From assembly GCA_963701095.1 (NCBI GenBank), contig OY969564.1:768001-832000 (forward strand): a stretch of DNA of 64,000 nucleotides, in the 5' to 3' direction. Positions 1 through 64,000 of this stretch are shown here, in pieces. The stretch is from an uncultured Methanoregulaceae archaeon. Its GTDB lineage: Archaea > Halobacteriota > Methanomicrobia > Methanomicrobiales > Methanospirillaceae. Below the pieces are notes generated by a model. The model did not search any database. It was not told the DNA's origin and was given only the letters and a program-made list of their open reading frames with translations. A program made the position numbers and the translations under genes. Positions within the stretch are counted from its first letter, which is position 1. Every line of letters starts with the position of its first letter.

Positions 1-93
1 GGCTGTTATGATCAGGCAGATAAACGTAATAACCCCAAAATACAGCGCAATAGGAAGACCATAAATCACGATATGTCCAAGGGAAGTAATCAT
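1..93 (-). CDS. N-terminal part of a membrane protein, runs off the left edge
   Basis: ATG at 93 (minus); reads MITSLGHIVIYGLPIALYFGVITFICLIITA, hydrophobic. Confidence 0.5.
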   Translation of the reverse strand, partial: MITSLGHIVIYGLPIALYFGVITFICLIITA

Positions 94-638
94 AATTTCA
101 TTATTACAGTAACCGGTTATATAAATAAATAATGAGAAAACATGGCTTTAGCAACCAAAATAGACCGATCTTGCTATAAGCAATTCTCTTCTCACAATGA
201 CGGTTAATGGGTAAATCCAGTACCTTGGTGAATAGAGAGAAGGTAGCCATAGACAGAAATATACATTGCAGCCCTGAACCTTGGATTTTTTTTTAAAAGA
301 CCGTTTCTCCGGAATATGCCGGACGTTCTACTATCACCATTCTTTACCGGCTTTATTGTATCTCCTTTTATTCGTGGACAGAGAAGCGTCAACGCGGCTG
401 GTCAATCCGGGCGTGCTCACCGGCCAATTCATTTTCACGCCCCCCTCCATGAGTTTATGCACAGCCAATCGGAGACATTTGCCTGCAGGAGGATTTTTCC
501 ATAACGAAAAAGGTAAAGGATCCATACCAGGAAATCATCGCGGAATTCGCAACAATTGGGAACATCGCCGGTCTTGATGCAGTAGCAGAAGGAACTACCT
601 GGCAGAATTTCGAGAGGCTCGCGGGCTTCATCTTTGAG

Positions 639-1049
639 ATGAACGGGTTTGCTATAACTGTCGGCACCGTCAAGACCCGGAACCGGAAGCGGAGGCAGTA
701 CGATGTCATTGCCCGGAAGAACGACCGTACTCTTCTCGTCGAATGCAAGCAGTGGTCGGGCAGCCGCTACCGTCTCTCAGCGCTGAAGAAGGCGGTTATC
801 CAGCACCGGGAACGGGCGCTGTTTTACGAGAGTGTTACAAACGAGAATGCTGTTCCCATCATCGTCACGCTCATAGAAGAAGAGATCCGGATTTTCGAGG
901 GCGTCCCCTTGGTTCCGGTGCACCGGCTTAACACCTTCATCGGGGAACTTGAGAATTTTCCGGATGGGATTTCATCTGGGGAATTTGAGGATCTGGAGGA
1001 AGGGATAACAGAGCAGGCGGGGGAGGTTCAGCCGGATCCGGCGGGATGA
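639..1049 (+). CDS. Restriction-endonuclease-like PD-(D/E)XK protein (Mrr_cat/NERD-like)
   Basis: Motif QYDVIA..LLVECKQW; frame is open upstream with WQNFERLAGFIF, so the true N-terminus is probably near 516, where AAG sits in place of an ATG. Confidence 0.65.
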   Translation: MNGFAITVGTVKTRNRKRRQYDVIARKNDRTLLVECKQWSGSRYRLSALKKAVIQHRERALFYESVTNENAVPIIVTLIEEEIRIFEGVPLVPVHRLNTFIGELENFPDGISSGEFEDLEEGITEQAGEVQPDPAG

Positions 1050-1428
1050 TGATCGGAAAGGAATGAATTGCAAATCCGGTAACAATATTGTGAAAGAAAG
1101 AAACCGGGCGTGAAAAATTCCACGCCCGACAGAGAATTTATGTGCACAATGGATGCGATTTCTGACCGCGTTTCCCAAAACGGTCGAATTTATGTAGACT
1201 GAGTATATTTAAAAATTCTTGGTCACTTTCTATTTTTTGAGAATACGATTTTGCCTTGTCCTGTCTGATAGAAAATCCTCAAACAAACGGATAGTGCTGT
1301 AACATCTCCTCTCCACAATTTTCCTTTAAAAGATACAACCCGAATAATGCTGAAAGGGGAAAAATAAAAGACCTATCATAAAGGTTGTCCGTTAATCTTA
1401 TGCTTTGAAGAAAATCATAGAGTAGAAG

Positions 1429-1983
1429 ATGGCTGATAAAAAATACGAATCATTGAAGATCGAGAATATCGTTGCATCCGGTGTCATTGCCGATTCTATT
1501 GATCTTGTTGAGTTGTCGGAAAAGGTCAAGAACTGTGAACTCAACAAGAAACGGTTTCCCGGTGCGGTCTATCGTATAGCAGATCCTAAGATGGCGTCCC
1601 TGATCTTCTCATCGGGCAAAATAGTACTCACCGGAGGCCGCAGCATTAAGGCGGTTATGGATGGACTTGCTGTCATCACCACATCGTTACATCAGGCAGG
1701 TATTGAAACACTCAAAGAGCCCAAAGTTGCTATCACCAACATGGTCTGTTCATATGACCTCGGTAAATACATCAATCTTAACAAGGTAGTAGTCACCCTC
1801 AATGTCGAAAATATCGAGTACGAACCCGAACAGTTCCCCGGGCTTGTATACCGGATCAAGGATCCCAAGATCGTCGTTCTGATCTTCTCTTCAGGAAAGC
1901 TTATTCTCACGGGTGGCAAAAACCTTGAAGACATTAAGAAGGGGCTTGAAACTCTCGAAAAGAAGCTCGAAAGCATCTTCTAA
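1429..1983 (+). CDS. tbp: TATA-box binding protein
   Basis: Two TBP repeats: IENIVAS..FPGAVYRI..LIFSSGKIVLTG and ITNMVCS..YEPEQFPGLVYRI..LIFSSGKLILTG. Confidence 0.97.
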   Translation: MADKKYESLKIENIVASGVIADSIDLVELSEKVKNCELNKKRFPGAVYRIADPKMASLIFSSGKIVLTGGRSIKAVMDGLAVITTSLHQAGIETLKEPKVAITNMVCSYDLGKYINLNKVVVTLNVENIEYEPEQFPGLVYRIKDPKIVVLIFSSGKLILTGGKNLEDIKKGLETLEKKLESIF

Positions 1984-2417
1984 AGTAGAGGAATTATTAT
2001 TATTTTTAGTTTTGTTGATATGACAGAGAGTTCGCGATATTGGTTTGGTAGCGAATAGTGTATTCCAGGAAATGAGCTCCCCCGTTTCCCCTATCGTGGT
2101 ATATGTGATTTCATGACTGGGGAACTCAGCAAAATTTCTCTGTATTGCATTCCGTTTCAGATTTGATATTTGTATAAGGATTATTAAGCCAATCCGGCAA
2201 ATTGAAAATATTTTTATACCCCTTTATTTCCACTGGAACTTCCGCCTGTGAAGGCCTCTACCAGAATAGGTTAAGCAATCTCCGGGACCAGGAATACGAC
2301 CACCGTTTTATCCAGGGTCACGATGTCCAAGGGGATATCTTCAAATTTTTGGCGGCCGATCACTTTCACTCCCCTTATGGCCAGTCCTTTATCTCCTTGT
2401 GTGAGTGATCCGGTGTT

Positions 2418-2894
2418 ATGGAGAAAATCCCCGTCCGCAAATACCAGGTGGTCGAGGAAGCAGAAATCAACCTCGTCCTCCAGTGCAAAGACAGCCGTGA
2501 CTTTTATGAACGATACCTCAACGTGTTCCCGGATACCAAAAAAGGTCTCGATAGTATCTCAAAGATCTGGAAACGTAAAAGCGAATTTGCAAAAAAACGG
2601 CCTTTATCCATTCCTGCAAAAGAAGCCGGTGCAAAATCCACGCATGAAATAACTGCATTGATCGCCGAACAGACAAAGATCCTGAGCGAGATCTCCATTA
2701 TTACCAGAGAACAACTCGACGTAAGTCAGCATATCCTTGCAGAACTTACCCGGCAGAACCGAATCTTAACCGGACCTACCGAACACACTGCAGGGGTACC
2801 GGCAAAAGAATCTTCGCATCATGCCCCCGGGGTACTCCATCCCATGCAGGAATTAACGTCCAAGGTACAGACCCCGATCCTGGTAGGATCGTAA
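2418..2894 (+). CDS. Hypothetical protein
   Basis: 158-aa ORF with ATG start and a coiled-coil-like middle. Confidence 0.6.
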   Translation: MEKIPVRKYQVVEEAEINLVLQCKDSRDFYERYLNVFPDTKKGLDSISKIWKRKSEFAKKRPLSIPAKEAGAKSTHEITALIAEQTKILSEISIITREQLDVSQHILAELTRQNRILTGPTEHTAGVPAKESSHHAPGVLHPMQELTSKVQTPILVGS

Positions 2895-3225
2895 GTGCTG
2901 GTGTATCAGTGGTTAGAGACTAATTATTTTTCTGTCCGAAAATTCGCAGATACGATTGCGGACGTTGGGATCCTCTTATTTTTTAACTACCGGTACAACA
3001 ATTTTGTCATTCCCGAGAGGGCAATACGAAACCCTGGACAATTCTCTCTGCATCATCAGACACTTTGCAAAGGCCCCTCCCGTGGCAGGAGCGTATTGAT
3101 CGCAATGGCTTTCTTCGCAGAACTCCTCAAGCATATACCCCAATGAAACGAGTGAGACGTTAAATCTAATGCTGATGCTTCATTTTCGTTAGGTCGCGAC
3201 AACGCACATGCACCAACAGGAGTTG

Positions 3226-3444
3226 TCACCGGAGTTTACGGTCGCCACTCTGTTTCTGTAGAGTCATAAACTGCTCATTCCGTGGACATTCGTGCGGATT
3301 CACTCCATCCGTTGCAGGCCATTTCCCTTCTCTCGGGTTGAACCGGGCCGGGCATGACCATTCGCTTTCCTTCGACGTGGCAGGTTTTGGAACCGTCCTG
3401 ATTTTGATGTATTCACAACCTGTACAAAAATGGTATGTGCTCAT
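3226..3444 (-). CDS. Small Cys-containing hypothetical protein
   Basis: 72 aa, CxxC plus two further Cys; AAGGAGA RBS upstream. Confidence 0.6.
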   Translation of the reverse strand: MSTYHFCTGCEYIKIRTVPKPATSKESEWSCPARFNPREGKWPATDGVNPHECPRNEQFMTLQKQSGDRKLR

Positions 3445-3787
3445 ATGATCTCCTTACGTGCTGTATTCATCAGACTTGACGTGGTCTCTTTTCCGGGTGA
3501 TGATATATGCCTTCTCTATTATGCCGTAGACAGAACTATCCCCGTAATAAATTTCTTTTTGAGTAATTGTTGCATATTTCATCCCTCGTGATTCTCGCAG
3601 GAAGAACAGATTCTAAAAAAATGAAAAACAGATCCTGCGTACAACAAGCAGGTATCTATGTATACGCATCATGTATTCACCCGGTTTGGTATGAAATAAC
3701 ACACAACGGGTTATCAGGACGATTTAGCCGAAAATCTCATGAAAATCATCATATCAGCTTTTGAGTAATGAAAGGAGTTGAACAATT

Positions 3788-4012
3788 ATGCAGAACACAA
3801 AGACACACGATACAAAAACGCAGGAAACCGCCTCCGGTAAATCCGGATCCGGCATGAGTGCGCACCCGTCTACGGTGGCGCCGAAAGTGATTTCCCCTCA
3901 TTCAAAAGGCGTGAAAGCGTTAATACATGAGTCGCACAAGATCGAGTACCGAAGGGACCATCCAAAAGCAGTGGTCGGTATGAAAATCCCGTCCGCGTCT
4001 GTCCAGAAATAA
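3788..4012 (+). CDS. Small hypothetical protein
   Basis: 74 aa; AAGGAG RBS upstream. Confidence 0.55.
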   Translation: MQNTKTHDTKTQETASGKSGSGMSAHPSTVAPKVISPHSKGVKALIHESHKIEYRRDHPKAVVGMKIPSASVQK

Positions 4013-4160
4013 TAGTCCTCAACTCACCATACAATCAACCTATACTTTTTTGTCCGCGATCGCAGAAACAGCCCGGTGTTGGGTCAAAGAGCCGTAATCT
4101 CCCGCATATGTTATCGATACAGATTAGGGAATACCAGCCGCATATGATAGTGAGCCAGGA

Positions 4161-4388
4161 TTATTTTTTTACGATATGGAGCTCCCAGACACCACGACCG
4201 AGTTTTTTGGTTTCCACGGTCATCCCGGTATCTTTTGCATAATCAGGGATATTTTTCGTAGCTGCCGGCGGGTGATCACACGTAATTACAAGTTCGTCCC
4301 CGGGTTTCATCGTCTTTGTTTCTTCTTTGACATCGAGCAAGCAATACGGGCAGACTTTTCCCCGTATATCAAGATTTTTTATAGTCAT
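4161..4388 (-). CDS. TusA/SirA-family sulfur carrier protein
   Basis: LDIRGKVCPY motif, GDELVITCDHP; start taken at MTIKNLD. Confidence 0.85.
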   Translation of the reverse strand: MTIKNLDIRGKVCPYCLLDVKEETKTMKPGDELVITCDHPPAATKNIPDYAKDTGMTVETKKLGRGVWELHIVKK

Positions 4389-4554
4389 GGCAATACCAGC
4401 CTCATTTTCGTCAGTGAGCATACATTCTGATCGAAGATAAATCAACGTAAGGATACCATTTTCTGATCTTGAGGGTGATTATTACGATTTGGCATGAATC
4501 TTTTATAGCATACTTAAATAAAAAAACAACCCAGAATAACACGAGGAAGATAAA

Positions 4555-4929
4555 ATTAGAACTGAAACGGTAACCTATTTTACGGAAAAGGAAGAGGAAT
4601 TTTCAAATCTTCTCGTCGAGATCGGTACCAAAAAGCACATAGCAAAGGTGCTGGTATTTTTAACAAATATCCCCGAAGCAACTTCCCGTGATATCGAGCG
4701 CGGAACTGACCTTCGCCAGCCTGAGGTAAGTTTAGCGATGCAATATCTTATGGATCGGAACTGGATCGTATCCCACGAGATCAAACATGAAAGCAAGGGA
4801 CGCCCGGTTAAAATTTACGAGCTCGCAACACCTATCTCAGATATCATGGATTCCCTGGAAAAGGAGATGGAGAAAAAAGCCAACGATCAACTCAAACTTA
4901 TCAAGAAATTACGAAATTTTATCAAATGA
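4555..4929 (+). CDS. ArsR/TrmB-like winged-HTH transcriptional regulator; start codon appears to be ATT
   Basis: TSRDIERGTDLRQPEVSLA..KGRPVKIY; coding-like frame extends upstream to ATT at 4555 after GAGGAAG. Confidence 0.75.
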   Translation: MRTETVTYFTEKEEEFSNLLVEIGTKKHIAKVLVFLTNIPEATSRDIERGTDLRQPEVSLAMQYLMDRNWIVSHEIKHESKGRPVKIYELATPISDIMDSLEKEMEKKANDQLKLIKKLRNFIK

Positions 4930-5221
4930 TCCAAAATTAAAAACACTATTTGTTCTATTTTTCTGGCTAACCAAGTTCTGTCTAGTCTTCGGCGGGTTGC
5001 ATTAAGACTTCGTCGAAGAAAATATGTCGCCACCCGCAGGCTTTACAGAGCCTTTTATCGTAATTTCATCAAATTCATTTTTTATTCTTCTCGAGAACAA
5101 CTTTTCATTGAACAAGTCAGCACCTAAGCCTGTGCTGTTGATGTATAAGACGTTTCAATTTTTGATTCTCAGGTAACACTATATCAAGTCCTTTCTTCAG
5201 ATGCAATGCCAGTGATACAAT

Positions 5222-5656
5222 ATGAACACCATCAAAAGCACAGGAAATCGTATAAAATCCAAGACCCCGGTGCCGGAAAACCTCATCAAGATCCCGGTAA
5301 AATCCTTAGACCATTCCTTCCCGGAATTTATTGACCAGGAAAGCCTCGATACGCTGAGCCGGTTTGGCGAAAAGTTCAGATTGGCAGGGATCGACGGCAA
5401 CCCGTTGGAAATTCAGGAATTAACGGTCTTTAATGCGTTTCTGGCGGACCATGTACAAACGAATAAAATCAGCTCAGTCCAGTGCATGCTGCTGTGGAGT
5501 GAATGGGTGCGGACTTTCCAGCGCCAGACTGCGGGATTTCCGAACCTGATCCAAGAAAAAGAGTTCCGCACTATTATAACGGATAAGTTTGGCGTAGCGA
5601 TTGCCAACAATGAGATCAGGGGAGAGATCTATAACGGTATAAAGTTTGTTCCGTAA
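5222..5656 (+). CDS. Hypothetical protein
   Basis: 144-aa ORF co-oriented with the glycosyltransferase. Confidence 0.6.
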   Translation: MNTIKSTGNRIKSKTPVPENLIKIPVKSLDHSFPEFIDQESLDTLSRFGEKFRLAGIDGNPLEIQELTVFNAFLADHVQTNKISSVQCMLLWSEWVRTFQRQTAGFPNLIQEKEFRTIITDKFGVAIANNEIRGEIYNGIKFVP

Positions 5657-5692
5657 CCAGGGATGCAGGAAACGTACGAATCCTTTTTGTGA

Positions 5693-6847
5693 ATGGAGGG
5701 GCCCTCGTTGGAGTCATTTAAGATAGCCATTTTTTGCTGGGAGTCCCTTTATGCCGAACGTGTGGGGGGCCTTGCCAGGGCCGCAACGCACATTGCTGAA
5801 ACCCTTGCACAGCGCCACGAAGTTCATTTCTTTACCCGTGGGTGGATGCCAGACCAGACGATCAATGACGTCCACTATCATTATTGCAAGCCCCAAGGCA
5901 ACAACATTGTTGAATATTGTAACAGTATGAGTCTTGCAATGGTGGACAATTTTCACCAGTTTGATCAAAACCAGAAATTTGATTGTCTCCATTTTCACGA
6001 CTGGCACGCTGTACAGGCACTTCACATCCTGCAGGACCGGAACACCATTCTTACGTATCATTCTACGGAATACGGGAGGAATGGTAACCAGTCTGGAGAC
6101 TGGTGGGAATACCGGGAGATTTCCGGCAAAGAGTGGTACGGGGGGTTGATTGCAAAACGGGTAACGGCCGTTTCTGCCGCACTTAAAAATGAGGTCATGC
6201 AGCTCTATAATGTGCCCGACGGGAAATGCGATGTGATACCAAACGGTGTCGTGCCACACCAGTTCCGTGCAGAGATTGACGCTGGTGAAGTCAAGAGAGG
6301 ATATGGGATCCACCCGTATACCCCTCTGATCCTCTTCGTCGGCAGGCTGGTTTACCAGAAAGGACCCGATCTGCTCATCGCGGCAATGAAAAACGTGTGC
6401 CAGAATTACCGGGATGCAAAATTAATCGTTGCCGGTGAAGGGAACATGCGTGCGTTTCTGGAAGAACAAACCAGGAATCTACCGGTACATTTTGTCGGGT
6501 ATATTCCCGATTCTGAGTATATTCGTCTCCTGAACGCGTGTGATCTTGTGGTTATTCCCAGCAGGAACGAGCCGTTTGGTCTTGTCCTCCTCGAAGCCTG
6601 GAGTGCCGAGAAAGGGGTAGTTGCATCTAATGTTGGCGGACTTGCTGAGAATATCGACGCATTCGTTGACGGCGTGAAGGTAGAACCTTCACCAGATGCA
6701 CTGGCATGGGGGATGAACACCGTAATCGATGATCCCTCACGGGCTATGACTCTTGGAAAATGGGGCAGGAAAAAAGTTGATCGTAGGTTCCTGTGGGGCC
6801 CGATAGGCGAAAAAATTACAGAAATGTATTCCCATGTGGTTGCGTGA
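5693..6847 (+). CDS. Glycosyltransferase family 4 (GT-B)
   Basis: VGGL, HFHDWH, FVGRLVYQKG, EPFGLVLLEA motifs. Confidence 0.93.
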   Translation: MEGPSLESFKIAIFCWESLYAERVGGLARAATHIAETLAQRHEVHFFTRGWMPDQTINDVHYHYCKPQGNNIVEYCNSMSLAMVDNFHQFDQNQKFDCLHFHDWHAVQALHILQDRNTILTYHSTEYGRNGNQSGDWWEYREISGKEWYGGLIAKRVTAVSAALKNEVMQLYNVPDGKCDVIPNGVVPHQFRAEIDAGEVKRGYGIHPYTPLILFVGRLVYQKGPDLLIAAMKNVCQNYRDAKLIVAGEGNMRAFLEEQTRNLPVHFVGYIPDSEYIRLLNACDLVVIPSRNEPFGLVLLEAWSAEKGVVASNVGGLAENIDAFVDGVKVEPSPDALAWGMNTVIDDPSRAMTLGKWGRKKVDRRFLWGPIGEKITEMYSHVVA

Positions 6848-7259
6848 AAATGGTGGGGCTGCTGCATCTCTAGTTGGTGAGAGACTTTTCTCTTTGAGCG
6901 GATTTATCTATCATCCGTTAACGCTCCAGAAGCAAGCCGACCATCGCGAATGACTGTTAACAATATCTCCGCTACCCCTCAGACACCAACGTCAGATCCG
7001 TCTCCCACGATATCCTCTCAACCCTCTCAGGCACCTAAACCGGATCCGGTACAGGAATTTCCAAATCTTTTTGTTCCGTTCATCGCACTCCTGTTCATAA
7101 TTATTATTGTCGTTCATGTAAAAAGGAAAGGATGAGCTAAATTCCCTTTTCTCCGCTATATATTCCTTTAACCATGAGAGTAAAAGGCAAATCAAAGGAC
7201 GACCGGTTAAAATTTACGAACGTGCAAAAACCCATTTTCGATATCATAGTTATAAATAA

Positions 7260-7631
7260 TTACCGGGACAAGGCATGCTCAACTTTGTCAAGTAATTCCG
7301 TATTAAGGAAGGGTTTGATAAGAATTTCGTCAGGATAAATTTGCGCCATTCGCACTACCATATTCGCAGACAGATAGCCAGTGATGAAAATCAGGGAAAT
7401 CGAATAACGTTTCCGGATTTCCCGGGCGGTTTCGATACCGTCTAGAGATCCGGCAAGACCGATATCAATAATGATAAGATCGGGTTTTGGGGAGTTTTCA
7501 AGAGCCCGGAGTGCCATCTCTCCGGATTCAACAGGGTCAACAACCCGGTATCCTGCCTTTTCCAAAGATTCAATGATATTGAGGGCAATAAGACCATCAT
7601 CTTCCACTACCAGAATTGTTTCCCCGGTCAT
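7260..7631 (-). CDS. Response regulator, single receiver domain
   Basis: ILVVEDD, PDLIIIDI, DGIE, IFITG, KPF. Confidence 0.93.
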   Translation of the reverse strand: MTGETILVVEDDGLIALNIIESLEKAGYRVVDPVESGEMALRALENSPKPDLIIIDIGLAGSLDGIETAREIRKRYSISLIFITGYLSANMVVRMAQIYPDEILIKPFLNTELLDKVEHALSR

Positions 7632-10577
7632 GCGATAGTATTAGTGTCATTCAGCCGGAAGATAAACTCAGTACCTTTCTCCGTCCGGACTTCGGTTTCC
7701 GCCCGGAGCTGGTGGCGGGAAAGGAAGTTTACCAGTTTAAGGCCGAGGGATTTTGATTTAAGGGGATCAAATCCTTCATGGAATCCGCAGCCATTATCGG
7801 ACACTCTCAACACATCCTTTCTCTCTTCCTTGGCAAGCGAGACCCTAATTGTACACGGTTCTCCACGGAGAGCCATACAGTCAAACTCCGGCGGGAATGC
7901 ATACTTGAACGAATTGGTCACCAGTTCGTTAATGATCAGTCCAGCGGTGGTGGCCCGGTCGATACTCAGGGTTCCATCAACGTCGACAAATATTTTAATA
8001 TCAGAACGGACTCCGTACGATTGGGCAATCTGGTCGACGAGATTTTTCAGATAGATGCTCATATCCACATTTGAAAATTTCCCGGTCCGGTACAGGGTCT
8101 CGTGGATCAGGGCCATGCTTCGTGCCCGGTTCTGGAGATCTTTACGAAGTGTCCTGCCGCTTTCTGTATCCTCATACGAACCATCAAGACTCAGAAGCGA
8201 GATGAACGCGGTCAGGTTGTTCTTGACCCGGTGGTGAATCTCGGAGAGAAGGACCTCTTTCTCTGAAAGTGCTTCCCGGAGTGCCTCATCTGCCTTTTTG
8301 CGTTCGGTGATATCGATTCCCGTGCCAAGAACATATTCGACTGACCCGTCGGCCTTGGTCATTGCGCTGTTTGACCACTGTATGAACCTTCGGGTACCGT
8401 CTTTAGCGAGCCAGAAATTTTCATGCTCGTTCGGGAACATACCACTCGTCAATTGTGCAAATGTATCCTTAACACCCTGCATTTCTTCCGGCAGGATGAA
8501 TAAGTCCCAGAATTGCTTACCTTTCACTTCCTCAAATGAATAGCCAGTAATGGTTTCACAGGAACGATTGAAACGCACGATTCGTCCTTCCCGGTCAAGA
8601 ACGATAATCAGGCCACCAACGGTTGACAGTATACTTGTAGAGAAATCACGTTCAGTCCGCGATGCCTGCTCTGCTACCTTGCGTTCTGTAATGTCTTGGA
8701 CCATGCCGACAGAACGAATAATTTTGCCGTTATCATCCCTAACATGTTCGCATTTCTCATGGACGTACCGAATTTCACCAGAATCTTTCCGTGTAACCCG
8801 GTGCTCGATCTCGTATGAGTCCCTTCCTTCCCGTAAGGAGCCGGAATATGCAGCATCCACCGCCAACCTGTCTTCGGGATGAACCGCTTCAAGGAATGCT
8901 TCGTAGGTGGCACCGAATTCTTGAGGATGGAGCCCGAAAATACGGTAAACCTCATCAGACCATGAGAGCTGGCCGTTTACCAGATCGAGTTCCCAGCTTC
9001 CAAGATGCGCAATTTCCTGCGATCGGGCCAATCTCTCCTCACTCAGTCGAAGTGTTGCCTCAGTTTGGGAGAGTTCTTCTAAATTGTTGCGAAGATTTTG
9101 TTGAATTGCGGCAAGTTCCCTGTTGAGAGCATTGAGACTTTCGTTTTTCTGTTTGAGTACCTCTTCTGCTAGTTTCCGCCCGGAGATATCCCGGTGAATC
9201 CAAAGACGTCCGAAGGCTTTCCCGCCAAGGTATAGAGGAGCAAAATCCCGAAGTAAAACCTTTCCACTTTGAATTTTAACATCTTCGCCAAACACAGGTT
9301 TTCCCAAACGGACAATCTCCCATGTTCGAGCGATAAAATTGTCAGGATCTATGTACGAATGCCGTACTTTTTCCGTCAACTCTTTTGAGGACAGCCCAGT
9401 CAGATCAGCGGGTGAATCGTTCAGAGCTAAACAGGTCACAGAATGTTTGATTTACGAATTCCACCCGGTTCTCATTCGTAACCAGCAGAACTCCAGACTG
9501 CATATTGGAAAGGATCTGGTAAAATCGCTGGAGGGTATTTCGCATTTTCTCTTCGCCCTGTTTGCGTTCGGTAATGTCCTCGAATATTGTGGCAAATTTT
9601 CCCTGGTCCTGGGAATACGCCAATATGTGAAAATGTTTTTTCATTGGCGCAAAAAACGATTCAAACTCTTCGGATTGACCGGTTTCTGTAACCTGGCTGT
9701 ATATGTCGAAGTAAGGTGGTGTTTTAACACCGTATGCCTCCTTGCTGATTTTTCCTACAACATCTTCCCGTTTCAGTCCGAGAATCCGCTCAAACGCGGG
9801 ATTGACATCAAGGATACGGTAATCGACAGGATCGCCGGAAGTACTATAAACAATCTCATGGATTGCACTTCCTTCAGGACTCTTATTAAAGAGAATTTCA
9901 AAGTGATTTTTTGTGTCCGTTACTTCAGCATTGAGCCGCTGGTTGACCATAAAGATCAGACCGAAGGTAAGAAGGATTCCTGTAACAAAATACATCACAA
10001 ATGCCAAGGTTTGGATAAGTGTTGGCGTAAAAAGGCTGTCAATGGGTGCAAACGTAAGAACGGAGAAGGTACGAAATACAAAAAAGCATGCTTCAATAAA
10101 CAGGATCCCGGCGATGAAATGCGATGAAGCAGTTATTGACTCATGAGTTTTCCCTACCAAGACCTGAACCATTAACAACAAATAAAAAATAAAGGCAACC
10201 GACACAATTACTGTTCGGGTATTGATATCGTCAATCACATAGGTAAAATAAAAGTACAGCGCGATAAAAACAGCAAAAGCCGAGAAAACAAGACCTTTGT
10301 TCTCTTTTTTCTCTAAAAAATGCATTATCCCGATGTAGATAAAGAGGGAACCGGCTACAGTCAGAATATTTGGCAAAATTATTGCGATCAACGCGTTCTG
10401 GGTTACGTCCCTCACAAGAAATAATATAAATCCGCTCGCCGTCGTGGCACTGCCAAGAGCCCACCAGAGGATCCCGGGGTATTTTTTATTTTTGATATAA
10501 AGGAAAGCAATGATAATCATCTGAAGGACATTCGCGACGGCAACAATAACAGATAGTGTGCGAATGTCAAGAGCCAT
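7628..10577 (-). CDS. Membrane PAS/HisKA_2 sensor histidine kinase, split by a frameshift near 9430
   Basis: ORF 9405-10577 (multiple TM + PAS) and ORF 7628-9439 (PAS, EIHHRVKNNL, HATPase) join on removing one base in TTT A GCT CTG AAC. Confidence 0.85.
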
Positions 10578-10694
10578 TTAATTCGATCCAAATACCCATT
10601 ATTGCATCCGATAAAATAATGTTTTGCAATTTACCGGATTCTCTCCTTTGACCCCTTGGGAAACCGGAATCTGAATTTTGTATCTTTTCCATGG

Positions 10695-13600
10695 TCATGC
10701 ATGATGCTCGATATTTTTCAGCCGGAAGATAAACTCAGTTCCTTTATCCCGCTGAATTGAAATGTCGGCCATAAGCTGGTGGCGGGAAAGGAAGTTCACC
10801 AGTTTGAGACCAAGCGATTTTGACGAAAGAGGATCGAATCCTTCCCGGAATCCGCAGCCATTATCGGACACCCTCAGCACATCCTTTCCCTCTTCCCTGG
10901 CAAGCGAGACCCGAATCATACACGGTACTCCGCGTACCGCCATGCAGTCAAACTCAGGCGGGAATGCGTACTTGAACGAATTGGTCACCAGCTCATTAAT
11001 GATCAGGCCGGCTGTTGTTGCCCGGTCGATACTCAGTGTCACATCACGAACGTCAACAACGACATGGACGTCTTCACGACTCCCATAAGATTGAGCAATC
11101 TGGTCGACGAGGTTTTTCAGGTAGATCCCCATATCCACATTTGAAAATTTCCCGGTACGGTACAGGGTTTCGTGGATCAGGGCCATACTCCGGGCCCGGT
11201 TCTGAAGATCCTTACGAAGTGCCCTGCCGCTTTCTGAGTCCTCGTAAGAGCCTTCGAGACTAAGCAAAGAGATGAAAGCGGTCAGGTTGTTTTTTACCCG
11301 GTGGTGAATCTCGGAGAGAAGAACTTCTTTTTCGGTGAGGGCTTCCTTGAGATCAGCCTCGCTTTTGACTAGCTCCTGCTCACGGAGGCGGAGTTCTTCA
11401 ACGCTTTGCTGAAGTTCTTCGTGGGTCGACGAGATTTCTTCATAGGCTACCCTAAGATCATCATTTTTCTGTTTCAGCTCCTCTTCCGACTTCTTTCGTT
11501 CGGTAATGTCATTGAAACAAATCCCAACCTTTCGGCTTTCCTGTCCGCCAATCTTGAAGGCACGGACTTCGTACCACCGGTTCAATGCTCGGGCTTCATT
11601 CTCGAAATGTTCCGGTTCGCCAGTTACCGCAATTTTTCCATAAATTTCAAACCAGTGTTCTTCGTGGTCCGGAGCAAGACTGCGCATCAGTTTGCCTTGT
11701 GCATTATGCAGACCAGTCTGCCTTTCAAACGCCTCATTGATTTCAAGGAATCGATAATCAACAGGTTTTCCGGCCGAATCGATAACCACTTCGATAACGC
11801 AGAAACCTTCAATCAGCGTGTTGAACCGGGTCCGGTACTTCTCCTCATTCTCGCGGAGCGCTTCTTCGGCATTCTTCCGTTGGGTGATATCCCGGATAGA
11901 GCCATTCCGGTAAAGCGGTCGACCGGAAACATCCCTGTTCAGGGACATATGATTAGAAAACCAGCGATAAGTACCATTCTTCATCAGCCATCGGTATTCC
12001 ACTTCTGCTTCACCGGTACTTTCCAGGCTGTCCAGTGCTGATTGCATGGCAGAAATATCATCGGGATGGATTATTGACCTCGCAATCCCGGCGTCCATTG
12101 CCAGGAACTCATCGGCTGAAAAACCTGTAAGAGTCTCGGCAGACGGGCTGATATATTCGTACCTGCCGGTTTGCAGATTCTCGCGATAAATGAGATCCTT
12201 GGAACTGTCCAGGACTGATCGGAACCTTTCTTCACTATACTTTAATGCCTCCTCTGACCTCTTGCGTCTGGTGATATCCAGAACAAACGCAACACCGTTG
12301 AACCGGGCCGCATCCAGCATGGCGCCCGCAATAATAATGGGAACCCGTGAACCATCCTTGCGGATATATTCCTTTTCGAATGGTATTTTATTGACACCGA
12401 CGGATTTTAATTCCAGCATGGAATTCTCATCAAGGTGCTGGTATTCCGGGGGAGTCATATGGATCCAATCCACCCGTCCAGCCACAAGATCCTCACGCGA
12501 GTAGCCAACAAGGTCAAGGAATTTATCGTTGGCATCCGTGATTATCCCGTTCATGTTCCAGTAGATAACACCAATCAAGCCGGAATCGTAGAAACGACGG
12601 AGCTTAGCTTCGTTAATACTCAGTATTTTCTCGGCCTGCGTGAGTTCTTCGATGTTCTGGCGCAACTCTTCCTGTGCTGCGGAAAGCTCTTCATTAAGTG
12701 CATTGAGGTTTTCGTTTTTCTGCCTCAAGTGAAGGTCACTTGCTAGAAGTACATCATTGGTCTGACGCAGTTCTTCCTGGGTTGCAGTAAGTTCTTCGTT
12801 AAGTGCATTGAGGTTTTCGTTTTTTTGCATCAGGTGACGTTCACTGGCGAGAAGTTCATCATTAGTCTGGCGTAGTTCTTCCTGGGTTGCAGTAAGTTCT
12901 TCATTGAGCGCATTGAGGTTTTCGTTTTTCTGAACGAGTTCCTGCTCGGCGTGATCAAGCCTCCATCCTATTCGCTCAGAGATTCTCGCTACAACATACG
13001 CGATCAGCAGCGTAAAAACCACAAGCGAAATCGAGAGAAGAACCGCATCATGGACGTTTAACGCCGAAGCAAGCCAGACGAGCACGACATTTTCAATAAG
13101 AATAATGATGATAACGAGCGGGACGAATACCCGGAGAAGGCGGGCTCTGGTGGTATTACCGATCATGTACTTGACCGGGGCTGCATCAGGGCCAGCAGCA
13201 GTGAAAAGGGCAGCCCCGGTAAAAAACGCGGCAAGCGCTGACAGAAATGCAATCGGAATGAGTTGTGTTCCGTACAACAATGGATTACCGAAGATATAAC
13301 TCTGGATAAAGGTGAAGCTGACAACGCATTCCACAAGACCGATGATGCTGATTATATCGTGAACCTGCACGGATTTTGTTTGCGTGCCAGAAACCCATAT
13401 GAGATATATCAGTGCAATTGCCGTGAGAACTATGAGACCGGAAGCTACAGGGGAGATCGGTGTTGATGACGGTCCCATTATTATCGTCCCTAACCCGACA
13501 AGGAGAGTTTCGACGAAAAAATGACTCCCCTGGATATTGAGGACAAACTCGATGGATTCGACGACTGCGATGAGAAACAGCACGGTTTGAATAATCAACC

Positions 13601-13877
13601 TGGTGATCCGGTGAAACGGTTTTGATGCCTGGTACGCGAGAACAGATCCGAAGAAGATCCAGATAAGGGCCGCACTCAGTGCTATAGTCCGGTAAGTTTG
13701 TGTTGGATTACTGACCACAGCGATACCGAAGTGTGCAGTAACAATCCCAAGTACACCAATGAATGCAGCGAGAAAACCAAAAGCGATGGTGAGACGCCTG
13801 AGCAGGAGTTTTTCCGGCTGTACTGAAGCGGTATTAACAGACGTCTTTTTGTGAAGTGACTCAGGTTCAGTAGTCAC
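10695..13877 (-). CDS. Membrane PAS/HisKA_2 sensor histidine kinase
   Basis: N-terminal TM helices, coiled-coil repeats, three PAS domains, EIHHRVKNNL, NELVTNSFKYAF, DNGCG. Confidence 0.93.
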   Translation of the reverse strand: MTTEPESLHKKTSVNTASVQPEKLLLRRLTIAFGFLAAFIGVLGIVTAHFGIAVVSNPTQTYRTIALSAALIWIFFGSVLAYQASKPFHRITRLIIQTVLFLIAVVESIEFVLNIQGSHFFVETLLVGLGTIIMGPSSTPISPVASGLIVLTAIALIYLIWVSGTQTKSVQVHDIISIIGLVECVVSFTFIQSYIFGNPLLYGTQLIPIAFLSALAAFFTGAALFTAAGPDAAPVKYMIGNTTRARLLRVFVPLVIIIILIENVVLVWLASALNVHDAVLLSISLVVFTLLIAYVVARISERIGWRLDHAEQELVQKNENLNALNEELTATQEELRQTNDELLASERHLMQKNENLNALNEELTATQEELRQTNDVLLASDLHLRQKNENLNALNEELSAAQEELRQNIEELTQAEKILSINEAKLRRFYDSGLIGVIYWNMNGIITDANDKFLDLVGYSREDLVAGRVDWIHMTPPEYQHLDENSMLELKSVGVNKIPFEKEYIRKDGSRVPIIIAGAMLDAARFNGVAFVLDITRRKRSEEALKYSEERFRSVLDSSKDLIYRENLQTGRYEYISPSAETLTGFSADEFLAMDAGIARSIIHPDDISAMQSALDSLESTGEAEVEYRWLMKNGTYRWFSNHMSLNRDVSGRPLYRNGSIRDITQRKNAEEALRENEEKYRTRFNTLIEGFCVIEVVIDSAGKPVDYRFLEINEAFERQTGLHNAQGKLMRSLAPDHEEHWFEIYGKIAVTGEPEHFENEARALNRWYEVRAFKIGGQESRKVGICFNDITERKKSEEELKQKNDDLRVAYEEISSTHEELQQSVEELRLREQELVKSEADLKEALTEKEVLLSEIHHRVKNNLTAFISLLSLEGSYEDSESGRALRKDLQNRARSMALIHETLYRTGKFSNVDMGIYLKNLVDQIAQSYGSREDVHVVVDVRDVTLSIDRATTAGLIINELVTNSFKYAFPPEFDCMAVRGVPCMIRVSLAREEGKDVLRVSDNGCGFREGFDPLSSKSLGLKLVNFLSRHQLMADISIQRDKGTEFIFRLKNIEHHA
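12650..12935 (-). repeat. Intragenic tandem repeat, about 3 x 105 bp (35-aa coiled-coil unit)
   Basis: QKNENLNALNEEL(T/S)A(T/A)QEELRQ occurs three times in tandem. Confidence 0.85.
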
Positions 13878-14034
13878 GGAATTTTTCCTGCCGCGATATT
13901 TCTTGTAGAGAATTATCTCCTAAATATTGATTCACAATATACACTAAATAATTGTCGAATTGAACAAGCGACGTAAGGGCATTAAATCAGGTCGATAATT
14001 CACAGAAGATGGATTATCCTCTTGTAGAGAATCA

Positions 14035-14123
14035 CCTTCACCCCCCTCAAGGCCGGATCCTTATCCTTTTCATTGCACCAGGGATCCGGTACTATACAAA
14101 TCAAGATCAGAAAGGGACTGGCA
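14035..14123 (+). repeat. Hairpin-containing intergenic repeat, copy 1 of 3
   Basis: cttcacccccctcaaggccggatccttatccttttcattgcaccagggatccggtactatacaaatcaagatcagaaagggactggca. Confidence 0.9.
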
Positions 14124-14361
14124 CTCTACCCGGGAACATTCAATGCGGAAATCGCTCTGAAGTCGTCCATATCGGGAAAAAGGTCAATAATATCGAAGAT
14201 GAGCCGTTAGAGGGTGGGAACGTTCAGGAATTCAGGAACACTGAAAAAGAGCGGTTGAATATTATTGAGATGCGGCAATGTGATGCACACCGGCTGGGGA
14301 CTAATCGGGGGACGAGGTGGAGGTTAAAGAATCCAAAAAAAATGAATTATCGCCTCCTTTT

Positions 14362-15536
14362 TTAGGGTGGTGAAAGTTTAAAATTACCCATTGAAGAATA
14401 CATTGTGTCTTTTGTACTGGGAATTCCAGATAATTTTAAAATAATTGTAGTGTCTCCCCTTTCGGCTAATGCCGAATCAATCATCAAATTCATAGAGATA
14501 GATCCATCAGAAGTCCCTGATACCGACGTCTTTTCATCACCATGATCGGTGTGAGTTGTTGTGTCTTCTTGCCATGAAATTTTTAGTCCGTTCATACTTG
14601 TAGAAGAATGAGCGGTGATGTCCTCTCTTCCATTTACAAATGTACCAGTGAATAAAACCACTTGTCCCGGGAGCGTCACGGGGTTGGAGTTCTGTATCAT
14701 TTGGCCCCCCTTGTTAAAAAATTGCATAAATTCTTCCAAATCCATAGTAAAGTCACCTGTATCGCGAAAATTGTCGGTAAATCTGAACTTATAATCAGGA
14801 TTTGTGTTTTCTATATCACTTGTGTCTATTTCATACCCCCTTACCATAATAATATGCGCAGCAGTAGTACCGGATTTACACCAAAAAGAAGATATGGCCC
14901 ATTTAAAAGAAAAATATTAAACCCACCAGGATCAGTTGCATTAAAAAACGGTAAAAATTTCAAACCATAGCAGTCATATGCTGGAACAAGAATTTGGTTA
15001 TTTAAGGTAGTTTTGGCTGTAAATGCACCCATCATTGTTGTAGAAGAAACTACCCCCGCTTGGTTTATTACTTCAGGTACTGTGTAACACTTCTGATCTC
15101 GCCAGGATACCATTGTAGCTAGTGCATCGGCCCAACATAACTCGGCTTGATCATTATAAAAGCAGATATCTTTCTTGTATGTAAGCCCCAATCTAAGAAA
15201 AAAAGTACCCTCACCATTTATCTCTTTTTCAGTGTGAACATCTTGATCAAAACCAGCGGAATCTTCAACGATCTTCATATTAAAAACACAATGAAAAGCT
15301 TCCCCAAACATAAGATTTCCATTACTACTCCATGGACTTCCCGTCCCGACCGTATATATATTTAGCATGGCCTGGGACAATTGAGAAGCCCCGACCGGAG
15401 ATAATACGCTGACCATCGGAAGGCTGCCAATGCAATTCGCAATTAAAGAGAACGTAATAGATACTTTAGTTCCACTTCCTACCGTATCAGCAAAAGAAGT
15501 TAGATTTTCAGGAAAGGTTATACTATCAACAACCAT
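14362..15536 (-). CDS. Probable papain-fold cysteine peptidase (C39/AvrRpt2-like), frameshifted near 14885
   Basis: Q..LCWA..ATMVSWR in ORF 14841-15536; in the other frame HIIMVRGY leads into ORF 14362-14847; the break lies in a T run. Confidence 0.55.
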
Positions 15537-15667
15537 GGATTTTACTTAATTTGAACCGTTTATATATTTTTTTATTATAGGTTCTGATAAGTTGGCGGTT
15601 GTTTTGTATTTTTTGCCGAGGTATAATATCAGTGATCACACGCGAACTTTTCAGGACCGAACCAATT

Positions 15668-15916
15668 CTATCCTTTTTGAAATATTCGCAAAAATCCAAA
15701 ATGATTATAACAAATAATTGAAACTCCAATTATACATGTAACAAATCCGACACCGGATATTATTTGTAAACCTGTATGAATTTTTGTAAGATCTCCAAAA
15801 TTGCCTATTGAAGATACATAAAAAACAGCACCTACAAGAAACCCTATGACTGCACACAGCAGACCAGATTTATCATCCACCATACAATACTGCATTTGCA
15901 TAAACAAATATAACAT
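15668..15916 (-). CDS. Small two-TM membrane protein
   Basis: Two hydrophobic segments in 82 aa. Confidence 0.45.
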   Translation of the reverse strand: MLYLFMQMQYCMVDDKSGLLCAVIGFLVGAVFYVSSIGNFGDLTKIHTGLQIISGVGFVTCIIGVSIICYNHFGFLRIFQKG

Positions 15917-15973
15917 TCTATCCCCCTACCTGCCGAGGACCATTAACCTTACACCAGCTACCGGAGAACCTTG

Positions 15974-16063
15974 ACTTTCACATCCCTCAAGGCCGGATCC
16001 TTATCCTTTTCATTGCACCAGGGATCCGGTACTATGCAGATCGAGATCCGAAAGGGACTGGCA
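15974..16063 (+). repeat. Hairpin-containing intergenic repeat, copy 2 of 3
   Basis: actttcacatccctcaaggccggatccttatccttttcattgcaccagggatccggtactatgcagatcgagatccgaaagggactggca. Confidence 0.9.
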
Positions 16064-16137
16064 ATTTTACCCAGGAGTATCCTTACCTCCATCCCCTAAA
16101 ACATTATGGCCGGATATGTAAAGTCGAAAGGTATTTA

Positions 16138-18228
16138 GTGAATAGCCCAAGAGATTTTCTCATAGTGGCTTTGGAACCGAAGACACGGAAAAAGAAGGAT
16201 ACAACTATCCGGGAAATCGGACCTTTATTAAGGGACGATGCAGAGAAGCGTCTTAAAGGTTCCCGGAATAGTTCATCCGATCTTAAAGAGCAAGACAAAG
16301 AAAAAATCATCCATGAACTCCAGGTACACCAGATAGAGCTTGAGATGCAGAACGAGGCCCTCCGGGAAGCTCACCTCGCTCTGGAAGAGTCGTGGGATAA
16401 ATATATCGACCTTTACGAGTTTGCTCCACTTGGTTACATCACGCTCACTGACAAGGCGATTATCAGCGAAGCAAACCTTACGTGTGCTACACTTCTGGGT
16501 GTTGAACGGGAAAATCTGCGAAAAGCACGGTTCAGCAAATTTGTCGATGAGAAAGATGCTATTGAGTGGCACCAGTTTTTTAAAAAAGTGCTGAACCAGA
16601 CAGAAAAACTAAAGCATACACTCATGCTCCGTCGGCCCGACGGGTCTTTATTCTCGGCCCTGCTGGAAGGAATGCCAATCAGGGGAATTAATGGAGAACC
16701 TACCGTCAGGTTGGCAATAAGTGACATTACGGACATCAGGCACATGGTTGAGGTCCGATCCCATCTCGCAAACATCGTTGATTTTTCTAATGATGCCATA
16801 ATCGGCGAAACTCTGGATGGAATCATTACTTCGTGGAATGCAGCCGCTGAGAATATTTATGGCTACACTGCTGCAGAAGTAGTTGGTAAACCGGTTTCTA
16901 TGCTTTTAGCGCCAGGGGATCGAGATGAACTCCCAAGGATCCTTGCGATGATTCGGGTTGGAGAACACATCGACCACATGGAGACAAAGCGCAGGACAAA
17001 AGATGGCCGGATCATAGATATATCCCTGACAATCTCCCCCATTAAAAATGATGAAGGCCAGATACTGGGAGCATCGGCCATTGTCCGCGACATCACCAAA
17101 CGCAAACTGCGAGATAAGACTGCAACCTTCTTAACACAAAGCGGGTACCCAGGTTATGGGGGAGATTTCTTCAATTCGCTGGCGCGATTCCTTGCAGAAA
17201 ATCTGGACATGGATTATGTCTGTATTGATACATTCGAAGGGGATAGCTTAACCGCTCGGACGGTATCCGTATTCAATGAAGGGAATATTGACCTCAATGT
17301 ACAATATGCATTGAAGGATACTCCCTGCGGAGCAGTTGTAGGAAAAACAATCTGTTGTTTTCCCAGAGATGTCTGCCAGTTGTTCCCCAACGATGTTGCA
17401 CTTCAGGAGCTTAAGGCGGAAAGTTATATTGGCACCACCCTCTGGGGTTCTGAGGGAAAACCGATAGGTCTTATAGCGTTAATCAGTCGCAGGCCCCTGT
17501 TGAACCCCGAACCGGCACAAGCGGTGATTGAACTGGTGGCAACGCGTGCAGCCGGGGAGATGGAACTACGCCAAAAAGAAGAAGAACTCAGGAAATCCCT
17601 TGAGGAGAAAGTAGCGCTGCTCTCCGAAATTCACCATCGGGTCAAGAACAACCTTGCGTCGTTCATCGCACTGTTGTCCCTTGAAGGGAGCTATGAAGAT
17701 TCGGCTGAGGGAAAGCGCCTGAAAAGAGATCTCCAGAACAGGGCGCGGAGCATGGCTCTTATTCACGAGACGATCTACAAAACCAGGCAATTCTCGAGCG
17801 TTGAAATGGGGGTATATCTCCCAACACTGATTGAGCAGGTTGCTGCAACATACCGCTCAGATAACTTCATCCGCACTGTTGTTAACGCAGAGGGTGTCAG
17901 CCTCGATCTCGACCGCAGCACTCCCTGCGGGCTTATCGTCAACGAACTTATCACTAACGCTTTCAAATATGCGTTTCCCCCTTCATTCGATTGCAGGTCA
18001 GTTCGTCAGGAAACCTGTACGATCTGGGTATCCTTTACGTTGGAAGATGGGCATTATCTTCTCTCTGTCCGCGACAACGGGGTCGGGCTACCGGAGACAT
18101 TTGACCTGGCAACTGCGAAGTCACTGGGGCTTAAGCTCGTAAACTTCCTAGCCCACCACCAGCTCAAAGCGGATGTCGAAATATCCCGTAAGGATGGCAT
18201 AGAGTTTTTGATCCGTTTCAGAGAATAA
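16138..18228 (+). CDS. Cytoplasmic PAS/GAF/HisKA_2 histidine kinase
   Basis: ELQVHQIELEMQNEAL, two PAS, GAF (TPCGAV), EIHHRVKNNL, DNGVG; exact start uncertain. Confidence 0.92.
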   Translation: MNSPRDFLIVALEPKTRKKKDTTIREIGPLLRDDAEKRLKGSRNSSSDLKEQDKEKIIHELQVHQIELEMQNEALREAHLALEESWDKYIDLYEFAPLGYITLTDKAIISEANLTCATLLGVERENLRKARFSKFVDEKDAIEWHQFFKKVLNQTEKLKHTLMLRRPDGSLFSALLEGMPIRGINGEPTVRLAISDITDIRHMVEVRSHLANIVDFSNDAIIGETLDGIITSWNAAAENIYGYTAAEVVGKPVSMLLAPGDRDELPRILAMIRVGEHIDHMETKRRTKDGRIIDISLTISPIKNDEGQILGASAIVRDITKRKLRDKTATFLTQSGYPGYGGDFFNSLARFLAENLDMDYVCIDTFEGDSLTARTVSVFNEGNIDLNVQYALKDTPCGAVVGKTICCFPRDVCQLFPNDVALQELKAESYIGTTLWGSEGKPIGLIALISRRPLLNPEPAQAVIELVATRAAGEMELRQKEEELRKSLEEKVALLSEIHHRVKNNLASFIALLSLEGSYEDSAEGKRLKRDLQNRARSMALIHETIYKTRQFSSVEMGVYLPTLIEQVAATYRSDNFIRTVVNAEGVSLDLDRSTPCGLIVNELITNAFKYAFPPSFDCRSVRQETCTIWVSFTLEDGHYLLSVRDNGVGLPETFDLATAKSLGLKLVNFLAHHQLKADVEISRKDGIEFLIRFRE

Positions 18229-18230
18229 TT

Positions 18231-18311
18231 ACTTTCACCCCCCGTGTGGCCGGATCCTTATCCTCCTCAGTGCAGCTGGGATCCGGTGCTATGCTAATCA
18301 AGATCAGAAAG
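18231..18311 (+). repeat. Hairpin-containing intergenic repeat, copy 3 of 3 (more diverged)
   Basis: actttcacccccgtgtggccggatccttatcctcctcagtgcagctgggatccggtgctatgctaatcaagatcagaaag. Confidence 0.85.
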
Positions 18312-18328
18312 CAAAAAGCGGAGGTGTC

Positions 18329-18592
18329 GTGATAGGCAGAACGTTTCCCAGTATCCGGCAGGGTGTCAACAGTACAGCAGACCGGTGGACCCGGTCAGCC
18401 CGCTGGCTCAAAAGGGAAGATCAGAAATACGGCGAACAGCTTGCAAAAATGGCAAAGATGTATTCGAGTGAAACGTTTGATGCATGCAATGATCCTCTCG
18501 AAGCTGTGGTTTTCTCCGTGCTCGTGGAGATCATCAAGCGCCAAGACAAACTGGAAGAGAAAATGAAAAATGAGAAAATTAGACACTCTTAA
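18329..18592 (+). CDS. Small helical protein resembling the PolB2-operon accessory protein (arCOG07300-like)
   Basis: GRTFPS.R..W..LKREDQ..PLEAVVFSVLVE pattern; GGAGGT RBS. Confidence 0.55.
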   Translation: MIGRTFPSIRQGVNSTADRWTRSARWLKREDQKYGEQLAKMAKMYSSETFDACNDPLEAVVFSVLVEIIKRQDKLEEKMKNEKIRHS

Positions 18593-18605
18593 AAGGGAAT
18601 TTGAG

Positions 18606-18654
18606 AGCCTAAGGCGAGATTTGAACTCGCGACTTCCTCCTTACCAAAGAGGCA
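18606..18654 (-). tRNA. 3' half of tRNA-Thr(GGT), a partial copy marking the provirus att site
   Basis: Minus strand reads CCTCT-TTGGTAA-GGAGG-AAGTC-GCGAG-TTCAAAT-CTCGC-CTTAGGC-T; no D arm or 5' acceptor strand. Confidence 0.88.
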
Positions 18655-18707
18655 TTTAGTTAGAGTTCATCCTAACATTTTTTATAGCCAAAAGTAGACT
18701 TTCTTTC

Positions 18708-19850
18708 ATGAAAGTGACCAAATCTTCCGGCAAACATCTCATTTATTTAGACTCACAGGAAATTTCTCACGCCGAAAGAGACATTATCAAAGGATTCATC
18801 GAACAACGGAATGCAATCAAGCCTACGAGCTTCAGGACCAAAGGAAAACAGGCTTATGAAAGTGTATGGATCTGCAAGATTCTTCGGGAGAACAAATCGT
18901 CGCTTGACGCCTGTACAGTTCATGATCTTCTGAAAGTAGCCGGGAATGCTGGATCGGGAGCGTTCACCAAAAACAGCCGGCAGACCAAGATCATGACGCT
19001 AAAAACCCTATCCCAATACATCCACCGGTTCCATCATCCCATAAACAATCTCGATCTACTTACCCATGATGTTAAAGCCGGTGCTGCAGAGTGCTATACC
19101 AAAAAAACACTTTCCATGAATGAGTGGAAACGGTTAATCAACACCCCCATGCCAGCCCGGGACAGAGCAATCATCGCTATGCTCTATGATGGCTATCACA
19201 GGCCAAAAGAGATCCTCTTGTTGAATTGGTCTGACCTTCACATCAATTCAGACGGGGTCGTTGAATATGAGATACGGTTTAAAACCGAGATCCCTCGCAC
19301 AATCGTACAAAAACCATGGACTACCCAAATCCTGAAAACATGGGCCCGCGAAACCGGCGCGAAAATCGGGGAGACAAATAGCCCCATATTCCCTGCTCCA
19401 GACGGCGGTCATTACGTGACAATTAATGTATTAGCTGATGTTTTTGATGATCTTAAGAAAAAGACCGGTTTTACTCATCTAATGCCATCTGTATTGAGGA
19501 ATTCGGCCATGAAGCACGATGCTGATAACGGCATGCCCGTATCCTATATCTGCTTGAGGGCTTGGGGTGTTACCTACAATAAAATGATCAACATCTACAT
19601 GAAGCCGGATAGTGCAAAAATACAGGGAGACCAACACCGGGAACGAGGAATAGAGGATACTGCTCCGATACTGGATGAAGATAGTGCAAAGCTCACCAAG
19701 GAGATCGAGATCCTGAAACAGGAAAGATCCGATGTTTTAGGGGTTGTGTCAGAACTGCAACAGGAAATGAGCCTCATTAAAAAAGTGTTGGAAGAAGTGA
19801 CTGCAAAACAAAAATCAGGGTCCCAAGGAAATCCGATTCAGACTTCTTGA
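18708..19850 (+). CDS. int: Tyrosine recombinase/integrase
   Basis: RDRAIIAMLYDGYHRPKEILLL (R), SVLRNS, RAWG, INIY (Y); adjacent to the tRNA fragment. Confidence 0.88.
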   Translation: MKVTKSSGKHLIYLDSQEISHAERDIIKGFIEQRNAIKPTSFRTKGKQAYESVWICKILRENKSSLDACTVHDLLKVAGNAGSGAFTKNSRQTKIMTLKTLSQYIHRFHHPINNLDLLTHDVKAGAAECYTKKTLSMNEWKRLINTPMPARDRAIIAMLYDGYHRPKEILLLNWSDLHINSDGVVEYEIRFKTEIPRTIVQKPWTTQILKTWARETGAKIGETNSPIFPAPDGGHYVTINVLADVFDDLKKKTGFTHLMPSVLRNSAMKHDADNGMPVSYICLRAWGVTYNKMINIYMKPDSAKIQGDQHRERGIEDTAPILDEDSAKLTKEIEILKQERSDVLGVVSELQQEMSLIKKVLEEVTAKQKSGSQGNPIQTS

Positions 19851-20022
19851 TGGAATAAAATCATTTACTCAAAAAAATTGATGAAATATCGACGGATAGT
19901 TTCAAAAAATGAAACTTTTGTTAATACTTATAATGATAGCAAACCGATACTCCCATTCCATCTATAGTAAAAAACGTCTATAAATGGAAAAATCGCAAAA
20001 GTGCTTGTGAAAGAGGAGAAAA

Positions 20023-20358
20023 TTACTTTGAAACCGCGACCTCTTTCGTGCATTTCAGAACATTTTGGTATTTCTTGTCATTGGAGATGATCGTATCCAG
20101 CAACTCTTTCATCCTGTCCTTTTCCTTTGCAATCTGACTCAAAGGCTTAAGGCATACGGAACAATAATTCGCCTTTTGATCATTCAATGTGGAACATTTC
20201 GGACAAGTGATAGCCGAGGTATAGAATTCACACGCGTTCACGATCTGCGTGGTCCTGTCTGTCTTCATTTCCCATCGCTTATTTTCGATTTTATCGGCTA
20301 ATATGGCATCCATCTTTACCGTCACAGACTTCTCATTTTCATGTTTCTTAACTCGCAT
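20023..20358 (-). CDS. RHH-like + zinc-ribbon regulator (putative repressor)
   Basis: SVTVKMD N-terminal strand; CPKC..CSVC. Confidence 0.6.
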   Translation of the reverse strand: MRVKKHENEKSVTVKMDAILADKIENKRWEMKTDRTTQIVNACEFYTSAITCPKCSTLNDQKANYCSVCLKPLSQIAKEKDRMKELLDTIISNDKKYQNVLKCTKEVAVSK

Positions 20359-20443
20359 TGGTATTACCGTATTACAGTAAGACTACAATAGTATATTATA
20401 CTTACTGATTCAACCTGCAATTGTAACGCTAAAGGATGATTAC

Positions 20444-20593
20444 ATGGAACAAGAGCTTGTTTCACTGACGGTAAAGGTCCCAAAAGGGATGCTGACCAAG
20501 ATTGACAGGACCTGGAGAATACAGAGTGAATTTCACGACAGATCCGATTATGTGCGGCACGTACTCCGTAATGCAATCGAGGGTGCTCCATGA
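20444..20593 (+). CDS. Ribbon-helix-helix (CopG-like) regulator, not in the ORF track
   Basis: MEQELVSLTVKVPKGMLTKID..RSDYVRHVLRNAIEGAP. Confidence 0.75.
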   Translation: MEQELVSLTVKVPKGMLTKIDRTWRIQSEFHDRSDYVRHVLRNAIEGAP

Positions 20594-20754
20594 CGAACGA
20601 GGAACCTATGATGGTAACGCAACGGCAGATTGACCGGATCAAATCATACGGTATCCCGGGCGCCGATGATGCACTGAAGGCCCTCATGAAACGTGGGGAA
20701 ATAGTACTTATCAAAGAAAACGGTGGCCAACGTGAACGCACGTTTACCGCTTAA
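20590..20754 (+). CDS. Small viral hypothetical protein
   Basis: 54 aa, ATGA overlap with the RHH gene. Confidence 0.5.
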   Translation: MTNEEPMMVTQRQIDRIKSYGIPGADDALKALMKRGEIVLIKENGGQRERTFTA

Positions 20755-21199
20755 GAAAACCAGTGGCGCCCCAGTCCTCAGGCCGGTAAGCACGGGAACG
20801 GGGAACGCCAGTACCCAATCGGAACCGCAGAAGAAAAAGATTGGTGATGCTTGCACGCAGGGCATGTGCCCGGATTGTGGCAGCCCGCTCCGGTTTGGCA
20901 GCCGGGGAAGTGAGAATGACTATTACTGGTGCTCAAATGATGCCTGCCCGGGATTCCAGGGACCGTACCTGTTTCCACTCTATTACGTGATGCAGATACC
21001 CGATTGTCTCCCTGGAGTCATTGATAACGATTCAATTATCGCTGAACTCAAAGAAGGACACGCGATCCAGTCTCTAGCGCTCCGGTGTCCCTGCGCAAGT
21101 GATACAAACAGTATGCCCGGACTACCGGACCTGCAATGTCCCTATTGTGATGGCGACGGTAAACTCTCGTACACGCTGGAGGAGGTCGAGTTCCTGTGA
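20723..21199 (+). CDS. Zinc-finger viral protein
   Basis: CPDC..CSNDAC and CPC..CPYC. Confidence 0.55.
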   Translation: MANVNARLPLKKTSGAPVLRPVSTGTGNASTQSEPQKKKIGDACTQGMCPDCGSPLRFGSRGSENDYYWCSNDACPGFQGPYLFPLYYVMQIPDCLPGVIDNDSIIAELKEGHAIQSLALRCPCASDTNSMPGLPDLQCPYCDGDGKLSYTLEEVEFL

Positions 21200-21465
21200 A
21201 GTCCGTTTCTCTTGCCCCGGAAGATTCACTCCATATAATCGCGGTTTTTGGTGATCTGGTTGTTGCAGGATATTTCGAACAAGGCGTTTGGCATGACGTT
21301 ACCTTCACGAAATACTTACAGATCTGCGTAGAATCCAACACTCCACCGGAATACCTCAAGCCGGTAAAAGGGTTTTCCGGGATCCGGTTTATCGTGCCAG
21401 CCAAAGATAAGGGGGAGTTTCTGGCGACCCTGGCCATCCCGGTGTTCAATGGGGGGCGACCATGA
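21196..21465 (+). CDS. Viral hypothetical protein
   Basis: GTGA/ATGA coupling with both neighbours. Confidence 0.55.
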   Translation: MKSVSLAPEDSLHIIAVFGDLVVAGYFEQGVWHDVTFTKYLQICVESNTPPEYLKPVKGFSGIRFIVPAKDKGEFLATLAIPVFNGGRP

Positions 21466-22306
21466 CCGAGGCCCTCACTACCCTTTCAAAGATTTTTGAG
21501 GGAAAAGAGATTCGCGTAATCGAGAAAAATGGGGAGGTATGGCTCAGGCTTGATGATCTCGCAGGTGCATGGGGGATTGATCGGACAACCCCCCAGAAGA
21601 TTATCTCACGCAATGAGGAGGTTTTTGAGGGGCTACATTTGTCTGTAGCCGTCGGGGATGTTACGTCACCCGACGTGTGGAATTGCGTGAATGAGCGGGG
21701 TCTCTACCTTATTATGGGGAAAATATCAGCTTCAAGACTCAAAAACAAGGAGTCCCGTGCCGCCATCATTCGCTTCCAACGCTGGGTACCTGAGCTGATC
21801 CAGCAGTACCGGAAAAAGGAAATCGTGCAGGCCAAACAACCGTCTCTTGATGCGGAACTCACCGAAGCGATCCATATCGCCGAGGTGTGTAAAAAATCTC
21901 CCGATCCATTTCTCTCAGCTGTTCTCGAAAAATACGGGAAAAAGCATCTCGCCGTGAAACTCGAGACCCGGCTCTTGCGGTCGTTCATGGTGAACCCGGC
22001 TGGTTCAACGTTTCCCAGCTGGTAGCGATGTGCAATGACCCACTCCTGAATGCAGAACGGCTGAATTATTACCTGTGGAACAATCCCAAAGATCCACAGC
22101 GCCGGCCGTACCAGTACCGGGATATGAATAAACTCTGGCGGTTGACATTACTTGGCCGGGAGCATGGCGAGGAATATCTCTATACCACCCCCTCAAAGCA
22201 CCAGGAGATCAGGATCCGGTGGCGGGAATCAATCCTGTATGCAAGCGGGCTCAAGCAGCAGATAGCGAACGATCAATTGGCATTACAGGGGAAAGCGGGG
22301 GCGTGA
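21462..22306 (+). CDS. Bro-N domain antirepressor-like protein, frameshifted near 21968
   Basis: FEGKEIRVI..VW..NERGLY..FQRWV; the alternative frame PALAVVHGEPGWFNVSQL runs into ORF 22028-22306. Confidence 0.7.
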
Positions 22307-22370
22307 CTGGCATGGGAAAACACAAGCGATTCATAGCGAAGGCTCTACCGGCCCTGTTCCGAGGTGCAAC

Positions 22371-23036
22371 ATGAGAGCACAGTATTGCCGGGAGCATATT
22401 GACAAAGTAGCTGAAGAGTGCGGCATCAGCGAAGAGTACGTTTCGGATGTAAAGAAAGCCGCCAGGTTTTGTTCAGTGGCAGGAGAATTCTCCGACTGCG
22501 CTACCAGCGCAATTCTGGCTTTGATTAACGTTTCGGATGATTTGGTGAGAGATAAAGCCATATCGTCCGTGTCAAATTCGTTGAAATCATCAAAACACCC
22601 TCTGACCGGGCAGTTCCTGAAAGAGCGAAAATTGCCAGAAAAGACTATCAAAAAGGTGATACGGAATATCGAGCGGGAAGTCCGGGGCGAGCTGACAAAG
22701 ACCTACGAGAAAGAGCGGCAACCTGCACCGGAAACACCAAAAGAACCTGAAAAAGAGCATATTGTTGAGGCACAGACCGGGTTCACGACCGCGGCAAGAA
22801 TGAATGACGGTCTTGGTAATTCCTTCACCCGGGGAAATCCGCTCAAAATCACCCCGGTTCAACTGACCAAACAACAGGCAGAATCCGTGATAACTTCCGT
22901 TGTCCGGGGTCACTGGACGGATAAAGATCGAGCCGCCCTTGACGATCTCCGCAAGAACGGCGAGCTTGGCGAGACAGATCACGATATCCTTTACAATGCA
23001 ATGTGGGCTTGCCATGATCGGTTGGAGGGTGCGTGA
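22371..23036 (+). CDS. Viral hypothetical, possibly DNA-binding protein
   Basis: 221 aa; HTH-like VAEECGISEEYVS. Confidence 0.5.
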   Translation: MRAQYCREHIDKVAEECGISEEYVSDVKKAARFCSVAGEFSDCATSAILALINVSDDLVRDKAISSVSNSLKSSKHPLTGQFLKERKLPEKTIKKVIRNIEREVRGELTKTYEKERQPAPETPKEPEKEHIVEAQTGFTTAARMNDGLGNSFTRGNPLKITPVQLTKQQAESVITSVVRGHWTDKDRAALDDLRKNGELGETDHDILYNAMWACHDRLEGA

Positions 23037-23300
23037 TGGCCGAACACAAAAAAGGTCACAAGGGTACGGTATCGACCCTCCGCTACAACCGGCAACGGCG
23101 GAGGATAAAGAAAGGACTGGAAAAACCGATTGAGTATACTACGACAGTAGAAGAAGCAGCTCTCGCGTTGGTGATGTGATTTTGTCGCATCTACCTACCT
23201 ACCTCAGCGTACCGTCCGGTTATGTTATGTTATGTAACATAATCCGAAGTTCGGATTTTGGCATTAAGTCAATTTCAGAGTTCCACTCGCTACTAAGGGG

Positions 23301-23768
23301 TTGGGATCTTTGAGGAAGAACCACACCGTCAGTCTCGAAGAGGAAGATGTGCAACTTGCGCAAGCACTCGGTCTGACCAATCTTTCCGATTATGTCCGGA
23401 GTGCAATCTCGTATTTCATTTCTGGTTCAGATCGGGAACTCACCCCCTCCGAGATCCGCGAACTCTCAAAGAAACTCGCTCTGGAAAAGCGAGCAGAACT
23501 CCAAAAACAACAGAAAATCACCGGCCAGTCCGATGAAGAAAAAAAGAAGATCGAAGATCTCCGGGCAAAGCGGCTTGCAAAGATTATCGAGTCGGTGAAA
23601 ATTGAATCTTCTAGGGTCGGGTTCGACCGATTCAAACGATACCTGGACGACCCTCATGGTGACTATGTTGCGATCCAAGACGACATTATAGCAGCAGTCT
23701 CGAATAGCGCCGGTTTCCCGGTGGATCTCGCAGATGTAATCACGGCGTTCAGGCAGGTGTCGGCATGA
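23301..23768 (+). CDS. Viral protein with an RHH-like N-terminus
   Basis: HTVSL..NLSDYVRSAI; coiled-coil middle. Confidence 0.55.
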   Translation: MGSLRKNHTVSLEEEDVQLAQALGLTNLSDYVRSAISYFISGSDRELTPSEIRELSKKLALEKRAELQKQQKITGQSDEEKKKIEDLRAKRLAKIIESVKIESSRVGFDRFKRYLDDPHGDYVAIQDDIIAAVSNSAGFPVDLADVITAFRQVSA

Positions 23769-24202
23769 ATTCCAACGGTGGTCCCCGGATTAAGAACGCA
23801 AAGAAAACCGTTGTCGATAAAATCACTTTTGCGTCACGGATGGAAGCCCGGAGATATATTGAGCTCAAGAAGCTGAAAGCGGCCGGGGTCGTGACCAGGA
23901 TCGAGTGCCAACCGGCATTTGTGCTGCAACCTGCGTACCGGAAATGCTGCGACGTGAAATATGATGCCGAAATGACGCCGTTTCTCTATAAAAAAGGTAT
24001 CTGTGAGGTATGCGGGAAGAAGATGTCCGTGGTCAAGGCGATCCGGTATGTTGCCGATTTCCGTGTCACGTATGCAGATGGTCATTTTGAGGTAGAGGAA
24101 GTGAAAGGGTATGCCCAGGAAGTTTGGAAAATTAAGAAGAAAATTTTCGAATTCCGGTACCCGGAGATCACGCTTAAGGTCGTAAAGAAGGTGAGACGAT
24201 AA
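23765..24202 (+). CDS. DUF1064-family endonuclease (putative resolvase)
   Basis: ITFASRMEARRY..LK..QPAF.LQ..YVADF..EEVKG..KKKIF. Confidence 0.85.
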   Translation: MNSNGGPRIKNAKKTVVDKITFASRMEARRYIELKKLKAAGVVTRIECQPAFVLQPAYRKCCDVKYDAEMTPFLYKKGICEVCGKKMSVVKAIRYVADFRVTYADGHFEVEEVKGYAQEVWKIKKKIFEFRYPEITLKVVKKVRR

Positions 24203-24218
24203 CTCATATTTGTACTAA

Positions 24219-24548
24219 ATGCGAACTCCCGGTAACAGTTCCCGTACCGGAGACATGGTCGCGAAAATATCCGGAACTAGCGGGGTTGTGCATCTATTGT
24301 TTTGCGGAATGGCAACGGGAGCATTTAGGGGATGGAAAATGAAGGACGGGGTTATACAAATACACGAAACAACGCTCCCCTATCTGGATTTTATTGAAGA
24401 GATCCTTCTTGAGGAGCTTATCAAGCAAGGCCGGGCGGAAATCATACGCAATGGGGTTACGCATGAAAAAAATTCATCCTTTGTATCCCCTCTGTCCTCT
24501 GTGGGATACCGGGGTGTCCTTGTTAATAGGGAGCGAGTAAATCCATGA
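24219..24548 (+). CDS. Viral hypothetical protein (start uncertain)
   Basis: ORF in the co-oriented early block. Confidence 0.4.
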   Translation: MRTPGNSSRTGDMVAKISGTSGVVHLLFCGMATGAFRGWKMKDGVIQIHETTLPYLDFIEEILLEELIKQGRAEIIRNGVTHEKNSSFVSPLSSVGYRGVLVNRERVNP

Positions 24549-24772
24549 ACAAGAAACGGGAACCGTTCTGGGGCACAACCTCTCATGCCACTCTCATCCA
24601 TTTGTTTGTATGGGACTCGGACCGCCAGAAAATGGTTCAAGCTTGTAGATTACACCAGTTGAGTCGTATATTACCAAAGCGAGTGTGGCCGGTAGAGGGG
24701 GTTTCGATCGATCATCCGGCAATTTGCCCAAGCTGCGTTAGGCGGGCTAATGTTTATCTAAACAAGCTCTAA
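24545..24772 (+). CDS. Small Cys/His viral protein
   Basis: ATG overlap with the upstream ORF; CPSC motif. Confidence 0.45.
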   Translation: MNKKREPFWGTTSHATLIHLFVWDSDRQKMVQACRLHQLSRILPKRVWPVEGVSIDHPAICPSCVRRANVYLNKL

Positions 24773-24950
24773 AATCTAGAAAGCAGTTTTGTGGGAACGC
24801 ATTGTTTTAAAAATTCTTATAATTCTTTTTCTCTTTTGACAAGTCAACAGAACTATTTAACGATTGATATAAATGTTTAAATAGGCCAATATTGGCATAA
24901 AGACAAAAAGTCTCAAAATGAGACTTACGATTTAAATCGAAAATGGTGAA

Positions 24951-26054
24951 TTGGTGATTGGCATGGAGAAAGAATTATGCGATGACAATACTTTCGAAAA
25001 AATTGAATCGGAAGAAAAGGATGAAGAAGAAGATACCGCAAGATATGAAATAATATCATATGGTGCGGATTTCACTCTTTCCGTTTACTATACTAAAATT
25101 GAAAGTGAAGAGATTCTTGTTCCAAAATTTCAAAGGCGATATGTTTGGAGTATTAAACAAGCAAGTCGGTTAATTGAGAGTTTTTTATTAGGTCTTCCTG
25201 TGCCAGGAATTTTTTTATCTAAAGAAAAGAATAGTGGAAATCTTTTAGTTATAGATGGCCAACAACGTCTCGTCACCTGCCAAAGTTTTCGTGATGGAAT
25301 CTTCCCAAATACAATTAAACCTTTTTTATTAGAAGAAGTTAAGTCTCAGTGGGTGGGAAAAAAATATACAGATTTAGATCCTGTTGATAGAAAGCGATTT
25401 GACGATTCTGTTCTCCGTGCAACAATAATTCAACAGATTAAGCCTCAAGATCAAAAAAGCATTTATCATATTTTCCAAAGACTAAATACTGGAGGAACTC
25501 CCCTATCTAACCAAGAAATTCGTAATTGCTTATACCAAGGAAAATTCAATATTTTGCTCAATGAAATGAATAATCACCCAATATGGAGAACTCTATATCG
25601 CAGTAAAGAATTTAATAAGAGGAAGAAAGATGAAGAATTAATTCTCCGTTTTTTTGCGTTATATTATAATTTTGAAAAATATACTAAACCGATGAATGAG
25701 TTCTTATCGACATATATGGAAGATACACAAATGGAGTATCCTCGTGATGAAAATCAAAAATTATTAAGTGAAATGAAGGAAATTTTCATCAGTACTATTA
25801 GTATAATAAATACAAAAATCGGCCCTCAGGCCTTCCGTCCTAAGGGCAACATCAATACTGCCGCTTTTGATTCAATAATGTATGTCGTTGCTAAAAATAA
25901 AGAGAATTTAAATGAAAAGTTGGATAAATGTGTGATTGAGTTATTTAAAGATCAAGAATACATCAAAGCCATCACAGTTGGAACAACTGATCCTGAATCA
26001 ATTAAAAAAAGAATTGAGGTAACAACAAAATATTTTGTGAAAAAAAATGAATAG
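24951..26054 (+). CDS. DUF262 (ParB/Srx-like, GmrS-type) protein
   Basis: PKFQRRYVW, LIESFLLGLPVP, VIDGQQRL, IFQRLNTGG. Confidence 0.9.
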   Translation: MVIGMEKELCDDNTFEKIESEEKDEEEDTARYEIISYGADFTLSVYYTKIESEEILVPKFQRRYVWSIKQASRLIESFLLGLPVPGIFLSKEKNSGNLLVIDGQQRLVTCQSFRDGIFPNTIKPFLLEEVKSQWVGKKYTDLDPVDRKRFDDSVLRATIIQQIKPQDQKSIYHIFQRLNTGGTPLSNQEIRNCLYQGKFNILLNEMNNHPIWRTLYRSKEFNKRKKDEELILRFFALYYNFEKYTKPMNEFLSTYMEDTQMEYPRDENQKLLSEMKEIFISTISIINTKIGPQAFRPKGNINTAAFDSIMYVVAKNKENLNEKLDKCVIELFKDQEYIKAITVGTTDPESIKKRIEVTTKYFVKKNE

Positions 26055-26068
26055 ACTTATATGCTCAA

Positions 26069-26515
26069 GTGAAAATTGATTTTTTAGATTTCGTTTTCAA
26101 TGAGATTGATAAAAAAATAACTGATTCTCAAGTGCAAAGCTATCTCACTCAATATTTATCGGTATTAATTTGTGGGGTCTATGAAGATATTATCGAGAAT
26201 TTGCTTTTTGAATTTGTTAAAAAAGATCCTATATCAGTAGAGACATTGAATTTTATTTTTAATTCTATCGATAAAGGATTTCGGAATCCGAATTCAGGAA
26301 ATATTAAGAGCATGATGAGGAATTTTAATCCTCCTTGGGTAGATCAATTGAATCTAGTTGTCACAAGATCAGAATGGGATGCGTTGGAAAGTGTTGTAGC
26401 GAATAAAAATAAAATTGCACATGGAGAGTCATCGACTATAACATATGTTTTAATCAAACAATACTATACAGAATCCAAGAAAGTAATAATCGCTCTGGAT
26501 TCAATAATTGTGTAA
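26069..26515 (+). CDS. HEPN-domain protein (MAE_28990/RiboL-PSP-like)
   Basis: GVYED..FRNP..KNKIAHG (Rx4H-like with R replaced by K); coupled to DUF262. Confidence 0.7.
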   Translation: MKIDFLDFVFNEIDKKITDSQVQSYLTQYLSVLICGVYEDIIENLLFEFVKKDPISVETLNFIFNSIDKGFRNPNSGNIKSMMRNFNPPWVDQLNLVVTRSEWDALESVVANKNKIAHGESSTITYVLIKQYYTESKKVIIALDSIIV

Positions 26516-26596
26516 CATCAATTAGATATTCTTAAATTATTACAGTCTTTTTCCCATCCGAATCTCAAATCGGTGACCTGCCGCACTTAATACATA

Positions 26597-27286
26597 TCAC
26601 TGACCACCATTTTTAATTTCTATGACTTCCTTTTTTGGAAGTATTTCTATTACATAAGTAGAATTTTTTCTCTTCTGACCATCTTCACTAATAGTATTTT
26701 TAGCTGATTCACATGCTATTGCTGCTTTTTCGAGTAAATCCTTGCATGTATCATTAGCATTGTAGATTGTAACTCCACAACAGATTGTAATTCCACTTAA
26801 TACCATTTTTTTAGGCTTATCTATAATAAAGTTCCATTTTTCAACATTTTCCCTAAGACGTTCTGCAAATTGTCGTCCATGTTCGACATCGATACCTAAA
26901 TGTGACACTACTAAAAATTCATCACCGCCACAATAGAATATATAATCTTTTTCACGAATATTGAACACACTTTTCATTTGTCCAATAATCTGATCTCCAA
27001 CTTCATGATTTGAATCATAAATTTGTTTAAAATTATCTATATCAATGAGTATTACAACGAATGGTTGATTTGTTATTTGCGATTCTTGAATCTGATTATT
27101 AATTACCTCAAGAATTTGTTCTTTACTTAAGAGACCAGTATGGTTATCAATTTTATACGAATCTTCATTTATTACCCCATCTATTTTTTCATCAGTTTTT
27201 CGAGCTTGAATTAACGTGATAATCGCTATAATGACCGCTATAATAATTCCAATTATGGCCCAATAAGCGGTCTCAGAAATTTCCAT
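26597..27286 (-). CDS. Membrane-anchored GGDEF (diguanylate cyclase) protein
   Basis: N-terminal TM, DNHTGL, LIDIDNFK, H.VGD, intact GGDEF. Confidence 0.88.
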   Translation of the reverse strand: MEISETAYWAIIGIIIAVIIAIITLIQARKTDEKIDGVINEDSYKIDNHTGLLSKEQILEVINNQIQESQITNQPFVVILIDIDNFKQIYDSNHEVGDQIIGQMKSVFNIREKDYIFYCGGDEFLVVSHLGIDVEHGRQFAERLRENVEKWNFIIDKPKKMVLSGITICCGVTIYNANDTCKDLLEKAAIACESAKNTISEDGQKRKNSTYVIEILPKKEVIEIKNGGQ

Positions 27287-27468
27287 TAATATATTAATTT
27301 TTACTGCACAAAATGATAAATATCTATCTCTTATAAAATTTTTCTGTCAAAATATATTAATTAAAACCAGTTCAATTCCTTCAAATCGTGCTTGAAAAAA
27401 TCTGTTTATCTGAGTCAATATCAGACGCTCTTTTGTAATGTGCCAGCATCGGCACGGAGTATTTTCTC

Positions 27469-27978
27469 ATGACAAACCCGATTGCAACGCCCACAGGGCT
27501 CTATAAGGCCGGCCCGGCCGGTGTCGGCGGCGAATACCAGACGCTCGACTCCATCAACCAGCACATCTTCCTCCTGAACCAGGAACACGTCGTTTACGGC
27601 CTCCAGTTTGCAGCGCCAGCCTCGGTGCCAACAAACAACGAAGGCGTCAAAGACAGTGTGATCATCGATATTGTCCTGGACGGCAACGACGCCCACACCA
27701 TCCACGACCCGCACCAGACCTACGCCTTCCTCTACAGCACGGACTATCCCTCGCAACAGAACGGCACATGGTACGGCTTCTTCCGGGTACCCAACAACAA
27801 CCCGTCGCTGATAGCTCCCGGCCCGCACCAGGTCACCGTCAAGGTCGCACCCCGGGCACCCCCACTTGCCGGTACCTCTTCCGCAAACCAGATCCTGCCG
27901 CCCCGGAACTTCTCCCCGGCAGCCGGTGGCGTCAGCAAAACGTTCGTCTACTGGATCACGGACGGCCCCATCCAGTGA
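27469..27978 (+). CDS. Viral hypothetical protein
   Basis: GC3-rich 169-aa ORF. Confidence 0.6.
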   Translation: MTNPIATPTGLYKAGPAGVGGEYQTLDSINQHIFLLNQEHVVYGLQFAAPASVPTNNEGVKDSVIIDIVLDGNDAHTIHDPHQTYAFLYSTDYPSQQNGTWYGFFRVPNNNPSLIAPGPHQVTVKVAPRAPPLAGTSSANQILPPRNFSPAAGGVSKTFVYWITDGPIQ

Positions 27979-27984
27979 GCAAAA

Positions 27985-28704
27985 ATGTCCGTCCAAACAG
28001 ACCCGGACGAAGTCCCCCAGAACGACCCGAATGCCCGGGCCGGGTACACCTTCGACCCGTACGCCGCACCGTGCCAGCAGGGAAACATCATTTCCTTTAT
28101 CCCGTTCAGCTACCGGGACGACCACATCTACCAGGACGGTTTCGATGTCGGTTTCCGTGCCCTGTCCCCTGCCGATATCCAGAAATGCCCGCCGTTCTGG
28201 ACGGATAAACAGTACGTCTGGGAAGCAGGCCAGGACGCCGGGTTCAAAGCCGGGAGGCTCTCGGATGCCGACAAAGCCCGGATATCCGCACAACCCCCGG
28301 TACTCCTCACGGTAGACCCCCGTACCGGGTACAGCATCGACCCCTGGAGCGGCCCGGAATACCTCAAAGACACGCACGATCCCCGCATCCCCTACCACAC
28401 GAAACGGCAGCAGATGGTTGCCCTTCTCGCAGCCCAGGAAGGCGCCGCTGCTCCGGATCGGGAATCCATCCCGGCCTGTCCGCCACTGTTTTCCGATGTC
28501 GAACATTACTGGGACTCTGACGCGATTGCCGGGTATGAAGCCACGCACAGCAGCACCCTCCTTCGGATGAAGGGCTTTGTGATAAACGAGTTCCTGACGA
28601 AAGCCGGGACGGGTGACTGGATGAGTATCGCGCTTAAGATCCTGTTCGGTCCGGTGGTACTGTATAGCTTTTCGACGATTCTGCACTTTGTGAACATCGC
28701 ATAA
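27985..28704 (+). CDS. Viral hypothetical protein with a C-terminal TM segment
   Basis: GC3-rich 239-aa ORF. Confidence 0.6.
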   Translation: MSVQTDPDEVPQNDPNARAGYTFDPYAAPCQQGNIISFIPFSYRDDHIYQDGFDVGFRALSPADIQKCPPFWTDKQYVWEAGQDAGFKAGRLSDADKARISAQPPVLLTVDPRTGYSIDPWSGPEYLKDTHDPRIPYHTKRQQMVALLAAQEGAAAPDRESIPACPPLFSDVEHYWDSDAIAGYEATHSSTLLRMKGFVINEFLTKAGTGDWMSIALKILFGPVVLYSFSTILHFVNIA

Positions 28705-28811
28705 TCAACTCTTTCGGGCCCGTGTTTCCCTGCCGTCTGGTCGTCCACTCCGGCACGGCAGGAAAGCTCTTCCACCTTCAGAGCGCGGTTCGATCCGCCC
28801 GGGCTCATTCC

Positions 28812-28961
28812 ATGAAAAAAATACCAGAAAGCGACTGGCAGCGAGAGATCCAGCAAGGGTGCATCGACGCCCGGCCCGTCCGGGGCGGTACCAACTGCCG
28901 GCACCCGGAGGGAACCGGCTATTGTTATTTCAAAAACTGCCCGAAGGTGAAAAACCCGTGA
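28812..28961 (+). CDS. Small Cys-rich viral protein
   Basis: MKKIPESDWQ..CID..CRH..CYFKNCP; overlaps the ParB start. Confidence 0.45.
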   Translation: MKKIPESDWQREIQQGCIDARPVRGGTNCRHPEGTGYCYFKNCPKVKNP

Positions 28962-29503
28962 GCGATATGGCATTTAAGAAAATCAACATCAGCGACCTCC
29001 ACGCAGCACCCTACAACCCGAGAAAAGACCTGCAACCGGACGATCCGGAATACCAGCAGATCAAGCGGTCGATTGAAGAGTTCGGATACGTGGATCCGGT
29101 GATCATCAACCGTGACCGGACGGTAATAGGCGGCCACCAGCGGCTCAAAGTGCTCCGGGAACTCGGCCAGGAAAAGATCGCAGTCGTGGAAATCAACCTG
29201 CCCAAAAACAAGGAAAAAGCCCTCAACGTCGCCCTCAACAAGATCAGCGGTTCCTGGGACAACGAGCGGCTCGCGGTCCTGCTCGGTGAACTGAATACCG
29301 AAGGGATGCTCGCGGTCACCGGTTTTGATGAAAAAGAATTCGAGAAGTTAACAGAGCAGCTGAAAAACGAGGGTGCAGCGAACGACATCCCCCTGAAATC
29401 AGCCTTTGAAGTTATCATCGAATGTCCCAACGAAAGCGAGCAGGAACGGACGTATAACGAGCTCATGGAGGCCGGGTATAAGTGCCGCGTTTTGACTTTA
29501 TAA
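28958..29503 (+). CDS. ParB/Srx-like phage protein
   Basis: PYNPR..IKRSIEEFGYVDPVIIN..IGGHQRL..LNVALNKISG. Confidence 0.85.
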   Translation: MSDMAFKKINISDLHAAPYNPRKDLQPDDPEYQQIKRSIEEFGYVDPVIINRDRTVIGGHQRLKVLRELGQEKIAVVEINLPKNKEKALNVALNKISGSWDNERLAVLLGELNTEGMLAVTGFDEKEFEKLTEQLKNEGAANDIPLKSAFEVIIECPNESEQERTYNELMEAGYKCRVLTL

Positions 29504-30558
29504 AGGAAATCACGGCAGCCGACACGTTCAAAGTCGAACAGGTCAAGGGCGCTTTTGACCTCCAGACATCCACCATCCAGGAACATTTTACCGGCGATAT
29601 TGCTATTGAGGGGAAAGACTGGAACATCGGTTTAATTGTCGGCCGGAGCGGGACGGGTAAAACCACGATTGCGAAAGAAATCTTTGCCGCTGACTATATC
29701 GAGCCGCATACGTACGGAACATCTGCCATCGTGAACGAGATGCCGGACGGTATCTCCTATGCAGATATAACCAGAATGTTTACTGCTGTGGGTTTTTCCT
29801 CGCCGCCGTCGTGGCTGAAACCTTATTCTGTCCTCTCAAACGGGGAGAAGATGCGGGTTGACCTTGCCCGGGCTTTATTGGAAGACCGCGACGTGATCGT
29901 GTTTGATGAGTATACGTCAGTGGTCGACCGGGACGTTGCCAAAGTGTGTTCGCTCGCGGTGAACAAAGCGATCCGGAACCAGGGTAAGAAGTTCATCGCC
30001 GTTTCCTGCCACGATGATATTACCGCATGGCTGCAACCTGATTGGCTCTACGATACCAATCAGCAGACGTTTTCCTTTCGGTCCGGACAACGCCCTGAAA
30101 TCAAGGTTGACGTGTTCGACGCCCACCGGAACGCCGGACTTTGGAACGTTTTTGGGAAGTATCACTATCTGAATACGGGCATCAAGAGAGGCACCGATAT
30201 TTTCATTGGCTGTATCAATAACGCCCCGGTCGCCTTCTGTGCCGTCCGGCATTTCCCTCATCCCAAGAATCCCCGGATCAAGATGGTGCACCGGCTGGTT
30301 GTCCTGCCGGACTACCAGGGCATCGGTATCGGTACCCGGTTCCTGGGCTTTGTTGCTGAGTTGTACACTAAAAGGCAGTTTACCGTCCACCTCGTTACTT
30401 CTCAGGTGTCGCTCATCAATTCCCTCAAAAAACACGGCTGGCACTTGGTTCATTACGGCCATTTAGCGAAAGTGAAGGGCGGCATGGAGCACCTGAAAAA
30501 GACCAACAGTAACCGCAGGATTACCGCGTCGTTTAAGTATGCCGGGAGATCGGTGTGA
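29482..30558 (+). CDS. ABC-type ATPase fused to a GNAT acetyltransferase
   Basis: Walker A GRSGTGKT, LSNGE signature, FDEYTSVVDR; GNAT motif RLVVLPDYQGIGIG. Confidence 0.85.
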   Translation: MPRFDFIKEITAADTFKVEQVKGAFDLQTSTIQEHFTGDIAIEGKDWNIGLIVGRSGTGKTTIAKEIFAADYIEPHTYGTSAIVNEMPDGISYADITRMFTAVGFSSPPSWLKPYSVLSNGEKMRVDLARALLEDRDVIVFDEYTSVVDRDVAKVCSLAVNKAIRNQGKKFIAVSCHDDITAWLQPDWLYDTNQQTFSFRSGQRPEIKVDVFDAHRNAGLWNVFGKYHYLNTGIKRGTDIFIGCINNAPVAFCAVRHFPHPKNPRIKMVHRLVVLPDYQGIGIGTRFLGFVAELYTKRQFTVHLVTSQVSLINSLKKHGWHLVHYGHLAKVKGGMEHLKKTNSNRRITASFKYAGRSV

Positions 30559-30874
30559 CCACAAAGAAATCTCCCACGGATATCAAAAAATATGGCCGGA
30601 AAAAGATACCGGTGCATGCTTGACGTTCATTTTCAAGAGCATGAGTAAAGAGATGGTCATCGCCGAAGCCGCCCGGGTCATGCTCGCCATTGAAAAGAAT
30701 ACCAGTTTGTCCCTTATCATCGAACCCTGCCCGGATTCGGATCGAGAAGGGTGGTGGCAGGTGCGGGAATGCCCGATATTTCCTATACCCCGGTACAAAT
30801 CCAAACCACACCGGAAAAGCGAGCGGAAGGTGTGGCGGGATGTGGGCCGGCCGAGACTTCGCCCGACCGTTTAA
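30539..30874 (+). CDS. Hypothetical protein (start uncertain)
   Basis: Its C-terminus GWWQVRECP..DVGRPRLR is conserved in a degenerate copy at 37.8 kb. Confidence 0.45.
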   Translation: MPGDRCDHKEISHGYQKIWPEKDTGACLTFIFKSMSKEMVIAEAARVMLAIEKNTSLSLIIEPCPDSDREGWWQVRECPIFPIPRYKSKPHRKSERKVWRDVGRPRLRPTV

Positions 30875-30906
30875 AAAATAGGGGAATGAGCTCTTGCAGA
30901 AATCCT
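30752..30906 (+). repeat. 155-bp direct repeat, copy 1 (copy 2 at 37809-37963)
   Basis: Ungapped similarity tggtggcaggtgcggg..gatgtgggccggccgagacttcgc..agaaatcct. Confidence 0.85.
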
Positions 30907-31184
30907 CAAAAAAGCACTATGCCTCCCTTATAATCTTCGATAAATACATCTCCCCATTTATTGAAGAAAAAAAGTTTACTTCCCGTTCTTCCGGTACAGG
31001 AAAATCGCACCGCCCAAGGGGATTCTGTCAAGTTGTCAGTAGGTCTGAAATTTTTTACTTCGATGAAAAGTCACAAGCTGCCGAAGACTTGACAGAACCC
31101 AATGTGTTAACAAATCATTAAAGAAAAGTGTCATATTCGATAGATATATATATAAATGACAAATATTAACGATAGCTGATTTTA

Positions 31185-32174
31185 ATGAGCGACAATGATA
31201 CTAATGGTGGATTAATTCCTCCCGGCAGCGTTGAAGGGAACGCAGTGCAAGCCCTGCTCAATATCCTGAACAGTGCCACTTCACCGGAAATCCTGCAAGC
31301 TCAGGCAATTATGCTGCGGCGATTGGCCCTGGATGGCGATGTGGTCGCCTCGCGCATTCCGGCTCCACTGAACATTACGGAGATCGGCGGTTACATCAAC
31401 TTGGTCACGACCTTGGGAATGAATGACACCCGCACGCAGATGATCGCCAGCGTTCTGGGTGTTGCCGGTCCGAGCCAAGCATTGGGCTGGCTGCCGTCCC
31501 AGCCGACTCTGAGCTGGATCTCTATGCCCAACGACCGCCCCAGTGGACCGCTCCAGGGGACTCTTCCGGTCTCCTTTAGCATCCGGAGCGATTTCGAGCC
31601 TTCGATCTCACTTGCGCTCCAGGGAATACATGACCGCGGTTGTGCATTACCAATTCTTGCACCCACGCCCGCCCTTCCACCCTCGGGCTCCCCGCCTCCC
31701 ACGGATTTGTTGCCCCTGATCGGGCGCTCGCTCATGCTGGCGCCAACTATGGCGCTGGTGAACCCGGATTCGGATCCCCTCGCAGTGGCCCAGCTTCCGG
31801 GAGGCATTTGGCAGGTGGTATGCCGATGTTTGAGTGCCGGCCCTATAGGAGTTAATCCGGCAAATTGGTCGGCACTCGTAGGCAACTCAACCTCCTGCAC
31901 GGTATCCCCAGCGCCTGCTACGGGACGGCAGTACGTTCCTGTCGCCCCAATCTTGGCCAGTGCGGGTTTCGTACCAGCTTCTGTTGGCTACCAGCCCAAA
32001 TCGATAGCAGACTACACGTGGACCCGGTTCAACAACATCTCCGGCTTGGTCCCTGGAGTCACGACTTTCGGAAGCGAATTGACCCTTCTGTATTCCCCGT
32101 CAGTCATCGCCACTTCCAGCCTTGCTGGCATGGTAAGTTATCTGTGGAATGGAACGACTTTCGCAAGCCAATAG
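31185..32174 (+). CDS. Hypothetical protein, first gene of the GC-rich cargo cluster
   Basis: 329 aa; LRRLALDGDVVASRIPAPLNITEIGGY. Confidence 0.75.
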   Translation: MSDNDTNGGLIPPGSVEGNAVQALLNILNSATSPEILQAQAIMLRRLALDGDVVASRIPAPLNITEIGGYINLVTTLGMNDTRTQMIASVLGVAGPSQALGWLPSQPTLSWISMPNDRPSGPLQGTLPVSFSIRSDFEPSISLALQGIHDRGCALPILAPTPALPPSGSPPPTDLLPLIGRSLMLAPTMALVNPDSDPLAVAQLPGGIWQVVCRCLSAGPIGVNPANWSALVGNSTSCTVSPAPATGRQYVPVAPILASAGFVPASVGYQPKSIADYTWTRFNNISGLVPGVTTFGSELTLLYSPSVIATSSLAGMVSYLWNGTTFASQ

Positions 32175-32218
32175 GGGGCACGTTGCAATCAAGCCAGACT
32201 TCAAAAGGTGAAAACGAT

Positions 32219-33997
32219 ATGGCCTTATATCCTGGAGCACAATGGCGCGGCCCTGTTCCGAATCAGACTACTGATGGCATGACTGGTTATATGTTCGTGG
32301 TCTTGCACATCATGGAGGGCACCTTAAAGGGAACGGACGCGTGGTTTCATGACGCCACGTCAAAGGTTTCTGCACATTTCGGCGTTGGTAAGGATGGCAC
32401 AGTTTACCAGTGGGTGGACACCAGGGATGAAGCCTGGGCCCAAGCTGGTGGCAACCCCGTGGGCATTTCCATCCAACACGAGGGGTCAGTGCCTGATGGC
32501 TTGACTCCCCAGCAAATCGCCGCCGATGGTAAGCTGCTGGCATGGATCTTCAGCACTCATGGAACTCCATTACAGATCACCGATGACCCGGTTCAAGGCA
32601 CCGGCATCATCGGGCATTCCGACGGGGGCGCTGCCTGGGGTGGCGACTCGCTCTGTCCCGGCACAAACATCATGGGGCAGCGGCAGGCCATGATCGATGC
32701 GGCTGCGCCACAAGTGTCCGTTGTCTCCCCTTCCCTAGGTCTGCCGGGGGGCGGAACAGCGGTCACCGTCACAGGCACAGGCTTCACCGGTGCCACGAGC
32801 ATAGCTTTTGGAACGGCCGGCGCATCCAATATGGTCGTGGTTTCCGACTATGAGATCACCGCAGTGAGCCCTGCGGGAAGTGGTACGGTCGACGTACGCA
32901 TCACGGGTCCTACAGGAATGAGCCCTGTTACATTATCGGACAAGTTCATCTACAGCACCGGCACTCCAACCATTACCAGCGTAAGCCCGTCCTCGGGTGA
33001 TTTACACGGGGGAACAATCGTCGTCATAACCGGCAGTGGCTTGGCACTGGTCTCAGAGCTGACCTTCGGTTCGACCCCCTGCATCACCTTTAATGTCGAC
33101 AGCGACACCCAGATCACGGCTCTGACCCCACCCGGCACCGGATCCGTGATGCTCGGCTTCACTACTCCCACCGTATGTGGCACATCCGGAACGCTTACCT
33201 TTATCTATACTCCTTCCGTGGCACTACCGCAGATCACCTCGGTCACGCCAATCACCGGAAGCACGGACGGAGGTACTTCGGTTGTCATCACGGGAAGTGG
33301 CTTCACGGGAGTCGTGGCGCTCTCCTTCGGCGCGATTCCCGCGGGGAGCTTCATCATTAATAACGATACCCAGATCACCGCCACGAGCCCCGCGTCCGCG
33401 GCTGGCACCGTTGATCTGTCGGTCACGGGGCTATCTGGCACCTCCACGGCCAGTCAAATGGATCGCTTCACCTTCGAGCCCCCGCCACCTGCCGTCACTT
33501 CAGTCGCTCCTAACTCCGGACAGCAGGCCGGAGGTATAATTGTCACAGTCACCGGCAGCGGCTTCACTGGCGCGACATCGGTAGACTTCGGAGCAGTTGA
33601 TGCACCTGCTTTCACCGTGGCAACTGATAAGCTGATCACCGTCACGTCCCCCGCTGGCTCGGGGACAGTCGACGTCACGGTCATTGGTCCATCGGGTATA
33701 TCGGCAACCAGTGCCGTCGACCAGTTCACCTACATGGCTGCCCACTCAACGCCCGTCATCCAAAGCATCAACCCTGCAACAGGAAATGCGGGCACAAGCA
33801 TCGTGATCACCGGCAGCGGTTTTACGGGTGCGACAGAAGTGAATTTCGGGAGCATAGCTGCGACTTCCTTCACCGTGGATTCGGATGCGCAGATCACTGC
33901 CACCTGCCCCATCGGTGCCAGCACCGTTAATGTGACCGTAACCACGCCCTTCGGTCACTCCACGACCAACGTAGCGGACCTGTTCTCCTACGTATGA
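32219..33997 (+). CDS. N-acetylmuramoyl-L-alanine amidase (Amidase_2) + five IPT/TIG repeats
   Basis: VVLH, SAHFGVG, AWA, GISIQHEG, GHSD..CPG; repeated SP..G..GGT.V.ITGSGF; AAGGTGA RBS before ATG 32219. Confidence 0.85.
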   Translation: MALYPGAQWRGPVPNQTTDGMTGYMFVVLHIMEGTLKGTDAWFHDATSKVSAHFGVGKDGTVYQWVDTRDEAWAQAGGNPVGISIQHEGSVPDGLTPQQIAADGKLLAWIFSTHGTPLQITDDPVQGTGIIGHSDGGAAWGGDSLCPGTNIMGQRQAMIDAAAPQVSVVSPSLGLPGGGTAVTVTGTGFTGATSIAFGTAGASNMVVVSDYEITAVSPAGSGTVDVRITGPTGMSPVTLSDKFIYSTGTPTITSVSPSSGDLHGGTIVVITGSGLALVSELTFGSTPCITFNVDSDTQITALTPPGTGSVMLGFTTPTVCGTSGTLTFIYTPSVALPQITSVTPITGSTDGGTSVVITGSGFTGVVALSFGAIPAGSFIINNDTQITATSPASAAGTVDLSVTGLSGTSTASQMDRFTFEPPPPAVTSVAPNSGQQAGGIIVTVTGSGFTGATSVDFGAVDAPAFTVATDKLITVTSPAGSGTVDVTVIGPSGISATSAVDQFTYMAAHSTPVIQSINPATGNAGTSIVITGSGFTGATEVNFGSIAATSFTVDSDAQITATCPIGASTVNVTVTTPFGHSTTNVADLFSYV

Positions 33998-34052
33998 TCC
34001 CAGACGTATAACTGTGAAAAAAATAACAGGCAAATCAGATGGAAGTATTCTT

Positions 34053-37000
34053 ATGACGAAAAAAAATGAAAATGTAAATTTGTCCACCTCGTCGAACACA
34101 AGCTCGACTGCGGCTAGAGTTGTCCCTAAACTCAACCTACAGCGCATTCCGCTCACGGTTGATCCCCTTGGCCAGCAAGGTGCTTCCCTGGCGAGTACCT
34201 TGCAGCCCTTCCGAATCGCTGCCCAAAGCAAAATTTTCCTGGGGTTTAATCAGATTCAATCGAATCTCGGGAATATCATATCCCTCCTGGCCCAGCCGAC
34301 CATCCCAACCACCCTAACAGGAGTTCTGCTCCAACCGGACGGATCCCTTGCGGTCTCGGTGCAATTACAGTTCGATCCCCAGTCTTATGGCAGTAGCGCT
34401 CAACCTGTGACGACGATCACCGGCGGGCAGGGGGATTTCACCCTGAACGTTCCATCCGGCCTAGCCCTTCCTGCCAGTGGTATCGTACTCACCGCTCATG
34501 GGGCCAACAACAACGCGCAGGTTACGATCCAGGCTCCGCAGATCGCTGCCAATGGGGTGGTAGGTTCCATTTCCCTGCCTGTGCTGCTGCAGGCGCTGCC
34601 GGTTTCCATTCTGCAGTCTCTTCAAAACATCACATCTGGTCCGGGTGTACAGACATCCCCGGCGACTGTTCCCGACCCGGGAGTGTTGCCCACACTGAAG
34701 TTGGGGGAAGCCGGGACCAACGACCTGATCATTCGTGCATATCAGGGCGTTGACAAATATCCATACGGCGTATTCTTCCGCTTGGTCGAACCGCAATTAA
34801 GTATCGTCCAGCAGATCGATCGGGTCGTAGGGGCCAACAACAACTCGTTCTATCCCATGCCGGTGTACAACACCCAGACCGATACCGCCAGTTCCCAGAC
34901 AACGGACTACATCGACCGTATCCCCGTCGAGCAACCTCTGTCGGCAGATGGATTCCGGGAAAGCCTGATGGGTCTTGGCAGTGACGGCCTCTTCGTCGGG
35001 GATGAAACAGTGCCAATGGCCGGCACCCTTGGCCTCGGCTACGTGCTTTGGATGTCCCAACAATGGAATTATCGCGGCATCGGCCTTGGAAACCTGGTGT
35101 ATTCCCTGCCCCTGGCGCCGGGAGAACAGCAGCAGATCGCTGTCTTCGAGCGTGTAGACACAGCGGGGGTGTCAGAGAGCGAATCTCTGACCGACGAACA
35201 AACCCAAGAACAACAGGCGCTCGCTGACACATCCACGGCAGCGACCTTCAATTCTGCCTTCAACGAAGCTGCCAGCGGCGGCAGCGCCTTCGCTACTAAG
35301 TCGGATACCTCGAGCTCTGGCTTTAGCATCCTGATCGCGAGCGGCGGGGGCGGTAGCTCCAGCTCGAGCGGATCCAGTCAGCTCCTGGCTTCAGGGACAG
35401 CGAGACAGCGCGCAACAGGCCGCCGAAGCGACACACTCATCAGCAGAGAACCAAGCGTCAGCCCGTCGCACCGCAGCCCGCACCGGCATACGCTTGGCAA
35501 CCGCGAGCGAGAGCGAGTCCGTTACCACCCGAACGATCACCAACCACAATCATGGCCATGCTCTGACGCTCCAGTATTGGGAAGTACAGCGTCTCTACGA
35601 TGTGTCCACGGCTATTGACGGACTCACCCTGGTATGTTTGGTGCCGATGCAGATCGTCCGCTTCATGTCGCCCGGCCAGCCATTGACGATCACCGATCCT
35701 TCCATGGTGTCGTCCCGTACTGACGTACTGACGCGCTACAGCGAGATCATCAAGCATATTGATGTCCTGAAAGTGGCGCTTCCGCGCGTCTTCCAGCCCG
35801 GACTCAACCTGCTTCACCAATTCGCGGCAGATCCTACGGCTAATGTCGAATCCAGCGGCGGTGTGGCCGAGGATGTCATCAACTTTATCCTTACCGGAAC
35901 TTTCGTTCCCTGTGAGGATATTTCTATCACGGCAGTCACGGACAGAAATACCCGAGTCGGACCGGCTCAATTGAGCCCCCAGCAATCCAATTTTACCATT
36001 CCGGATGACACTTATGCGAGCCAGGATGGCCTGCTCGCAGGCCTCAGTATGCAGCGTGCGCAGTTGCCGGGAATGACCTTTACCGGAGCTCTTGCCCTGC
36101 CTCCCTCCTTGAACCGCGCCAACATCATAGGCTTCGAGATCAGCCGCAGCTTCCGCAGGGTAGACTATACACTGCTCTCCCCCGAACAGGCGGCTCTAAT
36201 GGCGCTCCAAAGCCAGTTCGACAGCTCGGGCACCAGTTGGATCAATTCAGCCATCCAGTACACGATGGGGACGGACACTGCCGCCAACGTTCGCAGCACG
36301 GTCCACATAAGTCCGAAGGATCTGGAGAATACTCTAGGCGGACCGATGCTGGTCTCGTTCTCAGCGACCATCGAGGAACTCAATGCGTCTGGCACCGGGA
36401 GCGAGACGTACGCCAATAATGCGCTTTTCGGCACTGTCCTCCCACAGCAGCCCTATCCGGTGCCGGCATTGCAGGTAGCACCGGTACTCAGATACAATGA
36501 GATCCTGACCATCGAGGCGATGGCACAGCATGTGGTGAGGAATACGATGAGGTATTCGAAAGCCGTCTGGGCCTCACTGACCAATGAAGAACGTGCAATC
36601 CTGCTTGATTTCTACACGATTGGAGTTCCTCCAGGAGGCGTGGAGGATGCCAGCCAAATGGTACCATTGCTGAACTGCGTGCAAAACAAAGTGCTTGGCT
36701 TCTTTGGCAATTCAATGATATTGCCTTTCATCATCCCCCAGATCGTGGCCGACACGATAAAAGGGGCCGACCAGACTAAGATTGATCCTGTAAAGATTCA
36801 GCAATCACTCCTCGCTTATCAGAAGGCGACCTTTGATCCTCCGCGATCGATGATCTCACTTCCGACCCAGGGTGTCTTGGGAGAGGCTGTGCTTGGCCAG
36901 TCCCCGTCAGCGGAGAAGATCGATCTGACCCGATTCTGGAACTGGCAGGACAGCCCCTCGGACAGTGCCCCACAGATCTCGCCCGTTACCCTGCCCACCA

Positions 37001-37584
37001 CGACCTCTTCCATCGCGGGGGGACTCACGGCTCCAAATTCGCTCGGCCAGCTTCCCAGCCTGATCAATAATGTCCTGACCGCTCCGACACCCAACACAAG
37101 CCTCCTACAGGCCATGGGGCAGGCAGCAGCGAGCCAGCAGGACTTCAGTTCCTCGTTGACCGGCCAGGCGCAATTGGCCTCCTTGATGACCAACGCCCAG
37201 AACGTCTCGAACGCGGCCAGGGCCGATGCACTTAATACCACCAAGCAGCTGCAGTCCCAAGCCATGGCGACTGTCGGCAACATTGTCGGCGGCATGATGG
37301 GCGGCAACACGAACGCAGGTTCTTCCGCCGCTTCGGCAGCCATGGGTACGGGATCCGGCAGTTCCGGTACGTCATCGGGTACGGGATCCGGCAGTTCCGG
37401 TACGTCCGCGAATAAAAGTGGCAAGTCCTCGGGCACGAGCGCTAAAGGATCAGGATCGACTTCCCAAGGCTCAACAGCACCGCCCGCAGGAAGCTCTCAG
37501 TCCGGCGCCTCGAACCTGAACTCGGCCGGTTCCAGTCAGGCGAACTCCACTCCAAGCTCCGATCCCTCTGATCCGGGTTACTAG
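34053..37584 (+). CDS. Large (~1170 aa) hypothetical protein, frameshifted near 35378
   Basis: ORFs 34014-35618 and 35494-37584 join via SSWLQGQRDSAQQAAE; motifs YSLPLAPGE, NHNHGHALTLQYWEV, AEKIDLTRFWNWQDSP; G/S-rich tail with a 33-bp duplication. Confidence 0.7.
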
Positions 37585-37808
37585 TTTCATTCCTTCACTA
37601 ATTTTTAACGATAACTAAGACCGACCGTAAGATCTTAATCGTCGGTGGGCGCTGCATATGTCCAACAGACGGCAAATTGCCCGCCAAAGAAAGAATAATA
37701 TCCGAGCAGAAGATTGTTCCGAAATTGCAGCTGAAGCAATCAACCGGCACCTCACGATTTCCATCAACGGGAAACTAAACCAAAGACGCTTATCCGGACC
37801 ATCCGGGA

Positions 37809-37963
37809 TGGTGGCAGGTGCGGGCATGCCCGATATTTTCTGTTCCCCACTACAAACACACATTCCACCGGAAAAGCGAACGGAAGATAAGGCAGGATGT
37901 GGGCCGGCCGAGACTTCGCAAGATTGTTTAAAAGGATTGGGGATTGGGCTCTGTAGAAATCCT
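37809..37963 (+). pseudogene. Degenerate copy of the 3' end of ORF 30539-30874 (direct repeat copy 2)
   Basis: GWWQVRACPIF..RKSERK..DVGRPRLRKIV*; in-frame stop upstream at 37776. Confidence 0.7.
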
Positions 37964-38436
37964 AATGCTCCTTCATTCATTTGGCAATACAGAAAATTTT
38001 GATACTTTTGTTGGTTCTGAAAGGTCTTCGGGAGATAGATAACCCTTGGAAAATCTGTCAAAAATCGGTAGGTGGAAAAATCAGCGTTTCATTGAACGGT
38101 TGCTTAAAATCAGTGTTACGATTAGCACAATTATTGAAAGAGCTAAAATGTACAAATCATATTGATATAGTGTCTGATGAAGAGCGGTTCTTGCAATACT
38201 AATGAGCGTTATTACTATGATACCTGACCAAAACCCGATTATCACATTCCAGTTAACTTTCATCATACTCACGACCAACAATTGAATGTTGGACAATCGA
38301 CCTTATTATTTCTTCATTTTCATATCCTGTTTTCTGATCCACCATTTCCACAACATTTATGGTAACCCCCGTATGCACCGGGTCAACCGCATCCCCCGTC
38401 AACAGGTAAACACCGTACGAAAACTCATAGGGTATT

Positions 38437-38454
38437 AGTAAGATACATCTTACT
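38437..38454. promoter_or_regulatory. Palindromic operator upstream of the AbrB antitoxin
   Basis: AGTAAGAT-AC-ATCTTACT perfect inverted repeat just before the ATG. Confidence 0.65.
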
Positions 38455-38462
38455 GATCTGTC

Positions 38463-38729
38463 ATGGATGTTGCAATAACAAGGATGAGTTCTAAAGGTCA
38501 GGTTGTCATCCCAGCTTCGATGCGAACCGATCTCCCCGAAGGAGAAAAGATCCTGATCATCAGGGAAGGAGCACGGATCATCCTCAAACCACTCAGCGAT
38601 ATTGAACCAGCGTTACGGGAAGATATCCTGTTTGCAGAAAAAACCGAAACTGCATTCGGGGAATATGCGAAAGGAAACTTCACGAAGAAAAAAGCAGGTG
38701 ACTTCATCAAAGAGATGGATTCATGGTAA
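38463..38729 (+). CDS. AbrB/MazE/SpoVT-family antitoxin
   Basis: MSSKGQVVIPASMR. Confidence 0.88.
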   Translation: MDVAITRMSSKGQVVIPASMRTDLPEGEKILIIREGARIILKPLSDIEPALREDILFAEKTETAFGEYAKGNFTKKKAGDFIKEMDSW

Positions 38730-38775
38730 CGGTTGCTTACCACCCGCACTTTGAAAAGACAATCCGGAAGATCAG
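38723..38775 (+). pseudogene. Truncated RelE/ParE-like toxin start
   Basis: MVTVAYHPHFEKTIRKI overlaps the antitoxin stop, then becomes unrecognisable. Confidence 0.5.
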
Positions 38776-38890
38776 TGTTGCCCGAATCAGCCTGAAAACA
38801 GGGATCCTGGCGGGTAAAAGAAGAGGGAATGATAGAGGGAAGAAATGATCCTCGTTAGAAAGAGATAAAAACTATTAAGCAAACGTTGGG

Positions 38891-39217
38891 ATGGTGATGA
38901 CTTGCCATTCTATGCCCTATTATTCAAAGGCGGTTTGCGGCATTCAGAGCTTTCGAAGGAATACTCTGATCGGTTTGTCGCATGGGCCAAGAAAGTCAGC
39001 TTCAAGCAGTGTTCCAGGAAGCAGATTCATGCAAGAGGGAAGGCTCGTCTCTACAAATGGGGTAACGAACCTGAAATTTGATAAGGACACCATAGGGGGT
39101 TACATAACGGTAGAATCAGAAAGTTACGAAAAAGCAGTTGCAATAGCAAAGCAATGCCCGATATTAGAGAATAACGGATATGTTGAGGTCAGGGAGATAA
39201 TTAAGCCGGACTCCTAA
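38891..39217 (+). CDS. YciI/DGPF-like protein, probably frameshifted near 38998
   Basis: IGGYITVESES.EKAVAIAKQCP..VEVREI. Confidence 0.65.
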   Translation: MVMTCHSMPYYSKAVCGIQSFRRNTLIGLSHGPRKSASSSVPGSRFMQEGRLVSTNGVTNLKFDKDTIGGYITVESESYEKAVAIAKQCPILENNGYVEVREIIKPDS

Positions 39218-39456
39218 ACTCTACCCATTAAATATCTTTTCAATGCCTGCATAATCTTTTTTACCTTTATAATTTTTGAATCATAATCCCGTCTCCGGAT
39301 GCCGGAGATACCCCTGCCCGGTTCGCTTCACTCGTATGCCGTAGCTGCCCTGCTCTCTAAAGGCCCTCTTTTCACCACAAATACGGTCTCCAAAAACCAG
39401 CACCGAAAAATAACGAACAGGAATCGCATGTCGTTTACGTATGCCGGGAGATCTTC

Positions 39457-39921
39457 TTGACCAAAAAGAAACCCGCCCGGAAAAAGAAGAAAATGGGAGG
39501 GCAATCCGTTTACGAACCCGATTTTCACCCGGTAAAGGCAGGAGAACTTGCCCTGATGGGATTAACCGATGCGCAGATGGCAGCTGTCTTTGGCATAGGT
39601 GAAACTACCCTGAACCGATGGAAAAAACGCTATCCCGATTTTCTTGCATCCCTTAAAGGAGGAAAAGAGCAGGCGGACGCTCCGGTAGTCAAATCCCTGT
39701 ACCAACGGGCACTTGGTTATACCCTCATTGAAAAGAAGATGATCCTGAATCCCGACGGCAGCACCCGTAAAGAGGTCACGGAAAAAGAAATTGCACCGGA
39801 TGTAATCGCGTGTATGTTCTGGCTCAAGAACCGGCAGTCCAAGGACTGGCGAGACAAGCACGACGTTTCGCATACCGGGGATATCATCCTGCACTTTGAC
39901 CGGGAGGATGAGGGCCGGTGA
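39457..39921 (+). CDS. terS: Terminase small subunit
   Basis: HTH GLTDAQMAAVFGI..TLNRW, SLYQRALGY, FWLKNR..WRDK; directly upstream of TerL. Confidence 0.88.
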   Translation: MTKKKPARKKKKMGGQSVYEPDFHPVKAGELALMGLTDAQMAAVFGIGETTLNRWKKRYPDFLASLKGGKEQADAPVVKSLYQRALGYTLIEKKMILNPDGSTRKEVTEKEIAPDVIACMFWLKNRQSKDWRDKHDVSHTGDIILHFDREDEGR

Positions 39922-41276
39922 CCCTTCCCAAAACGCCGGACCAGAAAAAGGCGCTGGCGTTACTCAACGGCCCGTACAAGTGGGTCCTCCTGCATGGCGG
40001 CAGCCGGTCGGGGAAGACGTTTATTATCGTGCGGCAGATCATCATCCGGGCGCTCGAATCCCCGGGATTCCGGCATGTCATTTTCCGGCTCAGGTTCAAC
40101 CATATCAAGCAGTCCATTTTCATGGAAACGCTGCCGGAACTGTTCAAGAAAGATCCGCAGTTAGCATTGATCCGGGACAAGGTCGTATGGAACCGGTCGG
40201 ACTATTTTATCACCCTGCCAAACGGTTCCGAGATATGGATGGGCGGCCTGGACGATAAAGAACGCACCGAGAAGGTGCTCGGCAAAGAATACGCCACGAT
40301 CTACTTCAACGAAAGCAGCCAGATCCCGTACTCGTCCGTCACTATTGCCCAGACCCGGTTAGCCCAGAACGTACCGAAGATTGCGAACAAGTTCTATTTT
40401 GACTGCAACCCGCCGACAAAAAGCCACTGGCTGTACTCGCTTTTCTTTCTGGGTATCGACCCCGAGACGAAAACAGCCCTCGCCCGGCCTGACCTGTACG
40501 CAGAACAGCGGATGAACCCCGACGGCAACCGGGCAAACCTTCCCGCCGATTATATCGAAACCGTCCTGAACGCTTTGCCGGAGAGAAAACGGAAGCGGTT
40601 CCGGGATGGCGAATGGCTGGAGGATGTCGAAGGCGCCCTCTGGAAACGTGAGATCATTGATGCCGCCCGGGTGGTCCGGATACCGTCTGACCTGACCTAT
40701 GTTGATGTGAGCGTCGACCCCGCCGTTACGGCTAAACCGGGCAGCAACAGTACCGGGATTATTGTTACCGCCGTTGATTCCCGCGGCCATTATTATGTGT
40801 TAGCTGACCGCACCCAGGAACGGGCTTCACCGAAGATCTGGGGGACGGCTGCGGTTACTGCCTATAACGAGTTCGCTGCCGATGCGATGATCGGCGAAGT
40901 CAACAACGGCGGGGATCTGGTTGAGAGGAATATCAAGGTTATCGATCCCCGGATCAATTTCCGGGCGGTCCATGCCACCCGGGGTAAGATCCTCCGGGCG
41001 GAACCTGTCGCCGCACTCTACGAGAAAGGCATCGTGCACCATGTCGGCGAGTTTCCGGAACTGGAGGAGCAGATGTGCAGTTTTGCGCCGCTGATCCAGC
41101 ACGAACAGGACTCGCCGGACAGGCTGGACGCGCTGGTCTGGGGAATAACCGACCTGATCGAGAAGGCAAAGCCGGGGATGAAGATTCCGTTGTCGATGCT
41201 TTCCGGCGGAACCTACGGCCGACCAGATTGTGACAACAAGTTCTACGGCAGGGACCGTTCGGAATTCGGCCTCTGA
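39918..41276 (+). CDS. terL: Terminase large subunit
   Basis: GGSRSGKT Walker A, YFNE Walker B, DCNP, VDPA, EVNNGG, SPDRLDA nuclease motifs. Confidence 0.93.
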   Translation: MTLPKTPDQKKALALLNGPYKWVLLHGGSRSGKTFIIVRQIIIRALESPGFRHVIFRLRFNHIKQSIFMETLPELFKKDPQLALIRDKVVWNRSDYFITLPNGSEIWMGGLDDKERTEKVLGKEYATIYFNESSQIPYSSVTIAQTRLAQNVPKIANKFYFDCNPPTKSHWLYSLFFLGIDPETKTALARPDLYAEQRMNPDGNRANLPADYIETVLNALPERKRKRFRDGEWLEDVEGALWKREIIDAARVVRIPSDLTYVDVSVDPAVTAKPGSNSTGIIVTAVDSRGHYYVLADRTQERASPKIWGTAAVTAYNEFAADAMIGEVNNGGDLVERNIKVIDPRINFRAVHATRGKILRAEPVAALYEKGIVHHVGEFPELEEQMCSFAPLIQHEQDSPDRLDALVWGITDLIEKAKPGMKIPLSMLSGGTYGRPDCDNKFYGRDRSEFGL

Positions 41277-41289
41277 TTGAGGATTCACT

Positions 41290-42756
41290 ATGAGCAGGAA
41301 ACAAAAACGACAATTCCAAAAACCCTCTGCTTCACCGGCACAGGGAAGCGAAGTATACGCCGGTTCCCTTACGGCGGGATTCAAGGGCTTCGCTACGCCC
41401 CGGATTGACACTCTTTTGATTGCCCGGTACGAACAGAACGCCGTGCTTGCCGATCCCGTACGGAACCTGAAACGGCTGATGTTCAAGGACGAGCCGACGT
41501 ATACGGTCTACGATCCCAAAGGCGAGGAAGACGCCGGACTGTCACAAGCGGCTAAAAACCTCGGTCGGTCTTTGGATTTGTTTGCGAAAGCCCAGTGGTG
41601 TTTCCATGACCGGGTGTTTGGCGGGTGTTCGGTCTTCTCCTGCGGCTGGGGGAACATTCCCGTCGAGGTTGGACAGAAAACCTTTATGATGAAGGTTCCT
41701 ACCGAGTTCCGGCACCTTCCCTGGAACTCGTTCTGGCAGCAGCCGCCGGGCTACATGACGACCTATAACCCGATTATGCCGGGGATTGTGGTTGACCCGC
41801 TGATGGTCGTCCATGTGTTCCAGGCAGTGGACCAGTTTGTGGATCTCGGCCGGGTTGGTGGTACGCCTTCGGGGCAGTACCATCTGGTCGAGATCTGGCC
41901 CCGGCACCCGAAAGAGGGGACGAACGAGGCTGCGGCTCTTGCTACGTGGCTTGCAAACCCTTCGCTTGGTACGCGTCCCACGCTGACCGGCCCGACGTGT
42001 TTTAAGATTATTAAGGATCCCTCTGCCCAGGATCCGTCAGGTTTACCGGATTGTCTGCCGCTTGTGCCACTGGTAACGATGTACGACCATGCGAACCAGG
42101 CAGAAAACCAGCGTATCGGCCGGGTGGGTTCCCCGGTGATTTTCCCGAAGGTAGACAGGCTTACTGCTGACAATACCGAGTACGCCCAGGCAATGATGCA
42201 GAAATGGGGTAAGGACACGGTGTTTCTCTGCAGTTCGGATGGGGTTTACGAGTTTCTTGATCCGCATATCCATGACAATGCCTCTGCCTTGGAACGCATG
42301 ACGTATCTCAAGGACATGATCACGGCCTATTTCAACCCGGCGACGCCGCTGAAACAGGCGACCGGCGGCAGTTCGATAGGCCGCAATGATTCCGGTGCGG
42401 CTGATATGCTGAACGGCTACATCAACAATACCCTCGCATGGATTGAAGACGGGTTCGAGGATGTGTTCAACGAGTGGCTTGACCTCAACGGGTTCTCTAA
42501 ATATTATTGTACGATTGAGTTCCCGCGGCAGTCGAACCGCAACGATGTCGAGATTACGAATACGTTGAACATGCTCGCGAACCACGGCGCTGTGTCACCC
42601 AATGATTTGCGACAGAACGCTCCTGGATTGAATTTACCTCGACTTGATGATCCGGCCTATGACTTGCCGGTACCGGCGACGCAGAATCCGGGGAGTGGTG
42701 TACCGGTGCCGCCCGGGAGTGTGCCGGTGGGGAATGTTGGCCGGGGTGAGGATTGA
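41290..42756 (+). CDS. Portal protein (probable)
   Basis: 488 aa immediately after TerL; position and size. Confidence 0.65.
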   Translation: MSRKQKRQFQKPSASPAQGSEVYAGSLTAGFKGFATPRIDTLLIARYEQNAVLADPVRNLKRLMFKDEPTYTVYDPKGEEDAGLSQAAKNLGRSLDLFAKAQWCFHDRVFGGCSVFSCGWGNIPVEVGQKTFMMKVPTEFRHLPWNSFWQQPPGYMTTYNPIMPGIVVDPLMVVHVFQAVDQFVDLGRVGGTPSGQYHLVEIWPRHPKEGTNEAAALATWLANPSLGTRPTLTGPTCFKIIKDPSAQDPSGLPDCLPLVPLVTMYDHANQAENQRIGRVGSPVIFPKVDRLTADNTEYAQAMMQKWGKDTVFLCSSDGVYEFLDPHIHDNASALERMTYLKDMITAYFNPATPLKQATGGSSIGRNDSGAADMLNGYINNTLAWIEDGFEDVFNEWLDLNGFSKYYCTIEFPRQSNRNDVEITNTLNMLANHGAVSPNDLRQNAPGLNLPRLDDPAYDLPVPATQNPGSGVPVPPGSVPVGNVGRGED

Positions 42757-42910
42757 TCCCGGGGCATTCGTATGTTAGTATGGTTGTGCCGCCAGTTGAG
42801 CGAATGTCTTTTGCGATCGGGCTTGGGGTTGTGGCTGTGGTTAAGGGGTATCTGCTAGTCCGGGGGTTGATCCTGTATGCGGCTTTTCGAGAGCGTGAGA
42901 GTTAGATAGG

Positions 42911-43117
42911 ATGCTCCCCGAACATAAGCTGTCCGAGGCAGAGAAACGGTGGATCGTCAGCCATTCCGAACCTGCGATGAGTCCGCAGATGACCAATGGG
43001 GAGGTTGCTAAAATATTGGCTCGGCTGTATTCAAGGACGAATTTTGGGAGAAGGAGCCGGGTTACGGTGTTTCTGTTCCGGAAATCTGAGGAGTTCAAGG
43101 GGATGGTGAAACAATGA
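42911..43117 (+). CDS. Small HTH-like viral protein
   Basis: LSEAEKRWI..MTNGEVAKIL..RSRVTV. Confidence 0.45.
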   Translation: MLPEHKLSEAEKRWIVSHSEPAMSPQMTNGEVAKILARLYSRTNFGRRSRVTVFLFRKSEEFKGMVKQ

Positions 43118-43241
43118 TGGGGAAACAAAATTTTTATTTCAATTCAATTTCACACCGCCCGGCCGGAATTTAATATAAACAATTTAAAATCATACAGAAT
43201 ACATTTGTTTAAGATTCACAAAAATTTGGCAGCAGAAAAAT

Positions 43242-43817
43242 ATGCAGCAAGACAATACAACGGATACGAGATTACGGGCGCTTGAACATTTAATCCTCTT
43301 ACTTTTGGGTGCACGGGATCAGAAAATTTCCCTTCTTCATCTTGAAAAGGAGGCATTTTTCTTATGGAATTTTCATCCTGATATTAAAAATTTCATGACT
43401 TTCATATCGCATTATCGCGGACCGTACTCGGAAGAGATTCAGCAGATAATTCGAAGTCCGTTCAATCTTATAGATTGCTGGAAATATTCTCCTCCGGCTC
43501 GGTATGACGCGATGAGCGGCGGATATGTTGAACTTACTCCCCACGGACGGAGAGAGTACAAACGTCTCTATACTGCCAGTTTGGCAAATCCCCAGATGAC
43601 TCCAATTCTTGCCGCTATGACGATGGTTAGGGAATTGTACGATAATTTGTCATTAGAAGAACTGTTGCTTCTCATCTATGATACCTATCCGGAGTACCAG
43701 AAGAAATCGGATGTTTTTGAATCGATCCGTAAATCAAAGAAGAGATTAGCAGAAAATCTTGTGAAAAAGGGTTATATCGACGAAGAACGATACGAAGACC
43801 TCATGGCGAGCAACTGA
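43242..43817 (+). CDS. Winged-helix protein, SocA/Panacea (DUF4065)-like
   Basis: LEKEAF..HYRGPYSEEI..LTPHG..IYDTYPEY. Confidence 0.55.
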   Translation: MQQDNTTDTRLRALEHLILLLLGARDQKISLLHLEKEAFFLWNFHPDIKNFMTFISHYRGPYSEEIQQIIRSPFNLIDCWKYSPPARYDAMSGGYVELTPHGRREYKRLYTASLANPQMTPILAAMTMVRELYDNLSLEELLLLIYDTYPEYQKKSDVFESIRKSKKRLAENLVKKGYIDEERYEDLMASN

Positions 43818-43818
43818 A

Positions 43819-44397
43819 ATGAGAAATTGCGTCGTAGCAGATTCAACATTTTACAGTTGTTGTACCTGTGATATCAAACGAAAAGACATTCTTTTCAAGT
43901 TCCTCTCGTTGTACCCCTTCTACCTCGGGAAAAAAATTTTGGGTGAGCTTCCAAAATCCCTCATGAACGATGATGATTTTTCACGACGCATTAGTGAATA
44001 TGATTTCGATTATTTCCAGCTCATCAAGCCCTTTTTCGGGAGGAATCCAAGTCATATCAATGATGGCGAGTACGAAGCTATTGGAATCGGGTATATGCTC
44101 GATGTTCAGGATAAACTACGTTTCCTCATTCTTGATGATCGCCGTCCCAATAAGTTTGCAAAAGCACATTTTGTCCGAATGGCACCCCGTGTGACCGGCA
44201 CGATCGGATTTGTCAAAGAGGGATGCTGTACTGACGGGAAGATCTCTGTTGAACACGCACTTGAATTTCTTGATGAAATTAAACGATCAGTAAGTGAAGG
44301 CAGGAAGCAGCGCCCATGCAGCATCACACCAGATGCCTGTAGGGCAATCCTTAAGCCTGCGATCGAATATATTAGACAATATCATGTCGACGCGTGA
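43819..44397 (+). CDS. PIN-domain nuclease (DUF3368-like)
   Basis: VVADSTF, DGEYEAI, LILDDRR, GTIG. Confidence 0.7.
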   Translation: MRNCVVADSTFYSCCTCDIKRKDILFKFLSLYPFYLGKKILGELPKSLMNDDDFSRRISEYDFDYFQLIKPFFGRNPSHINDGEYEAIGIGYMLDVQDKLRFLILDDRRPNKFAKAHFVRMAPRVTGTIGFVKEGCCTDGKISVEHALEFLDEIKRSVSEGRKQRPCSITPDACRAILKPAIEYIRQYHVDA

Positions 44398-45685
44398 TTT
44401 TGATCCTCATATCTCTGTTGAAAAGATATCACACGCGAAAGATGGTGATTATTTCATCAAACAGATTGAAATCGAACATTTACGGCAGAAAATCCAAACA
44501 CCATTAAAGATCCTCTCCGGAAACGGGATCACTGAACAAGACATCTGCACTATTCCGGGTCTCCCTTCACAACCATTCATAGAATACCAGAAGTTTGTAT
44601 CTAGTATACGCAGCTGGGTTGCTCTGCATACCCTTCTCACGGAGAAATCAAGTTCAGAACGAGTTCAGGGCCTTGATTCGTTTTTCAATATCAAAAAGAG
44701 GCCGTGGGAATCCGCATTGACAACCCTTTCCCTCGTATTCCCGAAAAATCCGTTTATTTCCTTCTCGGCCGGTATTGATGAAACGAGAAAAACTTTTCCC
44801 GGTCTCGACGAAAACAGTTATATCTGTCTTCTCGACTATATCCATTCGGCATCGAAAGCATTTGTGTTGTGCCCTGATGTCCGACTTGAGAAACGTGATG
44901 ACATTTCCACGGCGGGATATTTATCTTTTGTTGATCAGAGCATCAAAATTCTCAAAGACCGGAACAGCAAGCCGATTTTTGCCCCTCTGCATATAGAACT
45001 TTCAAAAAAGAATCTCGAAGAAGTTCTCACTCATTACAAAACACAAGGATACTCAAATATATGGATAAATTTCGATGCGAAATCTTGCCATGGAATGTAT
45101 GCTTCCCGATTGAGAACCATCATTCACCTTATCGATAAAATTCTTGAAAATCCGGATGCTACCCTGTATTTCTCACATATCAAAAAGGAGATTCTGCCTA
45201 ATATCATGGCTGATAAAGCGCCGGCATCAGACATCCTCACTCAATTCCATGGAGCGGATTTCATCGGAACAGACCGCGAGCCATGGCATCCGGTTCAAAC
45301 TGACTGGAACAACGATGACGCCATGCGTGAACTAGCGAGCAAACACAATTTCGAATCCGTAGAAGAATACAAAACAGCCCATGCACTCCACAAACACCGG
45401 ATCTTCGATCCCGAATCTTACTATTACCGGAATCTCGATCACTACCCGCAGAAACTTCCTATCGCCACTCCTACGCTTTTACGTGACAACGCAGTTAATC
45501 AGTTCATGAATAGCACCTTGATGCATTTCGAAGTCGAAAAAGCAAAGAAATCAATCGGTGAGACGCAATCTGTGAAAAAGTACCTCAAGGGCAAGGAAGC
45601 ATTCCAGGAGAATCCCGGCCTTATGGGAGACATTGTCATCCAGAAGCTGCAGTCGGGGCTCGTGGATTTTTTGGGAAATTTGTGA
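44384..45685 (+). CDS. Hypothetical protein, possibly a TGT-like TIM barrel
   Basis: N-terminal KIQTP, KPIFAPL, GADFIG; start overlaps the PIN gene. Confidence 0.45.
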   Translation: MSTRDFDPHISVEKISHAKDGDYFIKQIEIEHLRQKIQTPLKILSGNGITEQDICTIPGLPSQPFIEYQKFVSSIRSWVALHTLLTEKSSSERVQGLDSFFNIKKRPWESALTTLSLVFPKNPFISFSAGIDETRKTFPGLDENSYICLLDYIHSASKAFVLCPDVRLEKRDDISTAGYLSFVDQSIKILKDRNSKPIFAPLHIELSKKNLEEVLTHYKTQGYSNIWINFDAKSCHGMYASRLRTIIHLIDKILENPDATLYFSHIKKEILPNIMADKAPASDILTQFHGADFIGTDREPWHPVQTDWNNDDAMRELASKHNFESVEEYKTAHALHKHRIFDPESYYYRNLDHYPQKLPIATPTLLRDNAVNQFMNSTLMHFEVEKAKKSIGETQSVKKYLKGKEAFQENPGLMGDIVIQKLQSGLVDFLGNL

Positions 45686-45825
45686 AATAAATTACTTCAT
45701 AGAGATGGATTCCCTCCCGGACAGAATCCATGACCTCGACAAGCTCCACGGCAGACCGGTTGTCTTCTGATAGGTACTCTTTGAGAAGAAGAAGGAGTAA
45801 CTGGTGGTGATTATCTTCAGAGCCG

Positions 45826-48800
45826 TTATTTTACATATGGACAAGAACCGCGCTTTTTTACTTTATTGCGGTTGAATCCCGGGGGGGTTGGTTTAAATCT
45901 GTCATCATCCGTTGATGCAAGTGGATGGGATACAAGTTGAGCTGGATAGTCTAATGATTGAAATTTTCTTAATTTTCCAATGTTTAATTCCGCAGTCAAA
46001 ATTGTATTATCATCGCCTCCTGATACGCGAAGTATATCCATTCTATCTTTTCTAGTAGGTTGAACGATCCTTGAATCTCCGAATTCTGAACAATTTACTT
46101 GGATGACATAGCAATGTAAATCCTTCACAACAGATTCCACTATCGAAGAAAAGTAATTTGTATCTTTATTTAATACACAAGCTATGAGTAAATCCAATTC
46201 TGATCTGAAAATGGCTCTGTGTTTAATATCAGAAACTTCATAGCAATTATAAATTGAGAATTGGCAGCCTCTCCACTTAAAAAGGTCGTATCTCGAACAT
46301 TTGTTTTCAGGAATCACTAATTTTTGTTCTTTTAAGTTCTCAATCTCTCTTGGTGCAAAATGATTTTTACATCGAATCGAGAGGCAACATGTCTTATATT
46401 TTTCCTTATTTTTTACGGGAAGAGCCGACACAATAAAATTATTTGCAACGCTCTCTTCTTTTTTAACTATCCAATATTCCATCCCGAAGATTAATGCCAT
46501 CTGATGATTACGTGCATATTTGACTAAAAAAGGCAACCATCGATATGGGATAGATAATTCTGGGAGTACAAGAAGGTCACAGCTTCGTTTTTTTGCTTGG
46601 TTAATAATTGAAAATAATTCTTTTTGACGTTTAAAAGTCAGATTAGGTTTTTCATTTTGATGATAACTTCTATTGACATCATCGTCAGCTATTTTGATAT
46701 TCGCCACACCCACCTTAATTTTTCCGGTCGGCTTCTCTGAATGCATTGAATATTTTTTTGGCACACAATGCTCAATTACTTCTATAATATCGTCATGATC
46801 AGAATAGGACAATTCCTTATTTTTCCTAATCGATATCGGAAAATTTTTATTGACGTGAGAAATCTCATTATAGTCTTCTTCAAGAGAATCTAATTTGATT
46901 TTATCTCCATGCAAAACTTGCTTGAGAAATTGAAAAAGGAAATATTCATCAAAATGAATGAATCTGGGGGATAATTCAAGTTTTTTCAGATTTAATTTAA
47001 ACGATTTTTCCGTAAACCTAGTCTCAAATCTATCCCACTCAATAAGGGATGATTCATAATTTGTATAATTAATCAAAGGATATGCAACGTAATTATGTTT
47101 GATAAGATTAGATTGTCTGAATTTTTTTGCATAATTACTGATTTTTTCAGACTGAGAATGAGAATCTCTAGCAAATGAATAACGTCGAAAAGATTCTTCG
47201 TTATGCTTTTCAAGATAAATATCCTTATCATTTCCTAGGAGACCAACGGGAATAGAAATTGCAATTAGTAGATATTCAAAAAGATTATTTTTTAGTTTTT
47301 TAAGTATTCCTTCATTAATTTGAGGGGTATTTTTGATTCCACAATCTTGATTTTTGATATTTTCCTCTGGGAAAAATTTTGTAATCTTAAGAATTGTTTC
47401 CTGAACATCGAAGAAAAATCTAGCTCCCTCTTTTTCTTGATTTGTCAATATTGTGAAAGAGAACAGTTTCTCCCATGTTTTACAAAAAGCAACGAAATTT
47501 TTTCCTTTGTAAAACTTAAACAACTGATCTGAAATTTTCTTTAAATCCTTATCATCAATTTCACTCTGATTTAAACCCGTAATTATATTTGTTAAATTCT
47601 TTGAGAATTCGGTAATATTCTCTACAATTCCAATAATATTTCTCCATTTGTTCGTTGATCCATCAAACAAAATATTGTAAGACTTTCTCGTTCACGTAAT
47701 ATTGCAGATTATCATCGGGTAAGAAAAAGAACGCACTTGCATTGTCATCTATTTTTTTCTTAAATGAATCTAACAACGCTTGGGATTGATCAGCTAAAAA
47801 GAAATGTAGAATCAATTTTTTCTCTTGAATTTGTAGCATGTCATCGCTAACAAGAAAATATGATTTCTTTTTTGGATCATAATTAAAAATTTCAGTCTTG
47901 CAAAAAAAATTATTCATAAAATTATAAATTTTATTATCCGGTTCAATTATTGGATCTCTCATAACTATAAGTATATCATCAACATACCTACCGTAATATT
48001 CCGGCTTCACCACTTTCAAAATTTTTTCATCCAAATCTTTCAGATGCCAGTTGCAAAGTAAACTTGATGAGGCTAACCCAATTGGCAATGGTAGAATATT
48101 ATTTGGAATGTGATTATGCGAATGACGAAATATCTCTCGAATACTTTTTTGATATTGCTGATGAATTCTTTCTAAAATATCGGTTAGTTTTATAGCGAAT
48201 TCTAACTCGTTGAAATCTCTTATTTTCCTTTTTAAGACCTTGCGGATATTATCGAAATCCGTATTAATGCAATAAAAACATTGCTTTAAGTCTAATGAAA
48301 GAATTGCAACATTCTCTTTATCAATATTAAGAATATTTTCTGCAGTTTTTAGAGCATTATTCCTCCAATCCTGGTATTGTGTATTATACAGTTTGAAAAT
48401 GTGGCTGCTGTGATCTTCGGATCTGAACAGACTGTCATTTAATCTGGATGCGTAACAGGATTTTGATAGTTCAGATTCTAGTTTAACACCCGCTTTCATT
48501 AACCAGATGACACTAATTAAGTGTAATTCAATGGGGGCATCAATGAAAAAATTTACACCCTCTAGATAGTATTCTTCAGAAGATTTCTGATTTGTTAAAA
48601 AATGTTCGTCGTGGTTTTTTGTTTTATTCTTTGAATCCTCCCTTTTTTTATCCTCTTGTGTTTTTACGGATTTTGGGAGTAAATTGTACCCAATTTTTTC
48701 AATATATGGATCTAAAATTGTGATATCGTTTTGTGAATTATCTTTTAAGGTATCAATTATTGAAGCAAAATTTATTAGTTTCTCTTGAAATTCCTCTGAG

Positions 48801-48907
48801 CATTCAAAATCGGCTAATTTTTTAATTTGAAATAAATTCAATGTTTCAAAATAAACCGTCTGTTTGAGTTTTTTATATGCGACATTTACTAAATCAGTTG
48901 AATCCAT
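45826..48907 (-). CDS. Reverse transcriptase-nitrilase fusion (DRT1/UG1-like), split by a frameshift near 47680
   Basis: RT motifs LDLKQCFY, LPIGLASS, YGRYVDD; nitrilase triad LPEL / KNH / NCYE; frames join at EK-YNILFDGSTNKWR. Confidence 0.85.
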
Positions 48908-49099
48908 TCTAGCCTTCTAGAAGATAAAATGAAATTTTATTATATATAAATTAGGTACTATCGTATCAAAATTAAACTAGTTAGGATATTCGCAATTGAG
49001 TTAACGGAGAAAGTTACACTCCATTCCGGGTTTGTCCTATCCTCAATTGGTTTTATTAGCCCTTAGCCTTTTCAGTCGAAGTCAAATGCATAATTCTTA

Positions 49100-49975
49100 T
49101 TAATGATTTAGAATTTTTTCCGGGCAGACCTCTGCATACTTACAACTCATACACTCCCTTTGCGAAGGCCGTGCCGGGAAATTCCCGAATTCGTAACTCG
49201 TGTTCATCGCCGCAAACTCACGGAGGATCATTTCCTGCACATTGTGTAACTGATCCTCATAGAAGGCGTAGGGTTTCGTTACGCCGGTTTTCAGGTAAAC
49301 AAGTTCTGTGCCAATATTATCGATACTCATCTTGTAGTATTCTTTTGCCCAGAGCACATATGCCATCATCTGAAGTTCCGTTTCGTACTCATCATCGTCC
49401 CTGCCGGTCTTCCAGTCCGTGAGGATGAGAGTGCTTTCAGGCATCCTCCCGACAAAATCAACCTTGACTGTTACCTCGACATCCTCAATATAGAAATGAT
49501 CATACTGCTCATGCCTTAGGCACCCCCGATTCTCATAGGCTGGCCATTTTCCGAAAAATGTCTGCAGGCATGTCTTTCCGTTCTCGTAGATATATGTAAA
49601 GAAAGTGCTGGGGATCTTCTCGCCGTTGTGGTATTCGGTGAAGGTCTCGCCGCCGATATTTTCGTACAGCGAAACTTTTTTCGAGAATGCATCTAGTGCC
49701 TCGGCAAGATCAATCGGCTTGTTCTCGCAATGGAGCTGGATCTGCTGGTCGATGATATCGTGGATGAGCTGTCCCTGAACGACAAATTTGGACGTGAAGT
49801 TCTTGAGCCACCGGATTTTATCCGGATCAACGACCACCTCACTTTTCACATACGGTGCGATGTACTCGTAATAATATTGCCTCTGGCACCGGTTCCAAAC
49901 CCTGTGTTTGGTAAACGACCACGTGTTGATCTTGAAGAAAAAGGGATCGAGATCCGGCATATGGTTCTGTTGCAA
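49100..49975 (-). CDS. PD-(D/E)XK nuclease, Cas4/AddB-like with four Cys
   Basis: WSFT..CQRQYYY, KVDF..DWKTG, LQMMAY, CMSC..C. Confidence 0.85.
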   Translation of the reverse strand: MQQNHMPDLDPFFFKINTWSFTKHRVWNRCQRQYYYEYIAPYVKSEVVVDPDKIRWLKNFTSKFVVQGQLIHDIIDQQIQLHCENKPIDLAEALDAFSKKVSLYENIGGETFTEYHNGEKIPSTFFTYIYENGKTCLQTFFGKWPAYENRGCLRHEQYDHFYIEDVEVTVKVDFVGRMPESTLILTDWKTGRDDDEYETELQMMAYVLWAKEYYKMSIDNIGTELVYLKTGVTKPYAFYEDQLHNVQEMILREFAAMNTSYEFGNFPARPSQRECMSCKYAEVCPEKILNH

Positions 49976-50203
49976 GGGAATCCCGAAATATGTTTCCTTT
50001 AAAGGGTCTAGTGGTTCTGTTAACTTAGTCAGGGATCGGATATTTTATTAGGAGTTGGAAAATTTGATAATCCCATAACAAGTTGACGGAGCCTTAGGAA
50101 CGATGATTGGGTTGGCGGTAAAATAAATCCCAATATCTTATTCAAATCATTAAACAATAAGTTTATTTTGTTATTTTCCCTTCATCTGAATAACAGATAT
50201 TAT

Positions 50204-50884
50204 ATGACACTTGTAGTTGTATTTCCAGCAAAAGACGGGGTTGTTATTGGTTCTGATACGCAATTAACAAGAGGAAGTACACGTTGTCAAGATCTGAAAA
50301 TTATAGGATTCAGTCCCAATTGTTTATGGGCTGCTGCGGGTGATATTCCTCTTATTCAACGATTTAAAAAAGAACTAAACAAAACACCTGCAAAAAAGAA
50401 ATCTTTGGAATCAACAAGAGATGAAATAAGTCAAATAATAAAGAAAGTAATGAGTCAAGCGATGAAAACCGACGTTCGTTTTGATATGGTTAGTCATCCA
50501 ACTGACCTTTTACGCCTATATAATCTTGAAATAATTTTTGCTGAGTACACTAATACACCCACAATATATCATTACTTAAATACAGGTGTTTCTGAAATTT
50601 TAGAGCGCCCTCATGCTATTGGTGTAGGCCATGATTTTGCATTTGCACTTTTACAAAAATACGAAAATACTATTCGTGAGTTTGATACAGATAAAGCCTT
50701 AATTTTAGTATATAAAATTCTTAACGAAGCCATTAAGGTTGGAGCCTATGATATTAATTTCCCTATTGATATTTGGGTTATAAAATCGAATGGAGCAAAG
50801 CCTATTCAAGGGGAAGAACTTGATACACTTCATAATAAATTTCAAGAATTGCAAGATAAAGAAGTAAAACTATTAATTCCGTAA
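50204..50884 (+). CDS. Proteasome-beta-like Ntn hydrolase
   Basis: M-T start (Thr1), DGVVIGSD, K near position 33, AAAG, AIG. Confidence 0.7.
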   Translation: MTLVVVFPAKDGVVIGSDTQLTRGSTRCQDLKIIGFSPNCLWAAAGDIPLIQRFKKELNKTPAKKKSLESTRDEISQIIKKVMSQAMKTDVRFDMVSHPTDLLRLYNLEIIFAEYTNTPTIYHYLNTGVSEILERPHAIGVGHDFAFALLQKYENTIREFDTDKALILVYKILNEAIKVGAYDINFPIDIWVIKSNGAKPIQGEELDTLHNKFQELQDKEVKLLIP

Positions 50885-51136
50885 TTAGCCCAATCTTCTA
50901 TAACCACATCTACTGCAATAATAAACTTGAACCATCCGTTCCCTATTTGTTAAGGGATTTTTTTGCTTCAACTGCCCCGCCCTATGCATGGGGGATCCGC
51001 AAATCGGGCATTTCTCCATCTTATTTCCAACAGTATCTTTCTTATTCGCTGGATTATTATTATTTTCTAATATTTGTCCTTCTGTTTGTTCTTTTGCGAC
51101 AACCCGTGACTTATCACTTAATTCCAAATTTATCAA
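50885..51136 (-). CDS. Small zinc-ribbon protein (start uncertain)
   Basis: CPICG..YYCSRCG. Confidence 0.45.
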   Translation of the reverse strand: MINLELSDKSRVVAKEQTEGQILENNNNPANKKDTVGNKMEKCPICGSPMHRAGQLKQKNPLTNRERMVQVYYCSRCGYRRLG

Positions 51137-51177
51137 CCTGTCGTTAACTTATAAGAACCCCACGATCCATCCCCATT

Positions 51178-51263
51178 CCCCAATCCCTCCCCATTCCTTC
51201 CTTTTCTGCCGAATTCATACCCAGATATAACCCCACAAAACACCAATATATTCAATGCCCGAT
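51178..51263 (+). promoter_or_regulatory. Repeated promoter/leader, copy A
   Basis: Pyrimidine tract + gccgaattcatacccagatataaccccacaaaacaccaatatattca-ATG(51255). Confidence 0.8.
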
Positions 51264-52376
51264 TCTCAAAAACTCGCCGCGGTCGACAACGAAGGGACGT
51301 TCTCCCACTCTTCTCATGATGTCCGGCTCCAGCGGCTCGACACGTACCTTCCCTACACCGGCACCCCATCCGGGAAACTGAAGTATACCGTAGACAACTT
51401 CGCCGGTACAGAAAAAGCCTGGGACAACGCTCTCGCCGTCTTTGTCCCGGAAGGCGTCCCCGTCCAGCACGTAGACCATACCCGGTTCGCCCATGATGCA
51501 CATGCGGAGGCTGCCCGGTTAGGGTACAGAATTGTCGGGCACCATGCAGATACGAAAGTCATAGACCAAGGCCCCGGAGAGCCGCGGGTCATGACCAAAG
51601 CCGTCTTCACCGACCCCGCAGTAGACCGGCTCGCACGTGAAGGAAAACTCTCCGTCTCAAGCGGCTTCGACGCCGAAATCATCCCCGGGGAAGACCGCAT
51701 GGCCGGTACCGTAACCCCCAACCACGTCCTCTACTTCATCAGGAACGAACCTACCGCCTTTGGCACAAAAGCCACGCCAAACGACCTCGGCGCCATGGTC
51801 GACAACCTCCAGGAACAAACCCCCGAAAACACGCTCCCAGGAACTCGCATGATAGAAACTGAAGAAACCAAAACGCTCCTTGAAAAGATCGCAAAGAAAG
51901 TCGACAACATCAGGGAACACGTCGTACCGAAACCCGAAGACCTCCAGGCCGCGGTTGACAACCTCAGGAAAGAAAGCGAGGACAAGACAGCAGAGATCAC
52001 CACCCTCAGACACCAGGTCACGGAGAAAGACACCACGATAACCGAGCTCCAGAAAAGCAAAGACCAGCTCGACAACCTCCTTGCACAGAAAGCCGAGGAA
52101 ACCAGGAACCAGCGGTGGCAGGAGGTCAAGAACCTGTACAAACCGGCACTCTTCCACAAGACCGACGACGAAACCCGGCTCCGGAACGAATTCGAACAGG
52201 ATCCCGCCGGGTTCGTTCTTGCAAACGTCAGTAACCTCGCACCCGCCCCGGCCAAACAGGAAGCACAAGGAAAATCAGCGATAGGAAACGTCGATAGCAT
52301 GGAAAAAATCGATACCCGCAAAGCCGCCGGCGTCTACGATGCCACGACCAAATCCATGAGACCGCTGGAGGGATAG
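51255..52376 (+). CDS. Prohead protease/scaffold protein (probable)
   Basis: N-terminal domain with H..VG..LSVSSGF..NHV, coiled-coil C-terminus; precedes the capsid genes. Confidence 0.65.
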   Translation: MPDSQKLAAVDNEGTFSHSSHDVRLQRLDTYLPYTGTPSGKLKYTVDNFAGTEKAWDNALAVFVPEGVPVQHVDHTRFAHDAHAEAARLGYRIVGHHADTKVIDQGPGEPRVMTKAVFTDPAVDRLAREGKLSVSSGFDAEIIPGEDRMAGTVTPNHVLYFIRNEPTAFGTKATPNDLGAMVDNLQEQTPENTLPGTRMIETEETKTLLEKIAKKVDNIREHVVPKPEDLQAAVDNLRKESEDKTAEITTLRHQVTEKDTTITELQKSKDQLDNLLAQKAEETRNQRWQEVKNLYKPALFHKTDDETRLRNEFEQDPAGFVLANVSNLAPAPAKQEAQGKSAIGNVDSMEKIDTRKAAGVYDATTKSMRPLEG

Positions 52377-52380
52377 ATCC

Positions 52381-52845
52381 ATGCCGTCACTGTTCAACAA
52401 ACCGCTGAACCGCATCGTCCAGAACGATTTCGGCGGTGCCCTGTTCGCCCAGATCGGCCCGAACGCAACCCTCGCGTACATGATCCCCGGTGCTGTTGTC
52501 GCAAACGACACCTATGACAACTGTTTCAAGGAAGCCACCGATCCCAGCAACAACATCGGGGTGCTCGGGTACGAAGAAACCCTCCCGGCAAACCAGCCGC
52601 TCTCCATCACGAGCGCCTATACGGCCACCGGTACCAAGGTCGCCATCCACAACACCCCCGGTATGCGGTTCCATGCCTGGATCGCGGCAAACCAGAGTGT
52701 CAAACCGGGTACCCGGCTGAAATGCACCGCCGCCGGCCAGCTCACCCAGACGACTTCACCCACCGACCCTGTCAACGCGGTTGCCCTGGAGACGGTAACC
52801 AGCACCAGCGCATTCCAGGCGTGGTGTATCTGGACCATGAGGTGA
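52381..52845 (+). CDS. Head decoration/cement protein (probable)
   Basis: 154 aa beta-rich; VKPGTRL..AAGQL..AVALE; directly before the MCP. Confidence 0.55.
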   Translation: MPSLFNKPLNRIVQNDFGGALFAQIGPNATLAYMIPGAVVANDTYDNCFKEATDPSNNIGVLGYEETLPANQPLSITSAYTATGTKVAIHNTPGMRFHAWIAANQSVKPGTRLKCTAAGQLTQTTSPTDPVNAVALETVTSTSAFQAWCIWTMR

Positions 52846-52853
52846 TCTAAACC

Positions 52854-53758
52854 ATGACTTCCGATCTTACGTTTATTGAACGGACTTTTGACAAGGCCAT
52901 TGTCCAGGTCCTGCGTGAACCGACCGTGGGCTACAAGCTCATGCCGATGAACACCGATTTCCGGGGTATAGGAAAAGAGAGCGTTGAGTACTTCAACTAC
53001 AAACAGCGGGGCAGCGCGAAGATCGCGTACAGTTTTGACCGCAACGGTCCCGACACGATTGACGCCAACGGCACGATCATCAAGGTACCGATCCTCCAGA
53101 CCCAGGTCAAGATCCCGCGCCGGTCGTTCCAGATGATGGTCGACAACGGCGTCCCGTTATCCAACGATATCGCGTTCGATATGATCCGGGCGATCAATAT
53201 CCAGGTTGACGGGCTGGTGATCAACGGCTGGACAGAAGACGGCGTTACCTACGAATCGTTAGGCATGAGCCAGATTGCCGGGACTGCCGTTACCGGTGCG
53301 ACCGTCCAGACCTTCGGGAACACGTACAAGGCTATCCAGAAAGCCATTGCTGCGATGGTGCTTGCCGGTATTGATGCACCGGCCTACAACGCCCTCATGA
53401 ACCCTGTCCAGGCCGGGATCCTGAAAGGGTCTTTGAACGCGAACTCGGGCAACCCGGAAATGGCGATGGTTCTGGATGCGTTGAACCCGAACGGCGGCAA
53501 TACCGGGCAGTTCTTCCAGCGGTCTAACGTGCCGGCGGGATACATGATCGTTGCCCGGCACCGGTGGAAACGTCAAAGGCGTATTTCGATCTTATTGAGA
53601 CTGTGGCTCCCATGCACAACGCCTGGTTTGACAACGGGAACGAAAATACCGGTGATGTGTGGATCGAGCAGTATACCTGTCTTGTTCCCCGGTTCAAGCA
53701 CAAGGATCCTGTATTGCAAACCGATCCGGCTATCGCGTACGTATCTTCGATGACCTGA
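52854..53758 (+). CDS. Major capsid protein (HK97 fold), frameshifted near 53557
   Basis: About 300 aa in the capsid position; adding one C in GCC-CG joins it to APVETSKAYFDL..PRFK. Confidence 0.7.
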
Positions 53759-53768
53759 GGTTTTTACC

Positions 53769-53972
53769 ATGAAACTCAAGGTTATCAAGAATACGCTGGT
53801 TCTGGCCGATGGTACCGTGGTTAAAGCCCACGCTCTTTTTGAGGCGGAGGAGCCCTATGCGAGTGAGTATATCAAGGGGAGAATAGCTGTGGCTGTACCG
53901 AGCTCTTCTGGTGAGAGTGTGGTACCGGAGGAAGAGAGGGTACGTCCGGGAAGACCAAGCGGGAAAAAATGA
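53769..53972 (+). CDS. Small post-capsid virion protein
   Basis: 67 aa; GAGG RBS; ends the head block. Confidence 0.55.
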   Translation: MKLKVIKNTLVLADGTVVKAHALFEAEEPYASEYIKGRIAVAVPSSSGESVVPEEERVRPGRPSGKK

Positions 53973-54300
53973 TACTTTAATCTTAAACAACTTTTTTTAA
54001 AAAATTACACTATATTTAGTGAACACTTTTTTTAGAGTATAACTCAAATATTGGTCCTCAGATATTCTTCAATTGAGATTCTCTCTCTTGAGTGCAATCG
54101 GTAAAAAGGCTGGTACAGGATAAATATTAGATTGTTAGTAGCTGATTTGCTTTCCTTTAATTGCGGTTAAATTCTCCGTTGAGGAATTCAAATATTTTGA
54201 GGATTCTTTGGCCGGGATCCTCTATGAGATTAAAATTAAGATCAATTATCACTTTATCAGAATCGGTTTAAAAATTATCAAATTATCATCAAATAAGAAA

Positions 54301-57300
54301 TTATTGGATGGTATTAGTGGTTCCTCCATTGATGGTATATTGAACTGATGTTCCATTTGCATATTTGAATTGATAGATATTGGGGAGCAGTTCAATACCG
54401 TTTGAGAATGTTCTCCAGCCATTCGCATAATATTGAGTAACATTTCCTGAGCTTGAAATCACTTGGCCTGTCTGGAAATTAACAATTAAATTGACGGAGG
54501 TATTTTGAATCAGCGTGTTTGTCCCACCTGCATAGGTCATTTGAAATGAATACGCTCCAGGTAGCATATTAAACATTGTCGAACCTGTTGAATCAGTTGT
54601 TCCAAACGGTTTCCATCCGTTGGCGTAATATGTTACAATTCCAGAGGATAGCGGGTTTCCGGCGCTATTCACCAATTTTACAGTTGCATTAGGAGCTTGG
54701 AATATTACTAACGAATTTTGACTGATATTCTGGGGAATATTGTTTGAGGTTCCAACGTAAACCATCTGGAATGTATACGATACAGGAAGAAGCTCAAGCG
54801 AGCAAGAGCCTCCGTTTGTTGATCCAAACGTCTTCCAACCGTTTGCGTAATACTGGACCGAACCGGCATTTGCAGCAGTAATAAGATTTCCATTACCGTC
54901 AATCAACTCTGTGGTGACATTAGTCGTCTGGAAGGTGACAGTGGGACTTACGCTTACGTTCTGAAGGAGGTTTTGCGCCCCTCCTGCATAGTCCATCTGG
55001 AACGTGTACGATAGAGGAAGGAGTTCTAGTGAACATATTCCGGCATTTGTGGATCCGAATGTCTTCCAGCCATTTGCGTAATATTGGACAGAACCGGCGC
55101 CTGGACCGGTTATGAGGTTGTTCTTACTGTCGAGTAATTTTACGGTCACATTTGTCGTCTGGAATGTTACAACAGATGATGAAATTACTGTTTGGAGCAG
55201 ATTTTGGGTTCCTCCACCATAATTCATTTGGAATGTATAGGTTCCCGGTGCAATATTCGATGTTGCAAGACCGTTTGCATTTGTCGTTCCAAAAGATTTC
55301 CAACCATTTGAGTAGTAATTGACTGTCGCACCAGAGATGCCTTGTCCCAGGCTATTCTTAAGAGCAACTGTAACACCTTGGGAGGTTTGGGGTGCATTCA
55401 CTTGAATATAATTAATGATGGTATCGGTATTGCTCCCACCTGCATTTGTAACCGTCAAACTCACAGTATAGTTACCAGCTGTACCAAAGGTGTGAGTGAC
55501 ATTCTGGAGGGAAGAATATGTACCGTCTCCGAAACTCCAGCTCCACGAAGTCGGTGAGTTCAGTGAGGTATCATTGAACTGTACAGTTAACGGAGCCGTT
55601 CCTGAAGTTGCATTTGATACAAACGAAGCAACCGGGGCGACGACGGGTGCTGAGACATTGATGTATTGAGTGACGGAGGTCATTCCTGCGTCATTTCCTG
55701 CAGTCAGAGTAACCGTGTAATTACCAACATTGCTATACGTATAGGTTGGATTTTGGAGAACTGATGAGTTCCCATCACCAATATTCCAAATCCAATAAGT
55801 GGGAGAATTCGTAGAGATGTCGGAAAATTGAACAGTCAATGGGGCCGCTCCCGTTGTCACATTAGAAGTGAAATTAGCATCGGGCGGATAAAACCCATCA
55901 ACGATAATATAATTATACTGTGTTCTTGTATCACTCCCAAGACCATTGCTTGCCGTTAATGAGACGGTATAATTTCCTGGATTTTGATAAGTATGTACCG
56001 GATTTTCCAAATTTGATTCCTGACCGTCCCCGAAATCCCATGACCATTGCGTTGAATTGCGAATGGATTCATCAGTAAATGTAACGGTCAACGGGCCAAA
56101 TCCTGAGGTAACATCTGAAGTAAATTGGGCACTTGGAGGGGCTGAAACGTTTAATTCCGTTGCATATTGGTTATTTAACTCTTGATCTTGTTGTTGAGAG
56201 AGATTGATGAGATTTGGAATTGTCTCATTATAATTAACAATTAATGATGTTGGTGCCATTAAAGTAAGATTCTTAATTGAATTTATCTCATGATCATTAT
56301 ATCCCATCTCCTTCAAGATCTGGATGTAATCCGATGGTAGACCGTTCTGACCGATTGCATTCTCTGCAGATATAATATCAGATTCAGTGGGCTGATACCC
56401 GATAGCTTGTAAATAATTTAATGCGGGACCTGACAAGACATTTTCTGTTTGATCATCATTCACCATTTTACTAGTATAATTGTAACATTCTATCTGTAAT
56501 TTTGCAGCCCAAATTGTATCATTAGCATCTAAAGCGCCTTCGTATTTGGCATATGCCTCTGCATAAGCCGAAGTGTCTGCTGCTGAAACGAGACTCTGTT
56601 GGGCAAATTTCTTTAATGGAGTATTCGGTGACTGATCAAGTTGTGGGATATCTATTGGTGTATCATTGATAGGCAAGGTGTAATTTGGATCCGGATCTGA
56701 GGCTGCCACATTATACTCTTCGCTTGTTTTAAATTCTGCAGCAGCCATTGTATACAGATCGGGATTATAAGTAGTAGTGGATATAGACTGTATAGATCCA
56801 CCTTCTTCTCCTTCATTCCCTCCGAACTCTATTACCAAAGTTGCGGTGGCTTGTAAAGACCAAATATCGCTAACTATTGAATGATAAAAACCTTGGGCAA
56901 GATCTATATCTTTTTCAAATGGTACAATTATTGGTACTATTATCGAAGTGCCTTGAGAAATATCGGGGGAGTTAAATTCATATTCATAATCAACCCCGTT
57001 ATCGGCAGCAATTAGGTTGCCGGCTTGAAGACCTGTCGATAAAATACTTAATAGTCTATCTACTTTATCTATTGCTTGCTGGAAAGGAGTACCTTCGTTT
57101 ATTGTTAGAGCATTCCCTACAGCATTTGCCATATCTGCGTCATTCGCAACATTATCAACGATCTCCTGCCCATTTTCATAATAGGTGTTACTTTCGAGCC
57201 ATAACCAATTCCAATCGTGTTGATAGTCCCCGCAAACAGGTCCTGTCAAATGGCGATGTTACCGTTACTGGGTGAGTTTCGTTATGTGTAGGTTGTATAG

Positions 57301-57859
57301 GACTGTGAGCAGTTATCCAATATGGCAATTCGGTTATGGTAATAGTGGTTGGGATAGAATAAGGCATCCCGTACGGATCGTGTAACTGTGCACATACTTG
57401 ATACGGCTGGTTCTTGTATAAAATAGGATTAATTACTGGGGAACAAATGCCATAAAGATTACATTGCCCAGCTTGCGAGTATACTTCATCGAAGGTGAGA
57501 GTCCCTATCCATGTAAGCTCGGCATTAATGGTATACGGGCCACTACTTTCAACATCAACCGTTGTTGACCAATCTTGGTATCCATAAAGCTTCACTGTAA
57601 TAGTATGAGTGCCATATTGTAAGAAATAGGCACCCGGAGTCACACCAGCAATCCCTGAACCATCCACAAAAAATTCAGCTCCAGCAGGAGTGGATGATAT
57701 ATCAACTTCTCCAGTGGGCGGTGGCGGGGTAGGAGTAGGGCCTCCAGATGGGGGGAGTGTAGCAGGTACCATCGGCATCATGCCTGCCGCCGATACAAAA
57801 TTGCTCATCATTACAACCATAAAAATTGCAAAAAATGAAATTATAAGTAGTCTTTTCAT
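54301..57859 (-). CDS. Secreted/surface protein with PEGA, three PKD domains and C-terminal YYANGW repeats; frameshifted near 57240
   Basis: Signal peptide, SSTPAGA (PEGA), W.W.FGDG/HTY..GNYTV PKD motifs, repeated VxYYANGWKxFG. Confidence 0.8.
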
Positions 57860-58012
57860 AAAATCAATATATTCATTAAAAAAATATACTATTTAACTTT
57901 TATCATTTAAATCTCTCATAATTTTGTCGATCATAAAATGAAAGAAAATGCTTCTTATACTGTAAAAACTTATTATAAATTTTAACAAAAAGTTTGTATA
58001 TCGTTATTTAAT

Positions 58013-58870
58013 CTATTTAATGCCATTCAATGCTACGAATATGAGTCCACTGATAAAAGTAATAATACCTAAGGAGATAATGAGGTAAATCGGTTTTGCT
58101 TTTTTTGCTATGTTCATGAGGAAATCTATCGCTAAATAACTGACGACAGTTGCGATAATTATTGTTATAACAATGCCAAGAATACCGGGACCAGCAATTG
58201 ATGCCATTAAATTAGCCGAATCAATACTAATCAACTCGCCTAAACTGGTGACGACTACGCATGCCAAAATAATTAGCGGCAAAAAAGAAAGGCGAAATGC
58301 TTCTTTTCCTTTGACATTTAATAATACAAGTGCGATTGTTGTTACCCCGGGAAGGCTTATCCCGGGAAGAAGGCAAAGATCTTGTATTATGCCAATAAGT
58401 ACGTATTCTCCGAATTTTATATCTAATAGCTGTCGCCTGAAATTATCATCTGTATATTTCGATTTAGAATACCAAATTACAAACGTATAAATAAAGAGGA
58501 TTATTCCAAGAAATGTTATGGGTAATCCGTCATTATACCACGAAAGTTGTCTAAGAACAAGCAATGGAAGAAAAAATACGAGACTAACAATACCTGTAAC
58601 AAGTATATATTTGAATAATCCCCACTCATCAGAGGTTCCCTTCCCAAGAAGTGCTTTAATGAGCGATATTATATCTTTCCTGAAATAAACAAGACCTGAT
58701 AAAGCAGTGCTGATATTTAGAATTAATACAAAATCAGATGCCTGAAGATTATTCAAGCCAAGAAGGTGTTGTGATAAAATGAATGCCTGACCACCAACTG
58801 GTAACCAAACGGTTACTGCCTGAATTACCCCAATAACTATTGAAAAGAAAATTTGTACAAGATTTAACAT
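58013..58870 (-). CDS. UppP/BacA-like membrane protein with degenerate catalytic motifs
   Basis: GVIQAVTVWLPVGG (cf. QGLTEFLPISS), PGISLPG (cf. PGxSRSG), AFRLSF. Confidence 0.7.
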   Translation of the reverse strand: MLNLVQIFFSIVIGVIQAVTVWLPVGGQAFILSQHLLGLNNLQASDFVLILNISTALSGLVYFRKDIISLIKALLGKGTSDEWGLFKYILVTGIVSLVFFLPLLVLRQLSWYNDGLPITFLGIILFIYTFVIWYSKSKYTDDNFRRQLLDIKFGEYVLIGIIQDLCLLPGISLPGVTTIALVLLNVKGKEAFRLSFLPLIILACVVVTSLGELISIDSANLMASIAGPGILGIVITIIIATVVSYLAIDFLMNIAKKAKPIYLIISLGIITFISGLIFVALNGIK

Positions 58871-59200
58871 AATATCAAAATATTGTATGACAAATTTTAT
58901 ATAATTTATTGTTATATTTGGGTCTACGAAAATTCTGCATCGCGTTGAAACTTTGCTCCTCCTGAAGACTTTTCAGAACCACAAAAAATAGCGATAATAA
59001 TTCCAATTATCCATAAACCGGTTTGATTATTCGATATATTAGATAAAGTTCCATTGATATCCATTGATAGAATAGCCTCACGGTATGATGCAATATAATT
59101 ACCGTTATTAAATAGCACACTTCATTTTCTATTGAATTAATCGGATAACTCCGAACTGAGGTGCCAATTTTCCCAAATTCAATCAATCCAACCGCTTTTT

Positions 59201-59286
59201 CCCCAATCCATCCCTTTTCCTCCCGTTTTTGCCGAATTCATACCCAGATATAACCCCATACAACCCCAATATATTCAATGCCCGAT
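59201..59286 (+). promoter_or_regulatory. Repeated promoter/leader, copy B
   Basis: gccgaattcatacccagatataaccccatacaaccccaatatattca-ATG(59278). Confidence 0.8.
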
Positions 59287-59894
59287 GCGCCGATAGCCTC
59301 CAAACCAACCGTCGTCAACATCCTCATGCCGGATGGTACAATAAAGCCCTGGAACCGGGCAACCGAACCCAAACCTGACAGTATAGGCAACCAGAGCCGG
59401 AACGGGTTCCTGTTCAACTGTTATTTTCATCCGCTCGGCCGGTTTTTCCAGAATACCATCAAAGCCGGGATCCTCTCGGTTATCCGGCGCATCCATGACA
59501 AGGAAATCCCCCGGTACGACCGGCAGGCATACGTCTACGAAGATAAACGGCTCCAGGTCTTAGACAAAATCATTACGGACGCAATCGAACGCACCATCCA
59601 GGACGCAGACAAAGACCGCAAACAGGAGATCCTCAACCAGTGCAAGGATATCTGCCTGTTCATGCTCAAGGAAGACGCCTTCTACCGGCCCCGGGTATCG
59701 AAGCAACCGTCCGGGCAGCAGAACAGATCCTGGAGAACAAAAATCTGCTCCTTTCCCTGACCGATTACGAAGCCTACAACATGACCCGGTTCGCGGACGG
59801 CACCAACCATGCCGGTGACTTTTCCGATCTTCCCGAAGATGAACGCTCGAAGCTCCCCAAACACTGGACGGACGGGAGCGTGTACGGCAGATGA
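59278..59894 (+). CDS. Viral hypothetical protein, frameshifted near 59695
   Basis: ORFs 59278-59760 and 59640-59894 join on adding one G; ATGA overlap with the next gene. Confidence 0.6.
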
Positions 59895-60376
59895 CGACCG
59901 TCTTTGACACCTCCGGCAATATCATGCAGGAAGTTACGGATATCAGCAACTACACGGTCCCCGGCACCATCTCCATTCCAACATTCCTGCGGTTCCTGGC
60001 CAAAGCCGAAGAACAGGTCACCCTCGATGACCCCGGGTTCCAGCTCGCACAATGCACCGAAGCCGTGGCTCTCTACATCTGCCACCAGATTTACCGGAAG
60101 ACCGGGAAAAGCGGCGTAACCTCGGAACGGTTGGGAAGTTACAGTTTTTCCCGGGGTAAAGGGGTGCAGCTCACTCCCTGGCTGGACGATTACTACGATC
60201 TCATCGAACGGGTCCGGGCACCGGTGATCTCGCTCAGTACGCTCGATACCAACGGTGTCCGGCGCGACGATGCAACCATGAACCTGCTCCGGCCCGACCA
60301 GGCATGGGTTGTGGGAAGCGACGAGCAAACAAACCCGCCGACCGGAGGCATGGGCGATCTCATGGGGTACCGGTGA
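59891..60376 (+). CDS. Head-tail adaptor protein (probable)
   Basis: AVALYICH..GVTSERLGSYS..S. Confidence 0.65.
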   Translation: MTTVFDTSGNIMQEVTDISNYTVPGTISIPTFLRFLAKAEEQVTLDDPGFQLAQCTEAVALYICHQIYRKTGKSGVTSERLGSYSFSRGKGVQLTPWLDDYYDLIERVRAPVISLSTLDTNGVRRDDATMNLLRPDQAWVVGSDEQTNPPTGGMGDLMGYR

Positions 60377-60630
60377 TGGCTGACGCCACAAAACCACAAA
60401 CCGACCGCGAATGGCTGGTCCAGATTGACGGCAAGGTGGACTCTATCCTTTCCCGGCTGGAAAAAGGGGATTCCTGTATGAAAGATTACAGTGACCGGCT
60501 CGATGCCCTGGAGAAGTTCCAGGCGAAGCTCATCGGCATTGCCATAAGTGTGTCTTTACTCGCATCGTTCTGCGGGTACTGGATACTCTGCAAGTTAAGC
60601 GAACTGGGTATCGGCGGCGGTGGTCGCTGA
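60376..60630 (+). CDS. Coiled-coil + TM small protein (holin/hemolysin-like architecture)
   Basis: MADATK..RLDALEK then a hydrophobic helix; TGATG coupling. Confidence 0.5.
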   Translation: MADATKPQTDREWLVQIDGKVDSILSRLEKGDSCMKDYSDRLDALEKFQAKLIGIAISVSLLASFCGYWILCKLSELGIGGGGR

Positions 60631-60975
60631 ATGGATATCACCAGTGGCCTGCTTGCCCAGACGGTAACTATCGCACCGTTCCTTTCCCTGAGCCAGAACG
60701 GTGACCGCAGTTTTGGGACACCGGTTACCTATCCCTGCCGGGAAGAAAACGAGATCCGGGTGATCAAGAACAAGCAGGGCGAAGATGCGGTGAATTCAAG
60801 CCAGCTCTATCTTTCGCCAACCTACACCGACGCTTCCGGGAACGTGTGGCCTACAGTGATTGGCTATTATGACCGGATTACGCTCCCCAGCGGTACGCAA
60901 CCGCCGGTAATCCTGAAGATTAACAGTTATACCGACCTTGACGGATCGGTGGCATACATCGAGGTCGATACCTGA
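60631..60975 (+). CDS. Head closure (stopper) protein (probable)
   Basis: QTVTI..GTPVTYPCR..SQLY..DRITLP. Confidence 0.6.
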   Translation: MDITSGLLAQTVTIAPFLSLSQNGDRSFGTPVTYPCREENEIRVIKNKQGEDAVNSSQLYLSPTYTDASGNVWPTVIGYYDRITLPSGTQPPVILKINSYTDLDGSVAYIEVDT

Positions 60976-61398
60976 TGACGGTGACGTTCACCCTTGAAGG
61001 AACTGACGAGGTTGTGGCAAACGTGAATCGAGCCCTGCAGGAAGTCCCGGAACTGGTGTTCGGGGAACTGGTGGGATATGCCGACCAGATACTTCTGGCA
61101 TCCGAACCACAGGTACCATGGAAGACCATGCACCTTGAAGAGACGGGAACGGTTGAACCGGTAGATGACGACCCCAACGCCGTCCAGATTGTGTATGATA
61201 CTCCCTACGCCGCTAAGCAGCACGAGGATTTGACCCTGCACCACCCGAAACCCGGGACCAAAGCGAAATACCTGGAGGATCCCGCGATGGCTATGGTACC
61301 GGAGATTGTACCGGGATTGTGGATAAACTGCAGGATTATTTCGATACTGGGGTTCCGGATGTGACTGCGTTATCTGCATGGGAACACTTGGATGAATA
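60975..61398 (+). CDS. HK97 gp10-like neck/tail-completion protein, probable frameshift near the 3' end
   Basis: VP.KT..L..YDTPYAAKQHE..KAKYLEDP; the alternative frame ends at TAA 61398. Confidence 0.7.
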
Positions 61399-61540
61399 AT
61401 CCCACGACGGTTCAGTTTCTTCGCCGGGACTTTTAAATAGTCAGCATTGATCAGATAATCCCGCTCTGAAGCAAATGTGAAGAAACAGCACTTGAGGACA
61501 TTGTATTGGGACAAAGAAAAGTTGCGCAGATACGTTTTGT

Positions 61541-62290
61541 CTATTTTTGAAGACCAAATATTATATTTGTTATTCGACTAGTTCCTATTCCACAACATCC
61601 AGTGTAAAATGATTCCCCTACTGGAATTTCCAAACCTTCAATAAAAATTCTTCCATGAAGATGAAACCCTACAACTTCGATCCAAGAATTATCAACCAAC
61701 ACCTCAATATCTCTAACCATAAGTTCTTTTGTATCGTTTTCTTCGTTGTTTTTTATAGAAATGCGTGTAGTTAATCCAAGATTTGATAGTGTGTTTTCTA
61801 AATTTTTCATTAATTCGCTCAAAATAAATTTTGCTTCATCAATTGGAGCGAACCATACGCATTCTATCCTTTGAAACTCGAATAGCCTATAATCATTTAC
61901 ATCTTTTTCAACTCTATAAGTCCATCCCGATTTATCAAAAAATTTTATCGTTTTATGGGGCTTCCTATTTTTTAAGAAATAGTAAAATGGTTCACATTGC
62001 CAATGTGATAAAGTATATTTTTTTGGATAATTCCGTGAACTCATTCCTTCTTCGGTGTTAATTATTTCTTTTGACCATTCTTTAGCAAATCGAGGGACAA
62101 CATTTTTTAAGTTACAAAATTGATCAAACATAAGTAATTTGGGAAAGAGACACTCTTCAAACCCAGCTTCAGTTAAAGATTGCGCTAATTTTGATTCAAC
62201 TGCTCTAAATTTTGAAGTATATTCTGGCAAATATAGTCTTTGACCCTGCCACCCAATTTCTTCCCATAACTCTTTCTTTTTATTTTTCAT
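61541..62290 (-). CDS. Stand-alone catalytic domain of a methanogen-type seryl-tRNA synthetase paralog
   Basis: GFEECLFPKL (motif 1), QCEPFY, FFDKSGWTYRVE..EFQRIE (motif 2), HG..FIEG, TGCCGIGTSR (motif 3); only 249 aa. Confidence 0.8.
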   Translation of the reverse strand: MKNKKKELWEEIGWQGQRLYLPEYTSKFRAVESKLAQSLTEAGFEECLFPKLLMFDQFCNLKNVVPRFAKEWSKEIINTEEGMSSRNYPKKYTLSHWQCEPFYYFLKNRKPHKTIKFFDKSGWTYRVEKDVNDYRLFEFQRIECVWFAPIDEAKFILSELMKNLENTLSNLGLTTRISIKNNEENDTKELMVRDIEVLVDNSWIEVVGFHLHGRIFIEGLEIPVGESFYTGCCGIGTSRITNIIFGLQK

Positions 62291-62293
62291 ATT

Positions 62294-63271
62294 TTAAACC
62301 TTCCGAATTTTTTCAAAATGTTCTAATAAATATTTAAGCGCCGTTTCTTTAATAACTGGTTTTCCAGAATGATCTTTTACAATGTTTTCATACGAAGAAT
62401 AATCATTATCGCCAATTTTTATTGTTTTATACATTTGAAAAACTATGTAATCAAAAATTAATTTAATGAATTCGTTTGAACATTTATTAATAATATCTGC
62501 AATCACCTCAGGATCTTGATCACTATATATTGAATTTGAGGATTTCCCAGTGGAAAGGGGCAAGGAGTCAGTTCCACATAAAGTGTCAAAGTACAAGATT
62601 AATGGGGCATTATAATCGGGAAGGCCGCCATCAACAACAACCTTCCTCATTAATCCGCCCCAAATTGTTTCAACATCACCTTTTCCTGTCAACAACACTT
62701 GGCTTTTAACAATGTTTCCATAGGAAATTTCACAAAAATTATTTATTAAATCCCTAATCGGATTTTCCCTAACAATCCATTTTTTAATCCATTCTTCGTT
62801 GAAATCACATTTATACGCAATTGATAAGAGTGTGTTTGAAAATTTTTCATAACCTATATATTCCAAAATATTAGATTCTGTTAAAAATTCTGTTTTGGTT
62901 GGTGTCAATCCAGCTTGTATGTACCTTTTAATACAAGTTTCAACTCTCTTATCTATAGTTGGTTTTGGGATATGTTGTTGTTTTTCAATTAATTGGTCAT
63001 AAAATAACACCACACAATTAAATCCCTGATCTATACATTGCTTAATTTTTAGGCAAAATATTGCATGGAGAAGGTTATACTCTTCTGATGGTTGAACATT
63101 CCAAATTAAAATTGGGGCTTCTTTTTTATCATTGATTTTATCCCAAATAATATGTAACTCCGAATCTGCGGAACCAGACGTAGAATAGCGAGATAATTCT
63201 ACCTTTGGTGAAATTATTAAAATTTTATTTTTAAATTCCTGAAATGTTTCAGCTTTTTCAATCATGTTCAT
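62294..63271 (-). CDS. Tyrosyl-tRNA-synthetase-like class I protein with degenerate HIGH/KMSKS
   Basis: IWNVQPS..NLLH..GFNCVVLFYD, LLTGKGD, LCGTD..PLSTGK..NSI..D.PEVI. Confidence 0.6.
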   Translation of the reverse strand: MNMIEKAETFQEFKNKILIISPKVELSRYSTSGSADSELHIIWDKINDKKEAPILIWNVQPSEEYNLLHAIFCLKIKQCIDQGFNCVVLFYDQLIEKQQHIPKPTIDKRVETCIKRYIQAGLTPTKTEFLTESNILEYIGYEKFSNTLLSIAYKCDFNEEWIKKWIVRENPIRDLINNFCEISYGNIVKSQVLLTGKGDVETIWGGLMRKVVVDGGLPDYNAPLILYFDTLCGTDSLPLSTGKSSNSIYSDQDPEVIADIINKCSNEFIKLIFDYIVFQMYKTIKIGDNDYSSYENIVKDHSGKPVIKETALKYLLEHFEKIRKV

Positions 63272-63698
63272 TCGACCCCAGATAATTTTTCAGGAATTGC
63301 TTTATCTCATCAAAGGATTTGAAAATAAAAAATATGATGGTTAAAATAATGCCTATTATTCCAATATAGAAATCAAATATAGGTACTGTAACAAATTCAT
63401 TTTTCCATAAATAATTCAAAATCTCAATAATTAGGACTACTAGTGAAAGAAAAGTTATTATTAAACATAATAATCTGATTTTAATAATCTTTTCTGAAGA
63501 AATATTGTATCGTTTTTCTTTAGATAATATATATCTATTAAAACCATTTCTCGTAACTTTAATATTAGGATTCTTAAACACATCAAATATTTTGCTTGCA
63601 TTTTCGTTTGGAATCTCAATTTTTATTTCCACATCACCAGATAATGTTAATATCAACTGCTCAAGACTACTGATATCATTAATTATTTTTTGTTCCAT
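63258..63698 (-). CDS. Two-TM membrane protein, first gene of the aaRS-like operon
   Basis: Two hydrophobic helices; overlaps the next gene. Confidence 0.65.
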   Translation of the reverse strand: MEQKIINDISSLEQLILTLSGDVEIKIEIPNENASKIFDVFKNPNIKVTRNGFNRYILSKEKRYNISSEKIIKIRLLCLIITFLSLVVLIIEILNYLWKNEFVTVPIFDFYIGIIGIILTIIFFIFKSFDEIKQFLKNYLGSNEHD

Positions 63699-63894
63699 AG
63701 GTCATGATTGATAATGTTACTAACGATATCTCCACTTACATGATATAATTTTTGAATCAATCAATCGTATTGTGTTAAGGGGAATTTAGACGTCCCTTTG
63801 ATGCGGAGTAATGTTGACCAAACACAATAAAATAATCTTTTGAGAATATTAGACTTAAAAAGAGGGTTGTAAAATTCTTTTAAAAAGTCTTCTT

Positions 63895-63974
63895 TTCCAA
63901 AATCCCCCATTTTCCTCCCGATTTTGCCGAATTCATATTCAGATATAACCCGTAAAACACCACTATATTCAATG
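63895..63974 (+). promoter_or_regulatory. Repeated promoter/leader, copy C
   Basis: gccgaattcatattcagatataacccgtaaaacaccactatattca-ATG(63972). Confidence 0.78.
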
Positions 63975-64000
63975 GCCTATTTTCAGCTCGCATTGGTCAA
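63972..64000 (+). CDS. Start of the next viral gene (MAYFQLALV), truncated by the window edge
   Basis: ATG directly after leader copy C. Confidence 0.5.

What the first reader, a model, noticed from the sequence alone, without database searches (positions are those of the whole stretch)
61541..63698. Provirus-borne operon pairing a tRNA-binding-less SerRS with a degenerate TyrRS and a membrane protein
Seen: three coupled minus-strand genes, AT-rich, inserted between virion gene blocks. The 249-aa protein keeps methanogen-type SerRS motifs 1-3, including the apparent Zn ligands (QC, RIE, GC), but lacks the N-terminal tRNA-binding domain. The 325-aa protein follows the TyrRS layout with HIGH replaced by NLLH and KMSKS by PLSTG. 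Established: truncated homologs of methanogen-type SerRS act as amino acid:[carrier protein] ligases in bacteria, but no acyl-carrier protein gene is visible here. Inference: the class I shell may supply tRNA or substrate binding to the class II catalytic unit. That would give a hybrid enzyme for mis-acylation, aminoacyl transfer or signal synthesis, with a TM effector, plausibly for antiviral defence given the neighbouring cargo. I know of no described system with this composition.
Basis: partly seen in the sequence, partly recalled or inferred. Interest (0 to 1): 0.85.

Follow-up and report, generated by a model that had tools for sequence, protein, structure and literature searches.

The report
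Synthetase-derived gene trio in provirus
An archaeal provirus carries a rare trio of genes that always travel together: a stripped-down serine-tRNA-synthetase core, a disabled tyrosine-tRNA-synthetase look-alike and a small membrane protein, which probably form an undescribed amino-acid-activating machine whose target is unknown.

Summary
Three coupled minus-strand genes (61541-63698, GC about 0.30) sit between GC-rich head and tail genes of a provirus in a Methanoregula-like archaeon.

- **P1 (249 aa)** is a minimal core of methanogen-type SerRS. Motifs 1-3, the Zn ligands (C99, E143, C232) and the ATP arginines are invariant in its 23-member alignment. It lacks the tRNA-binding domain and two SerRS-specific insertions.
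- **P2 (325 aa)** is a full-length archaeal-TyrRS fold (Z 27). HIGH, KMSKS, all four tyrosine-binding residues and the tRNA-Tyr determinants are replaced or deleted. Its family has only 29 members among 1.8 billion representatives, with its own conserved cleft residues.
- **P3 (146 aa)** has a small N-terminal domain and two TM helices.

P2 lies directly upstream of P1 in 8 of 8 foreign loci that have upstream DNA. P3 is present in 4 of 4 loci with room for it. The loci are bacterial and archaeal, at 34-59% GC.

These are not decayed serS/tyrS genes and not aa:[carrier protein] ligases. No carrier or PPTase hit was found in the host genome. The trio is absent from the 300 same-order genomes searched.

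Best reading: a mobile, membrane-associated aminoacyl-adenylate-forming complex with a non-tRNA acceptor, probably serving virus-host conflict. Neither the function nor P1-P2 binding has been shown.

The parts
61541..62290 (-). P1: minimal class II synthetase core derived from methanogen-type (type-2) SerRS, 249 aa. It keeps motif 1 (F44 E46 P50 K51), the Zn site (Q98 C99, E143, C232), motif 2 (R126 E128) and motif 3 (R239). It has no N-terminal tRNA-binding domain.
   Evidence: (AF2 pLDDT 89.9)
62294..63271 (-). P2: full-length archaeal-TyrRS-fold protein, 325 aa, without HIGH (NLLH 66-69), without KMSKS (PLSTG 238-242), and without the Tyr-binding and tRNA-Tyr-recognition residues. Family-specific conserved cleft residues are N58 P61 H69 D92 E128 E132 Y184 W204 P223.
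   Evidence: (AF2 pLDDT 90.7)
63258..63698 (-). P3: small membrane protein, 146 aa. It has an N-terminal soluble domain of about 65 aa with a conserved RxG(F) hairpin motif (R50 G52) and two hydrophobic helices (about 69-99 and 101-132).
   Evidence: (alignment of 5)
63743..63752 (-). TATA-like A/T stretch about 45-55 nt upstream of the P3 start codon; a candidate archaeal promoter of the trio. Read from the sequence only.
   Evidence: not tested
61512..61520 (-). T-run about 20 nt after the P1 stop codon; a candidate oligo-T terminator. Read from the sequence only.
   Evidence: not tested
63894..63981 (+). Copy of an 88-nt repeat that marks the right edge of each AT-rich cargo island in this provirus. 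It bounds the trio's island.

Best explanation
The three genes form one conserved, horizontally mobile module.

- **P1** is an active Zn-dependent amino-acid-adenylating enzyme. It descends from methanogen-type SerRS but has been stripped of everything that SerRS uses to hold tRNA. Two pocket positions that are invariant in SerRS are changed, so its amino acid need not be serine.
- **P2** is a TyrRS-derived pseudo-synthetase. It cannot activate tyrosine or read tRNA-Tyr, but its former active-site cleft is under selection for a new ligand.
- **P3** ties the pair to the membrane, or is the part acted upon.

Most likely P1 forms an aminoacyl-adenylate and hands the aminoacyl group (or an adenylate-derived product) to a non-tRNA acceptor that P2 binds or presents, at the membrane. 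The module rides as lysogen-expressed cargo in a variable slot of an archaeal tailed provirus. It most probably serves virus-host conflict: superinfection exclusion, envelope change or abortive defence.

Shown: descent, folds, conserved catalytic residues, strict gene linkage, mobility. Inferred: complex formation, acceptor, membrane site, biological role.
For: **P1**
- Type-2 SerRS core: E 1.9e-26 and 3w3s E 5e-18 at TM 0.78.
- 38 invariant columns in 23 sequences at 39-63% identity, including the Zn ligands and both ATP arginines.
- 37 of 89 columns that are at least 92% conserved in 26 type-2 SerRS are kept. These are motifs 1-3 and the Zn site. Two SerRS-specific insertions are gone, and A->W97, S->G208 and N->H210 are fixed.
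- The family, together with L004 and L089, is separated from the 26 SerRS by a long branch with 100 SH-aLRT support and is not nested in them (quick tree).
- No fused or longer form was found: 20 of 20 longer hits are ordinary 511-551-aa SerRS.

**P2**
- Only 29 relatives among 1.84 billion representatives.
- The profile hits A. fulgidus TyrRS at E 1.1e-14 over positions 35-301.
- Model pLDDT 90.7. TyrRS scores Z 25.6-27.0 over 282-296 residues, against Z 9.2-11.6 for cyclodipeptide synthases.
- The conserved residues fall on former active-site positions.

**Linkage**
- A P2 homologue lies directly upstream of P1 in 8 of 8 foreign loci with upstream DNA. The ninth locus starts 65 nt before P1.
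- A P3 homologue lies upstream in 4 of 4 loci with room.
- Locus GC ranges from 0.34 to 0.59.

**Mobility**
- 0 of 300 other same-order genomes carry it. Their 6 weak hits are canonical TyrRS with HLGH and KMSSS.
- The same slot in a same-genus provirus remnant holds a different gene.

**Context**
- Other AT-rich islands of the same provirus carry a DRT UG5 reverse transcriptase plus nitrilase (E 2.6e-106 and 5.2e-134) and an NsnA/PD-T4-2_A-like protein (E 8.6e-72).
- In L086 the next gene is an AriA/OLD/GajA-like ATPase, and in L088 the upstream gene is DUF433.
Against: - No experiment or expression data exist.
- No PADLOC or PHROG family matches any of the three proteins.
- No relative was found in IMG/VR, phage or plasmid collections, so the module is not typically virus-borne.
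- Several foreign loci lie among ordinary genes. L087 has beta-lactamase-family, MacB/FtsX and pyruvate dehydrogenase E1 genes. L003, L004 and L089 look ordinary by eye but were not scanned.
- The window's own P2 has Q at a position where at least 90% of the family has D (D191 column).
- The acceptor is unknown, and nothing shows that P3 is more than an anchor.
Confidence: 0.5

Rival explanations
1. Envelope or lipid aminoacylation, with Dlt- or MprF-like logic. P1 activates an amino acid, P2 positions a lipid or glycan head group, and P3 anchors the pair. The result is a changed cell surface, which may block virus adsorption as a by-product. In this reading it is a surface-modification enzyme system, not an immune system.
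For: - A 2-TM partner is conserved in 4 of 4 loci with room.
- The neighbouring cargo island in the same provirus carries surface proteins and BacA (PKD, PEGA, PF02673).
- Several foreign loci lie among ordinary chromosomal genes.
- Wall D-alanylation by an adenylating enzyme is reported to disrupt phage adsorption (abstract of PMC11409987, listing).
Against: - P3 is too small to be a transferase or flippase.
- No MBOAT, MprF-like or carrier component is present in the module.
- P2's conserved cleft is rich in acidic residues, which suits a cationic or amino ligand better than a phosphate head group (inference).
Confidence: 0.2
2. Signal-based abortive defence. P2 senses an infection cue in its repurposed cleft and switches on P1. 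P1 makes an adenylate-derived nucleotide signal (Ap4A-like or aminoacyl-AMP). That signal opens or assembles P3 as a membrane-disrupting effector, following CBASS/Pycsar logic.
For: - The architecture is nucleotide-using enzyme plus small TM protein.
- The module sits in a cargo slot of a provirus that also carries DRT and NsnA-like systems.
- There is an AriA/OLD-like neighbour in L086.
- Distribution is patchy: 0 of 300 same-order genomes.
- From general knowledge, recalled and not taken from a call here: class II synthetases can make Ap4A from the aminoacyl-adenylate.
Against: - No known signal-receptor domain is present in P3.
- No PADLOC hit.
- The context is not defence-like in L087.
Confidence: 0.15
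3. P2 binds a tRNA or tRNA-like RNA by surfaces other than the TyrRS determinants, and P1 (mis)acylates it, acting as a toxin or a counter-defence.
For: - P2 keeps the whole TyrRS fold, including the C-terminal domain (Z 27 over 288 residues).
- P1 keeps an intact motif 2 and motif 3.
Against: - Positions equivalent to MjaTyrRS Arg174/Lys175 are not conserved, and the G34-holding elements are deleted (roles from PMC1934993 passages).
- P1 lacks the SerRS N-terminal tRNA-binding domain and two SerRS insertions.
- The P2 family is mostly acidic: net charge is -1 or lower in 22 of 24 members.
- No tRNA gene or Rfam RNA lies in any module locus.
Confidence: 0.1
4. A biosynthetic ligase of the amino acid:[carrier protein] ligase kind, or another natural-product pathway, whose carrier or acceptor is encoded elsewhere.
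For: - P1 is a truncated homologue of methanogen-type SerRS, as those ligases are (review passages in PMC9437257).
- Their structures are recognisable matches: 4h2w, 3pzc and 3mey at TM 0.74-0.76.
Against: - NF005479 scores only 15.5 bits against a cut-off of 357 (E 0.006), while type-2 SerRS gives E 1.9e-26.
- The ligases rank 36-48 behind SerRS and ProRS in Foldseek.
- No carrier gene lies in or beside the module.
- PF00550 and PF01648 gave no hit in the host genome, which is 86% complete.
- No tailoring or export genes are linked.
Confidence: 0.04
5. Decayed remnants of ordinary serS and tyrS genes, with no function.
For: Both score below the curated family cut-offs.
Against: - Frames are intact in all loci.
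- 38 invariant columns span 39-63% identity.
- Fold models are confident.
- Synteny is strict across bacteria and archaea.
- A long separate branch divides the family from SerRS.
- The host keeps its own normal TyrRS and SerRS elsewhere.
Confidence: 0.01

Closest known systems
Methanogen-type (type-2) seryl-tRNA synthetase (NF002120 / TIGR00415; PDB 3w3s, 2cim)
   Same: The catalytic core fold, motifs 1-3, the Zn site (Cys, Glu, Cys) and the QCEPFY and DxSGW signatures.
   Different: - About 250 aa instead of about 520.
- No N-terminal tRNA-binding domain (PF18490).
- Two SerRS-specific insertions are missing.
- Three SerRS-invariant positions are changed and fixed (W97, G208, H210).
- It forms a separate long-branch clade.
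Amino acid:[carrier protein] ligases (NF005479; PDB 3mey, 3pzc, 4h2w)
   Same: A truncated, stand-alone, Zn-type class II core related to methanogen-type SerRS. By analogy it is expected to adenylate an amino acid and pass it to a non-tRNA acceptor.
   Different: - Only marginal sequence similarity (15.5 bits), with structural rank behind SerRS.
- Shorter.
- No carrier protein gene alongside, and no PP-binding or PPTase hit in the host.
- Partnered instead with a TyrRS-like protein and a TM protein.
Archaeal/eukaryotic-type tyrosyl-tRNA synthetase (PF00579; PDB 2cyb, 2cya, 1j1u)
   Same: Full-length fold, including the C-terminal domain (Z 27.0, rmsd 2.6, 288 residues; profile E 1.1e-14).
   Different: - HIGH has become NLLH.
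- KMSKS has become PLSTG.
- The four Tyr-binding residues (Y, Q, D, Q) have become N177, E181, Y184 and V200.
- The positions of Arg174/Lys175 are not conserved.
- The G34-binding elements are deleted.
Cyclodipeptide synthases
   Same: A class Ic synthetase-like Rossmann scaffold that has lost the ATP motifs and uses the old amino-acid pocket for an aminoacyl moiety (passages of PMC4159871). This is a precedent for how P2 could work.
   Different: - CDPSs are about 220-250 aa without the C-terminal domain.
- They match P2 only at Z 9.2-11.6 over the N-terminal part.
- They use aminoacyl-tRNAs, for which nothing speaks here.
HisZ, a catalytically inactive HisRS paralogue that regulates HisG
   Same: A pseudo-synthetase kept as a ligand-binding partner of another enzyme (passage of PMC9437257). 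This is a precedent for a regulatory role of P2.
   Different: Different class and a different partner. No sequence relation was tested.

Membership tests
Type-2 (methanogen-type) SerRS | Class II catalytic core with motifs 1-3 and the Cys/Glu/Cys zinc site | tested here: met
   C99, E143, C232, R126 and R239 are invariant in 23 of 23 sequences.
Type-2 (methanogen-type) SerRS | N-terminal tRNA-binding domain and full length of about 520 aa | tested here: not met
   P1 aligns to profile positions 212-479 of 518 only. All 36 relatives are 191-277 aa. The longer hits are ordinary SerRS with PF18490.
Type-2 (methanogen-type) SerRS | Score above the curated family cut-off | tested here: not met
   92.7 bits against 611 (NF002120) and 79 against 489.55 (TIGR00415).
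Type-2 (methanogen-type) SerRS | Charges tRNA-Ser with serine | not testable with these tools
   Needs an aminoacylation assay.
Amino acid:[carrier protein] ligase | Sequence membership (NF005479) | tested here: not met
   15.5 bits against a cut-off of 357, E 0.0062.
Amino acid:[carrier protein] ligase | Phosphopantetheinyl carrier protein as acceptor, usually encoded nearby | tested here: not met
   No PP-binding hit among the module or its neighbours. PF00550 and PF01648 gave no hit in the host genome, which is 86% complete.
Tyrosyl-tRNA synthetase (class Ic) | Rossmann catalytic domain plus C-terminal domain fold | tested here: met
   Z 27.0 over 288 residues aligned.
Tyrosyl-tRNA synthetase (class Ic) | HIGH and KMSKS signature motifs | tested here: not met
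   NLLH and PLSTG. Only the last His of HIGH is kept in the family.
Tyrosyl-tRNA synthetase (class Ic) | Tyr-binding residues (the Y, Q, D, Q of YPxxQxxD and DQ) and the tRNA-Tyr determinant readers | tested here: not met
   alignment with the host TyrRS. Residue roles come from PMC1934993 passages.
Cyclodipeptide synthase | Compact fold of about 220-250 aa without a C-terminal domain, with a conserved catalytic Ser, Y and E pocket | tested here: inconclusive
   Structural match of Z 9.2-11.6 on the N-terminal part only. P2 is 325 aa with the C-terminal domain. The catalytic residues were not mapped.
Known anti-phage defence systems (PADLOC-DB 2.0) | Match to a model of a known or candidate defence protein | tested here: not met
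   No hit at E <= 0.001 for any of the three proteins.

The most novel reading that the evidence does not exclude
A new class of mobile conflict system built from both synthetase classes. A pseudo-class-I synthetase senses or presents a ligand. A minimal Zn-dependent class II core turns ATP and an amino acid into an aminoacyl mark or an adenylate-derived signal. A two-helix membrane protein executes the outcome. The system protects the lysogen of an archaeal virus, and bacteria that acquired it, against other viruses.
Probability: 0.3. Interest if true: 0.9.

Novelty: new variant of a known kind. Interest (0 to 1): 0.75.

Why it matters
Synthetase paralogues with non-translational jobs are known one at a time: aa:[carrier protein] ligases, HisZ, PoxA, cyclodipeptide synthases. 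Here a class II catalytic core and a class I pseudo-enzyme are locked together with a membrane protein in one mobile operon. That operon occurs in both archaea and bacteria, and no paper found in six library searches describes such a module.

If the pair works as proposed, it would be a new route from amino-acid activation to a non-tRNA target. It might also be the first synthetase-derived module in virus-host conflict.

It is directly testable. P1 has clear catalytic residues to mutate, and the module is only 2.2 kb.

It also shows that methanogen-type SerRS cores were recruited at least twice for non-tRNA work.

Tried and rejected
- **Complex prediction of P2 with P1**: no verdict (score 0.00, controls not run). 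This is not evidence either way.
- **Sequencing runs**: no RNA holder was listed, so nothing can be said on expression.
- **ESM Atlas for P3**: best feature score 0.78 and structure TM at most 0.41. No usable lead.
- **PADLOC, PHROGs, Pfam and NCBIfam for P3**: nothing significant.
- **P1 against IMG/VR, phage and plasmid collections**: no relative.
- **Word-indexed search with P2**: found only a 238-aa fragment identical to P2's residues 88-325. The exhaustive search was needed.
- **A possible fourth gene**: the 145-aa frames next to the module in the host (L163:2049-2486) and in L087 (6748-7185) are unrelated and look like chance frames in GC-rich DNA.
- **Fused P2-P1 or longer P1 forms**: none among the 20 longer hits.
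- **tRNA or known RNA in module loci**: none in the module loci themselves; the only tRNA gene found is tRNA-Thr at L163:18761-18834, some 17 kb past the trio.
- **Earlier findings of this scan**: nothing held.
- **Papers PMC2930448 and PMC1478180** are not held. The numbering of Zn ligands and serine-pocket residues in M. barkeri SerRS is therefore not cited from a paper. The zinc site is cited from a review passage (PMC7373986).
- **Careful tree**: did not finish in time. Only the quick tree is reported.
Full report
**What is there.** P3 and P2 overlap by 14 nt, and P2 and P1 are 3 nt apart. GC falls from 0.565 (60001-61000) to 0.307 and 0.284 (62001-64000).

The host is an archaeon: a TATA-binding protein gene lies at 1429-1983. 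A host glyceraldehyde-3-phosphate dehydrogenase clusters at 90% identity or more with proteins that NCBI names Methanoregula sp..

The window holds a tailed provirus:
- integrase at 18708;
- terminase at 39918 and portal at 41290;
- head decoration and major head proteins at 52381-53753;
- connector and minor-head proteins at 60631-61364.

Beyond the window end lie the major tail protein, tape measure, Dit and minor tail proteins (L163), followed by tRNA-Thr. The trio therefore sits between head-completion and tail genes, on the opposite strand.

**P1.** P1 matches methanogen-type SerRS with E 1.9e-26 (NF002120, profile positions 310-483 of 518) and 2.6e-22 (TIGR00415, positions 212-479). This is far below the curated cut-offs because half of the enzyme is missing. 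The aa:[carrier protein] ligase model gives only 15.5 bits. In the PDB the best sequence matches are M. kandleri and M. barkeri SerRS.

The word-indexed search found 36 relatives, all 191-277 aa, at 42-65% identity. An alignment of 23 has 38 invariant columns. These include:
- motif 1;
- the HWQCEPFY stretch with the first Zn cysteine;
- DxSGWxxRxE (motif 2);
- RLxEFQRxE with the Zn glutamate;
- GxHxHG;
- TGCCGIGxSR (the second Zn cysteine and the motif 3 arginine).

Against 26 full-length type-2 SerRS taken from fetched loci, 37 of 89 columns that are at least 92% conserved in SerRS are kept in the family. Two SerRS-specific insertions are absent. Three SerRS-invariant positions are changed to other fixed residues: A to W97, S to G208 and N to H210. 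I read the last two as pocket changes, so the substrate need not be serine. This rests on recall of the M. barkeri structure and is not verified here. The zinc mechanism itself is cited from a review passage (PMC7373986).

The AF2 model (pLDDT 89.9) matches SerRS cores best: 3w3s at E 5e-18, then the 2cim series. The carrier-protein ligases rank 36-48.

In a quick IQ-TREE tree, the family plus two distant relatives (L004, L089) is split from the 26 SerRS by a branch with 100 SH-aLRT support and length about 2.9. It is not nested in any SerRS lineage. The careful search did not finish, and the long branches of L004 and L089 make their exact place unsure. A search among longer proteins gave only ordinary SerRS of 511-551 aa at 27-31% identity, 20 of 20, so no fused form is known.

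**P2.** On its own, P2 gives only marginal class Ic hits (PF00579 E 0.051; 2cyb E 0.31). The exhaustive search of 1.84 billion representatives found just 29 proteins at E 0.001 or better, and 24 at 1e-10 or better. None is an ordinary TyrRS.

A profile of 24 members hits A. fulgidus TyrRS at E 1.1e-14 over positions 35-301. The AF2 model (pLDDT 90.7, pTM 0.90) superposes on archaeal and eukaryotic TyrRS over its whole length:
- Foldseek E 9e-16, TM 0.78;
- VIA Z 27.0, rmsd 2.6, 288 residues.

TrpRS scores Z 15.8-23.4 and cyclodipeptide synthases Z 9.2-11.6, the latter on the N-terminal part only.

I aligned P2 with the host's own TyrRS, which has HLGH, YPIMQMAD, GGIDQRK and KMSSS. In the window protein:

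| TyrRS element | In P2 |
|---|---|
| HIGH | NLLH; only the last His is near-invariant |
| Tyr-binding Y, Q, D of YPxxQxxD | N177, E181, Y184 |
| Q of DQ | V200 |
| KMSKS loop | PLSTG |

The roles of these residues come from passages of PMC1934993. The same paper gives Arg174 and Lys175 of M. jannaschii TyrRS as readers of C1-G72, and His283 as stacking on G34. In the P2 family the first two positions are variable (E201 and T202 here). The segments that carry the G34-stacking residues are deleted, as gaps of 7 and 5 columns (the same gap appears).

What the family does conserve is N58, P61, H69, D92, E128, E132, Y184, the D191 column, W204 and P223. These fall on or next to the former active-site cleft. 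The cleft, not a tRNA surface, appears to be what selection maintains. The window's own protein has Q in the D191 column.

**P3.** P3 has an N-terminal part of about 65 residues with an invariant R50 and G52. It has two hydrophobic helices (about 69-99 and 101-132) and a short tail. No family or Atlas lead was found.

**Linkage.** Genome and metagenome scans with the P1 alignment returned mostly true SerRS: 157 and 169 relatives respectively, with the best 80 of each kept. Nine foreign loci belong to the truncated family: L003, L004 and L083-L089.

HMMs of both families were run over all frames of these loci. They place a P2 homologue immediately upstream of P1 in 8 of the 9 loci. In the ninth (L004) the contig begins 65 nt before P1. 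A P3 homologue precedes P2 in all 4 loci that reach far enough: L084, L085, L087 and L088.

The loci span GC 0.34-0.37 and 0.59. One is from a Chitinophagaceae MAG, one from an uncultured archaeon (record titles), and L087 has bacterial-type neighbours. Strongly acidic members in both families suggest halophile hosts as well, which is an inference.

**Mobility and context.** The P2 profile found nothing comparable in 300 other genomes of the same order, including 0 of 48 of the same genus at E 1e-10 or better. The six weak hits are canonical TyrRS.

A same-genus genome (G086) has a remnant of a related provirus. There the slot after the minor-head homologue holds an unrelated 271-aa frame instead.

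Other AT-rich islands of this provirus carry:
- a split DRT UG5 reverse transcriptase and nitrilase (E 2.6e-106 and 5.2e-134);
- a Cas4-like nuclease;
- an NsnA/PD-T4-2_A-like protein (E 8.6e-72) next to a RiboL-PSP HEPN protein.

In L086 the next gene starts like an AriA/OLD/GajA ATPase, and in L088 a DUF433 gene lies upstream.

Against a defence reading:
- no PADLOC or PHROG hit for the trio;
- no relatives in IMG/VR, phage or plasmid collections;
- ordinary neighbours in L087 and, by eye only, in L003, L004 and L089.

Contigs of runs from other studies carry the trio and its left junction without any differing letter inside the trio, so the arrangement is real in nature.

**What it is not.**
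- Not decayed serS/tyrS: see the conservation, models, synteny and tree above. The host has its own TyrRS, TrpRS and a 443-aa SerRS-like frame elsewhere.
- Not a member of the carrier-protein ligases. Sequence membership fails, no carrier lies nearby, and PF00550 and PF01648 gave no hit in the 2.6-Mb host genome (86% complete).
- Not a TyrRS-style tRNA binder. No tRNA or Rfam RNA lies in any module locus.

**How it most likely works.** P1 has everything a class II core needs to bind ATP, Zn and an amino acid and to make an aminoacyl-adenylate. It has nothing with which SerRS holds tRNA. P2 has lost everything needed for adenylation and tRNA-Tyr recognition, yet it keeps a selected cleft. P3 is membrane-bound. 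The genes are translationally coupled and never found apart.

The simplest model is a membrane-associated complex. In it P1 activates an amino acid, and P2 binds or presents the acceptor, or gates P1 as HisZ gates HisG. The biological role is probably in virus-host conflict, given where the module rides.

Confidence:
- about 0.85 that it is a real functional module with an active P1 and a non-catalytic P2;
- about 0.5 for the mechanism as stated;
- about 0.4 for a conflict role.

Complex formation could not be assessed. The single prediction job gave no verdict.

**Novelty.** The following library searches returned nothing on such a module:
- truncated methanogen-type SerRS and carrier proteins;
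- synthetase-like proteins in anti-phage defence;
- aaRS-like, TyrRS-like and SerRS-like operons;
- methanogenic-type SerRS;
- carrier-protein ligases and aaRS homologues.

A 2022 review's table of synthetase paralogues lists no TyrRS paralogue function and, for SerRS, only SLIMP and the carrier-protein ligases (passages of PMC9437257). Subscription journals and supplements were not searchable. I rate it a new variant of a known kind (synthetase paralogues with non-translational roles), with a fair chance that the system as a whole is categorically new.

Noticed in passing
window 51176-51263, 59199-59286, 63894-63981; also L163 about 4665-4745 and 5765-5848; genome C1:16858-17139 (L178): An 88-nt direct repeat with TATA-like stretches sits at the right edge of each AT-rich minus-strand cargo island, exactly where the GC-rich plus-strand virion genes resume. 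Its ATG is the start of the frames at 51255 and 59278. It could be a repeated restart promoter or 5' end for virion genes, or a recombination landing pad for cargo cassettes.
   Followed up: partly
window 45826-50884: An AT-rich island with a split DRT UG5 system (reverse transcriptase at 47663-48907, nitrilase-domain protein at 45826-47670), a Cas4-like PD-(D/E)XK nuclease (49100-49975) and a proteasome-subunit-like protein (50168-50884), all inside the virion gene block.
   Followed up: partly
window 24951-27286: An NsnA/PD-T4-2_A-like GmrSD_N protein with an adjacent RiboL-PSP HEPN protein, and a GGDEF/Cas10-palm-like protein on the other strand, in a 30-32% GC island near the provirus left end.
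   Followed up: partly
window 61310: All four metagenome runs laid on the region carry one extra C behind 61310 compared with the window. The 3' end of the minor-head frame 60975-61364 may therefore be frameshifted by an assembly indel.
   Followed up: no
window 54301-58870: A cargo island with a 982-aa PKD-repeat protein, a PEGA-domain protein and a BacA undecaprenyl-diphosphatase homologue. This is cell-surface cargo rather than defence.
   Followed up: no
window 31865-33997: A 710-aa protein with an Amidase_2 (N-acetylmuramoyl-L-alanine amidase) domain and five TIG domains, endolysin-like by PHROGs, in a provirus of an archaeon that is not expected to have murein.
   Followed up: no
L177 (G086:C70) 1929-2744: In a same-genus genome, the slot after the minor-head homologue holds an unrelated 271-aa plus-strand frame with no Pfam-independent PADLOC hit. 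The position is a variable cargo slot.
   Followed up: partly
L163 3772-5658 (just beyond the window end): Two more minus-strand cargo genes, each followed by a copy of the 88-nt repeat, lie between the tail chaperone region and the tape measure gene: a 234-aa protein with a weak SlpA_N hit and a 278-aa flavodoxin-domain protein.
   Followed up: no
L089 492-1370 and L004 69-821: Two distant relatives of P1 (29% and 39% identity) keep the Zn and ATP residues. L089 also has a weak P2 homologue upstream (E 3.3e-9), which suggests an older, wider superfamily of the pair.
   Followed up: partly
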